NCBI GenBank assembly: GCA_032718475.1
Contig: JAUCBJ010000014.1
Location: 1 to 61,903, forward strand
Origin: Nemertoderma westbladi
Taxonomy: Eukaryota; Animalia; Xenacoelomorpha
Direction of reading: 5' to 3'
DNA: 61,903 nucleotides
The position numbers and the translations under genes are program-made. Of this stretch, positions 1 through 61,903 are shown piece after piece; within the stretch, counting starts at the first letter, position 1; each line of letters starts with the position of its first letter. The notes beneath the pieces are model-generated. The model saw only the letters and a list, made by a program, of their open reading frames with translations. It had not been told where the DNA came from and ran no database searches.

Positions 1-149
1 ATATTGTACATACTACCATACAACATAAAAAATTATAAAGGATGTGGGTCGGGGTCTTCTAAACAAAAAGATTTATTTGTATGTAAAGTTATAGTAAAAC
101 CAAAAAATTATATAATTATATAATTAAATAATAATTCTTTATCCAATAG

Positions 150-289
150 GAATGTGAAGAGAAAAATTATGTGATTGCGCCAATTCTCGATGCTGCTAAA
201 TATCTAATTGAAGAGAATTCCAAGATCCCGCTAAAGAATAAACTACATCTTAACAACTTACTGAAAGGCAAGGATAACCAATACTACAG
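150..289 (+). CDS. alpha-carbonic anhydrase, penultimate exon (not in ORF track)
   Basis: Preceded by ttctttatccaatAG and followed by CAG|gttaat. It is 140 nt (46 codons + AG): ECEEKNYVIAPILDAAKYLIEENSKIPLKNKLHLNNLLKGKDNQYY(R). Joining to 23125 reconstitutes the alpha-CA motif YYRYNGSLTTP in the correct phase. Confidence 0.88.
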
Positions 290-414
290 GTTAATAAACA
301 AAAATAAACAGTAATACAAAATAAAGATAAGCAAGAAATATTAGAGGCCGTATTTATTGATCGCATCTCCTTACATTAAGAGTGATTGTCCACACACACT
401 ATACTTTTAGCCCA

Positions 415-581
415 ACAGTTACAATGGTTCCTCTAAAACTCTCACCACTTTCCAGAGTTACAATGTTTCCCAAAACATTTTTTCTATTCCCCCCAGAGCT
501 ATAATAATTCCTTTGACTATGTCTCCCTTCTTACAGTTACAATAGTTCACATCGTCCCTTCTTCCTATAGATACAACGGTT
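415..581 (+). repeat. degenerate ~34-40-bp subunits and the first ~72-bp unit of the satellite, upstream of the LINE
   Basis: Successive cagttacaatggttcc, gagttacaatgtttcc and gagctataataattcctttgactat...cttacagttacaatagttcacatc...cctatagatacaacggtt, grading into the array consensus. Confidence 0.8.
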
Positions 582-2166
582 AGCAGCTGCAGAAACAGTT
601 CCTGTATACCCTCGAAACAGGAAACGGGCCCCCTGGACTGACAGCAACATTCAGAAGTGCCGAAATGACCTCTACAAGGCGCAGAAACAGACTACAGCGG
701 CCAAGAATGCAGTTAAGGCTGCATCTAGGTCCCTGAACAGGCAGTACTCTGTTAATTTACAGGAGCTAATAAACCAACAGGTTGATGCCATCAATGATGC
801 TGACGACAGCAGGCAATCATCCCAGGCATGGAGATCGATCAACTTGCTTGCTGGTCGAAAAGGCCAACCAACCACCAAAGTTAAGGCTGAATCACTAGCC
901 GATCGCCTCAACGGTTGGAAGGCCCACTTTGAAAAGCTCCTCAATAATGACAGGGTATTGCATGATAACTTTATAGAAGTAAAAGTGTCTGAGGCATCTG
1001 GCTGTTATCTTTGTTGACTTCTTCAAGGCCTTTGATTCAGTCTCTCGCTCACGTATGTTCAGCATACTTTCATTATATGGGATTCCTAATGAAATTATTG
1101 CAGCAATCAGATCAGTATACGATGGTTCGACAACATTTGTGTCTACTGTTGACGGTGACACAGAACCATTTGAAGTGTTATGGAGCGTCCTCCAGGGAGA
1201 CACACTTGCACCATTCTTGTTCATAATTGTTGTTGATTATGTTCTACGCATGTCCTTAGATCATCATAATGATGATGGGGTGATGATAACTCCACCTACT
1301 GGCTCCAGAAGTCGAGGAAATCCTGCCAAGTACCTAACTGATCTAGACTTTGCTGATGACTTATGAGTACTCTCAGAATCACTAGAGGGAGTCCAACGGC
1401 TCCTCAGCTCATTAGAACATGCTGCTTCTAGTGTTGGTCTTTTTATTAACTCCAGAAAGGCCAAAATTTTGACAGTTAACTTTGAAAGTCCTCAGGAAGT
1501 CTCTGATCGGATGAGCATAAGCTCAAAAGATGGTATGCTTGAGCATGTGGATGACTTCTGTTACCTGGGATCATGGATCAGGAAGTCAGGTGAGGACCTT
1601 CCAATACGTAAGGGAAAGGCATGGGCAGCCTTGAATAGGCTTTCCAGGATTTGGAAGTCACTGAGAATTAATCGGAAACTTAAGGTCCGATTATTTAGAG
1701 CAGCAGTAGTTCCAGTACTCCTCTATGGGAGTCCATGCCGGGCTCTAACTGCTGAGGACACCAAATCTCTGGATGGCACATTCACAAGAATGCGCTACGC
1801 CGTTTTCATTGTGTCAAGTACAATGCACACATGTCCAACCAGACACTATATAACATTGAAGGTGTCCCATTGGTTCCCCCAAGCTTGACACTAGAAAAAA
1901 ATCGCCTCCGCTTTGCAGGACATTGCTTTCGCCATGAGGGCCAGCCAGTGCATAATCTTGTACTTTGGCAGCCTCATGGAGTGAATAAGCATGGTGGACA
2001 GCCCATGACTTTCCTGAGACGCATCTTAAAGGACACTGGCCTTGAAGATGCGGATGATCTAGCAAATGTCATGGGTGATAGGGAGTTGTGGCGGTGCAAT
2101 TTTGTCGATAAGCCGGCACAGCATTCTTAAAAATGCAGCTGCAATGCAGCATGCCGATCCTAGTAG
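582..2166 (+). mobile_element. 5'-truncated, decayed RTE-clade non-LTR retrotransposon (reverse transcriptase region)
   Basis: RT motifs FVDFFKAFDSVSR, VLQGDTLAPFLFIIVVDY, DLDFADDL, VDDFCYLGS and RLRFAGHC are spread over frameshifted or stopped ORFs. It has a tagtag tail and a TSD tacaacggtt at 572-581 and 2167-2176. Confidence 0.9.
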
Positions 2167-5100
2167 TACAACGGTTCCTTTGACTATCTCTCCCTTCTTA
2201 CAGTTACAATAGTTCACATATTCTATTATTCCTATAGGTACAATGGTTGGTTCCTTTGACTATCTCTCCCTTCTTACAATTACAATAGTTCACATCTTCT
2301 CTTATTCCTATAGGTACAATGGTTGGTTCCTTTGACTATCTCTCCCTTCTTACAATTACAATAGTTCACATATTCTCTTATTCCTATAGGTACAACGGTT
2401 CCTTTGACTATCTCTCCCTTCTTACAATTACAATAGTTCACATCTTCTCTTATTCCTATAGGTACAATGGTTGGTACCTTTGACTATCTCTCCCTTCTTA
2501 CAATTACAATAGTTCATATCTTCTCTTCTTCCTATAGGTACAATGGTTGGTTCCTTTGACTATCTCTTCCTTCTTACAATTACAATAGTTCACATCTTCT
2601 CTTATTCCTATAGGTACAACGGTTCCTTTGACTATCTCTCCCTTCTTACAGTTACAATAGTTCACATCTTCTCTTATTCCTATAGGTACAACGGTTCCTT
2701 TGACTATCTCTCCCTTCTTACAGTTACAATAGTTCACATCTTCTCTTATTCCTATAGGTACAACGGTTCCTTTGACTATCTCTCCCTTCTTACAGTTACA
2801 ATAGTTCACCTCTTCCCTTCTTCCTATAGGTACAATGGTTCCTTTGACTATCTATCCCTTCTTACAATTACAATAGTTCACATCTTCTCTTATTCCTATA
2901 GGTACAACGGTTCCTTTGACTATCTCTCCCTTCTTACAGTTACCATAGTTCACATCTTCTCTTATTCCTATAGGTACAACGGTTCCTTTGACTATCTCTC
3001 CCTTCTTACAGTTATAATAGTTCACATATTCTATTATTCCTATAGGTACAATGGTTCCTTTGACTATCCGTCCCTTCTTACAGTTACAATAGTTCACATC
3101 TTCTCTTATTCCTATAGGTACAATGGTTGGTTCCTTTGACTATCTCTCCCTTCTTACAGTTACAATAGTTCACATATTCTATTATTCCTATAGGTACAAT
3201 GGTTCCTTTGACTATCCGTCCCTTCTTACAGTTACAATAGTTCAAATCTTCCCTTCTTCCTATAGGTACAATGGTTCCTTTGACTATCCGTCCCTTCTTA
3301 CATTTACAATAGTTCACATCTTCTCTTATTCCTATAGGTACGATGGTTGGTTCCTTTGACTATCTCTCCCTTCTTACAATTACAATAGTTCACATCTTCT
3401 CTTATTCCTATAGGTACAACGGTTCCTTTGACTATCTCTCCCTTCTTACAGTTACAATAGTTCACATCTTCTCTTATTCCTATAGGTACAATGGTACCTT
3501 TGACTATCTCTCCCTTCTTACAGTTACAATAGTTCACATCTTCTCTTATTCCTATAGGTACAACGGTTCCTTTGACTATCTCTCCCTTCTTACAGTTACA
3601 ATAGTTCACATCTTCTCTTATTCCTATAGGTACAATGGTTGGTTCCTTTGACTATCTCTCCCTTCTTACAATTACAATAGTTCACATCTTCTCTTATTCC
3701 TATAGGTACAACGGTTCCTTTGACTATCTCTCCCTTCTTACAGTTACAATAGTTCACATCTTCTCTTATTCCTATAGGTACAATGGTTGGTTCCTTTGAC
3801 TATCTCTCCCTTCTTACAATTACAATAGTTCACATCTTCTCTTATTCCTATAGGTACAACGGTTCCTTTGACTATCTCTCCCTTCTTACAGTTACAATAG
3901 TTCACATCTTCTCTTATTCCTATAGGTACAATGGTTGGTTCCTTTGACTATCTCTCCCTTCTTACAATTACAATAGTTCACATCTTCTCTTATTCCTATA
4001 GGTACAACGGTTCCTTTGACTATCTCTCCCTTCTTACAATTACAAAAGTGCACATATTCTCTTCTTCCTATAGGTACAACGGTTCCTTTGACTATCTCTC
4101 CCTTCTTACAGTTACAATAGTTCACCTCTTCCCTTCTTCCTAAAGGTACAATGGTTCCTTTGACTATCTATCCCTTCTTACAATTACAATAGTTCACATC
4201 TTCTCTTATTCCTATAGGTACAACGGTTCCTTTGACTATCTCTCCCTTCTTACAGTTACAATAGTTCACCTCTTCCCTTCTTCCTATAGGTACAATGGTT
4301 CCTTTGACTATCTCTCCCTTCTTACAATTACAATAGTTCACATCTTCTCTTATTCCTATAGGTACAACGGTTCCTTTGACTATCTCTCCCTTCTTACAGT
4401 TACAATAGTTCACATCTTCCCTTCTTCCTATAGGTACAACGGTTCCTTTGACTATCTCTCCCTTCTGACAATTACAATAGTTCACATCTTCTCTTATTCC
4501 TATAGGTACAATGGTTGATTCCTTTGACTATCTCTCCCTTCTTACAGTTACAATAGTTCACATCTTCCCTTCTTCCTATAGGTACAACGGTTCCTTTGAC
4601 TATCTCTCCCTTCTTACAGTTACAATAGTTCACATCTTCTCTTCTTCCTATAGGTACAACGGTTCCTTTGACTATCTCTCCCTTCTTACAGTTACAATAG
4701 TTCACCTCTTCTCTTCTTCCTATAGGTACAACGGTTCCTTTGACTATCTCTCCCTTCTTGCAGTTACAATAATTCACATCTTCTCTTATTCCTATAGGTA
4801 CAATGGTACCTTTGACTATCTCTCCCTTCTTACAGTTACAATAGTTCACCTCTTCCCTTCTTCCTATAGGTACAACGGTTCCTTTGACTATCTCTCCCTT
4901 CTTACAGTTACAATAGTTCACATCTTCTCTTATTCCTATAGGTACAATGGTTGGTTCCTTTGACTATCTCTCCCTTCTTACAGTTACAATAGTTCACATC
5001 TTCCCTTCTTCCTATAGGTACAATGGTTCCTTTGACTATCTCTCCCTTCTTACAGTTACAATAGTTCACATCTTCTCTTATTCCTATAGGTACAATGGTT

Positions 5101-8100
5101 GGTTCTTTTGACTATCTCTCCCTTCTTACAGTTACAATAGTTCACATCTTCCCTTCTTCCTATAGGTACAACGGTTCCTTTGATTATCTCTCCCTTCTTA
5201 CAATTACAATAGTTCACATCTTCTCTTCTTCCTATAGGTACAACGGTTCCTTTGACTATATCTCCCTTCTTACAGTTACAATAGTTTACATCTTCTCTTA
5301 TTCCTATAGGTACAATGGTACCTTTGACTATCTCTCCCTTCTTACAGTTTCAATAGTTCACATCTTCCCTTCTTCCTATAGGTACAATGGTTCCTTTGAC
5401 TATCTCTCCCTTCTTACAATTATAATAGTTCACATCTTCTCTTATTCCTATAGGTACAATGGTACCTTTGACTATCTCTCCCTTCTTACAGTTTCAATAG
5501 TTCACCTCTTCCCTTCTTCCTATAGGTACAACGGTTCCTTTGACTATCTCTCCCTTCTTACAATTATAATAGTTCACATCTTCTCTTCTTCCTATAGGTA
5601 CAATGGTTCCTTTGACTATATCTCCCTTCTTACAGTTACAATAGTTTACATCTTCTCTTATTCCTATAGGTACAATGGTACCTTTGACTATCTCTCCCTT
5701 CTTACAGTTTCAATAGTTCACCTCTTCCCTTCTTCCTATAGGTACAACGGTTCCTTTGACTATCTCTCCCTTCTTAGAGTTACAATAGTTCACATCTTCT
5801 CTTCTTCCTATAGGTACAACGGTTCCTTTGACTATATCTCCCTTCTTAGAGTTACAATAGTTCACATCTTCTCTTCTTCCTATAGGTACAACGGTTCCTT
5901 TGACTATCTCTCCCTTCTTACAATTACAATAGTTCACCTCTTCCCTTCTTCCTATAGGTACAACGGTTCCTTTGACTATCTCTCCCTTCTTACAATTATA
6001 ATAGTTCACATCTTCTCTTATTCCTATAGGTACAATGGTACCTTTGACTATCTCTCCCTTCTTACAGTTTCAATAGTTCACCTCTTCCCTTCTTCCTATA
6101 GGTACAACGGTTCCTTTGACTATCTCTCCCTTCTTACAGTTACAATAGTTCACATCTTCTCTTCTTCCTATAGGTACAATGGTTCCTTTGACTATCTCTC
6201 CCTTCTTACAGTTACAATTCTTCACATCTTCTCTTATTCCTATAGGTACAACGGTTCCTTTGACTATCTCTCCCTTCTTACAGTTACAATAGTTCACCTC
6301 TTCCCTTCTTCCTATAGGTACAACGGTTCCTTTGACTATCTCTCCCTTCTTACAATTATAATAGTTCACATCTTCTCTTCTTCCTATAGGTACAATGGTT
6401 CCTTTGACTATATCTCCCTTCTTACAGTTACAATAGTTTACATCTTCTCTTATTCCTATAGGTACAATGGTACCTTTGACTATCTCTCCCTTCTTACAGT
6501 TTCAATAGTTCACCTCTTCCCTTCTTCCTATAGGTACAACGGTTCCTTTGACTATCTCTCCCTTCTTAGAGTTACAATAGTTCACATCTTCTCTTCTTCC
6601 TATAGGTACAACGGTTCCTTTGACTATATCTCCCTTCTTAGAGTTACAATAGTTCACATCTTCTCTTCTTCCTATAGGTACAACGGTTCCTTTGACTATC
6701 TCTCCCTTCTTACAATTACAATAGTTCACCTCTTCCCTTCTTCCTATAGGTACAACGGTTCCTTTGACTATCTCTCCCTTCTTACAATTATAATAGTTCA
6801 CATCTTCTCTTATTCCTATAGGTACAATGGTACCTTTGACTATCTCTCCCTTCTTACAGTTTCAATAGTTCACCTCTTCCCTTCTTCCTATAGGTACAAC
6901 GGTTCCTTTGACTATCTCTCCCTTCTTACAGTTACAATAGTTCACATCTTCTCTTCTTCCTATAGGTACAATGGTACCTTTGACTATCTCTCCCTTCTTA
7001 CAGTTTCAATAGTTCACCTCTTCCCTTCTTCCTATAGGTACAACGGTTCCTTTGACTATCTCTCCCTTCTTACAGTTACAATTCTTCACATCTTCTCTTA
7101 TTCCTATAGGTACAATGGTACCTTTGACTATCTCTCCCTTCTTACAGTTACAATAGTTCACCTCTTCCCTTCTTCCTATAGGTACAACGGTTCCTTTGAT
7201 TATCTCTCCCTTCTTACAATTACAATAGTTCACATCTTCTCTTCTTCCTATAGGTACAACGGTTCCTTTGACTATCTCTCCCTTCTTACAGTTACAATAG
7301 TTCACATCTTCTCTTATTCCTATAGGTACAATGGTTGGTTCCTTTGACTATCTCTCCCTTCTTACAGTTACAATAGTTCACATCTTCCCTTCTTCCTATA
7401 GGTACAATGGTTCCTTTGACTATCTCTCCCTTCTTACAGTTACAATAGTTCACATCTTCTCTTATTCCTATAGGTACAATGGTTGGTTCCTTTGACTATC
7501 TCTCCCTTCTTACAGTTACAATAGTTCACATCTTCCCTTCTTCCTATAGGTACAACGGTTCCTTTGACTATATCTCCCTTCTTACAGTTACAATACTTTA
7601 CATCTTCTCTTATTCCTATAGGTACAATGGTTGGTTCCTTTGACTATCTCTCCCTTCTTACAGTTACAATAGTTCACATCTTCTCTTATTCCTATAGGTA
7701 CAATGGTTCCTTTGACTATCTCTCCCTTATTACAATTACAATAGTTCACATCTTCTCTTATTCCTATAGGTACAACGGTTCCTTTGACTATCTCTCCCTT
7801 CTTACAGTTACAATAGTTCACATCTTCTCTTATTCCTATGGGTACAATGGTTCCTTTGACTATATCTCCCTTCTTACAGTTACAATAGTTCACATCTTCT
7901 CTTATTCCTATAGGTACAATGGTTGGTTCCTTTGACTATCTCTCCCTTCTTACAGTTACAATAGTTCACATCTTCTCTTATTCCTATAGGTACAATGGTT
8001 GGTTCCTTTGACTATCTCTCCCTTCTTACAGTTACAATAGTTCACATCTTCTCTTATTCCTATAGGTACAACGGTTCCTTTGACTATCTCTCCCTTCTTA

Positions 8101-11100
8101 CAGTTACAATAGTTAACATCTTCTCTTATTCCTATAGGTGCAACGGTTCCTTTGACTATCTCTCCCTTCTTACAGTTACAATAGTTCACATCTTCTCTTA
8201 TTCCTATGGGTACAATGGTTCCTTTGACTATATCTCCCTTCTTACAGTTTCAATAGTTCACATCTTCCCTTCTTCCTATAGGTACAATGGTTCCTTTGAC
8301 TATCTCTCCCTTCTTACAATTATAATAGTTCACATCTTCTCTTATTCCTATAGGTACAATGGTACCTTTGACTATCTCTCCCTTCTTACAGTTTCAATAG
8401 TTCACCTCTTCCCTTCTTCCTATAGGTACAACGGTTCCTTTGACTATCTCTCCCTTCTTACAATTATAATAGTTCACATCTTCTCTTATTCCTATAGGTA
8501 CAACGGTTCCTTTGACTATCTCTCCCTTCTTACAGTTACAATAGTTCACATCTTCTCTTATTCCTATGGGTACAATGGTTCCTTTGACTATATCTCCCTT
8601 CTTACAGTTACAATAGTTCACATCTTCTCTTATTCCTATAGGTACAATGGTTGGTTCCTTTGACTATCTCTCCCTTCTTACAGTTACAATAGTTCACATC
8701 TTCTCTTATTCCTATAGGTACAATGGTTGGTTCCTTTGACTATCTCTCCCTTCTTACAGTTACAATAGTTCACATCTTCTCTTATTCCTATAGGTACAAC
8801 GGTTCCTTTGACTATCTCTCCCTTCTTACAGTTACAATAGTTAACATCTTCTCTTATTCCTATAGGTGCAACGGTTCCTTTGACTATCTCTCCCTTCTTA
8901 CAGTTACAATAGTTCACATCTTCTCTTATTCCTATAGGTACAACGGTTCCTTTGACTATCTCTCCCTTCTTACAGTTACAATAGTTCACATCTTCTCTTA
9001 TTCCTATGGGTACAATGGTTCCTTTGACTATATCTCCCTTCTTACAGTTACAATAGTTCACATCTTCTCTTATTCCTATAGGTACAATGGTTGGTTCCTT
9101 TGACTATCTCTCCCTTCTTACAGTTACAATAGTTCACATCTTCTCTTATTCCTATAGGTACAATGGTTGGTTCCTTTGACTATCTCTCCCTTCTTACAGT
9201 TACAATAGTTCACATCTTCTCTTATTCCTATAGGTACAACGGTTCCTTTGACTATCTCTCCCTTCTTACAGTTACAATAGTTCACATCTTCTCTTATTCC
9301 TATAGGTACAACGGTTCCTTTGACTATCTCTCCCTTCTTACAGTTACAATAGTTCACATCTTCTCTTATTATTATAGGTACAATGATTCCTTTGACTATC
9401 TCTCCCTTATTACAATTACAATAGTTCACATCTTCTCTTATTCCTATAGGTACAATGGTACCTATGACTATCTCTCCCTTCTTACAGTTACAATAGTTCA
9501 CATCTTCTCTTATTCCTATAGGTACAACGGTTACAATAGTTAACATCTTCCCTTCTTCCTATAGGCACAATGGTTCCTTTGACTATCTCTCCCTTCTTAC
9601 AGTTACAATAGTTCACATCTTCTCTTATTCCTATAGGTACAACGGTTCCTTTGACTATCTCTCCCTTCTTACAGTTACAATAGTTCACATATTCTATTAT
9701 TCCTATAGGTACAATGGTTGGTTCCTTTGACTATCTCTCCCTTCTTACAATTACAATAGTTCACATCTTCTCTTCTTCCTATAGGTACAATGGTTGGTTC
9801 CTTTGACTATCTCTTCCTTCTTACAATTACAATAGTTCACATCTTCTCTTCTTCCTATAGGTACAACGGTTCCTTTGACTATCTCTCCCTTCTTACAATT
9901 ACAATAGTTCACATCTTCTCTTATTCCTATAGGTACAACGGTTCCTTTGACTATCTCTCCCTTCTTACAGTTACAATACTTCACATATTCTATTATTCCT
10001 ATAGGTACAATGGTTCCTTTGACTATCCGTCCCTTCTTACAGTTACAATAGTTCACATCTTCTCTTATTCCTATAGGTACAATGGTTGGTTCCTTTGACT
10101 ATCTCTCCCTTCTTACAATTACAATAGTTCACATCTTCTCTTATTCCTATAGGTACAATGGTTGGTTCCTTTGACTATCTCTCCCTTCTTACAATTACAA
10201 TAGTTCAATCTTCTCTTATTCCTATTGGTACAACGGTTCCTTTGACTATCCGTCCCTTCTTACAGTTACAATAGTTCACATCTTCTCTTATTCCTATAGG
10301 TACAATGGTTGGTTCCTTTGACTATCTCTCCCTTCTTACAATTACAATAGTTCACATCTTCCCTTCTTCCTATTGGTACAACGGTTCCTTTGACTATCCG
10401 TCCCTTCTTACAGTTACAATAGTTCACATCTTCTCTTATTCCTATAGGTACAATGGTTGGTTCCTTTGACTATCTCTCCCTTCTTACAATTACAATAGTT
10501 CACATCTTCCCTTATTCCTATAGGTACAATGGTTCCTTTGACTATCTCTCCCTTCTTACAGTTACAATAGTTCACATCTTCCCTTCTTCCTATAGGTGCA
10601 ACGGTTCCTTTGACTATCTCTCCCTTCTTACAGTTACAATAGTTCACCTCTTCCCTTCTTCCTATAGGTACAATGGTTCCTTTGACTATCTCTCCCTTCT
10701 TACAATTACAATAGTTCACATCTTCTCTTATTCCTATAGGTACAATGGTTGGTTCCTTTGACTATCTCTCCCTTCTTACAGTTTCAATAGTTCACATCTT
10801 CCCTTCTTCCTATAGGTGCAACGGTTCCTTTGACTATCTCTCCCTTCTTACAATTACAATAGTTCACATCTTCTCTTCTTCCTATAGGTACAACGGTTCC
10901 TTTGACTATCTCTCCCTTCTTACAGTTACAATAGTTCACCTCTTCCCTTCTTCCTATAGGTACAATGGTTGGTTCCTTTGACTATCTCTCCCTTCTTACA
11001 ATTACAATAGTTCACATCTTCTCTTATTCCTATAGGTACAATGGTTGGTTCCTTTGACTATCTCTCCCTTCTTACAATTACAATAGTTCACATCTTCTCT

Positions 11101-14100
11101 TATTCCTATAGGTACAATGGTTGGTTCCTTTGACTATCTCTCCCTTCTTACAATTACAATAGTTCAATCTTCTCTTATTCCTATTGGTACAACGGTTCCT
11201 TTGACTATCCGTCCCTTCTTACAGTTACAATAGTTCACATCTTCTCTTATTCCTATAGGTACAATGGTTCCTTTGACTATCTCTCCCTTCTTACAATTAT
11301 AATAGTTCACATCTTCTCTTATTCCTATAGGTACAATGGTTGGTTCCTTTGACTATCTCTCCCTTCTTACAATTACAATAGTTCACATCTTCTCTTATTC
11401 CTATAGGTGCAACGGTTCCTTTGACTATCTCTCCCTTCTTACAATTACAATAGTTCACATCTTCTCTTATTCCTATAGGTACAATGGTTGGTTCCTTTGA
11501 CTATCTCTCCCTTCTTACAATTACAATAGTTCACATCTTCTCTTATTCCTATAGGTACAATGGTTGGTTCCTTTGACTATCTCTCCCTTCTTACAATTAC
11601 AATAGTTCAATCTTCTCTTATTCCTATTGGTACAACGGTTCCTTTGACTATCCGTCCCTTCTTACAGTTACAATAGTTCACATCTTCTCTTATTCCTATA
11701 GGTACAATGGTTCCTTTGACTATCTCTCCCTTCTTACAATTATAATAGTTCACATCTTCTCTTATTCCTATAGGTACAATGGTTGGTTCCTTTGACTATC
11801 TCTCCCTTCTTACAATTACAATAGTTCACATCTTCTCTTATTCCTATAGGTGCAACGGTTCCTTTGACTATCTCTCCCTTCTTACAATTATAATAGTTCA
11901 CATCTTCTCTTATTCCTATAGGTACAATGGTTGGTTCCTTTGACTATCTCTCCCTTCTTAACATTACAATAGTTCACATCTTCTCTTATTCCTATAGGTG
12001 CAACGGTTCCTTTGACTATCTCTCCCTTCTTACAATTACAATAGTTCACATCTTCTCTTATTCCTATAGGTGCAACGGTTCCTTTGACTATCTCTCCCTT
12101 CTTACAGTTACAATAGTTCACATCTTCTCTTCTTCCTATAGGTACAACGGTTCCTTTGACTATCTCTCCCTTCTTACAGTTACAATAGTTCACCTCTTCC
12201 CTTCTTCCTATAGGTACAATGGTTCCTTTGACTATCTCTCCCTTCTTACAATTACAATAGTTCACATCTTCCCTTCTTCCTATAGGTACAACGGTTCCTT
12301 TGACTATCTCTCCCTTCTTACAGTTACAATAGTTCACATCTTCTCTTATTCCTATAGGTACAATGGTTGGTTCCTTTGACTATCTCTCCCTTCTTACAGT
12401 TACAATAGTTCACATCTTCTCTTATTCCTATAGGTACAATGGTTCCTTTGACTATCTCTCCCTTCTTACATTAAATAGTTCACATCTTCTCTTATTCCTA
12501 TAGGTACAATGGTTCCTTTGACTATCTCTCCCTTCTTACAATTACAATAGTTCACATCTTCTCTTATTCCTATAGGTACAATGGTTGGTTCCTTTGACTA
12601 TCTCTTCCTTCTTACAATTACAATAGTTCAATCTTCTCTTATTCCTATTGGTACAACGGTTCCTTTGACTATCCGTCCCTTCTTACAGTTACAATAGTTC
12701 ACATCTTCTCTTATTCCTATAGGTACAATGGTTCCTTTGACTATCTCTCCCTTCTTACAATTACAATAGTTCACATCTTCTCTTCTTCCTATAGGTACAA
12801 CGGTTCCTTTGACTATCTCTCCCTTCTTACAATTACAATAGTTCACATCTTCTCTTCTTCCTATAGGTACAATGGTTCCTTTGACTATCTCTCCCTTCTT
12901 ACAGTTAAAATAGTTCACCTCTTCCCTTCTTCCTATAGGTACAATGGTTCCTTTGACTATCGCTCCCTTCTTACAGTTACAATAGTTCACATCTTCCCTT
13001 CTTCCTATAGGTACAACGGTTCCTTTGACTATCTCTCCCTTCTTACAATTACAATAGTTCACATCTTCTTTTATTCCTATAGGTACAATGGTTGGTTCCT
13101 TTGACTATCTCTCCCTTCTTACAGTTACAATAGTTCACATCTTCCCTTCTTCGTATAGGTACAACGGTTCCTTTGACTATCTCTCCCTTCTTACAGTTAC
13201 AATAGTTCACATCTTCTCTTATTCCTATAGGTACAACGGTTACAATAGTTAACATCTTCCCTTCTTCCTATAGGCACAATGGTTCCTTTGACTATCTCTC
13301 CCTTCTTACAGTTACAATAGTTCACATATTCTATTATTCCTATAGGTACAATGGTTGGTTCCTTTGACTATCTCTTCCTTCTTACAATTACAATAGTTCA
13401 CATCTTCTCTTCTTCCTATAGGTACAATGGTTGGTTCCTTTGACTATCTCTTCCTTCTTACAATTACAATAGTTCACATCTTATCTTCTTCCTATAGGTA
13501 CAATGGTTCCTTTGACTATCTCTCCCTTCTTACAATTACAATAGTTCACATCTTCTCTTATTCCTATAGGTACAACGGTTCCTTTGACTATCTCTCCCTT
13601 CTAACAATTACAATAGTTCACATCTTCTCTTCTTCCTATAGGTACAACGGTTCCTTTGACTATCTCTCCCTTCTTACAGTTACAATAGTTCACCTCTTCC
13701 CTTCTTCCTATAGGTACAATGGTTCCTTTGACTATCTCTCCCTTCTTACAATTACAATAGTTCACATCTTCTCTTATTCCTATAGGTACAATGGTTCCTT
13801 TGACTATCTCTCCCTTCTTACAATTACAATAGTTCACATCTTCTCTTATTCCTATAGGTACAACGGTTCCTTTGACTATCTCTCCCTTCTAACAATTACA
13901 ATAGTTCACATCTTCTCTTCTTCCTATAGGTACAACGGTTCCTTTGACTATCTCTCCCTTCTTACAGTTACAATAGTTCACCTCTTCCCTTCTTCCTATA
14001 GGTACAATGGTTCCTTTGACTATCTCTCCCTTCTTACAATTACAATAGTTCACATCTTCTCTTATTCCTATAGGTACAACGGTTCCTTTGACTATCTCTC

Positions 14101-17100
14101 CCTTCTTACAGTTAAAATAGTTCACATCTTCTCTTATTCGTATAGGTTCAACGGTTCCTTTGACTATCTCTCCCTTATTACAATTACAATAGTTCACATC
14201 TTCTCTTATTCCTATAGGTACAATGGTTCCTTTGACTATCTCTCCCTTCTTACAATTATAATAGTTCACATCTTCTCTTATTCCTATAGGTACAATGGTT
14301 GGTTCCTTTGACTATCTCTCCCTTCTTACAATTACAATAGTTCACATCTTCTCTTATTCCTATAGGTGCAACGGTTCCTTTGACTATCTCTCCCTTCTTA
14401 CAATTATAATAGTTCACATCTTCTCTTATTCCTATAGGTACAATGGTTGGTTCCTTTGACTATCTCTCCCTTCTTAACATTACAATAGTTCACATCTTCT
14501 CTTATTCCTATAGGTGCAACGGTTCCTTTGACTATCTCTCCCTTCTTACAATTACAATAGTTCACATCTTCTCTTATTCCTATAGGTGCAACGGTTCCTT
14601 TGACTATCTCTCCCTTCTTACAGTTACAATAGTTCACATCTTCTCTTCTTCCTATAGGTACAACGGTTCCTTTGACTATCTCTCCCTTCTTACAGTTACA
14701 ATAGTTCACCTCTTCCCTTCTTCCTATAGGTACAATGGTTCCTTTGACTATCTCTCCCTTCTTACAATTACAATAGTTCACATCTTCCCTTCTTCCTATA
14801 GGTACAACGGTTCCTTTGACTATCTCTCCCTTCTTACAGTTACAATAGTTCACATCTTCTCTTATTCCTATAGGTACAATGGTTGGTTCCTTTGACTATC
14901 TCTCCCTTCTTACAGTTACAATAGTTCACATCTTCTCTTATTCCTATAGGTACAATGGTTCCTTTGACTATCTCTCCCTTCTTACATTAAATAGTTCACA
15001 TCTTCTCTTATTCCTATAGGTACAATGGTTCCTTTGACTATCTCTCCCTTCTTACAATTACAATAGTTCACATCTTCTCTTATTCCTATAGGTACAATGG
15101 TTGGTTCCTTTGACTATCTCTTCCTTCTTACAATTACAATAGTTCAATCTTCTCTTATTCCTATTGGTACAACGGTTCCTTTGACTATCCGTCCCTTCTT
15201 ACAGTTACAATAGTTCACATCTTCTCTTATTCCTATAGGTACAATGGTTCCTTTGACTATCTCTCCCTTCTTACAATTACAATAGTTCACATCTTCTCTT
15301 CTTCCTATAGGTACAACGGTTCCTTTGACTATCTCTCCCTTCTTACAATTACAATAGTTCACATCTTCTCTTCTTCCTATAGGTACAATGGTTCCTTTGA
15401 CTATCTCTCCCTTCTTACAGTTAAAATAGTTCACCTCTTCCCTTCTTCCTATAGGTACAATGGTTCCTTTGACTATCGCTCCCTTCTTACAGTTACAATA
15501 GTTCACATCTTCCCTTCTTCCTATAGGTACAACGGTTCCTTTGACTATCTCTCCCTTCTTACAATTACAATAGTTCACATCTTCTTTTATTCCTATAGGT
15601 ACAATGGTTGGTTCCTTTGACTATCTCTCCCTTCTTACAGTTACAATAGTTCACATCTTCCCTTCTTCGTATAGGTACAACGGTTCCTTTGACTATCTCT
15701 CCCTTCTTACAGTTACAATAGTTCACATCTTCTCTTATTCCTATAGGTACAACGGTTACAATAGTTAACATCTTCCCTTCTTCCTATAGGCACAATGGTT
15801 CCTTTGACTATCTCTCCCTTCTTACAGTTACAATAGTTCACATATTCTATTATTCCTATAGGTACAATGGTTGGTTCCTTTGACTATCTCTTCCTTCTTA
15901 CAATTACAATAGTTCACATCTTCTCTTCTTCCTATAGGTACAATGGTTGGTTCCTTTGACTATCTCTTCCTTCTTACAATTACAATAGTTCACATCTTAT
16001 CTTCTTCCTATAGGTACAATGGTTCCTTTGACTATCTCTCCCTTCTTACAATTACAATAGTTCACATCTTCTCTTATTCCTATAGGTACAACGGTTCCTT
16101 TGACTATCTCTCCCTTCTAACAATTACAATAGTTCACATCTTCTCTTCTTCCTATAGGTACAACGGTTCCTTTGACTATCTCTCCCTTCTTACAGTTACA
16201 ATAGTTCACCTCTTCCCTTCTTCCTATAGGTACAATGGTTCCTTTGACTATCTCTCCCTTCTTACAATTACAATAGTTCACATCTTCTCTTATTCCTATA
16301 GGTACAATGGTTCCTTTGACTATCTCTCCCTTCTTACAATTACAATAGTTCACATCTTCTCTTATTCCTATAGGTACAACGGTTCCTTTGACTATCTCTC
16401 CCTTCTAACAATTACAATAGTTCACATCTTCTCTTCTTCCTATAGGTACAACGGTTCCTTTGACTATCTCTCCCTTCTTACAGTTACAATAGTTCACCTC
16501 TTCCCTTCTTCCTATAGGTACAATGGTTCCTTTGACTATCTCTCCCTTCTTACAATTACAATAGTTCACATCTTCTCTTATTCCTATAGGTACAACGGTT
16601 CCTTTGACTATCTCTCCCTTCTTACAGTTAAAATAGTTCACATCTTCTCTTATTCGTATAGGTTCAACGGTTCCTTTGACTATCTCTCCCTTATTACAAT
16701 TACAATAGTTCACATCTTCTCTTATTCCTATAGGTACAATGGTTCCTTTGACTATCTCTCCCTTCTTACAGTTACAATAGTTAACATCTTATCTTCTTCC
16801 TATAGGTACAATGGTTCCTTTGACTATCTCTCCCTTCTTACAGTTACAATAGTTCACATCTTCTCTTCTTCCTATAGGTACAACGGTTCCTTTGACTATA
16901 TCTCCCTTCTTACAGTTACAATAGTTCACATCTTCTCTTATTCGTATAGGTTCAACGGTTCCTTTGACTATCTCTCCCTTCTTACAGTTACAATAGTTCA
17001 CATCTTCTCTTCTTCCTATAGGTACAATGGTACCTTTGACTATCTCTCCCTTCTTACAGTTACAATAGTTCACATCTTCTCTTATTCCTATAGGTACAAT

Positions 17101-20100
17101 GGTTCCTTTGACTATCTCTCCCTTCTTACAGTTACAATAGTTAACATCTTATCTTCTTCCTATAGGTACAATGGTTGGTACCTTTGACTATCTCTCCCTT
17201 CTTACAGTTACAATAGTTCACCTCTTCCCTTCTTCCTATAGGTACAATGGTTCCTTTGACTATCTCTCCCTTCTTACAGTTACAATAGTTCACATCTTCT
17301 CTTATTCCTATAGGTACAATGGTTGGTTCCTTTGACTATCTATCCCTTCTTACAGTTACAATAGTTCACCTCTTCCCTTCTTCCTATAGGTACAATGGTT
17401 CCTTTGACTATCTCTCCCTTCTTACAGTTACAATAGTTCACATCTTCCCTTCTTCCTATAGGTACAATGGTTCCTTTGACTATCTCTCCCTTCTTACAGT
17501 TACAATAATTCACATCTTCTCTTATTCCTATAGGTACAATGGTTGGTTCCTTTGACTATCTCTCCCTTCTTACAGTTACAATAGTTCACCTCTTCCCTTC
17601 TTCCTATAGGTACAATGGTTCCTTTGACTATCTCTCCCTTCTTACAGTTACAATAGTTCACATCTTCTCTTATTCCTATAGGTACAATGGTTGGTTCCTT
17701 TGACTATCTCTCCCTTCTTACAGTTACAATAGTTCACCTCTTCCCTTCTTCCTATAGGTACAATGGTTCCTTTGACTATCTCTCCCTTCTTACAGTTACA
17801 ATAGTTCACATCTTCCCTTCTTCCTATAGGTACAACGGTTCCTTTGACTATCTCTCCCTTCTTACAGTTACAATAGTTCACATCTTCTCTTATTCCTATA
17901 GGTACAATGGTTGGTTCCTTTGACTATCTCTCCCTTCTTACAGTTACAATAGTTCACATCTTATCTTATTCCTATAGGTACAATGGTTCCTTTGACTATC
18001 TCTCCCTTCTTACAGTTACAATAGTTCACATCTTATCTTATTCCTATAGGTACAATGGTTCCTTTGACTATCTCTCCCTTCTTACAGTTACAATAGTTCA
18101 CATCTTCCCTTCTTCCTATAGGTACAACGGTTCCTTTGACTATCTCTCCCTTCTTACAATTACAATAGTTCACATCTTCTCTTATTCCTATAGGTACAAT
18201 GGTTGGTTCCTTTGACTATCTCTCCCTTCTTACAATTACAATAGTTCACATCTTCTCTTATTCCTATAGGTACAATGGTTGGTTCCTTTGACTATCTCTC
18301 CCTTCTTACAATTACAATAGTTCAATCTTCTCTTATTCCTATTGGTACAACGGTTCCTTTGACTATCCGTCCCTTCTTACAGTTACAATAGTTCACATCT
18401 TCTCTTATTCCTATAGGTACAATGGTTCCTTTGACTATCTCTCCCTTCTTACAATTATAATAGTTCACATCTTCTCTTATTCCTATAGGTACAATGGTTG
18501 GTTCCTTTGACTATCTCTCCCTTCTTACAATTACAATAGTTCACATCTTCTCTTATTCCTATAGGTGCAACGGTTCCTTTGACTATCTCTCCCTTCTTAC
18601 AATTATAATAGTTCACATCTTCTCTTATTCCTATAGGTACAATGGTTGGTTCCTTTGACTATCTCTCCCTTCTTAACATTACAATAGTTCACATCTTCTC
18701 TTATTCCTATAGGTGCAACGGTTCCTTTGACTATCTCTCCCTTCTTACAATTACAATAGTTCACATCTTCTCTTATTCCTATAGGTGCAACGGTTCCTTT
18801 GACTATCTCTCCCTTCTTACAGTTACAATAGTTCACATCTTCTCTTCTTCCTATAGGTACAACGGTTCCTTTGACTATCTCTCCCTTCTTACAGTTACAA
18901 TAGTTCACCTCTTCCCTTCTTCCTATAGGTACAATGGTTCCTTTGACTATCTCTCCCTTCTTACAATTACAATAGTTCACATCTTCCCTTCTTCCTATAG
19001 GTACAACGGTTCCTTTGACTATCTCTCCCTTCTTACAGTTACAATAGTTCACATCTTCTCTTATTCCTATAGGTACAATGGTTGGTTCCTTTGACTATCT
19101 CTCCCTTCTTACAGTTACAATAGTTCACATCTTCTCTTATTCCTATAGGTACAATGGTTCCTTTGACTATCTCTCCCTTCTTACATTAAATAGTTCACAT
19201 CTTCTCTTATTCCTATAGGTACAATGGTTCCTTTGACTATCTCTCCCTTCTTACAATTACAATAGTTCACATCTTCTCTTATTCCTATAGGTACAATGGT
19301 TGGTTCCTTTGACTATCTCTTCCTTCTTACAATTACAATAGTTCAATCTTCTCTTATTCCTATTGGTACAACGGTTCCTTTGACTATCCGTCCCTTCTTA
19401 CAGTTACAATAGTTCACATCTTCTCTTATTCCTATAGGTACAATGGTTCCTTTGACTATCTCTCCCTTCTTACAATTACAATAGTTCACATCTTCTCTTC
19501 TTCCTATAGGTACAACGGTTCCTTTGACTATCTCTCCCTTCTTACAATTACAATAGTTCACATCTTCTCTTCTTCCTATAGGTACAATGGTTCCTTTGAC
19601 TATCTCTCCCTTCTTACAGTTAAAATAGTTCACCTCTTCCCTTCTTCCTATAGGTACAATGGTTCCTTTGACTATCGCTCCCTTCTTACAGTTACAATAG
19701 TTCACATCTTCCCTTCTTCCTATAGGTACAACGGTTCCTTTGACTATCTCTCCCTTCTTACAATTACAATAGTTCACATCTTCTTTTATTCCTATAGGTA
19801 CAATGGTTGGTTCCTTTGACTATCTCTCCCTTCTTACAGTTACAATAGTTCACATCTTCCCTTCTTCGTATAGGTACAACGGTTCCTTTGACTATCTCTC
19901 CCTTCTTACAGTTACAATAGTTCACATATTCTCTTATTCCTATAGGTACAACGGTTACAATAGTTAACATCTTCCCTTCTTCCTATAGGCACAATGGTTC
20001 CTTTGACTATCTCTCCCTTCTTACAGTTACAATAGTTCACATATTCTATTATTCCTATAGGTACAATGGTTGGTTCCTTTGACTATCTCTTCCTTCTTAC

Positions 20101-23100
20101 AATTACAATAGTTCACATCTTCTCTTCTTCCTATAGGTACAATGGTTGGTTCCTTTGACTATCTCTTCCTTCTTACAATTACAATAGTTCACATCTTATC
20201 TTCTTCCTATAGGTACAATGGTTCCTTTGACTATCTCTCCCTTCTTACAATTACAATAGTTCACATCTTCTCTTATTCCTATAGGTACAACGGTTCCTTT
20301 GACTATCTCTCCCTTCTAACAATTACAATAGTTCACATCTTCTCTTCTTCCTATAGGTACAACGGTTCCTTTGACTATCTCTCCCTTCTTACAGTTACAA
20401 TAGTTCACCTCTTCCCTTCTTCCTATAGGTACAATGGTTCCTTTGACTATCTCTCCCTTCTTACAATTACAATAGTTCACATCTTCTCTTATTCCTATAG
20501 GTACAATGGTTCCTTTGACTATCTCTCCCTTCTTACAATTACAATAGTTCACATCTTCTCTTATTCCTATAGGTACAACGGTTCCTTTGACTATCTCTCC
20601 CTTCTAACAATTACAATAGTTCACATCTTCTCTTCTTCCTATAGGTACAACGGTTCCTTTGACTATCTCTCCCTTCTTACAGTTACAATAGTTCACCTCT
20701 TCCCTTCTTCCTATAGGTACAATGGTTCCTTTGACTATCTCTCCCTTCTTACAATTACAATAGTTCACATCTTCTCTTATTCCTATAGGTACAACGGTTC
20801 CTTTGACTATCTCTCCCTTCTTACAGTTAAAATAGTTCACATCTTCTCTTATTCGTATAGGTTCAACGGTTCCTTTGACTATCTCTCCCTTATTACAATT
20901 ACAATAGTTCACATCTTCTCTTATTCCTATAGGTACAATGGTTCCTTTGACTATCTCTCCCTTCTTACAGTTACAATAGTTAACATCTTATCTTCTTCCT
21001 ATAGGTACAATGGTTCCTTTGACTATCTCTCCCTTCTTACAGTTACAATAGTTCACATCTTCTCTTCTTCCTATAGGTACAACGGTTCCTTTGACTATAT
21101 CTCCCTTCTTACAGTTACAATAGTTCACATCTTCTCTTATTCGTATAGGTTCAACGGTTCCTTTGACTATCTCTCCCTTCTTACAGTTACAATAGTTCAC
21201 ATCTTCTCTTCTTCCTATAGGTACAATGGTACCTTTGACTATCTCTCCCTTCTTACAGTTACAATAGTTCACATCTTCTCTTATTCCTATAGGTACAATG
21301 GTTCCTTTGACTATCTCTCCCTTCTTACAGTTACAATAGTTAACATCTTATCTTCTTCCTATAGGTACAATGGTTGGTACCTTTGACTATCTCTCCCTTC
21401 TTACAGTTACAATAGTTCACCTCTTCCCTTCTTCCTATAGGTACAATGGTTCCTTTGACTATCTCTCCCTTCTTACAGTTACAATAGTTCACATCTTCTC
21501 TTATTCCTATAGGTACAATGGTTGGTTCCTTTGACTATCTATCCCTTCTTACAGTTACAATAGTTCACCTCTTCCCTTCTTCCTATAGGTACAATGGTTC
21601 CTTTGACTATCTCTCCCTTCTTACAGTTACAATAGTTCACATCTTCCCTTCTTCCTATAGGTACAATGGTTCCTTTGACTATCTCTCCCTTCTTACAGTT
21701 ACAATAATTCACATCTTCTCTTATTCCTATAGGTACAATGGTTGGTTCCTTTGACTATCTCTCCCTTCTTACAGTTACAATAGTTCACCTCTTCCCTTCT
21801 TCCTATAGGTACAATGGTTCCTTTGACTATCTCTCCCTTCTTACAGTTACAATAGTTCACATCTTCTCTTATTCCTATAGGTACAATGGTTGGTTCCTTT
21901 GACTATCTCTCCCTTCTTACAGTTACAATAGTTCACCTCTTCCCTTCTTCCTATAGGTACAATGGTTCCTTTGACTATCTCTCCCTTCTTACAGTTACAA
22001 TAGTTCACATCTTCCCTTCTTCCTATAGGTACAACGGTTCCTTTGACTATCTCTCCCTTCTTACAGTTACAATAGTTCACATCTTCTCTTATTCCTATAG
22101 GTACAATGGTTGGTTCCTTTGACTATCTCTCCCTTCTTACAGTTACAATAGTTCACATCTTATCTTATTCCTATAGGTACAATGGTTCCTTTGACTATCT
22201 CTCCCTTCTTACAGTTACAATAGTTCACATCTTATCTTATTCCTATAGGTACAATGGTTCCTTTGACTATCTCTCCCTTCTTACAGTTACAATAGTTCAC
22301 ATCTTCCCTTCTTCCTATAGGTACAACGGTTCCTTTGACTATCTCTCCATTCTTACAGTTACAATAGTTCACATCTTCTCTTCTTCCTATAGGTACAACG
22401 GTTCCTTTGACTATCTCTCCCTTCTTACAGTTACAATAGTTCACATCTTCTCTTATTCCTATAGGTACAATGGTTCCTTTGACTATCTCTCCCTTCTTAC
22501 AATTACAATAGTTCACATCTTCTCTTATTCCTATAGGTACAACGGTTCCTTTGACTATCTCTCCCTTCTTACAGTTACAATAGTTCACATCTTATCTTAT
22601 TCCTATAGGTACAATGGTTCCTTTGACTATCTCTCCCTTCTTACAGTTACAATAGTTCACATCTTCCCTTCTTCCTATAGGTACAACGGTTCCTTTGACT
22701 ATCTCTCCCTTCTTACAGTTACAATAGTTCACATCTTCTCTTCTTCCTATAGGTACAACGGTTCCTTTGACTATCTCTCCCTTCTTACAGTTACAATAGT
22801 TCACATCTTCTCTTATTCGTATAGGTTCAACGGTTCCTTTGACTATCTCTCCCTTCTTACAATTACAATAGTTCACATCTTCTCTTATTCCTATAGGTAC
22901 AATGGTTGGTTCCTTTGACTATCTCTCCCTTCTTACAGTTACAATAGTTCACATCTTCTCTTATTCCTATAGGTACAATGGTTGGTTCCTTTGACTATCT
23001 CTCCCTTCTTACAGTTACAATAGTTCACATCTTCTCTTATTCCTATAGGTACAATGGTTGGTTCCTTTGACTATCTCTCCCTTCTTACAGTTACAATAGT

Positions 23101-23136
23101 TCACATCTTATCTTCTTCCTATAGGTACAACGGTTC
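2167..23136 (+). repeat. tandem satellite with a 72-bp monomer (76-bp variant with duplicated ggtt; rare 71- and 34-bp variants), about 290 copies
   Basis: Consensus gtacaa(c/t)ggttcctttgactatctctcccttcttaca(g/a)ttacaatagttcacatcttctctt(a/c)ttcctatag repeats without interruption for ~21 kb. The last partial unit is the true intron/exon junction. Confidence 0.99.
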
Positions 23137-23353
23137 TCTTACGACCCCTGGGTTTAACGAGGTAGTTGTTTGGACCGTGTTCGCCCAACCTCGACACATC
23201 AGCAGCAATCAACTAGCCGACTTGAGAGCTCTGACGTCAGGAATCGATCGTCACCCGATTAGTGGAAACATCCGCCCCTTACAGAAACTCCACGGTAGAG
23301 TGGTGGAGAAAAGTTGCGCCGTTGGAAAACAAGATTCAGATGAATTCTTCTAA
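23125..23353 (+). CDS. alpha-carbonic anhydrase, terminal coding exon
   Basis: YNGSLTTPGFNEVVVWTVFAQPRHISSNQLADLRAL...NIRPLQKLHGRVV matches the alpha-CA C-terminal signature GSLTTP-x-E-V-W-VF...IS-QL-FR-L...NxRPxQxLxxRxV. It ends in TAA followed by AT-rich 3' UTR-like sequence. Confidence 0.93.
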
Positions 23354-24154
23354 ACGGGTTTTCTTGACCTTTAAATTGAGTTGTCGACTCAAAAGTAAAT
23401 ATTTTATTCAATGAACTGCTATTAATAACTCTGTCGGTGTTGTAACGGCGTGTTTTAACTAGACTAGACCTATACTGCTATAGTTAATAGCCATTGTTAA
23501 CCGTATTTTATTTAACCCTACTTCGTTTCTGCTGGACTTGTAGCTGTAGCTACTTCATTTTAAACTGCACATGTTTTATCTGCAATTTTTATCTGTATTT
23601 TAATTAAAACTAATTGCAAGATTTAAATAATTATTATTAATTCGACAAAAATTATTTATATTTTGTGAAATTTTCAACTAATAATTCATTTTTATTTTCT
23701 CAAATATTTCTCGAAAATATTTAGCCTAACTAATTTATTTGTCTGCTTTATTGCATTATATATTTTTAATATATAGTATGGCCTATTCTACCTACATTAT
23801 TGTATTTTTTATTGCATAACATTTTATTGTGTATACCTATTTTAAATAACCAAATCTGAGTTGGTAGTGTATAATATGCAATTCTTGGTGAAAATCGAAT
23901 CTTATTATATATAATATATAAAATATTGTAAATAATGAAAAAAATATGACAATTGTATTATTTTCTGAAAGGATTCTTCCACGACGTCAGATTTTCTGTT
24001 ATGTTTATTTGATCGAGATGGCCGTCTCAGCTTAGCTTTACCTAATAAAAAAAGTTCTTTCATTTTGTCCGAGTTCTACATATTTTTTTTTAATTTACAC
24101 GCAGGTGCTCCAGGTATTGGGTTTTATAAATCACCCAGAGTGTGAGCTTTAGTA

Positions 24155-24434
24155 CCCCAGGTCAGGATATTTAATAGATTTAATAAGTGCTTTTAAAGTA
24201 TATATAAAAACTTCCTAACAAGTACTTGGTAAGAACTTGCCAAGATATTCGGACGACTTAGAAGGTGCTTAATAAGTTTGTCATAATTTATGTATTTGCT
24301 TAAAAGTGTGTTTAAAGTTAATTAGGTACTTATTAAGTATGTTTTAAGTTTAAATTTAGCTCAATAAGTACTTAGTAAGTTTACAATACCCCTTAATAAG
24401 TAACTTTTAAGTTTATAATTAATTGGATCTAGGG
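24155..24434. mobile_element. possible short MITE with imperfect TIRs
   Basis: TA|ccccaggtc...gatctaggg|TA termini. The interior is built from degenerate taagtactt/aataagt repeats. Confidence 0.4.
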
Positions 24435-24709
24435 TATATTGCGACAGGGTTAAACCGTGGAATGAAGAATCTCCCACCCCTAAGTGTCCTCGTATATATT
24501 TATCTTCAAAGTACCGCCGGCCTACAGAATAATAGTGTCAATAACAACCCCCCCCCCCCCCCCCTCACCCTCACCCTCATACAGATTAATAGAAATAACC
24601 ACCATTACTACGAATTTTTATTTACAACAACGTTAAAGCAGAACAACTAACAAAAAATATCAACAAACATACTACATTTAAACATCATATTTTTCGATTG
24701 CAACACCGT

Positions 24710-25400
24710 TATCTGGACCCGGAGGTCACTTTAGAAATTTATCAGTAATATCTTGGATATCCACAACGCAAACGGCAATTAAATAGCCAAGTTTGTTTCG
24801 TGCTGTGCTCCCATTCTAACAACCATCCCCAAAATTTTTCATATTTTCAAAAATATTTTGTCCCCTTAAAATAAACAAATTTGCGGTGTATTGGTTTTTT
24901 GGATGCTGATCATGATTATGGAACTCAAATGTAACATACGAGGGAATTTCTGGTAATTTGGTATGCGCCACGAGGCACGGATAAAACAACTAGTGAAAAT
25001 TTGATAATCAAAAATATTCACCAAATCAACCTGATTCTATCATGACCTTATGGGTTTTTCGGGATGCGGAACACAGATGTGACACTGAAAAATATAATTT
25101 CTTATTGATTGTGGTATTTTCAAATATGTACCAAACCAATGTAGCATGAAAAATAGCAAAAAATGATACTAAATTTGATAGTTGCCCGACCATAAAAGTT
25201 CTATCGTGATCAGTGACCTCGAAAACCCGTATTGCTTCAAAATTATCCAACCAAATTGCACCTTTATCAGTTTGAAATTTTGCGTTACTTGTAATTTTCG
25301 TCCCACAAGATTGGCACCGATGGTTGCACTACCATAAATATTTTTAACAAGTTGGGTGTTGATCAGCCTCCTGGAAAACCAATAACATCGAAAATATTTC
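24710..25400. repeat. probable non-autonomous DNA transposon remnant with a dispersed ~24-bp motif in both orientations
   Basis: ggttttttggatgctgatcatg (~24893) and gggtttttcgggatgcggaacac (~25051), plus reverse copies cgtgatcagtgacctcgaaaaccc (~25205) and gttgatcagcctcctggaaaacc (~25358). No termini were identified. Confidence 0.4.
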
Positions 25401-25784
25401 AATTTTCATATAAAAGTATTATACAGAACATTTAAATTGACGAAAACTCTCACACATCCGCTATCTGTTTGGTTTCGCTTCAAGGTTACAAAATTACGAC
25501 TATTAAACTCGCCATATTAAAGAGGCATACATACATTTTCCTATAATTTCATAATTTTTCAGCCAAGATATGAATAAAACTAAAACTGTCTAAAATGAGC
25601 CCCGACATTGGGTGCATTAAGTAGTAAAAATAGGACCTAATAGTGTTAAAGCGAAAAAAATTAATAAACTAATTAATAATCAACCAACTAAGTAAAAAAT
25701 ATCAAACTCAGTCGTGCTCATAGTAGTCTATGCAGGGAATTACAACCATTTTAGGCCTTTGTGACAAACATATAAAATTATTAT

Positions 25785-26908
25785 TGTGACGGGATCCTAA
25801 GATCCCGACCGGGTTAGATTTGTACGCGTCACCGTTCTGCTGGGCAGTTGTACTAAGTCGCTTTGGCCGAAGAGTTTCTGTTTCTCAATATTAATACTCC
25901 GAACGATAATAGCACGTAATCAGTACGTAATGGGTATCACGATAACACAGATATAACAGCAGAAATGCACAGATTAATTGGTGATGTCAGTGGCGGTGAC
26001 GTTCATAAACTATGACCGGTCTGCAACTGTATAACTAATGAATTGACCGGTAAATCAGTAATGCAGAATAATATATGATTGATATACACAGATATTAGAA
26101 TCACCTCTTACTGTACTTGGCCCTCTGTACCCAGTGGATGCTTTCCTATCTCTAATCACGTGCTTCCCTCCCCGCTATTGGCTAATACACTAATTGTCAC
26201 TCCCTGTGAGTGTTTTCCCCCGCTGCTAGCCTCTACTAGCTGTGTTCTCCCTCCGAGGTGGTTTAACCTCTCACCTCTCTCTGTGGCTTTAGGGCTTGTG
26301 TCGCCCCCCCCCAAAGTTGGTTATGAGGCGAGATTAATATTGGTAATCTCGTATCCCCAACTATATTGGAAAAATGCCACTGGTCCCATTTTCGGGTGGT
26401 AATGCAGTGGAATTGAATCCGCTTACACTCCCCCCCATGCTATCTTCCCGGTGAGAAGATAGCATCAACCTTAAGTGCGCTTCAATTCCGCTGGAACCCA
26501 ATCTAATATCGGGTGTGGGGTGGAGTTCTTTTCTCGGGGTCGGCTTTCCTGACCCCCCCCCCCCCCCCCTCCCCGGGTATGTTATTACTACCCCACCTTG
26601 GTGCAATCGCGAGCTATGTTGCACCAAGGTGTCTGGCGTCTCTGTTTGAGACAATTGTGCTTTTTCTTCACAGAATTTTCTAGAACCTCACTCTAATCTT
26701 ATTCTCGGACTTCTCTGTCCCTTACTCTCTCTCTCTCACGGACCTCGTTGTCCCTTACTCTCTCTCTCTCCCATGGATCTTGTTATCCCTTACTCTTTCT
26801 CTTACTGCTCGCTCCCCACACTTGAATTGCACTCCTCTCACTTCTATGCATGTCAACACCTCCTCTCCATACTTCCCCCCGTTCTCCTATATTCAACCCA
26901 CACTTATT
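25785..26908 (-). mobile_element. partial LTR related to the 3' LTR of BEL element 1
   Basis: About 26465-26908 aligns by eye with about 29649-30042 (gtgcgcttcaattccgctggaaccc...gagttcttttctcggggt...acccacacttatt). The left boundary is tgtgac (..CA end on the minus strand). Confidence 0.7.
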
Positions 26909-28045
26909 ACTCCCAGGAATGTTAAGAATGCATGCTGATCCACTCCATCAGTAGCTGCTTGTAGATTCTGGTAGAAATGTTCCACCTCCTCTACAGGGGC
27001 AACACTAGTTGGAGAGTAGCACACAATCAGAACCACCTTAGGAAACTTCTTCGCCAGTCTTCCAGAACATGAGAAGTGGCAACGGATGATGCGGTTAGAG
27101 ATTTGGTCTATTTTGTCCAATGCTGGATGTGCAGTTGGATTCATCAATAGACCAATTCCACCATTGCCACTATCATCTGCTGAAGCGAGATGTCCTTAAT
27201 CAGAACCTCATCAGTCTGTCCAGTCTGCATTCGGTGCTCTTGAACACCCACTGCACTAAGAGAAAGCTAATCTGCCAAGGCAGTCAGCTCACCTTGTCGC
27301 ATTGGGGACCCGAATGTTACGGTGTTTACTGAGGATAGTCTAGTGACTTGCCTCAGATTCACCAATGGCTTTGTTGGTCGGGCTGAACATGAGAGTAGCC
27401 TCCAACTCCAGAATCCCTCTCCCCCTCACAATCTGGCCTCCCTGGTGACCCAGGGTTTGGGCCAGAAAGGTCATCAGGAAAGGGACTCAAAGAATTGTTT
27501 GCCGCTCTCTCTCCAGTAGGGGGTGAGACAGGCAGTCGGTCAGGAGATAACTGACGCCTGTGAGGCCGATTGTGTCCAGTCATTCCACTGGCCTCTAGTG
27601 GCTGGACCTCCGCATTACTAATGTAATCCATAGTGGGGGTTGGGGGGTGCTTTTTTGCCGAGTCAGCTCTCGGGGCAAATACCACACCCTGGTTTGCCAT
27701 TCCACAGGGTGGGTGTCGCAGTGGAGTCAGATATGAGGCACATCACCCATATCTACTCTCGCGCACATGACCCACCATTGGCTGTGCAGCTCATCTGCTG
27801 GGTCATGCCCTGTACCCCTGCTGCCAGGTGCAGGTCGCAGTAAAGTGCACTCAGAGTGGACATGAGAACACTCTACTCCTGACCAGCCATTGGTAGATCA
27901 CCATCTGCCTGGCCAGGCCATATACCCCCGCAGCCAAGTATATGGGTCCTTAATCCAGGACCAAGGGCGTCCTTATCCCATAACGAAGGGGGTCCTAGTT
28001 ACAGGACCAGATTTGCCCTAGTAAGAGGGTCTATGCAGCTACAGG
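26909..28045 (-). mobile_element. 5' fragment of an RTE-like LINE: 5' UTR plus decayed AP endonuclease
   Basis: Minus-strand ISNRIIRCHF...VLIVCYSPTS...EHFYQNL...TFLG is the APE segment just before GDFNA, where it is cut. The upstream region is GC-rich and hairpin-rich. Confidence 0.8.
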
Positions 28046-28046
28046 T

Positions 28047-28083
28047 GGGGGGGAACTGTCCGGGGGTGAAGTGTCCTAGATCC
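28047..28083. repeat. terminus-like fragment of a G-rich MITE
   Basis: gggggggaactgtccgggggtgaagtgtcctagatcc contains two (G)n-aa-n-tgtcc units. No partner end was seen. Confidence 0.35.
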
Positions 28084-29639
28084 ACTACTGGCTTTAACTC
28101 AACATCTGGACACATTAACTACCATACCACGGTAAAGGTATCGCCGCTTGTGTAAAATAGGCCCGCCGACACGTTGAGTGAGCCTCAACAAGTAGTGGGC
28201 TGCTAAGGCGTAATCTGATTTTATTCGGACGTCAAACTTTTAATAATATTATTTAAATTATTATTGTGGAACTTTTTAGATCTGTCAATTTTACCATTTC
28301 CATGGTATAATAAATATAATTTATAATTAATATTAATATCAAAATGCCAAGAGGTTAAGTTTGTTACAAACCACTAAACTCATAAGGGTCTGTTAATTCC
28401 TGTAGGATGTTATGTCATATATTTTTCATAGTGGTAGTGATACGGATTGTGACATGTTGCGGAATCTGCTTGGAGAGTGTAAATGTACTTTGTGGGTGTT
28501 ATGCAATAATCGCTTCACATTCGGATCTGCATGTAAGAAATCTTTAATTAAATTTGGTATCAATTTAGACTATTTGTTATTGACATGTTTTTAAGCCTGT
28601 AGAACAGTACTTATTTACAAATTTATTGTCAATATTTTTAAATACTTTTTTAAAATTATGGTACGTACGTTGTTTGCGCCACACTAACCTACCCCGTCAG
28701 TTTTTAGTAATTCATACATATTTTATTTAAATTTTAATTCAGTCGGTTTTTAATAATCCATACATATCTTATTCAAATTTCAATAGTTCTACCGATTCTA
28801 CACTACTTTGTTTTAATCTATATTAGTTTGTTGTTTGTGCATCGCCGGTTTTTAACAGTCCTACGCTGGATTGAGTACATGTATTTCGTTGGTGTCGTAT
28901 CAGGTTTTTTTTTTATACCCTTCTTCAACTTCTTACTATATTTTATTAGGCCTATCCTATTACCGGTATTACATACAACATATTAATTTACTTTCAGTTC
29001 TGGTTCTATATAAAGATTGCCTTAAATTATGTCGGTGATGGGTATCTATAAGTTTATCTTCCTCTTACCCTAAACTATTAAACATTAAACATTATGTTTA
29101 AATACGGAACTTGTGTGTTTCAGTAAAATATAGCATTCAATATTACAGTTTATCTTCAATATTACAGTTTATCTATGTCGGGAAGGGGGGGAGGGGGGCA
29201 ATGGTCCCTAGCCCTCCTTGGGGACTAATCAATGACTTACTATTGGCCGAACGGATATTTAACTACACAATGAGATACAGCGTGTTAGGCAGTGAGTAGG
29301 CTGCTAATAATTAATAGCCCATATTTATTTTTAAAACTATAATAATTGAACACCCAATTATCTACCCCTGTACTCCTCTTACAGCAAGCAGTGTTTGTAT
29401 AGTAAGCAGAATGTCAGTGTGTATAGGAAATTAAAATTTCCCGTGGATAACATACATTTATTATTAATTAAACTTGTGAATGAAAATAAACTAATATTTA
29501 TTCAATTAATAATTACACAAACATTGTGTTTTACTCTTTATTACTCAAAATATGTTCAATAGTAATAAATACAGAGTGTGATCCTACATTTTTATTTGTA
29601 AGTTCAATACGATTTTAAATTATTCCAGAGCCCACCAGC

Positions 29640-30322
29640 CCACGGAAGTCAACCTCAGGTGCGCTTCAATTCCGCTGGAACCCGATCTACTATCGGGTGT
29701 GGGATGGAGTTCTTTTCTCGGGGTTGGCTTTCCAGGCCGCCCCCCCCCCCCTGGGTATGATATTGCTACCCCTTCTTGGTGCAATCGCAACCTATGTTGC
29801 ACCAAGACATCTGACGTCTCTGTTCGAGACAATTGTGGACTCCTTTCACACAATTTTATACCACCTCACTCTGAACTCACTCTAACTTCACTCTACTCTA
29901 TATCCTATGGACCCTATCGTCCCTTACTCTCTCCCTTACTGCTCGCTCCCCACATTTGAATTGCACCCGTCTACATTCTGCGCACTTCAACACCTCCTCC
30001 CCGTACCTCCCCCATGTTCCTATACTCAACCCACACTTATTTCACTCTACTCACTCCTGACGAGCCTCACCCTCCCCTTTTGTGCCGTCGCACTCAAGAA
30101 GTGTGATTCGTCTAGTGTCTCGTCCTCCTGTCATAGTCAATTGGTCCCCAATCCCAGTAGCTAGTTGGAAAAGGATATATATGACTATAGTACTTACTTT
30201 GATTATATATTCATATTAATTATATTGAATATCTATATACGTACATACTAATTGCACTTAATTATTTGCACTTAGGAGTTCGTATTTATTCCCACATGTG
30301 GTGCCTTCCAGGCACACCCACA
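29640..30322 (-). repeat. 3' LTR (truncated) of BEL element 1
   Basis: Begins TG immediately after a pure purine tract. A diverged second copy lies at ~26465-26908. Confidence 0.75.
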
Positions 30323-30333
30323 TCTCCCTCTCT
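30323..30333 (-). promoter_or_regulatory. polypurine tract
   Basis: Minus strand reads AGAGAGGGAGA|TGTGGG, 5 nt after the accessory ORF stop. Confidence 0.75.
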
Positions 30334-30338
30334 GAGTT

Positions 30339-32894
30339 CTAGTTCGCTCCTCCCGTCTTCGGGAACCATCTTAGTTCTTTCCCCCTGTCATTGTCTTCCC
30401 TGGGCCGCTTCCTTCCCTCCACCTTCTCTTCCCTGAGACTTCTCATTCTCATCGTTGCTGCCTTGCTAATGCCCGTCGTCGCTTCTTTGGGCGCTGGTGT
30501 TATCAACTCCCGGTAACGCTTTGCAGGTGACCCTTCCGAGTGCCCTTCCTGCTTCCCCCTGGTAGTGTCCCACAAGATCATTTTCATCGTTTGCGGCACG
30601 TGCTCTGCCAGAAAATCCCTGAACTCGCCCCTGTTTTCTGGCGTCCATCTATCCAAGTACCTCTGCGTGTTGATGACTCCTCCATACGATGCCGCTGTCG
30701 CTACCTCCTGGTATGTGAATGGCAGTCTCCTCTTGATAATCTCCTGATGGGCTTCTGGATTGATGTTGAAGAAACCCCACCGGAACTCCTGGGCCTTCAT
30801 CCTCTGCCGCGTCATAACGCCGACGTCGGCCCACTCCTCGAAGATCTTAAACTTCTCTTCATCGTCCATCCAATCACACTGCCGCCCATTGTGCCCTCGG
30901 AAGTTACACTTTGAGCAGCAGTTGTGCAGCCTCGGACATGCTCCCATTCTATGGGTCGACTCGCGGCAGTAGAGGCAGCTCGTCCCCTTCTGAAATCGAT
31001 ACAAACAGCTCTTTTCCTGATGATTTAGCATCCCGCAGTAGTCACAGCCATGTATCAACGCATCCCGCCCCAAGTCATCTTTTGCCCCGAGCGGTCTCCT
31101 AGATCTGTAGAGCCGTTGGTACGCAAACTTCTGGACATTAAGGTCTCTACCCATATCCACGTTCTCCTCCCGCCTCGGCATCGTCTCCCCAAACACTACC
31201 CGTGGTGCTGTTCCCAGCTGCACGCCCAACCTGATGGTGCTCCCCGCGAAATCCATCGCCGGCTCCTTGTTGCACCCAGGTCCGCTTGCCAGGTTTATCC
31301 CAGAAGGCCCTCGCCCCACTGGCCATCGCCACTCTCCCGCCCACCCAGTCCATATCTGAGTGGCCGATCCTCTCGATGGGTGGCATCTCCCCGAACTCGT
31401 CGTCATCTTCCTCCCTCGCTGGGAGTGGATCCAGACCCAGTATCCCGGTAGATACACTGTGCCCCTTTCCGCCTTGGCTTCCACCCGTAACTTTCCACCT
31501 TTCCTGCTCCCTTGGTCTCTTCCTTGCGAAATCGCCCTCAGAGCCCCCTGGTATGGGCATCATTTGCAATCCCGATGTCGACTGTTTCGGCGATCCCTCC
31601 GTGCATCCCAGTTCCTCCCCCAGAAACTCGCCCGAGCTCCCTGATCCCCACCTTAGCTCGTCCAAGTCCTGGGCTTCAAACCCGTACTCCTCTCCCCTTA
31701 TATCCGCCTCTCCCTCGTCTGATTCCCTCCTTTCTCGCCTGGCGATTTCTTCCAGCCTCTTCTCCTCGACTCTATCCACTTCCAACTTCTCCCACCTCTT
31801 GTATGGTGTGTCCACCTCTCTGTCTACTAGGTGCCGGCTATTGAGTACACCGACTCGCCCTTCAGCCCCGGGTGGTCTACCAGACCTTTGAAGGCCACCT
31901 TAAAGGCTCTTCTGTAGTTTAGAGGTGCTCCTGATAGCAGAAACGCTGTTGGCTCTCCTCCGATAACCACGGCCATGAATAGGTTTAGTAAACCTATCAT
32001 TATCCAATCCTCCTGTAGGATATATCTCTTCTGATATATCTTTATCGCTCCCCTTCGGAACTGGTACACCTCCTGTTTCCCTGGCCTCGCTCCCCATTTC
32101 AGCGAGTTCGCCAGTTCCGCTCCGTACTCCTCCCGGAACTTACCCCAGTCCATCGGCTTGTGGCAGACGAGCCCCATGAGCTGACCTATCGCCACTGCTC
32201 CGCAATGTCCTGTGTTCTCTACCAATCCCAACCCGTCTGGCCCCGTCATGGCCATATAGACCGCTTGCATGTCCAGGAGGTTGGGAGTTTCCAGTCCAAC
32301 GATCCTCTTCGCGTCGTCGCGGATCGCCGATCCCACCTTCACCGTAGTCTTCTCCCTCACTAGGTCCTGCTCCGCCCTTGGCAACCGGTTTAACTTCGGC
32401 CCGCTCTTCTTCCCATAGGTTCCCAGATCGAATAGAAAGATGTCTCCATTTGGCGAGGCCAAATGCAGTAGTAGGGTTCTAGCTGATACCACTGACCCTC
32501 TTCTTGAGCCCTCGTTGTCCTCCACAGTCCCTTCGTCGTCTAGGACCATGTATCCATATCCACCCCTACTCACAGACTCTACAAACCTCCTCCATTCATT
32601 TCTCGGTGGTTCCCCCGGATACTTCGGTATCCCGAACTTCACTTCGTCTCCCTTCACTATGTAGCGAAAATCCTCAAGGATCGGGTTGTCCAACGACGGC
32701 ATCCTGTAGGTCCCGACCAGTCATCTCTAGTGCATCTCCCTAAAGTGGTCCTGCAGCGCTTGCACTTTGTGACCCTTCAGTAGCGGCTTGTAGTATCCCC
32801 TCATCCTTTCCTCCGGATGCCTTTGCGTGAAGTCCACTAGTATCTCCTTTCCACTCCTCTCCGTCTTTCTCTTCTTAACTAGTCTCTCCACCAT
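30339..32894 (-). pseudogene. accessory ORF: DEDD(y)-type 3'-5' exonuclease (WRN/EXD2/RNase D-like), acidic linker and three CCHC zinc knuckles; disrupted
   Basis: Exonuclease-like motifs VLDDEG (ExoI DxE), LLHLAS-DIFLFDL, VKVGSAIRDDAKRI-LLDMQ (ExoII) and YQKRYILQED (ExoIII-like). Knuckles CDYCGMLNHQEKSC, CLYCRESTHRMGAC and CSKCNFRGHNGRQC. Three overlapping ORFs can be joined by two frameshifts. An in-frame ATG at 32894 is separated from the exonuclease ORF by two stops. Confidence 0.7.
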
Positions 32895-33423
32895 TACGAA
32901 CTTTCTTGCGCGCTCACCTTATTGGTGGTGCCTTACCAAGGCTCAATTAGATGAGTGACGTTTAATAAGATGGTCTGTATTTGTTCAGTAGTGGCCTACC
33001 TCCTAGAAACCCTAATTTTGTGGTATAATTTTAAGTATACGTCCCCCAAAGTGCCAATTTTCCTAAATTTTACAAATCTGTCCATTACTTTAATTATGAT
33101 TCTAGAATCCTTTGCCTACTGTTGCCGTAATTTACTAAATTTTGCTCCTAATACTATTTTATTCTCTCTTAGTGTGCTATTATTGGTTATGGTGGGTTAT
33201 TTATACCTAGATAACCCCTGTAGTTTGTATACAGGGAAAACTAGCTATTCTCTACTGTGCTAGTTTCGTACCAGGCAACTTCCTGGCAAGTTAACAAACA
33301 TCCTAGACTTACACTATGGGCTATGCAGTACAGTAGTCTGTCTCGTGCGGCCTACACGGTCTATCCTGCTGTACCCATATGCCCCCCTCTCCCTTTCAGG
33401 GCGCTCTCAATGCCCACAGCCTC

Positions 33424-33962
33424 TACGGTACTATGTACCCTACTACTAATCTTATGGTATACCTATATACCATACACTCTACACTCTTACTACTAACTTC
33501 TACTAACTCTAACTTCTAACTCTTACGGTACTATGTACCCTACTATTACTCTCGTGGTATGTCTATATACCACACTCCCTAACTTCTAACCTCTGCCTCT
33601 TACGGTACTATGTACCCTGCTACTACACTCGTGGTATGTCTATATACCACACTCTATAACTTCTAACTACTACTAACGGTACTATGTACCCTGCTACTCC
33701 GGTACTATGTACCCTGCTACTACTCTCGTGGTATGTCCATATACCACACTCCCTAACTTCTAACTACTACTAACGGTACTATGTACCCTACTACTCCAGT
33801 ACTATGTACCCCGCTACTACTCTCGTGGTATGTCAATATACCACACTCCCTAACTTTTAACTTCTAGCTTCTTACGGTACTATGTACCCTACTACTCTGG
33901 TACTATGTACCCTGCTACTACTCTCGTGGTATGTCTATATACCACACTCCCTAACTTCTAAC
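33424..33962. repeat. tandem array of ~75-100-bp units containing two short palindromic hairpins
   Basis: About 9 copies of ggtac-tat-gtacc and about 6 of gtggtat-gtctat-ataccac, separated by ctaact/tactac spacers. Confidence 0.9.
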
Positions 33963-34121
33963 TAGTGCTACATACTATCTTATTATCTACTACTATTACT
34001 TTCTAACTTTCTACTATCTCACTTCTTATTTTATTATTTTTTTGCGTTTTTTTGGTGTGTGGGAAGGGTGTCTTGCCCTCATTCCCACCCCCCTCAGTCC
34101 AACATATTGGACGACTAAACT

Positions 34122-37100
34122 CTAAGGTGCCCCTTCCAATAGGCAGCACTTTCCCACAGCCCTCCTGTATGTCTTCCTATCTTTGGCCCCTATCTTGCCT
34201 CCTATCCTCACTTCCACCGACCGGACTCTTCCGCCCTCGTCGGGGTAAGTATCTACGACTCTCGCTAGTCTCCATTGGTTATTGAAAATTGTGTCGTCAG
34301 TGACGATTACCAAGTCACCCTTCTTCAACTCATTCTCCGCTCCCACGAAGTTGGTCCCGTTATCTGAATATATCACCTTGAGTGTTCCCCCTTTGTGGCT
34401 TACAAATCTTTCTAAGGCATTAATAAATGCCGATGCCATAGCCCTGCGCAAGTTCTATTCCCACCGCTCTTGTGTTGTTGCAGACAAAGATAATGCAGTA
34501 GCGTTTCTCCGTATGCCGCATCACCTTTATCTTAATCGGCCCGAACATGTCCACGCCGCAGTGCGTGAATGGCGGGTCGTGTTGTCTCACTCTGTTGGCC
34601 GGTAATGGCGCCATCTCCTGTACGGCCCTCTCCTTTCTCGTCCGTCGGCAGGTCTGGCACTGCCCCACTACCGCATTCACCTTCTTCCTAAGTTGGGTGA
34701 TCCAGAAGGTCCTTCGTATCTTCATGAGGGTCTGATTCGTGCCTCCGTATAGTATCGATTTATGCGAGTCCCATATGATCTGGTGGACTATTGGTGATTT
34801 ATTGGGGATTATTATGGGTTTTGGTGGGATAACTAAGCTGTTATTGTTCACCACTCTGGAATTCATCACCAGAATCCTGTCCTCGTTCAACTGCGGGGAC
34901 AGCGTTTTGAGTTCGCTGTCTCGACGAAGGTGTTGTTGCTTGCTAACTCTGTCCACTTTGTCGGCGTACTCCTTTCTTTGCTCGTATCGCATTATGGCTA
35001 TAGCCGCTCCTTCCAGATCGATGGTTGGTTTCCTTTTGGCATCCTTGCCAACTCCCCTAAGGAAATCCCCGTAGGCCCTCCAATATGCTACCAGCTGGAG
35101 CTGTAACTGAGAAACCTATCCGTCGGATTATCACATGGATCTTCTGATCTCGGTGGCACTTCCTTGATCTCCCTCTCCAACTGGCTGATATATCTCTTCC
35201 CCTTCTGGATCTTCCCCCTCCTCTTCTGCTACTACTTCCTCTGAGCCAGGGTCCACCTTCCTCATTGGTGGCCATGCTGATCTATCATTAAGGAAGTGTG
35301 GCCCGTGTTGCCACAACTCTTCCTTCTTCGAAAAGGTGCAGCGTGCAACGCCCCTCGATAACAGATCTGCTGGATTGTCGTCGGTAGGGCAATAATGCCA
35401 CCTTTCTAGGTCAGTCGTCGCCCTTATCTCGTTTATCCTATTCGCGACGAATATAGGGTATCTCGTCTTCTCGTTATGTAGCCACCCTAACACTACCATG
35501 GAGTCCGTCCAGTAGTGTGTCTCCACTATGTTAGGTATAGTGTCCCTCAAGTAAGCTGTGGCCCTTGCTCCTAACCTCGCAGCTGTCAGCTCGAGTTTCG
35601 GCACTGATGCTGAATCTGGTGGCGTCAACTTTGCTTTACTAAATGCAAGTCTGGGCTTATGAGCCCCCTTTCGCTGTACCAAATAAAGTGCCGCTCCATA
35701 TGCTTCCAAAGATGCATCGGAAAACATGTGTAGATCCAGGTCCGTCATGTCTCCGTCCGGGAAATACACGCGTGGCATGCTGTACGTCCCCATCTCCTCT
35801 AGACTCCACGTCCACTTGCTCCACTGTCTACTTATTTCTTCCGGGACTTCTGTATCCCATTCATCCTTTAACTTGTATACTTTCTTTAATAGTTGCTTCC
35901 CCGTGACTAACAGTGGGGATGCTAGGCCTAGGGGATCATATATCCTTGCTATGTACGATACATAGCCCCGCTTAGTGTGGATCTCTGCACCCTCTTGGCT
36001 CAGTTGATACTCCAACTCGTCCATCTCCCGGGTCCACACGATCCCTAGTGCCTTTTGCTGAGACTCAACTCTCTTGTTCGCCAGATCCTGTCCCTTTGCT
36101 GTTGTGGGGTTGTCCATGGTCGACTCTGGTTGCTTGTCTTCTATGGCTTTCATGAATTCCTCGGAGCTGGACTGGAACTTAGTGAGGTTGAACAAGGATC
36201 CTTTTAGGATGTCTCAAACCTCGCGCCCTATCTCCAGTATTTCTTCAACCATGTTTCCAGATCCCATCCCATCGTCTACATAGAAATCGTGTGGAATCAT
36301 ATCGATCACCTTCGTACTATGCTCTCCTTCCTTACCCTCTACCGTATCTCTCACAGCCGTAGTCGTTGTAAATGAGGACGACTTGGCCCCCATGTTTTGC
36401 ACCAACATTTCGTCGCCGTTATACCATAAGAAGCGCTGACTATCGCTGTCTTCTTCCGTCACATGGACTTGGTTGAACATGCCTTCAATGTCGCACGTGA
36501 AGGCGTGCCTCCCAGTTCTGAATCTCAACAAGACCTCTATCCCGGAGTTATAGATATTGGGGCCCTCCAGCAGATAGTCGTTTAGGCTCTTGCCATTCAT
36601 TTTGGCTGACGCGTCGACCACCATCCGCAGTTTACCCTTCTTTGGATCTAAAGCCACGTGCAGTGGCAGATAGTAGGTCCTGTCCGTGTTTGGCTCGTCG
36701 ACCGGTAACTCCATGGCCCATCCCTTCTCAACGTATTTCTTGATTGTCCTGTGGATGTACTCGTCCTTCTCGGGGCTCCGTCTGAGTGTCTGCTTCAGTT
36801 TGCGAAGCCTCGTGAGTACCATCCCTTTGTTATCTGGCAACGGCAGCTTTGGTTGTCTCCACACCATCCCTATGGTGTACCGTCCCCCTTTGCACTTCAT
36901 CGACTCCTTTACGCTCTCTATCGCTTGTTTATCTTCTACCGAGGTTCCGACCCCGGCCTCCTTTAATCCTTCGAAGTCCTGCCGCAGCAGCCTCTTAAGT
37001 TGCTCTTCTGCTCCTTCGTCCTCCATCTCCCTCATTGTACCTGCGAACATGCACCCTGATGTCTCCGACACCCTGAATGGAATCTTGGTCTCAATTGGGC

Positions 37101-39250
37101 CGCTAAGCGTCCATCCGAATGGCGTGAGAATCGCCATCGGATCGCGCTGCTTATTCTCTCCGAATATGGTCCATATCCTCTCGTGGGCTGTCGGACAATC
37201 CATTCCGACTATAATGGATACCTCCGAAACGTCCACTTCCGGTATTGAGAAATCGATATCGTCCAGGACCCGATATTGCTCGACCTCGATCCTTGTGGGT
37301 CGCTTGGCGTTTATATTAATCGATTCTATTATCTGAATGGGGTCGATGGTCACCCCATAATCACATCCTGGTGCTATTGCTGATATCTCGCACCGTCCCG
37401 TTCTCATCTCCAGGACCTCATCCTTGCTCGAGATAGTAGTTACCGCCATCCTACTCGGCCTGGTCTGTAACCTCATCTCCTCGGCCACCTAATTCTCTAC
37501 CAGCGTGAAGGCTGCTCCACTGTCGACCAGCATCAATGTCGTGACTGATCGACTGCTTTCTCCCATCACCCTCACCGGTACCACCCCGAGTAGTTCCGTT
37601 CCCCTTTTCTTCGCTCCTATGGTGCTTGTCGCCATTGTTTGGCCTTTGCCTTGACCGAATTTTATTGGCGTGTCCTTACACTGTTCAACCTTGTGTCCGC
37701 CTACCACACATCGATGACAGATTCCACTTCTGTTCGCGTATTCTACCTGATCTTGTTTCGGAAACGCCTGCAAATACTTGCAGTTCATAGTCTGATGGAG
37801 TGCGTTCGAGTGTAATTGGCATTTGTTTCTCGGATTATAGCCTTCTCTATACAGTGCATTGCATATTGCACGTATATTCATGCTTAGCTGTCTAGCGTTC
37901 TTATTATTTGGGTTTGGCCTACTGGGCATGTTGGGGTTGTATTTTTTTGTGTTATTATTTTGTCCCTGTTCATGCCATAGTGTGGCCCTACCCCCGGCTA
38001 TCTGTGGACTAGCAGTCCCCTGCATCGCCGCGTATGGTAGCGATTGTCTTAACTTTGGTAACGCATTTGCCGCACTATGTTCTGGTTTTGGCCTGTTGTA
38101 TTCGGTCCTCGGCGCCCTCCCCAGACTATCCTCGCTGTAGACTGGGTCCGTGATCAATTCCGCCTCGTAATTGAGGAAGTTCGACATTTCCTCTAGGCCT
38201 GGTTCCGCACCTTTCTTCTCCCGGGTGGAGAAGGCGATCTTCCTCCACTTGTTTCTTAGCCAGATCGGCAGTGCCTGCGCTATTGTGGTGATGTTGTTCG
38301 ATGCGTTGAGTTCGTAAGGCGCATCTAAGGTCTTCAGCACAATCAGCGCCTTTTCGACTTTATTCGCGAAAGTCTCAATGCTGACAGAGTTGTCCTGTAG
38401 TCCGCCTGATGTAATTCCCCTTAAGGTTTGTCGGATGATCTTAGCAGGATGCCCGTATTCCCTGTCTAGGGACTGCCATGCAGTTGTGAATCCACCTTCG
38501 ATACCTTGATACTGCCTTACGATGTTGTATGCTGGGCCCCCTGTGTAAACTTGTAAATATTTTAGGCACTCTGCCTGTGTCAAGTTCTTTGTTAATATTT
38601 CATTACTGTACATGCGTTGGAATTGCAGGTATTCTTCCGGTCTGCTTCCATCGAATTTGAACGGTTCCACTGGTGGCAGCTCGATCCTGGTCTTAAGCGC
38701 ATCGATGAGTGTTGCCATTCCCATTGCCTGTACTTCTAGTGGGCTCGATGGGTGCTGTCCAGATTCCCCTGCTGCTGGGTGTGGTTCGCCCGTCGGGCCT
38801 GTCAACCTCTTCTGCGTTGGATATATCATTGGGGGTAATGGTCCCCTCCATATCTCGGTATCACACGTTATTTTGGTCCAAGGGGTTTGGGGTTTTTGCT
38901 GGTCTTGGTTGGGTATATTGCTGATATTGTAATGGGGGAATGTCACCCTGTCCCCCCCCCCCCCCCCCAACCCCCCCCCCCCCCACCGGTGTTATATTTG
39001 GTATTGGGGTTGATGTTACCATGTTAGGGCCCATACATCTATCGGCAATAGCTCCTCCCTCCCCTGGGTATATGTTATATCCTTGCATATTATAGTCATA
39101 CTGGTGTGCAGGTACCGGTATAGGCCTATCCACTTCTTGCCTTCCTACCGGTATGAATGCCGCGACTTCCGGATCTAATCCCGTTGTTCGCGCTACCCTA
39201 TCGCCTACACTATCTCTTCCAGCATGGCCTATAGTATGTGCAGTAAGGCC
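34122..39250 (-). pseudogene. BEL/Pao gag-pol polyprotein, decayed
   Basis: Gag (LDPEVAAFIP, KFDGS, CHRCVVGGHKVEQC), protease VDSGA, RT YYLPLH/CDIEGMFNQV/YVDD, RNase H FSDAS/KLEL/WTDS/NPADLLSRG and integrase CQTC/GVDMFGP/SDNGTNF. It has in-frame stops at 37489 and 36214, frameshifts and internal deletions. Confidence 0.95.
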
Positions 39251-39449
39251 TACACTACAGTATGTCCTGCAGTCTGCCTTTGTCCCTCCGGACCGAAGTT
39301 TACATACAATGTGTTATATTTCAGTAGCATAGTTTTCAAATGAGAGGGACGCAGTTTATCGTAAGGTTTAGTAAATTGCATTTATATTTGGTACAAAGAC
39401 AATAAAACAATTTCCTGCCATCATATTCAACTACAGTAGTACAATATAA

Positions 39450-40140
39450 TCAATACACAAAAATAGTAATGTATCGCTTAACTTTGAACAGGCATTGAAG
39501 GATGCCGAATGCATGCAATATGAAACGTAAAAATCGTTTAACAATTAAATTTCCCTCGTTCCTACTACCACCGGTAACAAATGCCCCCAAGTGATGAAAC
39601 GCGCTTTCAAATGTAGATCCAGACACGCCACCTAACCCTAACGGTCCAAAATTACGAACTTGTTCTACCAAGTGGAACAAAGCATGGAGAGAAAGAGATG
39701 AGGCTGCCGTTCCGAACTGTGCGACCACAATAAGCTTTCTAAAAGTGTTCAATAAGAAATCCGTCCCTACAAGTTCGTCTTCCCAAATATTATTATTTGA
39801 TAGAAGATATATGGGAATTGAAAGACAAGAAACTAGAATTATAATATGGGGACTGGTATCCGAAAAATGAAGTAACGCGGTCACCATATAAAGCAAAAAA
39901 ACCTTGAATTCAGTAGCCTTCCACAATCATAAGACATCTAACGTTCCGCATTAAATGTTTGTTCGGACTTTACTGCAATTGTCTTCATATTGAAATAACA
40001 TGTTGTGATGATCCACACTGTATTCACCATAAATACTGTATATAGCACGCTGGACAGCCATAGTACGGTACCCATTATGGTGTATCATGTTTTAATGAGT
40101 CGGCTTTCGCTGGGAGATCAGCTACAAATGGAACGACCTT
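39450..40140 (-). pseudogene. CACTA/EnSpm (CMC)-like transposase remnant
   Basis: VADLPAKA...NMIHHNGY (frameshifted, ~40140-40070), WKATEFKVFLLY, SLHALFHLVEQVRNFGPL and STFES are typical of animal EnSpm-like transposases. Confidence 0.8.
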
Positions 40141-40448
40141 AATTTATTAGTATTTATTAAAACCTGAAATGAAAAAACCAGCATGTGTGTGCTACTATTG
40201 TACTACAGTACCGTACTGCAGTACTAACTATCAGACTGTAGTACAGTTGTTGTCAAGTACATTGAAGTAACTGAACTGTTGGTCAGTATGGTTTGGTTAG
40301 GCTAGGCCAGACAGCCAGATACTGTAGATACCTGACTCCTCAACGGTGTTAATATACCTAAACTTAATAAAAATATTACTTAAACTTATTAGCTCTACTT
40401 ATCAAGCTTACCTTAATGCAACACTACTTTGTAATCTTATTAAGCGAC

Positions 40449-40957
40449 TGTTATCGCAGTTGAAAGTTTATTATGCATGTAGAATCCGTGAGACCCAGGC
40501 TGCCAGACTCGTAGTCTGACAGACAAAACGGCAGGATATTACGTTCGAATTGAACTAACTGCTAACAGCCTAATCGATTCTCGCCTGCCATATACGGTAT
40601 TGTTTAACGGGTATGCAGAAAAATAGTATACATTGCTTCAGTAATTATTGTTATTAAGTTGCTTGAGTTACATTAACGTTAGTTACTTGAGTTACAGCTG
40701 TTGTGTCTCAGCTTGACATACAGACATATGTAATATAAACTACAGCACTAGGCCTAACATGATAATGAATGAATACGATGATAGGTGATACACATAAAGA
40801 CAATAATTACCGGTAGCACCGAGACATAAGTAAGTAACCGGAAGTTGCCAAAATGGCTGCTTGATAATAATTACGTCATGTTAAATGTTAATACTGTATA
40901 AAGATTTGGACCGATAAATAAGGGGGGAAACGAGGGGGAACGAGGTCTGCTGCAACA
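40449..40957 (-). repeat. 3' LTR of BEL element 2 (inverted arm)
   Basis: Minus strand TGTTGCAGCAG...AATAAA...CTGCGATAACA, with an 8/11 terminal inverted repeat. It is preceded by hairpin aaagtcc..ggacttt and agggtcggcta just after the integrase stop. Confidence 0.7.
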
Positions 40958-41005
40958 TAGCCGACCCTAAAGTCCGACGACTGGGACTTTACTAAATAAC
41001 AAAAA

Positions 41006-43086
41006 CTATTCACGTGCTTCCTCCAATAAGCATAGTTTTACAGCTGGTCGAGTGTAATCCTTGTTTTTCATACGAACTTTAACCGACCTAACAATGCCAT
41101 CACTACCAGAAAAAGTTTCTACTACTCTGCCTAGTGGCCATTGTCCACGTGGGGTGTTCGGTTCAATCACGAGCACAATATCATTCACACTCAGATTGCG
41201 GCGCTCATGGAGCCACACTCTGCGTTCAATAAGTGAAGGCACATATTCTCTCATCCATCGCCGCCAGAATTGGCTGGTGATGGCTTGAGTAGCTTTCCAC
41301 AAACTCTTAGAACATATATCTTTGTCGTCAAAGATTCCAGGAGGGAGGTTTGGATTTGCTCGACCTAACAGTATATGATTAGGTGTTAGAGCTTCTGGGT
41401 CATTTGGATCCACGCTGACATGAGTTAAAGGACGACTGTTGAGAAGACGTTCAACTTCAGCCAAGACAGTCATAAGGAGTTCATCAGAAACTAATTGATT
41501 ACCAAGAACAATTTTAAGAGCTTTCTTAGCTGACTGAACTGGTCGTTCCCAACTTCCTCCAAAGTGAGGACCTGATGGAGGGTTGAAATACCACTTGATA
41601 CCCTTCTGAGATAATGCATCGACAATAACCTCTTGATTCCAACTATCAAGAGATTGACGAAGTTCCTTTTCACCACAAGTGAAATTCGAACCATTATCGC
41701 TATACACAATTGATGGGTTTCCACGACGAGCAATCATGCGACGGAATGCCATCAGAAAAGAATTAGTATCTAATGAATAGGCGAGCTCCAGATGAACTGC
41801 GCGAGTTACGAGACATGTTGTGAGAAGAACATAACGCTTCATGGACCTACGCAATAACTTGGTGTAGAATGGACCCATGTAGTCAATTCCAATATTTACA
41901 AATGTATAAGTCATGGGGGAAAGACGAGGACGTGGCAGTGCCGCCATCAGTGGTGTTTCGGGCTTTACACGACGTTTCTTACAGACGAGGCACTTATTTA
42001 AGACCTTCTTCACATAAAGTCTACCTGAAGGAACCCAAAAAGATTGCCTGAGGGCATTTAGGGTCTGCTCCACACCTTCATGTAATACATTATCATGGAC
42101 ATCCTCAATGATAAGCTTGGTGAGATGGGCATCTTTAGGTAAGATGACTGGGTGCCGAGTTGATATGGAGAGATCAGATTTGCTAATCCTACCACCTACG
42201 ACAAGCAAACCAGACTCATTAAGAATTGGGGTTAGAGTCAATAGGCTGCTATCAGTTGGGATTGCAACACCTAGGGAAAGTTTACACACTTCAATGGGGT
42301 AAGAATCTTCTTGAACCCTTTTGATCAGAAAGTCCAATGAGTTTTTTAATTCTCTTGGCAAAAGGGGGCCAATGACCCGCTCACTCTTACGCTTCTTACA
42401 ATTTCTCACAAATCGAAATACCCAGGAGGTTATTCTCTTTAGACGTAGTAATACGGATATCTTGGAAATCAAAGTTAAGAAAACGTTATCCACTTCAGTT
42501 ACAAGAAGAGTGTTGACTGACTTGACCTCCACATCATATACAGTTGGCACAATGATATTAGATTTAAAGGTGGGCCATTCACCTTCTGGCAAAGAAAGAA
42601 ACAATGGACCATGAAACCAAGACTCTTCAGCAATCAGCTGATCTATTGAAGTTGGACGACTGCAATAATCTGCTGGATTAAGTTCGCCTGGTATGAAATT
42701 CCACTGACTAGGGGTGGTTACATCCAGAATTTCACCAACTCTGTGGGCTACAAAGGTATGATATCGACAGGCTAAGGAAGTTATCCACCCAAGGACAGTC
42801 TTGGCATCTAAATGAAACATTACTTCTGAAATTATCAATGACAATTCCTCACAAATCAAGCTAGCAAGGCGAGTTGCCATGACGGCGCCTTGCAGTTCCA
42901 GCCGAGGTACAGTCAAGGGCTTGACTGGAGCATTCCTAGATTTCGCCATGACTAAACTAATGTCAATAGCATCATCGGAATGAAGAGTACGGAAATATGC
43001 AACTGCACCAAACCCCTTTTCAGACGCATCTGAAAACACATGTAGCTGCGATTTGACTACAGGACTAAAAGATGATGAATAGCAAC
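41006..43086 (-). mobile_element. BEL element 2, inverted copy of the RNase H-integrase region
   Basis: 41091-43086 is the near-identical reverse complement of 48334-50329. Motifs FSDAS, GIDYMGP, SDNGSNF and WER are present, with an intact C-terminus. Confidence 0.95.
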
Positions 43087-43089
43087 ATA

Positions 43090-43107
43090 TGGTGAATTGG
43101 CCGGGAA
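43090..43107 (+). promoter_or_regulatory. primer-binding site complementary to the tRNA-Gly(GCC) 3' end
   Basis: TGGTGAATTGGCCGGGAA versus expected TGGTGCATTGGCCGGGAA (17/18, from my recall of the animal tRNA-Gly). It follows aaca-ta and precedes the gag ATG at 43173. Confidence 0.85.
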
Positions 43108-43172
43108 ACCGACGACGCGGTTGTCCCTTTTCCTGTCTCTGTACGTAGCGGATTTCGTAGATATTTTTACCT

Positions 43173-46100
43173 ATGGCGACTGGCAGCACAGGTGTCCACA
43201 CCGGTAACGGTAGCGGTGTTGATTTGCCCACGGGGGCTATACTTAAACGTGCAGGCAGTGACGCTGACGGTAAACCTGCTGTCAACGGTGGCAGTCGGTC
43301 ATGCGAAGATAATCCGCTAATCGAGAACCGTGAACCCGCACTGCAGGATTTTAACAGTGCTACACAAGACGACGATTTTGAAGATCCGATAGATGAGTTG
43401 GAATTCGATGTGACTTTCACTAAGAAGGAACGTACCACAGCTCGAGGAAGAGTTACGAAGTGCATAAACCGCATTAATGCCACTATCGAGGGTCAAGGCA
43501 GCCGCTCTGCTCTCAAAGCCCTTCTAGAAATACTCATCGATCTTCAAGAAGAATGTACAGAAGCCCACAAGTCTTATATTCGGTCTGTTGCTCAATCCGG
43601 CTCTGTTACCGATCCAGTGGCTGACGACTCGTGGCTCCAGCCTATGTTACGAGCGGTGGCTGCATGTCGTGCGTCCGTTAACGATTACTTTATTTCCCGC
43701 AGTAGCGAAGCGAGTTCTACTGCGAGTTCCCATCGAGTTGGAACCCGAGCGTCGGGTTCTGCATCCGCGTTACTAAACTCGGTTCGCTCAACTCGACGGA
43801 TCGCCAAGGAAAACGAACTGAAGCTGCTTCAGTTTCAACGCGATACCGAACTAAGGAAGAAGGAACAGAGTTTAAGGGAGTCAGAACATCAGTTGGTGGA
43901 GGAGAAAGAACTTCGACGACTTCAAAACGATGTAGAATCTTCGCGGTTATCCGTTGCTCTTGACGAGGATAATACTTGCGCTGCTGAACTCGATGATGAC
44001 GATTTCCCTCGTTCTCATATCAGTAATGCGGCTAGTTCAAGGGCCGGTCGCAGTCAGCTCATAGGTCGCGAGACCACCGAAGTCACTGCAGTACCAAGTT
44101 GTAATAATAACCGTGTTAGTTTTAATGTTACCAATTTAAATGACAATAATGTATTTTCTACTGCTATGTCTGAAAGCAATAATAATTCAATCAATTTATC
44201 GAATATCACTAGTGTAAATATTTCAAGTGCTTCTGTAGGCGTTGGTGTCTCCAGCATATTTACCAGTGCGCCACTAGGTACCAGTACTAGAAATTATTGT
44301 AATAATTTTGTCGAACCGTTACCACATTCGTCTACATACTGTAGCATTTATAATGGTTTTTCAGCGCCATTTGGCCCCAATACGTCTTTGTGCGGGGAAA
44401 GGTTCACAAATGCTATTTTCCCCCCTGCACCCCCTACCACTTGGGCCTTGCACACTCCCCCCTTTGTTCCTCAGAGTGTTAATTTTCCCAGTGTTAACCC
44501 TTGTAGCCTATCCATGTCTGGTCTGGGGTCAATGTCCTTTCCCACTGGGTTTAATAACGGGTCGGCTGTCGGTGGGTCAGTTGGGTCACCTACTGTCCCA
44601 TCCATTGCAACGGCCCCTAAATCCCCTCACGGTCAATCCACTATAGATAATTGGATTGATAGCGCTGAGTTAAGTGCTGCGACTTTACAAATGTCACATC
44701 AAACTATTCCACAACTTTCTACAGGGCCATATAATCCATGGTCGCAGGTTAACCTAGAACCTTTTGATGGTAACGCTGCTAAATGGCCTGGATTTATATC
44801 TAGTTTTAAAGCGTTATATCACGATACCGTTCCATCCCTCGCTTTAAAAATGGCTATTTTACAAAATTCGCTCACAGAGGAAGTGCGCGAAAGTGTGTCT
44901 AGTTTTTTAGATGACCCTAATTTATATTTTGATGCTCTAAAAGAATTAAGACGTATCTATGGCGATACGCATTTAGTTGCTAATGAGTCCAGCAAACGAC
45001 TTAAAAACTTACCTGAAGTAAAAATGGGTAAAACACATTACGCCACTTTGAGAGAATTTTCAATAAAACTCAATGGTGCTATTAGCAGATTAAAACGATT
45101 TAAAACGGTTATACCGCCGACTTGTTTGCTAACAACAACATTGATGACGTCATGGCAAAATTACCTCCATCTTTTCATTATGAATGGAGTAAACGAGTTT
45201 TAGATAATCGTCCCCAACAACCATCACTAGAACATCTAAATAGTTGGATTGCCATAAAACTAGAGCGCGCTAGAATTGCTGAAGGAAGTTTACAGGCGGC
45301 AAGTAGTAATAAACACAATAATTCGGAAAGGTTGGTTCAGTCAAATCAAAAGAATGCTACCAGCACGAATAAAAATAAAAATCAGATTTCTAGCAAAGGT
45401 CAAATTACTATACATACGCCTACAATAGCAGCAATTCATGCGCCATCTAGTGGTGATACTTTAAATTCAAATAAAGTTGAAAATCAAAGCGTTTCAAAAA
45501 CAAAAAAGAAAGTTTCTACTAATTCAACTGCTATGGGTAGTGGTAAATTTACACCACAGAGCAGTGTTATTGAAACCAGCTGTGTGGTGTGTAATGGTAA
45601 ACATGCTCTGATGAAGTGCAGTGTGTTTATCAGTATGGATCCTGAAGACCGTGGTGATGTAATTCGCAAACATAATTTGTGTTTTGCATGCGGTGTTCCT
45701 GGTCATTCTGCAGTGTGATGAGGAGGGCTGTTTTAAGCGTCACCATACTCTCCTCCATAATGCACCCAGAGTGTTTACTGCAAAGAATTTTAGCAGTAAA
45801 GGTTACGATTTTATTAAAAATTCTGACAGTGATAAGTCAAATTCCAAGCATGTGGGCACAGCATCGGTTTCAGCTGTTGCTGAACTTTCTAAAGTTGCTT
45901 TACAAATTGTTCCTGTATGCGTCATAGAACAATCGTCTGGTAAGATTTTAAACAATAAATTCGCATTTCTAGACCCAGGTTCTGAAACTTCACTTATAAC
46001 ATCTCGATTAGCTGAACAATTAGGCTTAAAAGGTCCTAATAAAATTGTACAATTTGGTAATTTTCAGGATGACGGTAAAGTTGGGTTTGCTTGTGAGAGT

Positions 46101-49100
46101 GAATTTGCTGTGTCACACTGTAAGGGTGGTCTGCAATATCGTATTCCCAAAGCTTGGATCGTACCTCGTATTAATGTTGGTCGACAGTATTTCGACTGGC
46201 CAAATATGAAATCTTCATGGGCCCATCTTAAAGACTTAGACCTGCCCATCATAGATTCAACCAATGTCTGATACAGAACAGCTTCAGGTATCGCACATTC
46301 GCATAACTCCTTTAGATACTGAAAGTAATTTAGCAGATTCTGAATTTCAGTTACTCGATTCTGTTAAGAGATTCTGGACAACCGAATCATTTGGAGTACG
46401 GCCTTGCAAGGCCCTTCCTATTGCGGCTGAAGAGTCTCGAGCTATAGAACTCTTAAATAAGAACACAAAATGTGTCAATAATCGCTATGTCACGAGTTTA
46501 TTGTGGGCAGAGGATAATACCAAATTGCCAAATAATATTTCCTCTGCATATAAGCGTCTTCTTTCAGTAGAGAGGCGACTTAAACGTGAACCTGAGTTAG
46601 CTACAATCTATGAATCCACAATCAATGGTTATATAGAAAAGGGTTTCGCTGTTAAAGTTGATTCCAAGGATCTTAAAGGGCCAGTAGGTAAGACTTGGTA
46701 TCTTCCACACCATCCAGTTGTCCACCCATGTAAGCCTGGGAAGGTGAGGCCGGTGTTTGATGCATCGGCCAGACACAATGGTGTCTCCCTCAATGACAAA
46801 CTTCTCAAGGGTCCTGATTTTTTAAACAGTCTTCAAGGCTGCCTTCTTAAGGGGGGGGTACACCATTTTCGGACAACTCTTCGATTTATCACTCTCAGCG
46901 TTTCAAAATTGTTTGATATAGGCTAAAATTTGGCATATAGGTGCCATGACCGTGCCATGCCATGCCGTGCCATGCCATCTACATGACAGGTAAGAAAAAT
47001 TTTTTTTTTCGCTATTTAATATTAGTTAATACTAGTTAACAACAAAAAAAACTTGGTTGCGCTTAAAACCCTAAGGCTTTTACAGTTTTGAACCTAATCA
47101 CATGAAAGTTTTTTTATATGATAGATCAAAGATGGGGCAACATAACTATCAGGCGAAATTTTGTTAAAATAATTCTGCACCGCTAGGTGGCGCTGCAAAT
47201 TTATGCAAATTTTTAGGTTTTTTATAAATAGTATTAAATTTTATTAACCAAAAATTTCGAAAAGTTGCCTGATACTTTTATGCAGGGTGGCTATCTAGAC
47301 ACCCACAGGAAGTTTCAGACTAATTACTCAAAAATTGTAGAAGTAGTAGGGTTTTGAAGTTGACAATTTCATGAAAAAAATATTTGGAGATAATCGACCT
47401 TTCATTATACATAGTAATAGTAATTTCAATAGGATTCCGTAAATGGAAATTTACATAACTTGAAAACTAAAAGAGCTATTAAAGAGCGGTTTTCAGATTT
47501 GGAAACACCATTCAATGGTGCATTACAATAGACCATAAAAAAAATTTCGACATATCTTGGACCAAAATGGTGTACCCCCCCCCCCCTTAAGTTTAGGAAG
47601 AAGCCCATAGCAATATCCGGAGATATAACGGCTATGTATCATCAAGTGATGGTGAAGAAAGAAGATCAGGATTTTCTTCGTTTTTTATGGGGAGGCCTTG
47701 AACGTCAAGGTCCTCCAACTGTCTATAAGATGGTTCGTGAATGCTTTGGATGCATCTCTTCAACATGTTCGTGTATCTATGCACTCAATCGAACTGCATG
47801 GGATAATGAACAGCAGTATCCTGTTGCTTCTAAAAAGGTTCTTTCGCATTTCTATGCAGATAACTATTTTGATTCGTGTGATAGTGAGGAAGAAGCTATA
47901 ACCCTTGTTAAGAATATGATTGATTTACTTTCTTTGGGAAGCTTTCCATTAGGACAATGGATGTCTTCATCAAAGAGAGTGCTATCAACTATACCTACTA
48001 AGCAGTTAGCAAATCCATCAATCGACCTAGATCTTGATGAGCTTCCAATTGAGCGAGCCCTAGGTGTTCGTTGGGATTGTAGTAGAGATACCTTCGTATT
48101 CTTTACACAGCTTAAGGATAAGATACCGACAAAGAGGAATGTCCTGCGACAGGTGGCATCCATCTTTGATCCACTCGGTGTACTATCTCCCATTCTTTTA
48201 ACCGCTAAAATCTTACTTCAGGATTGTTGGCGCCGTGAACTATCTTGGGATGAGAATCTTCATGATGATCTTAAAATTCGTTGGGAGGAATGGTTAAGTG
48301 ATCTTTCCAACCTCCATAAAATAGAAATCCCACGTTGCTATTCATCATCTTTTAGTCCTGTAGTCAAATCGCAGCTGCATGTGTTTTCAGATGCGTCTGA
48401 AAAGGGGTTTGGTGCAGTTGCATATTTCCGTACTCTTCATTCCGATGATGCTATTGACATTAGTTTAGTCATGGCGAAATCTAGGAATGCTCCAGTCAAG
48501 CCCTTGACTGTACCTCGGTTGGAACTGCAAGGCGCCGTCATGGCAACTCGCCTTGCTAGCTTGATTTGTGAGGAATTGTCATTGATAATTTCAGAAGTAA
48601 TGTTTCATTTAGATGCCAAGACTGTCCTTGGGTGGATAACTTCCTTAGCCTGTCGATATCATACCTTTGTAGCCCACAGAGTTGGTGAAATTCTGGATGT
48701 AACCACCCCTAGTCAGTGGAATTTCATACCAGGCGAACTTAATCCAGCAGATTATTGCAGTCGTCCAACTTCAATAGATCAGCTGATTGCTGAAGAGTCT
48801 TGGTTTCATGGTCCATTGTTTCTTTCTTTGCCAGAGAGTGAATGGCCCACCTTTAAATCTAATATCATTGTGCCAACTGTATATGATGTGGAGGTCAAGT
48901 CAGTCAACACTCTTCTTGTAACTGAAGTGGATAACGTTTTTTTAACTTTGATTTCCAAAATATCCGTATTACTACGTCTAAAGAGAATAACCTCCTGGGT
49001 ATTTCGATTTGTGAGAAATTGTAAGAAGCGTAAGAGTGAGCGGGTCATTGGCCCCCTTTTGCCAAGAGAATTAAAAAACTCATTGGACTTTCTGATCAAA

Positions 49101-50329
49101 AGGGTTCAAGAAGATTCTTACCCCATTGAAGTGTGTAAACTTTCCCTAAGTGTTGCAATCCCAACTGATAGCAGCCTATTGACTCTAACCCCAATTCTTA
49201 ATGAGTCTGGTTTGCTTGTCGTAGGTGGTAGGATTAGCAAATCTGATCTCTCCATATCAACTCGGCACCCAGTCATCTTACCTAAAGATGCCCATCTCAC
49301 CAAGCTTATCATTGAGGATGACCATGATAATGTATTACATGAAGGTGTGGAGCAGACCCTAAATGCCCTCAGGCAATCTTTTTGGGTTCCTTCAGGTAGA
49401 CTTTATGTGAAGAAGGTCTTAAATAAGTGCCTCGTCTGTAAGAAACGTCGTGTAAAGCCCGAAACACCACTGATGGCGGCACTGCCACGTCCTCGTCTTT
49501 CCCCCATGACTTATACATTTGTAAATATTGGAATTGACTACATGGGTCCATTCTACACCAAGTTATTGCGTAGGTCCATGAAGCGTTATGTTCTTCTCAC
49601 AACATGTCTCGTAACTCGCGCAGTTCATCTGGAGCTCGCCTATTCATTAGATACTAATTCTTTTCTGATGGCATTCCGTCGCATGATTGCTCGTCGTGGA
49701 AACCCATCAATTGTGTATAGCGATAATGGTTCGAATTTCACTTGTGGTGAAAAGGAACTTCGTCAATCTCTTGACAGTTGGAATAAAGAGGTTATTGTCG
49801 ATGCATTATCTCAGAAGGGTATCAAGTGGTATTTCAACCCTCCATCAGGTCCTCACTTTGGAGGAAGTTGGGAACGACCAGTTCAGTCAGCTAAGAAAGC
49901 TCTTAAAATTGTTCTTGGTAATCAATTAGTTTCTGATGAACTCCTTATGACTGTCTTGGCTGAAGTTGAACGTCTTCTCAACAGTCGTCCTTTAACTCAT
50001 GTCAGCGTGGATCCAAATGACCCAGAAGCTCTAACACCTAATCATATACTGTTAGGCCGAGCAAATCCAAACCTCCCTCCTGGAATCTTTGACGACAAAG
50101 ATATATGTTCTAAGAGTTTGTGGAAAGCTACTCAAGCCATCACCAGCCAATTCTGGCGGCGATGGATGAGAGAATATGTGCCTTCACTTATTGAACGCAG
50201 AGTGTGGCTCCATGAGCGCCGCAATCTGAGTGTGAATGATATTGTGCTCGTGATTGAACCGAACACCCCACGTGGACAATGGCCACTAGGCAGAGTAGTA
50301 GAAACTTTTTCTGGTAGTGATGGCATTGT
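43173..50329 (+). pseudogene. BEL/Pao element 2 gag-pol, frameshifted, MITE-interrupted and 3'-truncated
   Basis: Gag LEPFDGN..WPGF, CVVCNGKHALMKC, CFACGVPGH; protease FLDPGS; RT WYLPHHPV/VFDASA/YADN; RNase H and integrase in ORF 47634-50450. Homology to the inverted arm ends at 50329. Confidence 0.95.
46851..47586. mobile_element. non-autonomous DNA transposon, Kolobok-like (TTAA TSD, GG..CC ends)
   Basis: TTAA|GGGGGGGGTACACCATTTT...AAAATGGTGTACCCCCCCCCCCC|TTAA. Removing it restores the RT frame GCLLKFRKKPIAISGDITAMYHQV. Confidence 0.92.
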
Positions 50330-51765
50330 ACTGTGTAATAAAATCCCCCGCCAGGGAAAACTAATTATCGATCGCAAGCAAAGGAAAAACGCTGGTCCAG
50401 GACTTCAATGTAATAGCACCTGTTACTATCACCTTTATAATTTACAGTAAGTGTAGATGCGAAATATCTATTTCATAAGCCGAAAAATCCTGACTACAGA
50501 TTGTTACCGCATTAAAATATAAACCTAAATTTAAAATAGGCCAGAAATGTTTGAGACTCACCAGGATTCCATCCCTCCTTAGAAAACCGATTTTACAGTT
50601 CTAGAATGAATGATCTGTACTGTAACTACACTCTCGTTCTAGAATAGTACAAATTATCTAAGTATAATTTTCTTATCTATAGGTTATGCCCAATGGCTAA
50701 ACTTGGCACATATTTCAAATATCCCGTAGTTTTCTAAATGGACCAATGAAGGATGATACCTAACTAACCCAAAACATTTGCCCCGAAAACGTACACAAGC
50801 AAGACCTATTTTTACTCGCGTATCCCCCCAATTTAGCTTAATCTCCGATTGACTTGCGGTATATAATTTATTTACAAACAAGTCAGGTTCAAAACGGGAA
50901 ATACAACTAAATTTATTCATTCCTTCCCAATTTATTATACTGTTACCTATGAAGCAGTACTATATCTTTAGGACGTATTGAAACCCATTTAGCCCCCCAA
51001 AACCGATCTGTTAGCCCAAAATAAGCCCCATACTTCCCTTGACTATTTCCAATGTGCGTTGAGGCGTCTCATCCCTTCGCCAAATTACCCTATACGCCCC
51101 AACATGGCCGCTGTAAGCTGTAGCGTTTCCAAAACATTAATCCATTTAAACATTTAAACCGACTTTCAAATATAATATAATTTAGGACATATTATTATTA
51201 CAAGGACAATTTCTATACTAATATACGCAAAACATATTGCTCAAAATCAAAACTAATATAAAATGACAAGAAATTAACTAAGGAAGAATCAAACTAGAAT
51301 TGAGTTGAGATAATAATGGGATTTGGGCCCCAAAACTAATATATAAACTCACAATTTCTATTGAGCTGAGGTTAGCTGCAATGTATTACTACGGGTAATG
51401 CTTAGAGGACATTGCTGCTCGCTCCTCATTGGGCCAGCACACAGAAAACGCTCCACTCATATGGCGTGGTTTATATAACAGCTGCCAGGCCTAAAGCCAT
51501 TAACAGGTAGTTGTCAACTTCTATTTAAAATACTAATAAAGGTACTCTAAATTTAATGTAGATTACTTAGCAACCCTTAACAACAATAACTTTACTTGCA
51601 AATAGAAATAACTGGTTGATTCACCGCAATGATATGCAAAAATGGACCATAATAACTAAATCATCTATCTAAAATACAAAATATAAGTTTAATTTATATT
51701 TCAAAAACTTGTTTATTAATATAGATATTAAAAAATTTGAAATTTAGTAGCCATAGCATTTTATA
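50330..51765 (-). repeat. probable 3' LTR of BEL element 3 (boundaries tentative)
   Basis: Abrupt junction with BEL2 integrase at 50329/50330, near TGT triplets. Minus-strand TATATAAA lies at ~51470 and AATAAA at ~50915-50935. A hairpin and purine-rich aggagcgg precede it at 51766-51811. No second LTR is in the window to confirm it. Confidence 0.45.
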
Positions 51766-53538
51766 CCGCTCCTAAACGTTATCGTCTAAAGGGTAACGTT
51801 TACAAACACCGGCATAACGTAGTTTCTAATGTCTCACAATTATACTTCTATAAACTAAAATAGACACATATTAATACTCAAATAAAGATTGAATAATGCA
51901 CAATACGCAAAATTAGCAAATAAAACATTCTTCATACATTTTGTGTAACTAGTATTATTTATCCGTCATTGAATAGAAAATATCTTAGCAATAAATTTCT
52001 TCCAGCCGAGAAACCTCCATATAACAGTAACAAAATTACTTGCGTACTAATGCTTACCAAATATTTATATTTACAAAAAAAAAACAATATTAATTTCGCT
52101 TACCATTATCGTTTCACAATAAATTTCCATTATTATAATGAGTTTAATCTTTTACATAAATACGAAAGATTCTTCGATCGAATAATACAAATTAAATCAA
52201 TTTCCATATTAAATTAAATATAAATTGAGTAAGTAGGACAATTAATCAGTGACTGTCTTTCAATCACAAATATAACACGATAATAATTTGCAGCAACATA
52301 CTGTAGTTGCTCCGTGTGAAGGGACTTTATAATATACTAAATAATAGCTAAACTAGAACATTTTAATAGCTAATATTATTAATTCAACTCAAGGGAACAA
52401 ATTCAAGTCTATATCCCCTTCAATACGATATTGCTTTACCTCTTCCATCTCCGGGTTATCAAAGTCTACGATACTGAAACTACGAGTGGCTCCAACTAAT
52501 TCAGCGGGAACTACTCGACCTCTTCCCCTTCCTTTGGTTTTCCAAACTCTAAAATCGGTAAATCTAGAAGTCTTCAGATGGGCGCGAATATCCATCGACC
52601 TCGGATTTACCCACGGGTAGATTAGACGAAGTTTCTAGACGAATTCGACCGGAAAACGTCTCAATCCAATCTTCACGGCGATTAATGATAGTTACAGTTG
52701 TGACCTCAGCGATGTCACAACTCGTCGCAGCGATGTCACAACTCGTCGCAGTATAATGCTGTGAGGTGCGAATTCTCTATATTAGGGGTTTATGAACACC
52801 TCTTTTGTATCGGGTTCGTCGCGGGGTTCGGGAGGAATTTCCAGCTGCTTAAATAGAACTTAACAACCTATTAGGTAGGCCAAGTTTCAATATATCGGAT
52901 TAATACCAATTTCCTTTTAATATCAGTATAAATACCTATTTAAATTTTCAAATTTATTTTTTTTTTTCGAGAGTAAACTTGCCGCGAATAAATTCGCTTT
53001 TAATAATTCCAAAACTACGCCCAATGAATATGATTGCACAAACTGATGTATGAAATATGAATTAATATAATGAAATGAATATAACATTCAAAATTAAACA
53101 GAATGAAAATGAAAATTAGGAACTGTAAATGAAAATGAAAATGGAAATGGAAATAGTCAAGGTATGAACTATGAAGTTGAATCAGATGAAAATAATTTGC
53201 CTATCTGGGTTCACGCACTGAACAGCTTAACGTTTCTTTGCCAGTTGTATCGCTAATCCAATGTACTCGTGAGATTTGTGATAAAATATCTTGAACTTTT
53301 CAAAATTATTTTAATTTCGTTCCCACAACTACATATATTTTTATTAAAAACCATTTGTTTTGCGACATTTACGTAATAATTGCTGTCTCTCTTCCTTGTT
53401 ATAATTTTTTAAAACAAAACATTTTTCTGTGTAGTGGATGTGTAACTAAGTCGCCAATAATCCGCTCCCAAACGTTATCGGCTAAAAGGTAACGTTTACA
53501 AACACCGAATTTACACCCACTATTAAAACTCCAACATT

Positions 53539-56500
53539 TTATAATATTGTACCTACTTTGTAGACTGTCTGTTTTTTACCATGAGACCTCTTCAAGACCT
53601 TGTAGTCTCCAGTTTCATCTCGAGAAGTTTCTAGTAAGACCAGTTGTTGAACTGGTCGGATAATAACATGTTGATCTAATGTGCGTACAGAAACAGTCCT
53701 CACGCTGCCGTCGGCTGCTGGGTGTGTTTTTACGACCACACCTGTAACCCAATGACGACGCTTCAGATTAGCCTCGGCTAATAATACGTAATCTCCCTTG
53801 CATAGGTTACGCGTATTGTGATACCACTTAGATCTTGCTGAAATTGTTGGGAGGTAATATTTTCGCCAACAGTTCCAGAATGTATCTGCCAAAAGTTGGG
53901 TTATCTTCCAACTCTTGCGGCAGTAAATGTCGTCGTCCTCAGGGATGGAAATAGGAACTAAATTGGCTGGAGCTTGCATTAACACATGGTTCGGAGTTAA
54001 AGCAATGACATTGTCATTTTTGTCTGTCACTAAAGCGATAGGTCTGGAGTTAAGTATGGCCTCAATTTCTATAAAGAGGGTAACTAATTCGTCGTCGTTG
54101 AGTGTTTTATTCTCCGGTATAGTCTTATGCATGGCCAGTTTTATTGAGCGTATTAGACGCTCCCAGCTACCGCCCCTCCATGGGCTGTCTGGTGGGTTAA
54201 ATCTCCATGCAATGCGTCGAGGTAGCAACTCTTTCTCAATCTGCTCGTTATCGATTTTGTTCAACGATCTATTTATTTCATTGTTTCCACCAACAAAGTT
54301 TGACCCTTTGTCAGAATAGAATGCCTTGACCAATCCTCGTCTACCAATAAATCTACGTAATGCTAATATGAATGAGTTGGTAGACATGTCGGCTACTCGC
54401 TCTATATGTATGGCTCGACTCGCCATACATATAAAAATAACTCCCCACCTCTTTATCATACTGCGACCCCTTTTTGTTTCGATGGGACCAAAACAGTCTA
54501 GGCCAGTGTGTGTGAATGGTGGTTGATGGCTCTGTACGCGCGCTAATGGTAAGTCACTCATCTCCTGTTTCCCAACTCTGGCTTGTAGTTTCTTACAAGT
54601 TATACAATGATCTAGTACAGACTTGAGTGCGTTATTTGGTTTCAATAACACAAAACGCTGTCTTACCTGCGACAAACAATGAGATCTACCAGAGTGTTTG
54701 AGTTTCATGTGAGCATCGAGAATCATTGAACTCTGTAGTTCCAAATGGTGTGGAATTATGATTGGATACAAGTAATCAGTTCTTAGATCTGCCGCTTGGA
54801 GGCGGGATTTGTGGCAAATAAGACCTCTATGAATAGTGGGACTCCACTTTGTAAGGGGTGATGACGTCACAGGTCGTCTACTAGCGATTAACTGATATTC
54901 GCGACTAAATTCACGTTGCTGAAAATGTTTGATTATATCCAATTCCGATCTGTCTACTTCCTCTATACTCAATCGTTTAACAAATGTTTTATGTTTACTT
55001 AGGTATGCTTGTCTGTCAGCTAGAAAAATTACATAACGGCGTAACCAGGCCATCTTACGACAAGCGTCTGTCCAAGAAGATGTGGGATTAATTATCTGAT
55101 CGTAGACCCATCTTTTTGTGTCTGCAGGAAGGTCTATCGGCCGAGGTATTACTTTAGATTTATCTGGTTCCAAAATACCACTCTCATCTTTATTTTTCTG
55201 GTGTTTACTTACCAGATCTACATTTGGATTAACTTCCAAAGGTTGTCCACCATCGAAATTTAGTTTCTTCTTGTCTATAGTATTTATATTAATTTCTGTA
55301 GGTTCAATATTTCTACTTGGATCATCTATATGAATGTTAAGATCTACTGGAGTGGCGGTGGGTACATTTGGTGTAAGCTGTACCGAGTTGTTTAGGTCTA
55401 TTATTACTGAGGGGAGGTCGTTATCCATTAATGGTCGGTTTCGTAACCTGCCACGCCAAAGATCATTTGGGGTAGTTTGCATAAAACAACTCTGCTCTAA
55501 CCCTTTATCTAAAATGTTGTCCATCTCTAAGTCTACAACTGTTTCTTTCTTTGTTACTATTCCTGTTTCCCGACTGAGAAAATCTGCTGAAGCCTTAGCT
55601 TTAGATTTTGTAATCTTCTCGACCTTGATCTCAGCATCATTGGGTAGGGTGCCCGATTGGCAGTCGAAAATACGTGGCCAATAATCGATTGGTCTTGACA
55701 AGAAAACTGGACCATGTAACCAAAATTCTCTAACATCCGATTGTACAAAATCTCTTGGCATCATACCTCGAGACGCCATATCCGCTGGGTTTATATTGCC
55801 AGGACAGTGTCTCCAGTCTTCTTTGAGTGATGAGTCAAGAATCTCTGCCGTTCTATTTGTTATAAAAGTCTTAAACTGAACGTCATCTCTATTTATATAG
55901 ATCAGTACTAGCGTCGCGTCAGTCCAAAAAAATGTCTTCAAGTTAGTGTCCAACTCTCGCTTGATTGTCCTGGCGACTCCTACTGATATAGTGGCAGCTT
56001 GTAACTCGGCTCTAGGGTTGTTCATATATTTTGTAGGTCGAGTTTTTGCTCTAGAGTTAACGAATGAGGTTTCGAAAACTCCAGGGTTTACCTCTCTTCT
56101 AATATATGCTACCATACCTAGTCCGTTTTCGCTTGCATCACTAAAACAGTGAAGCTCTAAAGTAGATGGAAATGTGGCTTGTCTGGGGAAGTAAACTCTG
56201 GGAATGTTCAAATTCCTTAGTTCGGGTAACTGATCCTCCCACTTTCGCCACTCTATTGCCACATTTGAATCGATTGGCTCATCCCACTGTACTCCACTCA
56301 TCCAGATTTTACGTAGGTAAATCCTCGCTTGGAGTACAACAGGACTTATAAAACATAGCGGGTCAAATAATCGACTCATTGTTGATAAACAGATGCGCTT
56401 GGTGAGCATCTTGTTTTGTGACAAGGTTCGAACACGTACCTGAAAATTATCAGTATTTGGATCCCACACAAGACCAAGTACCTTAGCAACTGGAATAGGA

Positions 56501-59500
56501 TCTGATCCCAACTCAATCGGACCGCTCCCACGATCTTCGACCGGGAAAGAGGCTAATAGTTCAGGTGAATTCGACTTGAACTTGGTCAGTCGAAATCCTC
56601 CAGTTGCTAAGCATTTCTGTAGTCCATGTGCGATCTCTATTCCATTGTCTACGGAATCACAACTCACCAGTCCATCATCCATGTAAAAATCTCTAATCAC
56701 GGCTAAGATAACAGCGTAATTAAAATTACCTATCTGTTTCTTTGCACACTGTTTCATAACGTATAAGCACCCATTTGGACTGTCACGGGCCCCAAATATT
56801 CTTACCAACATTTGGTAAATCACTGGGTCTCCTGATAAGTCTTCATTGGGATACCATAAAAACCGTAAGCTGTCCCGGTCGCATTCTAATGCCTGTACCT
56901 GGTGGAACATGGCTTCCACATCACACGTGAATGCCACAGTGTTCTGTCGAAACCGCATTAGTATGCCAATCAATGAATTATTCTGATTTGGGCCGTCCAT
57001 CAATTCTGTATTAAGTGACTGTCCTAAGTATAGTAAACTACAGTCGTTTACTACTCTTACCTGTCCAGGTTTTTCGGGATGTGTCACGTAATGGTGAGGT
57101 AAATAGTAGGTCTGATCTGTAGTAATCTCAGGATGCTCCATTTTCCTTGCATATCCATTTTCTAAATATTTATTTATTTGTGTACGGTATTGTTGATGTA
57201 CCGTCTCGTTCCTTAGGAGGCGCTGTCTAACTGATTTGAGTCGTTTCAATGCTAGTGAATAATTGTTTTTCAACTTGGGCCTTTCATTCCGCCACAGCAT
57301 GCCAACTTCAAAGTGTCCGTTTGGAAGCTTCTTGAGAGTTTTGTCCATGATGTCTAAAGACCTTCTTTCATTGGCAGACATAGAGAGGTCGTAACTATTT
57401 GGCTCAACTGCATCTTGTTCTAACCAGTTTAAAGTTTTGAGGTCCATTTGTCTATCTATTTCAATTAAATCGTAAGCTTCTCTCAATGCTTCTTCTTCTA
57501 TCTGATTGCTGTCAATACATTTTAATGCGTTTTGTCTGGTCAATACATTGCAATTTGCAAAAAACGATGTAGTCTCTACATATTCGCTAGATCCAGGCTC
57601 TATACTTATAGGTTTGTTTTGGTCTGCAGTGAAATCCACATCGTGGTATTGTTCTGGATAGTTAAAACGGAAGATGCCATCCATTTTCCTAGAGTCGGTA
57701 GAGCTAATTTCACTGATGCAAAACTCACTTTCTAAATCACTTGGTTCACTTACCTCCGATTTGGTATCAGTTACTAAGATTCCAACTTCCTTGCTAGGCA
57801 ACATATTACACATAGCGACGTCGTTGTTGTAACTACTCCATTTATTTGGAAACCTAGTATACCACCCTAATATTGTTCTGTTTGCATATGGTTCACCAGG
57901 CATAAATTCTACAGGTCTAGTTTCCCAAACCTGATGGGCTGTGAATATATCGGTTCCAATGATCATCGCAATATTGCGATAATTTACTCTACATTCTGGA
58001 ATATCTAACTGTGAAATATATTCTCTTTCAAATTTGTTTGGTAAGGATACCGATCCTAATAATTGTGTAAAATCTCTTATAGCTGCAAACTGAACGTCCT
58101 GCAATGGAAGATAATTGAGTTCCCTGGCGCTATGGTGTTGTCTAGGTAACAGTGAGTCCAATGTTAGCGTCACATGTTTAATCGATACTAATTTCCTACC
58201 ATGAAGAGACCCGATGTCCATCATATCTGATCTTGCATTTCGGATATTTGTTACCACACTGGCAATTTCTTCATCCACATAACTATGACTAGAAGCCGGA
58301 TCCATAAGGCAATATATCCGTTTTGATCCTAACTCACCACTAATTCTGATCGGAACCACACTGAACGAACTTGTTTGTGCTCGAGTAAGAAATGTAGCAT
58401 TGTGAGTGGTATCACATTCAGAGACACCAGTCCCAACATCACTTGGTACACCTAAATATCCTTCTTCGCACGAAGATCCAGATTGATTATCATACTCATC
58501 AGGTCCTATTCCAGTAAATGTCACATTTCTATTTGGCTCGGTTGAAGTTATAATCTTGTAGTTGGGATGTTCAGCTAGGTATTGTTTAGTAGGGGTATGC
58601 TGTCGAGTATGTAGGAGTCTGTGGTGCAGTCTGCCACAGTCTGGACACCCCTTCGTTGTAGCACTAGCTGTGCATGCTCTACGTTTGTGACCCGCACCTA
58701 GGCACTTCCAACAAGCATCTAAACTTCTAATTGCCAAACGACGTTTTTCGACATCTAGTTTACAGAATAGATTACAATTGCCCAATTTGTGATCGTTGTA
58801 TTTCTGAAATTGTTGGTGACAATATTGGCACCCTCTAAAATCTGCCGATAATGTCTGAGATTGTGCTGGAATTGATCCTATGGGTGCAGCTACCTTGAGT
58901 GTGTCGTCTCTAGTGCTTCCCAGAGAGTTATAAGTCCTAGGTTGTTCTGCTGAGAAAGCCACTTTCGATTTTAAAACTGAAACTTTCTGATCTCTGTGCA
59001 AATATTCTTCAGAATAGTTAGACCGCAGCTCAGACTCTGCTTCTATCTTTATAATGTCGTAGATATGTTTCAAAGACACCTTTTCTCCTCTGTCCTCAAT
59101 CTTACTCTCTAACTTTCTCCACTTCTGACGGTGTCTAATACTAAGCCGCTTAACTACTTCTTTTAGTATGTCTGGCCTCTCACCATAAGACTCGCATCCA
59201 AGTGTGGGCCAAACCTGCAGCGCATTATTGATCTCATCTGCTAATTTTAATAAACCAGCACTATCTGTCGCTGGATTACCACTTGTTAACTCATCTGCTA
59301 TAGATCTAGCCATTTTAGTGCTCCCACCATAGACCTTTGTTAATCTATCGTAAGCAAGTTGAAATGCCCTAGGATTGCCTGTGTAGGTGTCTGCTAAAAT
59401 ACGTGGTTCTTTGTCAAGTAACTGGAACAAATAATTAAACTTTTCTGTTGGAGTAAAGTCTTGTGCCGCTATTTGTGTCTCCACATAGTTACTAAAAGTA

Positions 59501-61902
59501 CGCCAATACTTTGCATTACCAGTAAATCTTGGTGGTTTCTGTGGCGGCAATCCTTGCCTTGCAGCAAAGCGCGCTATTTCCTCAGCAATATCTGGTTTGA
59601 CCTTACAAGCTACCATTGGCTCAGTTTGTACTGGTTCTAAGTCTACAGTTTGTCTCGTGTGACTTAGTCGATTTCTCGAAATATTCCCCAGTTTACTAGG
59701 CCTCTTTTCTACCTTGGTTATGCTGTCCTCACTGTCTGTCCTGAAGTTATTGTCAATAAATATCACCTTAGGATTAGTCGGCATATAATCTCCTTCTTGA
59801 TCTACATTATCATATTCATTGTACTCAGCATTCGCATTTCGCCGAGCTGCTATCCGTTGTCGTTCTATTCGTTCTTCAGATCGAGTAACTCGATCGTCAA
59901 CACGCTGTATAGCTCCTTGAACTTCTCTTACAATCCTCATTACAGGCTCGTTACCCTTCGCAATCGCTTCCTGTACTAATTGTCCAATGGGAAACTTTGG
60001 TTCTATAGGTGTATCGGGATTTGGTTGAATATGACTAACATCTCTCGGGTATAACTCCCCAGATGCATAATGTTCCCCCTCCTCCTTTGTTATAAAGTTT
60101 TCTATTGAATGTGTGGCTCGCTCCGCTCCCATAGGGAACAATGGCACTCTAACACTAGTTTCCCTTTCTTCCGGGTTCACTGGAGTTGACTTCATCTTAT
60201 TGGCTATGTTTGGTTGTTCCGTATTTAGACCTATTCGATTTCCTCTTAATTTAATGTTATTTCTTAATTTGATGTCATCATGTCTTTTCTGATAATCTTG
60301 AAGTGCTATCTCCGCTGGATCAGTAATTTGAGCACCCTTGGCCATCATATCGTGAAAATGAGTCTTAAATGACGTCATCATATGTTGGTCAGCCGTAGTG
60401 TCTCCAGAGTTTCTCCCAGTATTAAATCTAATGACTGAAGATTCAAACTTATCGAATCCTTTTATAAAAGACTGTGCCCTTTCTAGTCCCTTTGAGGTTT
60501 CCAAATCTTCTTTCTCTGAAATTATACGTCTTTGAACATCAGCAATAGCGTCTTGCTTACGCTGATATTCTAAAATTTGATGTCTTCTTTGCTGTTCTAG
60601 AACCATGGTCGCCTTTCGCGCTTCTAAATGTTCGCGCTTATTTGCAATTAGCTTCTCCCGCTCTGCTTGCCTTAATTTATCTGCATTCCGATCTCGCTCA
60701 TCATCTGCAGCTCGTTTTACTCTTAAACGCTCCAGCTCCAATAAATAAGCATCTTGAATGCGTTTGGTGACACGTTCCCGTTCAGCCCGTTCATCTTCGC
60801 GCTTTAAGCGCGCAATTTCTTCTTCTCGTTCTAATCGCTTCTCATTTGCTTCGCGATCTCGACGGACAGTTTCTAACTCTGCTTCTATACGCAAGCGCTC
60901 CAGTTCTGCTACACGTTCACGCTCAATCCGATTTGTATTCGTTTCAGCAGTCTGTTGGTTTATTTCCTCCAAGTTCATCTGTTGCATATCTCGGGTTAAG
61001 TTTAACACCTCTTCTACTTCTTCTGATAACTGTTGATCTGCTAATTTGGAACGATCTGCTTCCTTCTGCTCAGCAATGAGCCTAGCCTGCTCACACTCCA
61101 ACCTACGCAATTGTGCTATTTGAGATGATGCCATAGATATCTCGCTTCCTGCTACAAATCGAGCTCTTCTTGAGTTAACAGGTCTTTGTCTGCTTTCTTC
61201 AGACTTCCTTCTCCAAATATTTCCTTCAGATACGGCTGCTACTTGCATATTTGCAGTGGTTGGTAATGGTAGTCCGGGAATAACTACCCCCTTAATTAAT
61301 AAATACCGCTCCAATGATTCAATAAAGACTCGTCTCCATTCTCCTAACTCTCCTTCTTCGTCTCTAATTTCAATCTGCGATGCGGATTCACCAATCAATT
61401 CATCCTTCAACTTAGATCTATGTATATCAAACAGTGCAGATACACGCAGATAATTTACCCGAACATTTCGCAATTTATCAAATAGCATTGTAAGATTCCT
61501 AGAATCTTGAAGTGACTCTGCCTCATCTACAAGTTCTCGAAGTTTACTACTCTGAACCATGAGGGTTTGATTGTATTTGTTTTGAAGAGAAATCAATTTA
61601 CTTCGACTATAGGATCCACTTTCTAACAATTTTAATAACTGATTTGTGGCGCGTGTAATTTCCGCCATATGTCCTCCTGCACTCTTTGCAAATGTAGTAA
61701 CACGTAGTGACACATCTCCCCTATCACTTAAAACTTCCGGAATTTCTTCGTTGCTCTGCATATATACTACACTAACTCTATCTGCACCATCAACTGGCGT
61801 CTCAGTCGCTACTACTGTCCCTACATTAGGTGTTGTTGGTCCAGCTTCGTCAGAGGTGGCATAAGGTGTTGTTCCGCCATTTTCTGGTGGGCTAGTATCG
61901 TC
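53539..61902 (-). CDS. intact BEL/Pao gag-pol polyprotein (element 3), open to the window edge
   Basis: The 2740-aa ORF stays stop-free upstream of Met 61761 to the edge. Domains: coiled-coil N-terminus, gag PPRFTG, Cys/His knuckles (CWKCLGAGHKRRAC, CPDCGRLHHRLLH), protease MDPAS, RT YMDD, RNase H FSDAS/ELQA/WTDA/NPADMASRG and integrase H-H-CITC/GLDCFG/SDKGSNF/WERLI. Confidence 0.97.
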   Translation of the reverse strand, partial: DDTSPPENGGTTPYATSDEAGPTTPNVGTVVATETPVDGADRVSVVYMQSNEEIPEVLSDRGDVSLRVTTFAKSAGGHMAEITRATNQLLKLLESGSYSRSKLISLQNKYNQTLMVQSSKLRELVDEAESLQDSRNLTMLFDKLRNVRVNYLRVSALFDIHRSKLKDELIGESASQIEIRDEEGELGEWRRVFIESLERYLLIKGVVIPGLPLPTTANMQVAAVSEGNIWRRKSEESRQRPVNSRRARFVAGSEISMASSQIAQLRRLECEQARLIAEQKEADRSKLADQQLSEEVEEVLNLTRDMQQMNLEEINQQTAETNTNRIERERVAELERLRIEAELETVRRDREANEKRLEREEEIARLKREDERAERERVTKRIQDAYLLELERLRVKRAADDERDRNADKLRQAEREKLIANKREHLEARKATMVLEQQRRHQILEYQRKQDAIADVQRRIISEKEDLETSKGLERAQSFIKGFDKFESSVIRFNTGRNSGDTTADQHMMTSFKTHFHDMMAKGAQITDPAEIALQDYQKRHDDIKLRNNIKLRGNRIGLNTEQPNIANKMKSTPVNPEERETSVRVPLFPMGAERATHSIENFITKEEGEHYASGELYPRDVSHIQPNPDTPIEPKFPIGQLVQEAIAKGNEPVMRIVREVQGAIQRVDDRVTRSEERIERQRIAARRNANAEYNEYDNVDQEGDYMPTNPKVIFIDNNFRTDSEDSITKVEKRPSKLGNISRNRLSHTRQTVDLEPVQTEPMVACKVKPDIAEEIARFAARQGLPPQKPPRFTGNAKYWRTFSNYVETQIAAQDFTPTEKFNYLFQLLDKEPRILADTYTGNPRAFQLAYDRLTKVYGGSTKMARSIADELTSGNPATDSAGLLKLADEINNALQVWPTLGCESYGERPDILKEVVKRLSIRHRQKWRKLESKIEDRGEKVSLKHIYDIIKIEAESELRSNYSEEYLHRDQKVSVLKSKVAFSAEQPRTYNSLGSTRDDTLKVAAPIGSIPAQSQTLSADFRGCQYCHQQFQKYNDHKLGNCNLFCKLDVEKRRLAIRSLDACWKCLGAGHKRRACTASATTKGCPDCGRLHHRLLHTRQHTPTKQYLAEHPNYKIITSTEPNRNVTFTGIGPDEYDNQSGSSCEEGYLGVPSDVGTGVSECDTTHNATFLTRAQTSSFSVVPIRISGELGSKRIYCLMDPASSHSYVDEEIASVVTNIRNARSDMMDIGSLHGRKLVSIKHVTLTLDSLLPRQHHSARELNYLPLQDVQFAAIRDFTQLLGSVSLPNKFEREYISQLDIPECRVNYRNIAMIIGTDIFTAHQVWETRPVEFMPGEPYANRTILGWYTRFPNKWSSYNNDVAMCNMLPSKEVGILVTDTKSEVSEPSDLESEFCISEISSTDSRKMDGIFRFNYPEQYHDVDFTADQNKPISIEPGSSEYVETTSFFANCNVLTRQNALKCIDSNQIEEEALREAYDLIEIDRQMDLKTLNWLEQDAVEPNSYDLSMSANERRSLDIMDKTLKKLPNGHFEVGMLWRNERPKLKNNYSLALKRLKSVRQRLLRNETVHQQYRTQINKYLENGYARKMEHPEITTDQTYYLPHHYVTHPEKPGQVRVVNDCSLLYLGQSLNTELMDGPNQNNSLIGILMRFRQNTVAFTCDVEAMFHQVQALECDRDSLRFLWYPNEDLSGDPVIYQMLVRIFGARDSPNGCLYVMKQCAKKQIGNFNYAVILAVIRDFYMDDGLVSCDSVDNGIEIAHGLQKCLATGGFRLTKFKSNSPELLASFPVEDRGSGPIELGSDPIPVAKVLGLVWDPNTDNFQVRVRTLSQNKMLTKRICLSTMSRLFDPLCFISPVVLQARIYLRKIWMSGVQWDEPIDSNVAIEWRKWEDQLPELRNLNIPRVYFPRQATFPSTLELHCFSDASENGLGMVAYIRREVNPGVFETSFVNSRAKTRPTKYMNNPRAELQAATISVGVARTIKRELDTNLKTFFWTDATLVLIYINRDDVQFKTFITNRTAEILDSSLKEDWRHCPGNINPADMASRGMMPRDFVQSDVREFWLHGPVFLSRPIDYWPRIFDCQSGTLPNDAEIKVEKITKSKAKASADFLSRETGIVTKKETVVDLEMDNILDKGLEQSCFMQTTPNDLWRGRLRNRPLMDNDLPSVIIDLNNSVQLTPNVPTATPVDLNIHIDDPSRNIEPTEININTIDKKKLNFDGGQPLEVNPNVDLVSKHQKNKDESGILEPDKSKVIPRPIDLPADTKRWVYDQIINPTSSWTDACRKMAWLRRYVIFLADRQAYLSKHKTFVKRLSIEEVDRSELDIIKHFQQREFSREYQLIASRRPVTSSPLTKWSPTIHRGLICHKSRLQAADLRTDYLYPIIIPHHLELQSSMILDAHMKLKHSGRSHCLSQVRQRFVLLKPNNALKSVLDHCITCKKLQARVGKQEMSDLPLARVQSHQPPFTHTGLDCFGPIETKRGRSMIKRWGVIFICMASRAIHIERVADMSTNSFILALRRFIGRRGLVKAFYSDKGSNFVGGNNEINRSLNKIDNEQIEKELLPRRIAWRFNPPDSPWRGGSWERLIRSIKLAMHKTIPENKTLNDDELVTLFIEIEAILNSRPIALVTDKNDNVIALTPNHVLMQAPANLVPISIPEDDDIYCRKSWKITQLLADTFWNCWRKYYLPTISARSKWYHNTRNLCKGDYVLLAEANLKRRHWVTGVVVKTHPAADGSVRTVSVRTLDQHVIIRPVQQLVLLETSRDETGDYKVLKRSHGKKQTVYKVGTIL

Positions 61903-61903
61903 T

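Follow-up and report, generated by a model that had tools for sequence, protein, structure and literature searches.

Tandem repeats built over a splice site of the host gene have been described as mirages in amphioxus (lancelet), where copies of a segment lying across an intron-exon border follow one another in Adh3, BflGb6, BflGb9, troponin C and PGBD5 (PMC3087553, PMC3902484). In the portions of these two reports considered here, the units measure 10–160 bp (PMC3087553), the globin and PGBD5 examples contain 2–7 copies, splicing as judged by RT-PCR is left undisturbed, also by an acceptor-side mirage, and no recursive ladder is invoked. Human splice-donor minisatellites (F7 IVS7, CBS IVS13, 6-16, LMNB2 and PDGF) have their first monomer over the exon-intron border and comprise 5–25 copies, whose identical pseudo-sites are described as mostly silent in the accessible part of that work (PMC1557585). 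In Drosophila and vertebrates, recursive sites and RS-exons consist of a pyrimidine tract and AG followed by GT within a long intron, with a second GT less than 100 nt further on in the case of RS-exons; those treated in the sections consulted are single and conserved and regenerate strong donors (PMC6224609, PMC8184009). Finally, in AGGT intron gain, as outlined in the part of the source used, tandem duplication of an exonic segment around AG|GT creates an intron (PMC3443670).

The locus analysed here lies in a window of 61,903 nucleotides, the whole stretch of Nemertoderma westbladi DNA under study, and consists of a 72-bp repeat between two exons of a carbonic anhydrase-like gene (Table 1). 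Compared with what is available on the mirages, it has in common a unit that spans the border and is of minisatellite size (72/76 bp with modules of 34–41 bp, against 10–72 bp in Adh3), the acceptor-side position of BflGb6, AG/GT kept in many but not all copies (here 271 of 288 junctions read TAG|GT and 12 lack AG), and a homogeneous, concerted interior with diverged copies at the edge (here the degenerate modules at 380–570). In contrast to the mirages as published, it has about 290 units over 21 kb instead of the 2–7 of the globin genes and PGBD5, its unit is dimeric, it contains multi-kb higher-order duplications and a retroelement, and its normal splicing is a prediction, whereas that of mirages has been demonstrated. 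The human minisatellites differ, on the published part, in being on the donor side and in using their first site, while the present acceptor-side array would have to use its last. Unlike recursive sites, it offers hundreds of recent copies with a 6/9 donor and many intervening acceptors without GT, and the conservation that marks such sites was not detected in a low-powered comparison within the array (P 0.67). With AGGT intron gain it shares tandem duplication around AG|GT; however, what has been multiplied is an acceptor that was already there, together with its tract in the intron, and this in an intron whose own donor (CAG|GTTAAT) is unrelated to the unit. A literature search, with most subscription papers outside its coverage, returned no mirage of this size and no recursive splicing within one. 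In our view the locus is probably a very large repeat of the mirage type, likely grown neutrally, in which exon A is likely spliced to the last acceptor in a single step that bypasses the decoys.

The carbonic anhydrase gene and its intron

Table 1. Positions of the gene, intron and repeat features within the window
Feature	Position	Strand	Basis
Exon A (upstream, coding; 46 codons + 2 bases), alpha-carbonic anhydrase-like gene	150..289	+	Frame 0 open, in phase with exon B
Putative phase-2 intron, 22.8 kb, with old modules, retroelement fragment and array	290..23124	+	GT...AG ends, in-frame join
Five older degenerate acceptor modules, 34-41 bp	380..570	+	Split and identities to the two array subunits
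Broken non-LTR retrotransposon fragment inside a unit	582..2166	+	Pfam RVT_1, frameshifted ORFs, flanks
Tandem array, ~289 units of 72/76 bp	2166..23124	+	TRF, segmentation, subunit comparison
Higher-order duplication, 2516 bp, 0 differences	11702-14217 = 14218-16733	+	
Higher-order duplication, 3904 bp, 1 difference	14218-18121 = 18417-22320	+	
Downstream coding exon (B), C-terminal carbonic anhydrase domain to stop	23125..23353	+	Pfam PF00194, E 7e-18

Exon B matches positions 188–253 of the 254 of the Pfam Carb_anhydrase profile, placing the gene in this family, which is also reflected in 832 protein-database matches at E ≤ 0.001; exon A alone gave no Pfam match. The preliminary description had both flanking exons open and in phase, and this was borne out: they join in frame through a phase-2 Arg codon split across the junction, the joined reading matches 150 of the 151 proteins compared, and the homologues are collinear, with 116 of the 126 protein matches that span the junction gap-free there. 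From the sequence we infer that the segment between the exons is an intron. The three zinc-binding histidines of the catalytic form would be encoded further upstream, by exons that precede the window. A database protein carrying both exons was not found among 30 longer candidates (best identity 47%), among proteins of 41–132 aa, or among the best 150 representatives (identity at most about 60%), and in metagenome contigs the exon query retrieved four distant loci.

Exon differences in other sequencing runs were synonymous in five of six cases (P 0.003–0.02). The excess draws on six sites in two samples, one contig supplying four of these sites, and on a read-based comparison covering 23036–23890 only. 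Because of this proportion the gene looks alive, and it appears to be under purifying selection, which would lend indirect support to continued normal splicing of its mRNA. The repeat itself was present at high depth in three DNA runs (two samples); exon A was absent from the loose ends of the contigs that cover 23036–23890. No RNA run was listed among the eight sequencing runs, which bears in neither direction on expression. In run X1, 0.90 of the query words were present with 0 contigs, those of the repeat included, and a longest record of 11.6 kb; it might consist of RNA reads, have undergone filtering or come without the array.

At the 5′ side of the intron, all five older modules end in AG and none of them continues with GT. 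The last two (499–570) together form one 72-bp unit older than the array, and a loose end of an X3 contig links the 380–570 region to a unit. The retrotransposon fragment, with its RVT_1 match at 983–1363 (E 2.3e-7), is flanked by a 10-bp target-site duplication (572–581 and 2167–2176); from its motifs we take it to be RTE-like. As to its origin, the repeat might have arrived as a genomic satellite with no tie to the gene, or might belong to an intron born from duplication by AGGT intron gain. X3 and X4 contigs join the unit to unique DNA outside the window, so there must be either a second locus or an insertion. Nevertheless, the unit is in register with the true exon for 12 bases, old modules occupy the 5′ edge, and the intron possesses its own donor and a 5′ portion unrelated to the repeat; an origin of either kind is highly improbable.

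Composition and growth of the array

TRF delimited a 72-bp array at 2158–23136 with 287.3 copies and 91% matches. Segmentation of 2238–23124 yielded 288 units (211 of 72 bp, 63 of 76, 7 of 75, 4 of 43 and 3 of 70), with one further unit at 2166–2237. The repeat copies the gene's own 3′ splice site and continues 12 bases into the exon that follows; the earlier proposal that the array was built from the acceptor of its host gene is supported. That proposal did not mention the dimeric make-up of the 72-mer, the older modules at 380–570 or the retrotransposon fragment that interrupts the array, and two of its details need adjustment. In its strict form the motif, TAGGTACAAYGGTTC, is present 163 times rather than about 290 times, although the total of about 289 units stands; and divergence from the true exon beginning only at +13 applies to the 98 of 287 units that match it through +12, whereas elsewhere it begins earlier, 160 units differing at +7. 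Beyond +12 the unit is 73% pyrimidine, against 48–57% in the true exon, and contains 3.1 TCTT per unit against 0.66.

Two acceptor modules (38+34 bp) make up the dimeric 72-mer, each with an exon-start remnant, a branch-point-like motif, a pyrimidine tract and YAG; the likeness of the two subunits exceeded that in 4999 of 5000 shuffles, and the second acceptor of the dimer has no GT. The units comprise 102 distinct sequences and, counting gaps, show 2.9 differences each on average; 33 of the 72 positions do not vary, and at least 52 mutation events are needed to explain the variation. The unit pattern had no matches in metagenome contigs. A coding role for the array was considered and rejected, since its substitutions look neutral and a 4-base insertion brings a stop into 70 of the 288 units. 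Of the 211 72-mers, 210 stay open when read in phase with the exon; the substitutions fall 18/16/18 on the three codon positions, and 15 of the 52 are synonymous where 24% would be expected, as in non-coding DNA.

It is rather unlikely, though compatible with the other readings, that the assembly overstates the length and that the identical multi-kb blocks are assembly duplicates. The near-absence of differences between the blocks is what such duplicates would look like, and rough scaling of contig depth gave about 50–70 units in X4 and about 180 in X3, contig depth being no measure of copy number. On the other hand, there are 102 distinct units, about 14 kb would remain without the duplicated blocks, repeat depth is high in two samples, and length differences between individuals are to be expected in repeats of this kind.

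The history that we favour would have begun with tandem duplication of a 34–41 bp piece over the intron-exon border, two diverged copies of which then presumably became the 72-bp dimer. A retroelement may subsequently have separated the oldest copies from the rest, and the dimer would have expanded by slippage and unequal exchange, latterly in multi-kb blocks.

Acceptor choice among the decoys

Among the 288 junctions, the true acceptor counted, 271 read TAG|GT (250 of them TAG|GTACAA), four TAG|GC and one AAG|GT, and 12 lack AG. Acceptor-like sites total 444, of which 263 have GT next to them; the 181 without GT, among them the first six after the donor, cannot regenerate a donor. If a decoy served as final acceptor, a stop would always precede the normal one, after a median of 55 codons and after 7 for the last three units. 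As no decoy reads through to the normal stop, the decoys must be either skipped or re-spliced if the gene works.

Re-splicing was the suggestion of the preliminary description, whereby transcripts that first join a decoy, an appreciable share of the total on this reading, would form a donor anew and be spliced again until the last acceptor is reached. Its premise, a regenerated donor about as good as the native one, is supported: consensus matches are 6/9 against 7/9, the predicted U1 duplex is −7.1 against −5.6 kcal/mol, and 2.3% of the 2339 random GT sites taken from the window equal or surpass it. The intron is long (22.8 kb), and a further GT follows in each unit, the next unit's junction 72–76 nt downstream offering a candidate second donor (5/9 consensus), which is the layout of RS-exons with a downstream donor within 100 nt (PMC6224609). 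Weak regenerated donors can function once the EJC is lost (PMC8184009). However, the donor lacks +4A, +5G and +6T, while a strong regenerated donor is said, in the section consulted, to be necessary for efficient recursion (PMC6224609), and in mammals and flies, as far as the accessible text goes, such donors are kept in check by the EJC deposited where the splice has just been made (PMC8184009, PMC6224609). Moreover, no selection signal attaches to AG|GT: mutation events average 0.75 per position there and 0.72 in the rest of the unit (P 0.67), and GT alone has no extra conservation (P 0.54), in a comparison within the array only, which has little power because the array is young, as the 33 invariant positions and 52 events attest. 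The exon's Arg-Tyr codons, from which the decoys inherited AG|GT, account for the GT. With 181 of the 444 sites lacking GT besides, the view that a ladder is needed or forms the main route is not supported, and it is improbable that one operates. Similarly doubtful is a variant in which each unit is a cryptic RS-exon, its regenerated donor slightly outcompeting that of the next unit, and traceless onward re-splicing let the mirage reach satellite size.

Alternatively, the decoys may be a dead-end leak by which transcripts are lost or truncated, so that the size of the array would set or reduce the output of the gene and longer alleles would do slight harm; we regard this as unlikely, if somewhat less so than the ladder. 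It agrees with the premature stops, with some use of pseudo-sites in human donor-side repeats in the portion of that report considered (PMC1557585), and with the 109 of 288 units in which a change of G to A has destroyed the second AG, the one that lacks GT. Yet this loss is one event among 52, several other variants being equally frequent, and drift therefore explains it; selection against the GT-less acceptor is unsupported. Furthermore, hundreds of copies were reached while the exon was under apparent selection.

Direct skipping of the decoys, which we infer for the favoured mirage-type reading, would depend on exon definition. The last acceptor may be chosen because it alone is backed by a full, less pyrimidine-rich exon and by poly(A) signals; behind the decoys stand at most 12 exon bases and then UCUU-rich sequence. 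Some observations speak against this reading. The precedents are mirages with few copies, and hundreds of decoys may act differently; U1 pairing does not rank the regenerated donor below the native one; and human donor-side repeats, in the part of the report available, leak to nearby pseudo-sites (6-16, CBS; PMC1557585).

Implications for splice-site selection

The array is an extreme of a described class of repeat, from which only its size stands out. If re-splicing does rescue decoy use, recursive splicing would be linked to repeat expansion. The array is also a caution for gene prediction in introns of this kind. If the gene is correctly spliced, the spliceosome passes about 440 acceptor-like sites and takes the last, many decoys being identical to the true acceptor from about −9 to +12. 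The locus would then provide a natural and strong test of whether 3′ splice sites are selected by exon definition or by first-AG scanning, on a scale well above that of the mirages in the published accounts considered here.

The carbonic anhydrase gene flanking the array

Two exons of the α-carbonic anhydrase gene, exon A (150–289) and exon B (23125–23353), join in frame, and exon B matches the Pfam model Carb_anhydrase at model positions 188–253 (E 7e-18). The joined reading matches 150 of the 151 fetched proteins and, since 116 of the 126 protein matches spanning the junction are gap-free there, no coding exon is missing between the two; the zinc ligands of carbonic anhydrase fall outside the window. 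The carbonic anhydrase host with flanking exons in phase, as given in the preliminary description, is upheld by the Pfam match, the in-frame join and the collinear homologues. In the conserved loop at 23126–23175, Gly-Phe is found where many of the fetched homologues have Pro/Xaa-Cys, so that the loop lacks the disulfide-forming cysteine typically seen in secreted forms.

In three DNA sequencing runs from two samples (X2, X3 and X4), six exon positions differ from the window, five of the differences being synonymous (synonymous excess, P 0.003 for all changes and P 0.02 for transitions). This constitutes moderate evidence that the gene is under selection, and only moderate because four of the six differences come from a single contig, possibly representing a paralogue or a divergent allele. 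Past 23339, all three runs continue with at least 255 bases dissimilar to the window, and they contain 0.65–0.79 of the words of 23100–23800, compared with 0.31 expected if the downstream part were absent. The break at 23339/23340 suggests either that the runs carry an insertion or that the window has undergone a deletion. The protein of the runs' version ends, by eye, one residue later (Gly-stop), versus four residues in the window.

Extent, anatomy and proposed history of the array

The tandem array was located by TRF at 2158–23136 of the window (period 72, 287.3 copies), and segmentation from 2238 to 23124 yielded 288 units; together with the extra units, these counts bear out the approximately 290 copies of the gene's own acceptor described previously. 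With the true acceptor (junction 23124/23125) counted, TAG/GT is present at 271 of the 288 junctions, TAG/GC at four and AAG/GT at one, the AG being gone in 12. Identity of the units with the exon start to +12, as described previously, holds for 98 of 287, whereas 160 differ from exon B at +7 and the strict junction motif occurs only 163 times in the window.

The 72-mer is a dimer of a 38-bp and a 34-bp module sharing 25 identities, an agreement equalled in one of 5000 shuffles. Each module consists of an exon-start remnant, a branch-point-like YTNAY 20–21 bases upstream of the AG, a pyrimidine tract and a YAG. In the acceptor of the second module, TT follows the AG instead of GT; its CAG is intact in 167 of the 288 units and carries a G-to-A change in 109. 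The older modules are set apart from the young array by a retroelement matching Pfam RVT_1. The element, broken and in sense orientation at 582–2166, is flanked by a 10-bp target duplication, interrupts a unit and contributes an extra GT-less acceptor-like site at 1453. A border piece of about 38 bp would have been duplicated in tandem, diverged, formed a dimer and then expanded. Changes in the array fall 18/16/18 by codon position, 15 of 52 being synonymous, and by its sequence the array appears to evolve like non-coding DNA. It also contains block duplications of 2516 bp with no differences and 3904 bp with one difference, which arose either through unequal exchange in the recent past or as duplicates in the assembly. 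Without these blocks the array would measure about 14 kb.

As for the other elements in the window, the LTR-retrotransposon regions look BEL/Pao-like by their motifs. A nearly identical integrase region is encoded by 41006–43492 (−) and 47532–50450 (+), which form an inverted near-copy. The retrotransposons of the window would suggest an animal source.

Repeat units and other elements in the window
Feature	Position	Strand	Remarks
Five older modules	380–570		34–41 bp; all AG-terminated, none of the five followed by GT
Older unit	499–570		
Additional array unit	2166–2237		
ORF pair	30339–32720	−	Probably belong to a mobile element; the 406-aa ORF has Cys/His knuckle-like clusters, the 297-aa ORF resembles an exonuclease by eye
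Nested tandem repeats	33503–33964		Periods 23, 77 and 97 bp
LTR-retrotransposon gag/pol regions, several	34100–39000, 41000–50450, 53600–61900	mostly −	45100–50450 on +

Probable choice of the last acceptor

What distinguishes the true acceptor from the decoys, i.e. the acceptors inside the units, is mainly the sequence beyond +12. Behind the true acceptor lie a full exon with 48–57% pyrimidine and two candidate poly(A) signals (23603 and 24044), whereas the sequence beyond +12 of a decoy is 73% pyrimidine with 3.1 TCTT per unit, versus 0.66 for the exon. The decoys are probably skipped in a direct splice to the last acceptor. Exon definition would select this site, and PTB-type silencing of the repeat may also aid the choice. 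In the duplicated globin acceptors of Reed and Maniatis from 1986, the site with a truncated exon was reportedly bypassed.

The preliminary description proposed a candidate recursive ladder, in which decoy-spliced transcripts are re-spliced from the regenerated donor to the last acceptor; we regard this as unlikely, and less likely than direct skipping. The regenerated donor is indeed comparable to the native one, as had been claimed, with six versus seven of nine textbook consensus positions and, in a simple duplex model, better pairing to the U1 end (−7.1 versus −5.6 kcal/mol). Were a decoy to serve as the final acceptor, the reading frame would in no case extend to the normal stop. Every unit has a further GT 72–76 bases downstream, a layout resembling that of recursive-splicing exons (PMC6224609). 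However, the regenerated donor lacks +4A, +5G and +6T, and efficient recursive splicing is described as requiring a strong regenerated donor, canonical fly recursive sites being highly conserved and regenerated donors being repressed by the EJC (PMC6224609 and PMC8184009). Since weak regenerated sites work upon EJC loss, according to PMC8184009, some re-splicing could occur here. The unit GT needs no function, because a phase-2 Arg codon and the following Tyr supply it. Minimum mutation events per position are 0.75 at the four AG/GT positions and 0.72 elsewhere (P 0.67), and GT alone gives P 0.54, both being weak tests with only 52 events in all. Acceptor-like sites, defined as YAG with at least 80% pyrimidine across the preceding 15 bases, number 444, with GT next in 263 and no GT in 181; the first six past the donor are all GT-less, so that a ratchet would be obliged to skip these in any case.

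The repeat in other samples and in known systems

Three of the four runs analysed, X2, X3 and X4, show many unit variants with a summed depth of 2,600–15,000, versus 31–41 on the exon, a depth that does not equal copy number. The repeat is present at high copy in two samples. Its length may vary between them: very rough estimates, scaled by hand from single exact contigs by window word counts and with a factor-of-two uncertainty for ploidy, are about 50–70 units in X4 and 180 in X3. Before 23059, a unit in X3 and X4 adjoins unique DNA absent from the window, reflecting either an insertion within the array there or the presence of this unit at a second locus.

In amphioxus BflGb6, the intron 3′ end and exon start are duplicated in tandem, according to PMC3087553, which gives unit sizes of 10–72 bp for Adh3 and 150–160 bp for globins, AG/GT in many but not all units, unstable length and undisturbed splicing. 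The same picture is reported for amphioxus Adh, troponin C and PGBD5 in PMC3902484, and human donor-side repeats of 5–25 copies are described as mostly silent, with slight leakage in two genes, in PMC1557585. AGGT intron gain, as described in PMC3443670, does not fit as the origin here. The present array shows four of the six features considered of the amphioxus mirages (tandem minisatellites spanning the host intron–exon border), and is more than 10 times larger than the published ones compared (PMC3087553 and PMC3902484). The original observation is confirmed. The array is an extreme case of a known repeat class, notable for its scale, and it renders 3′ splice-site choice directly testable.
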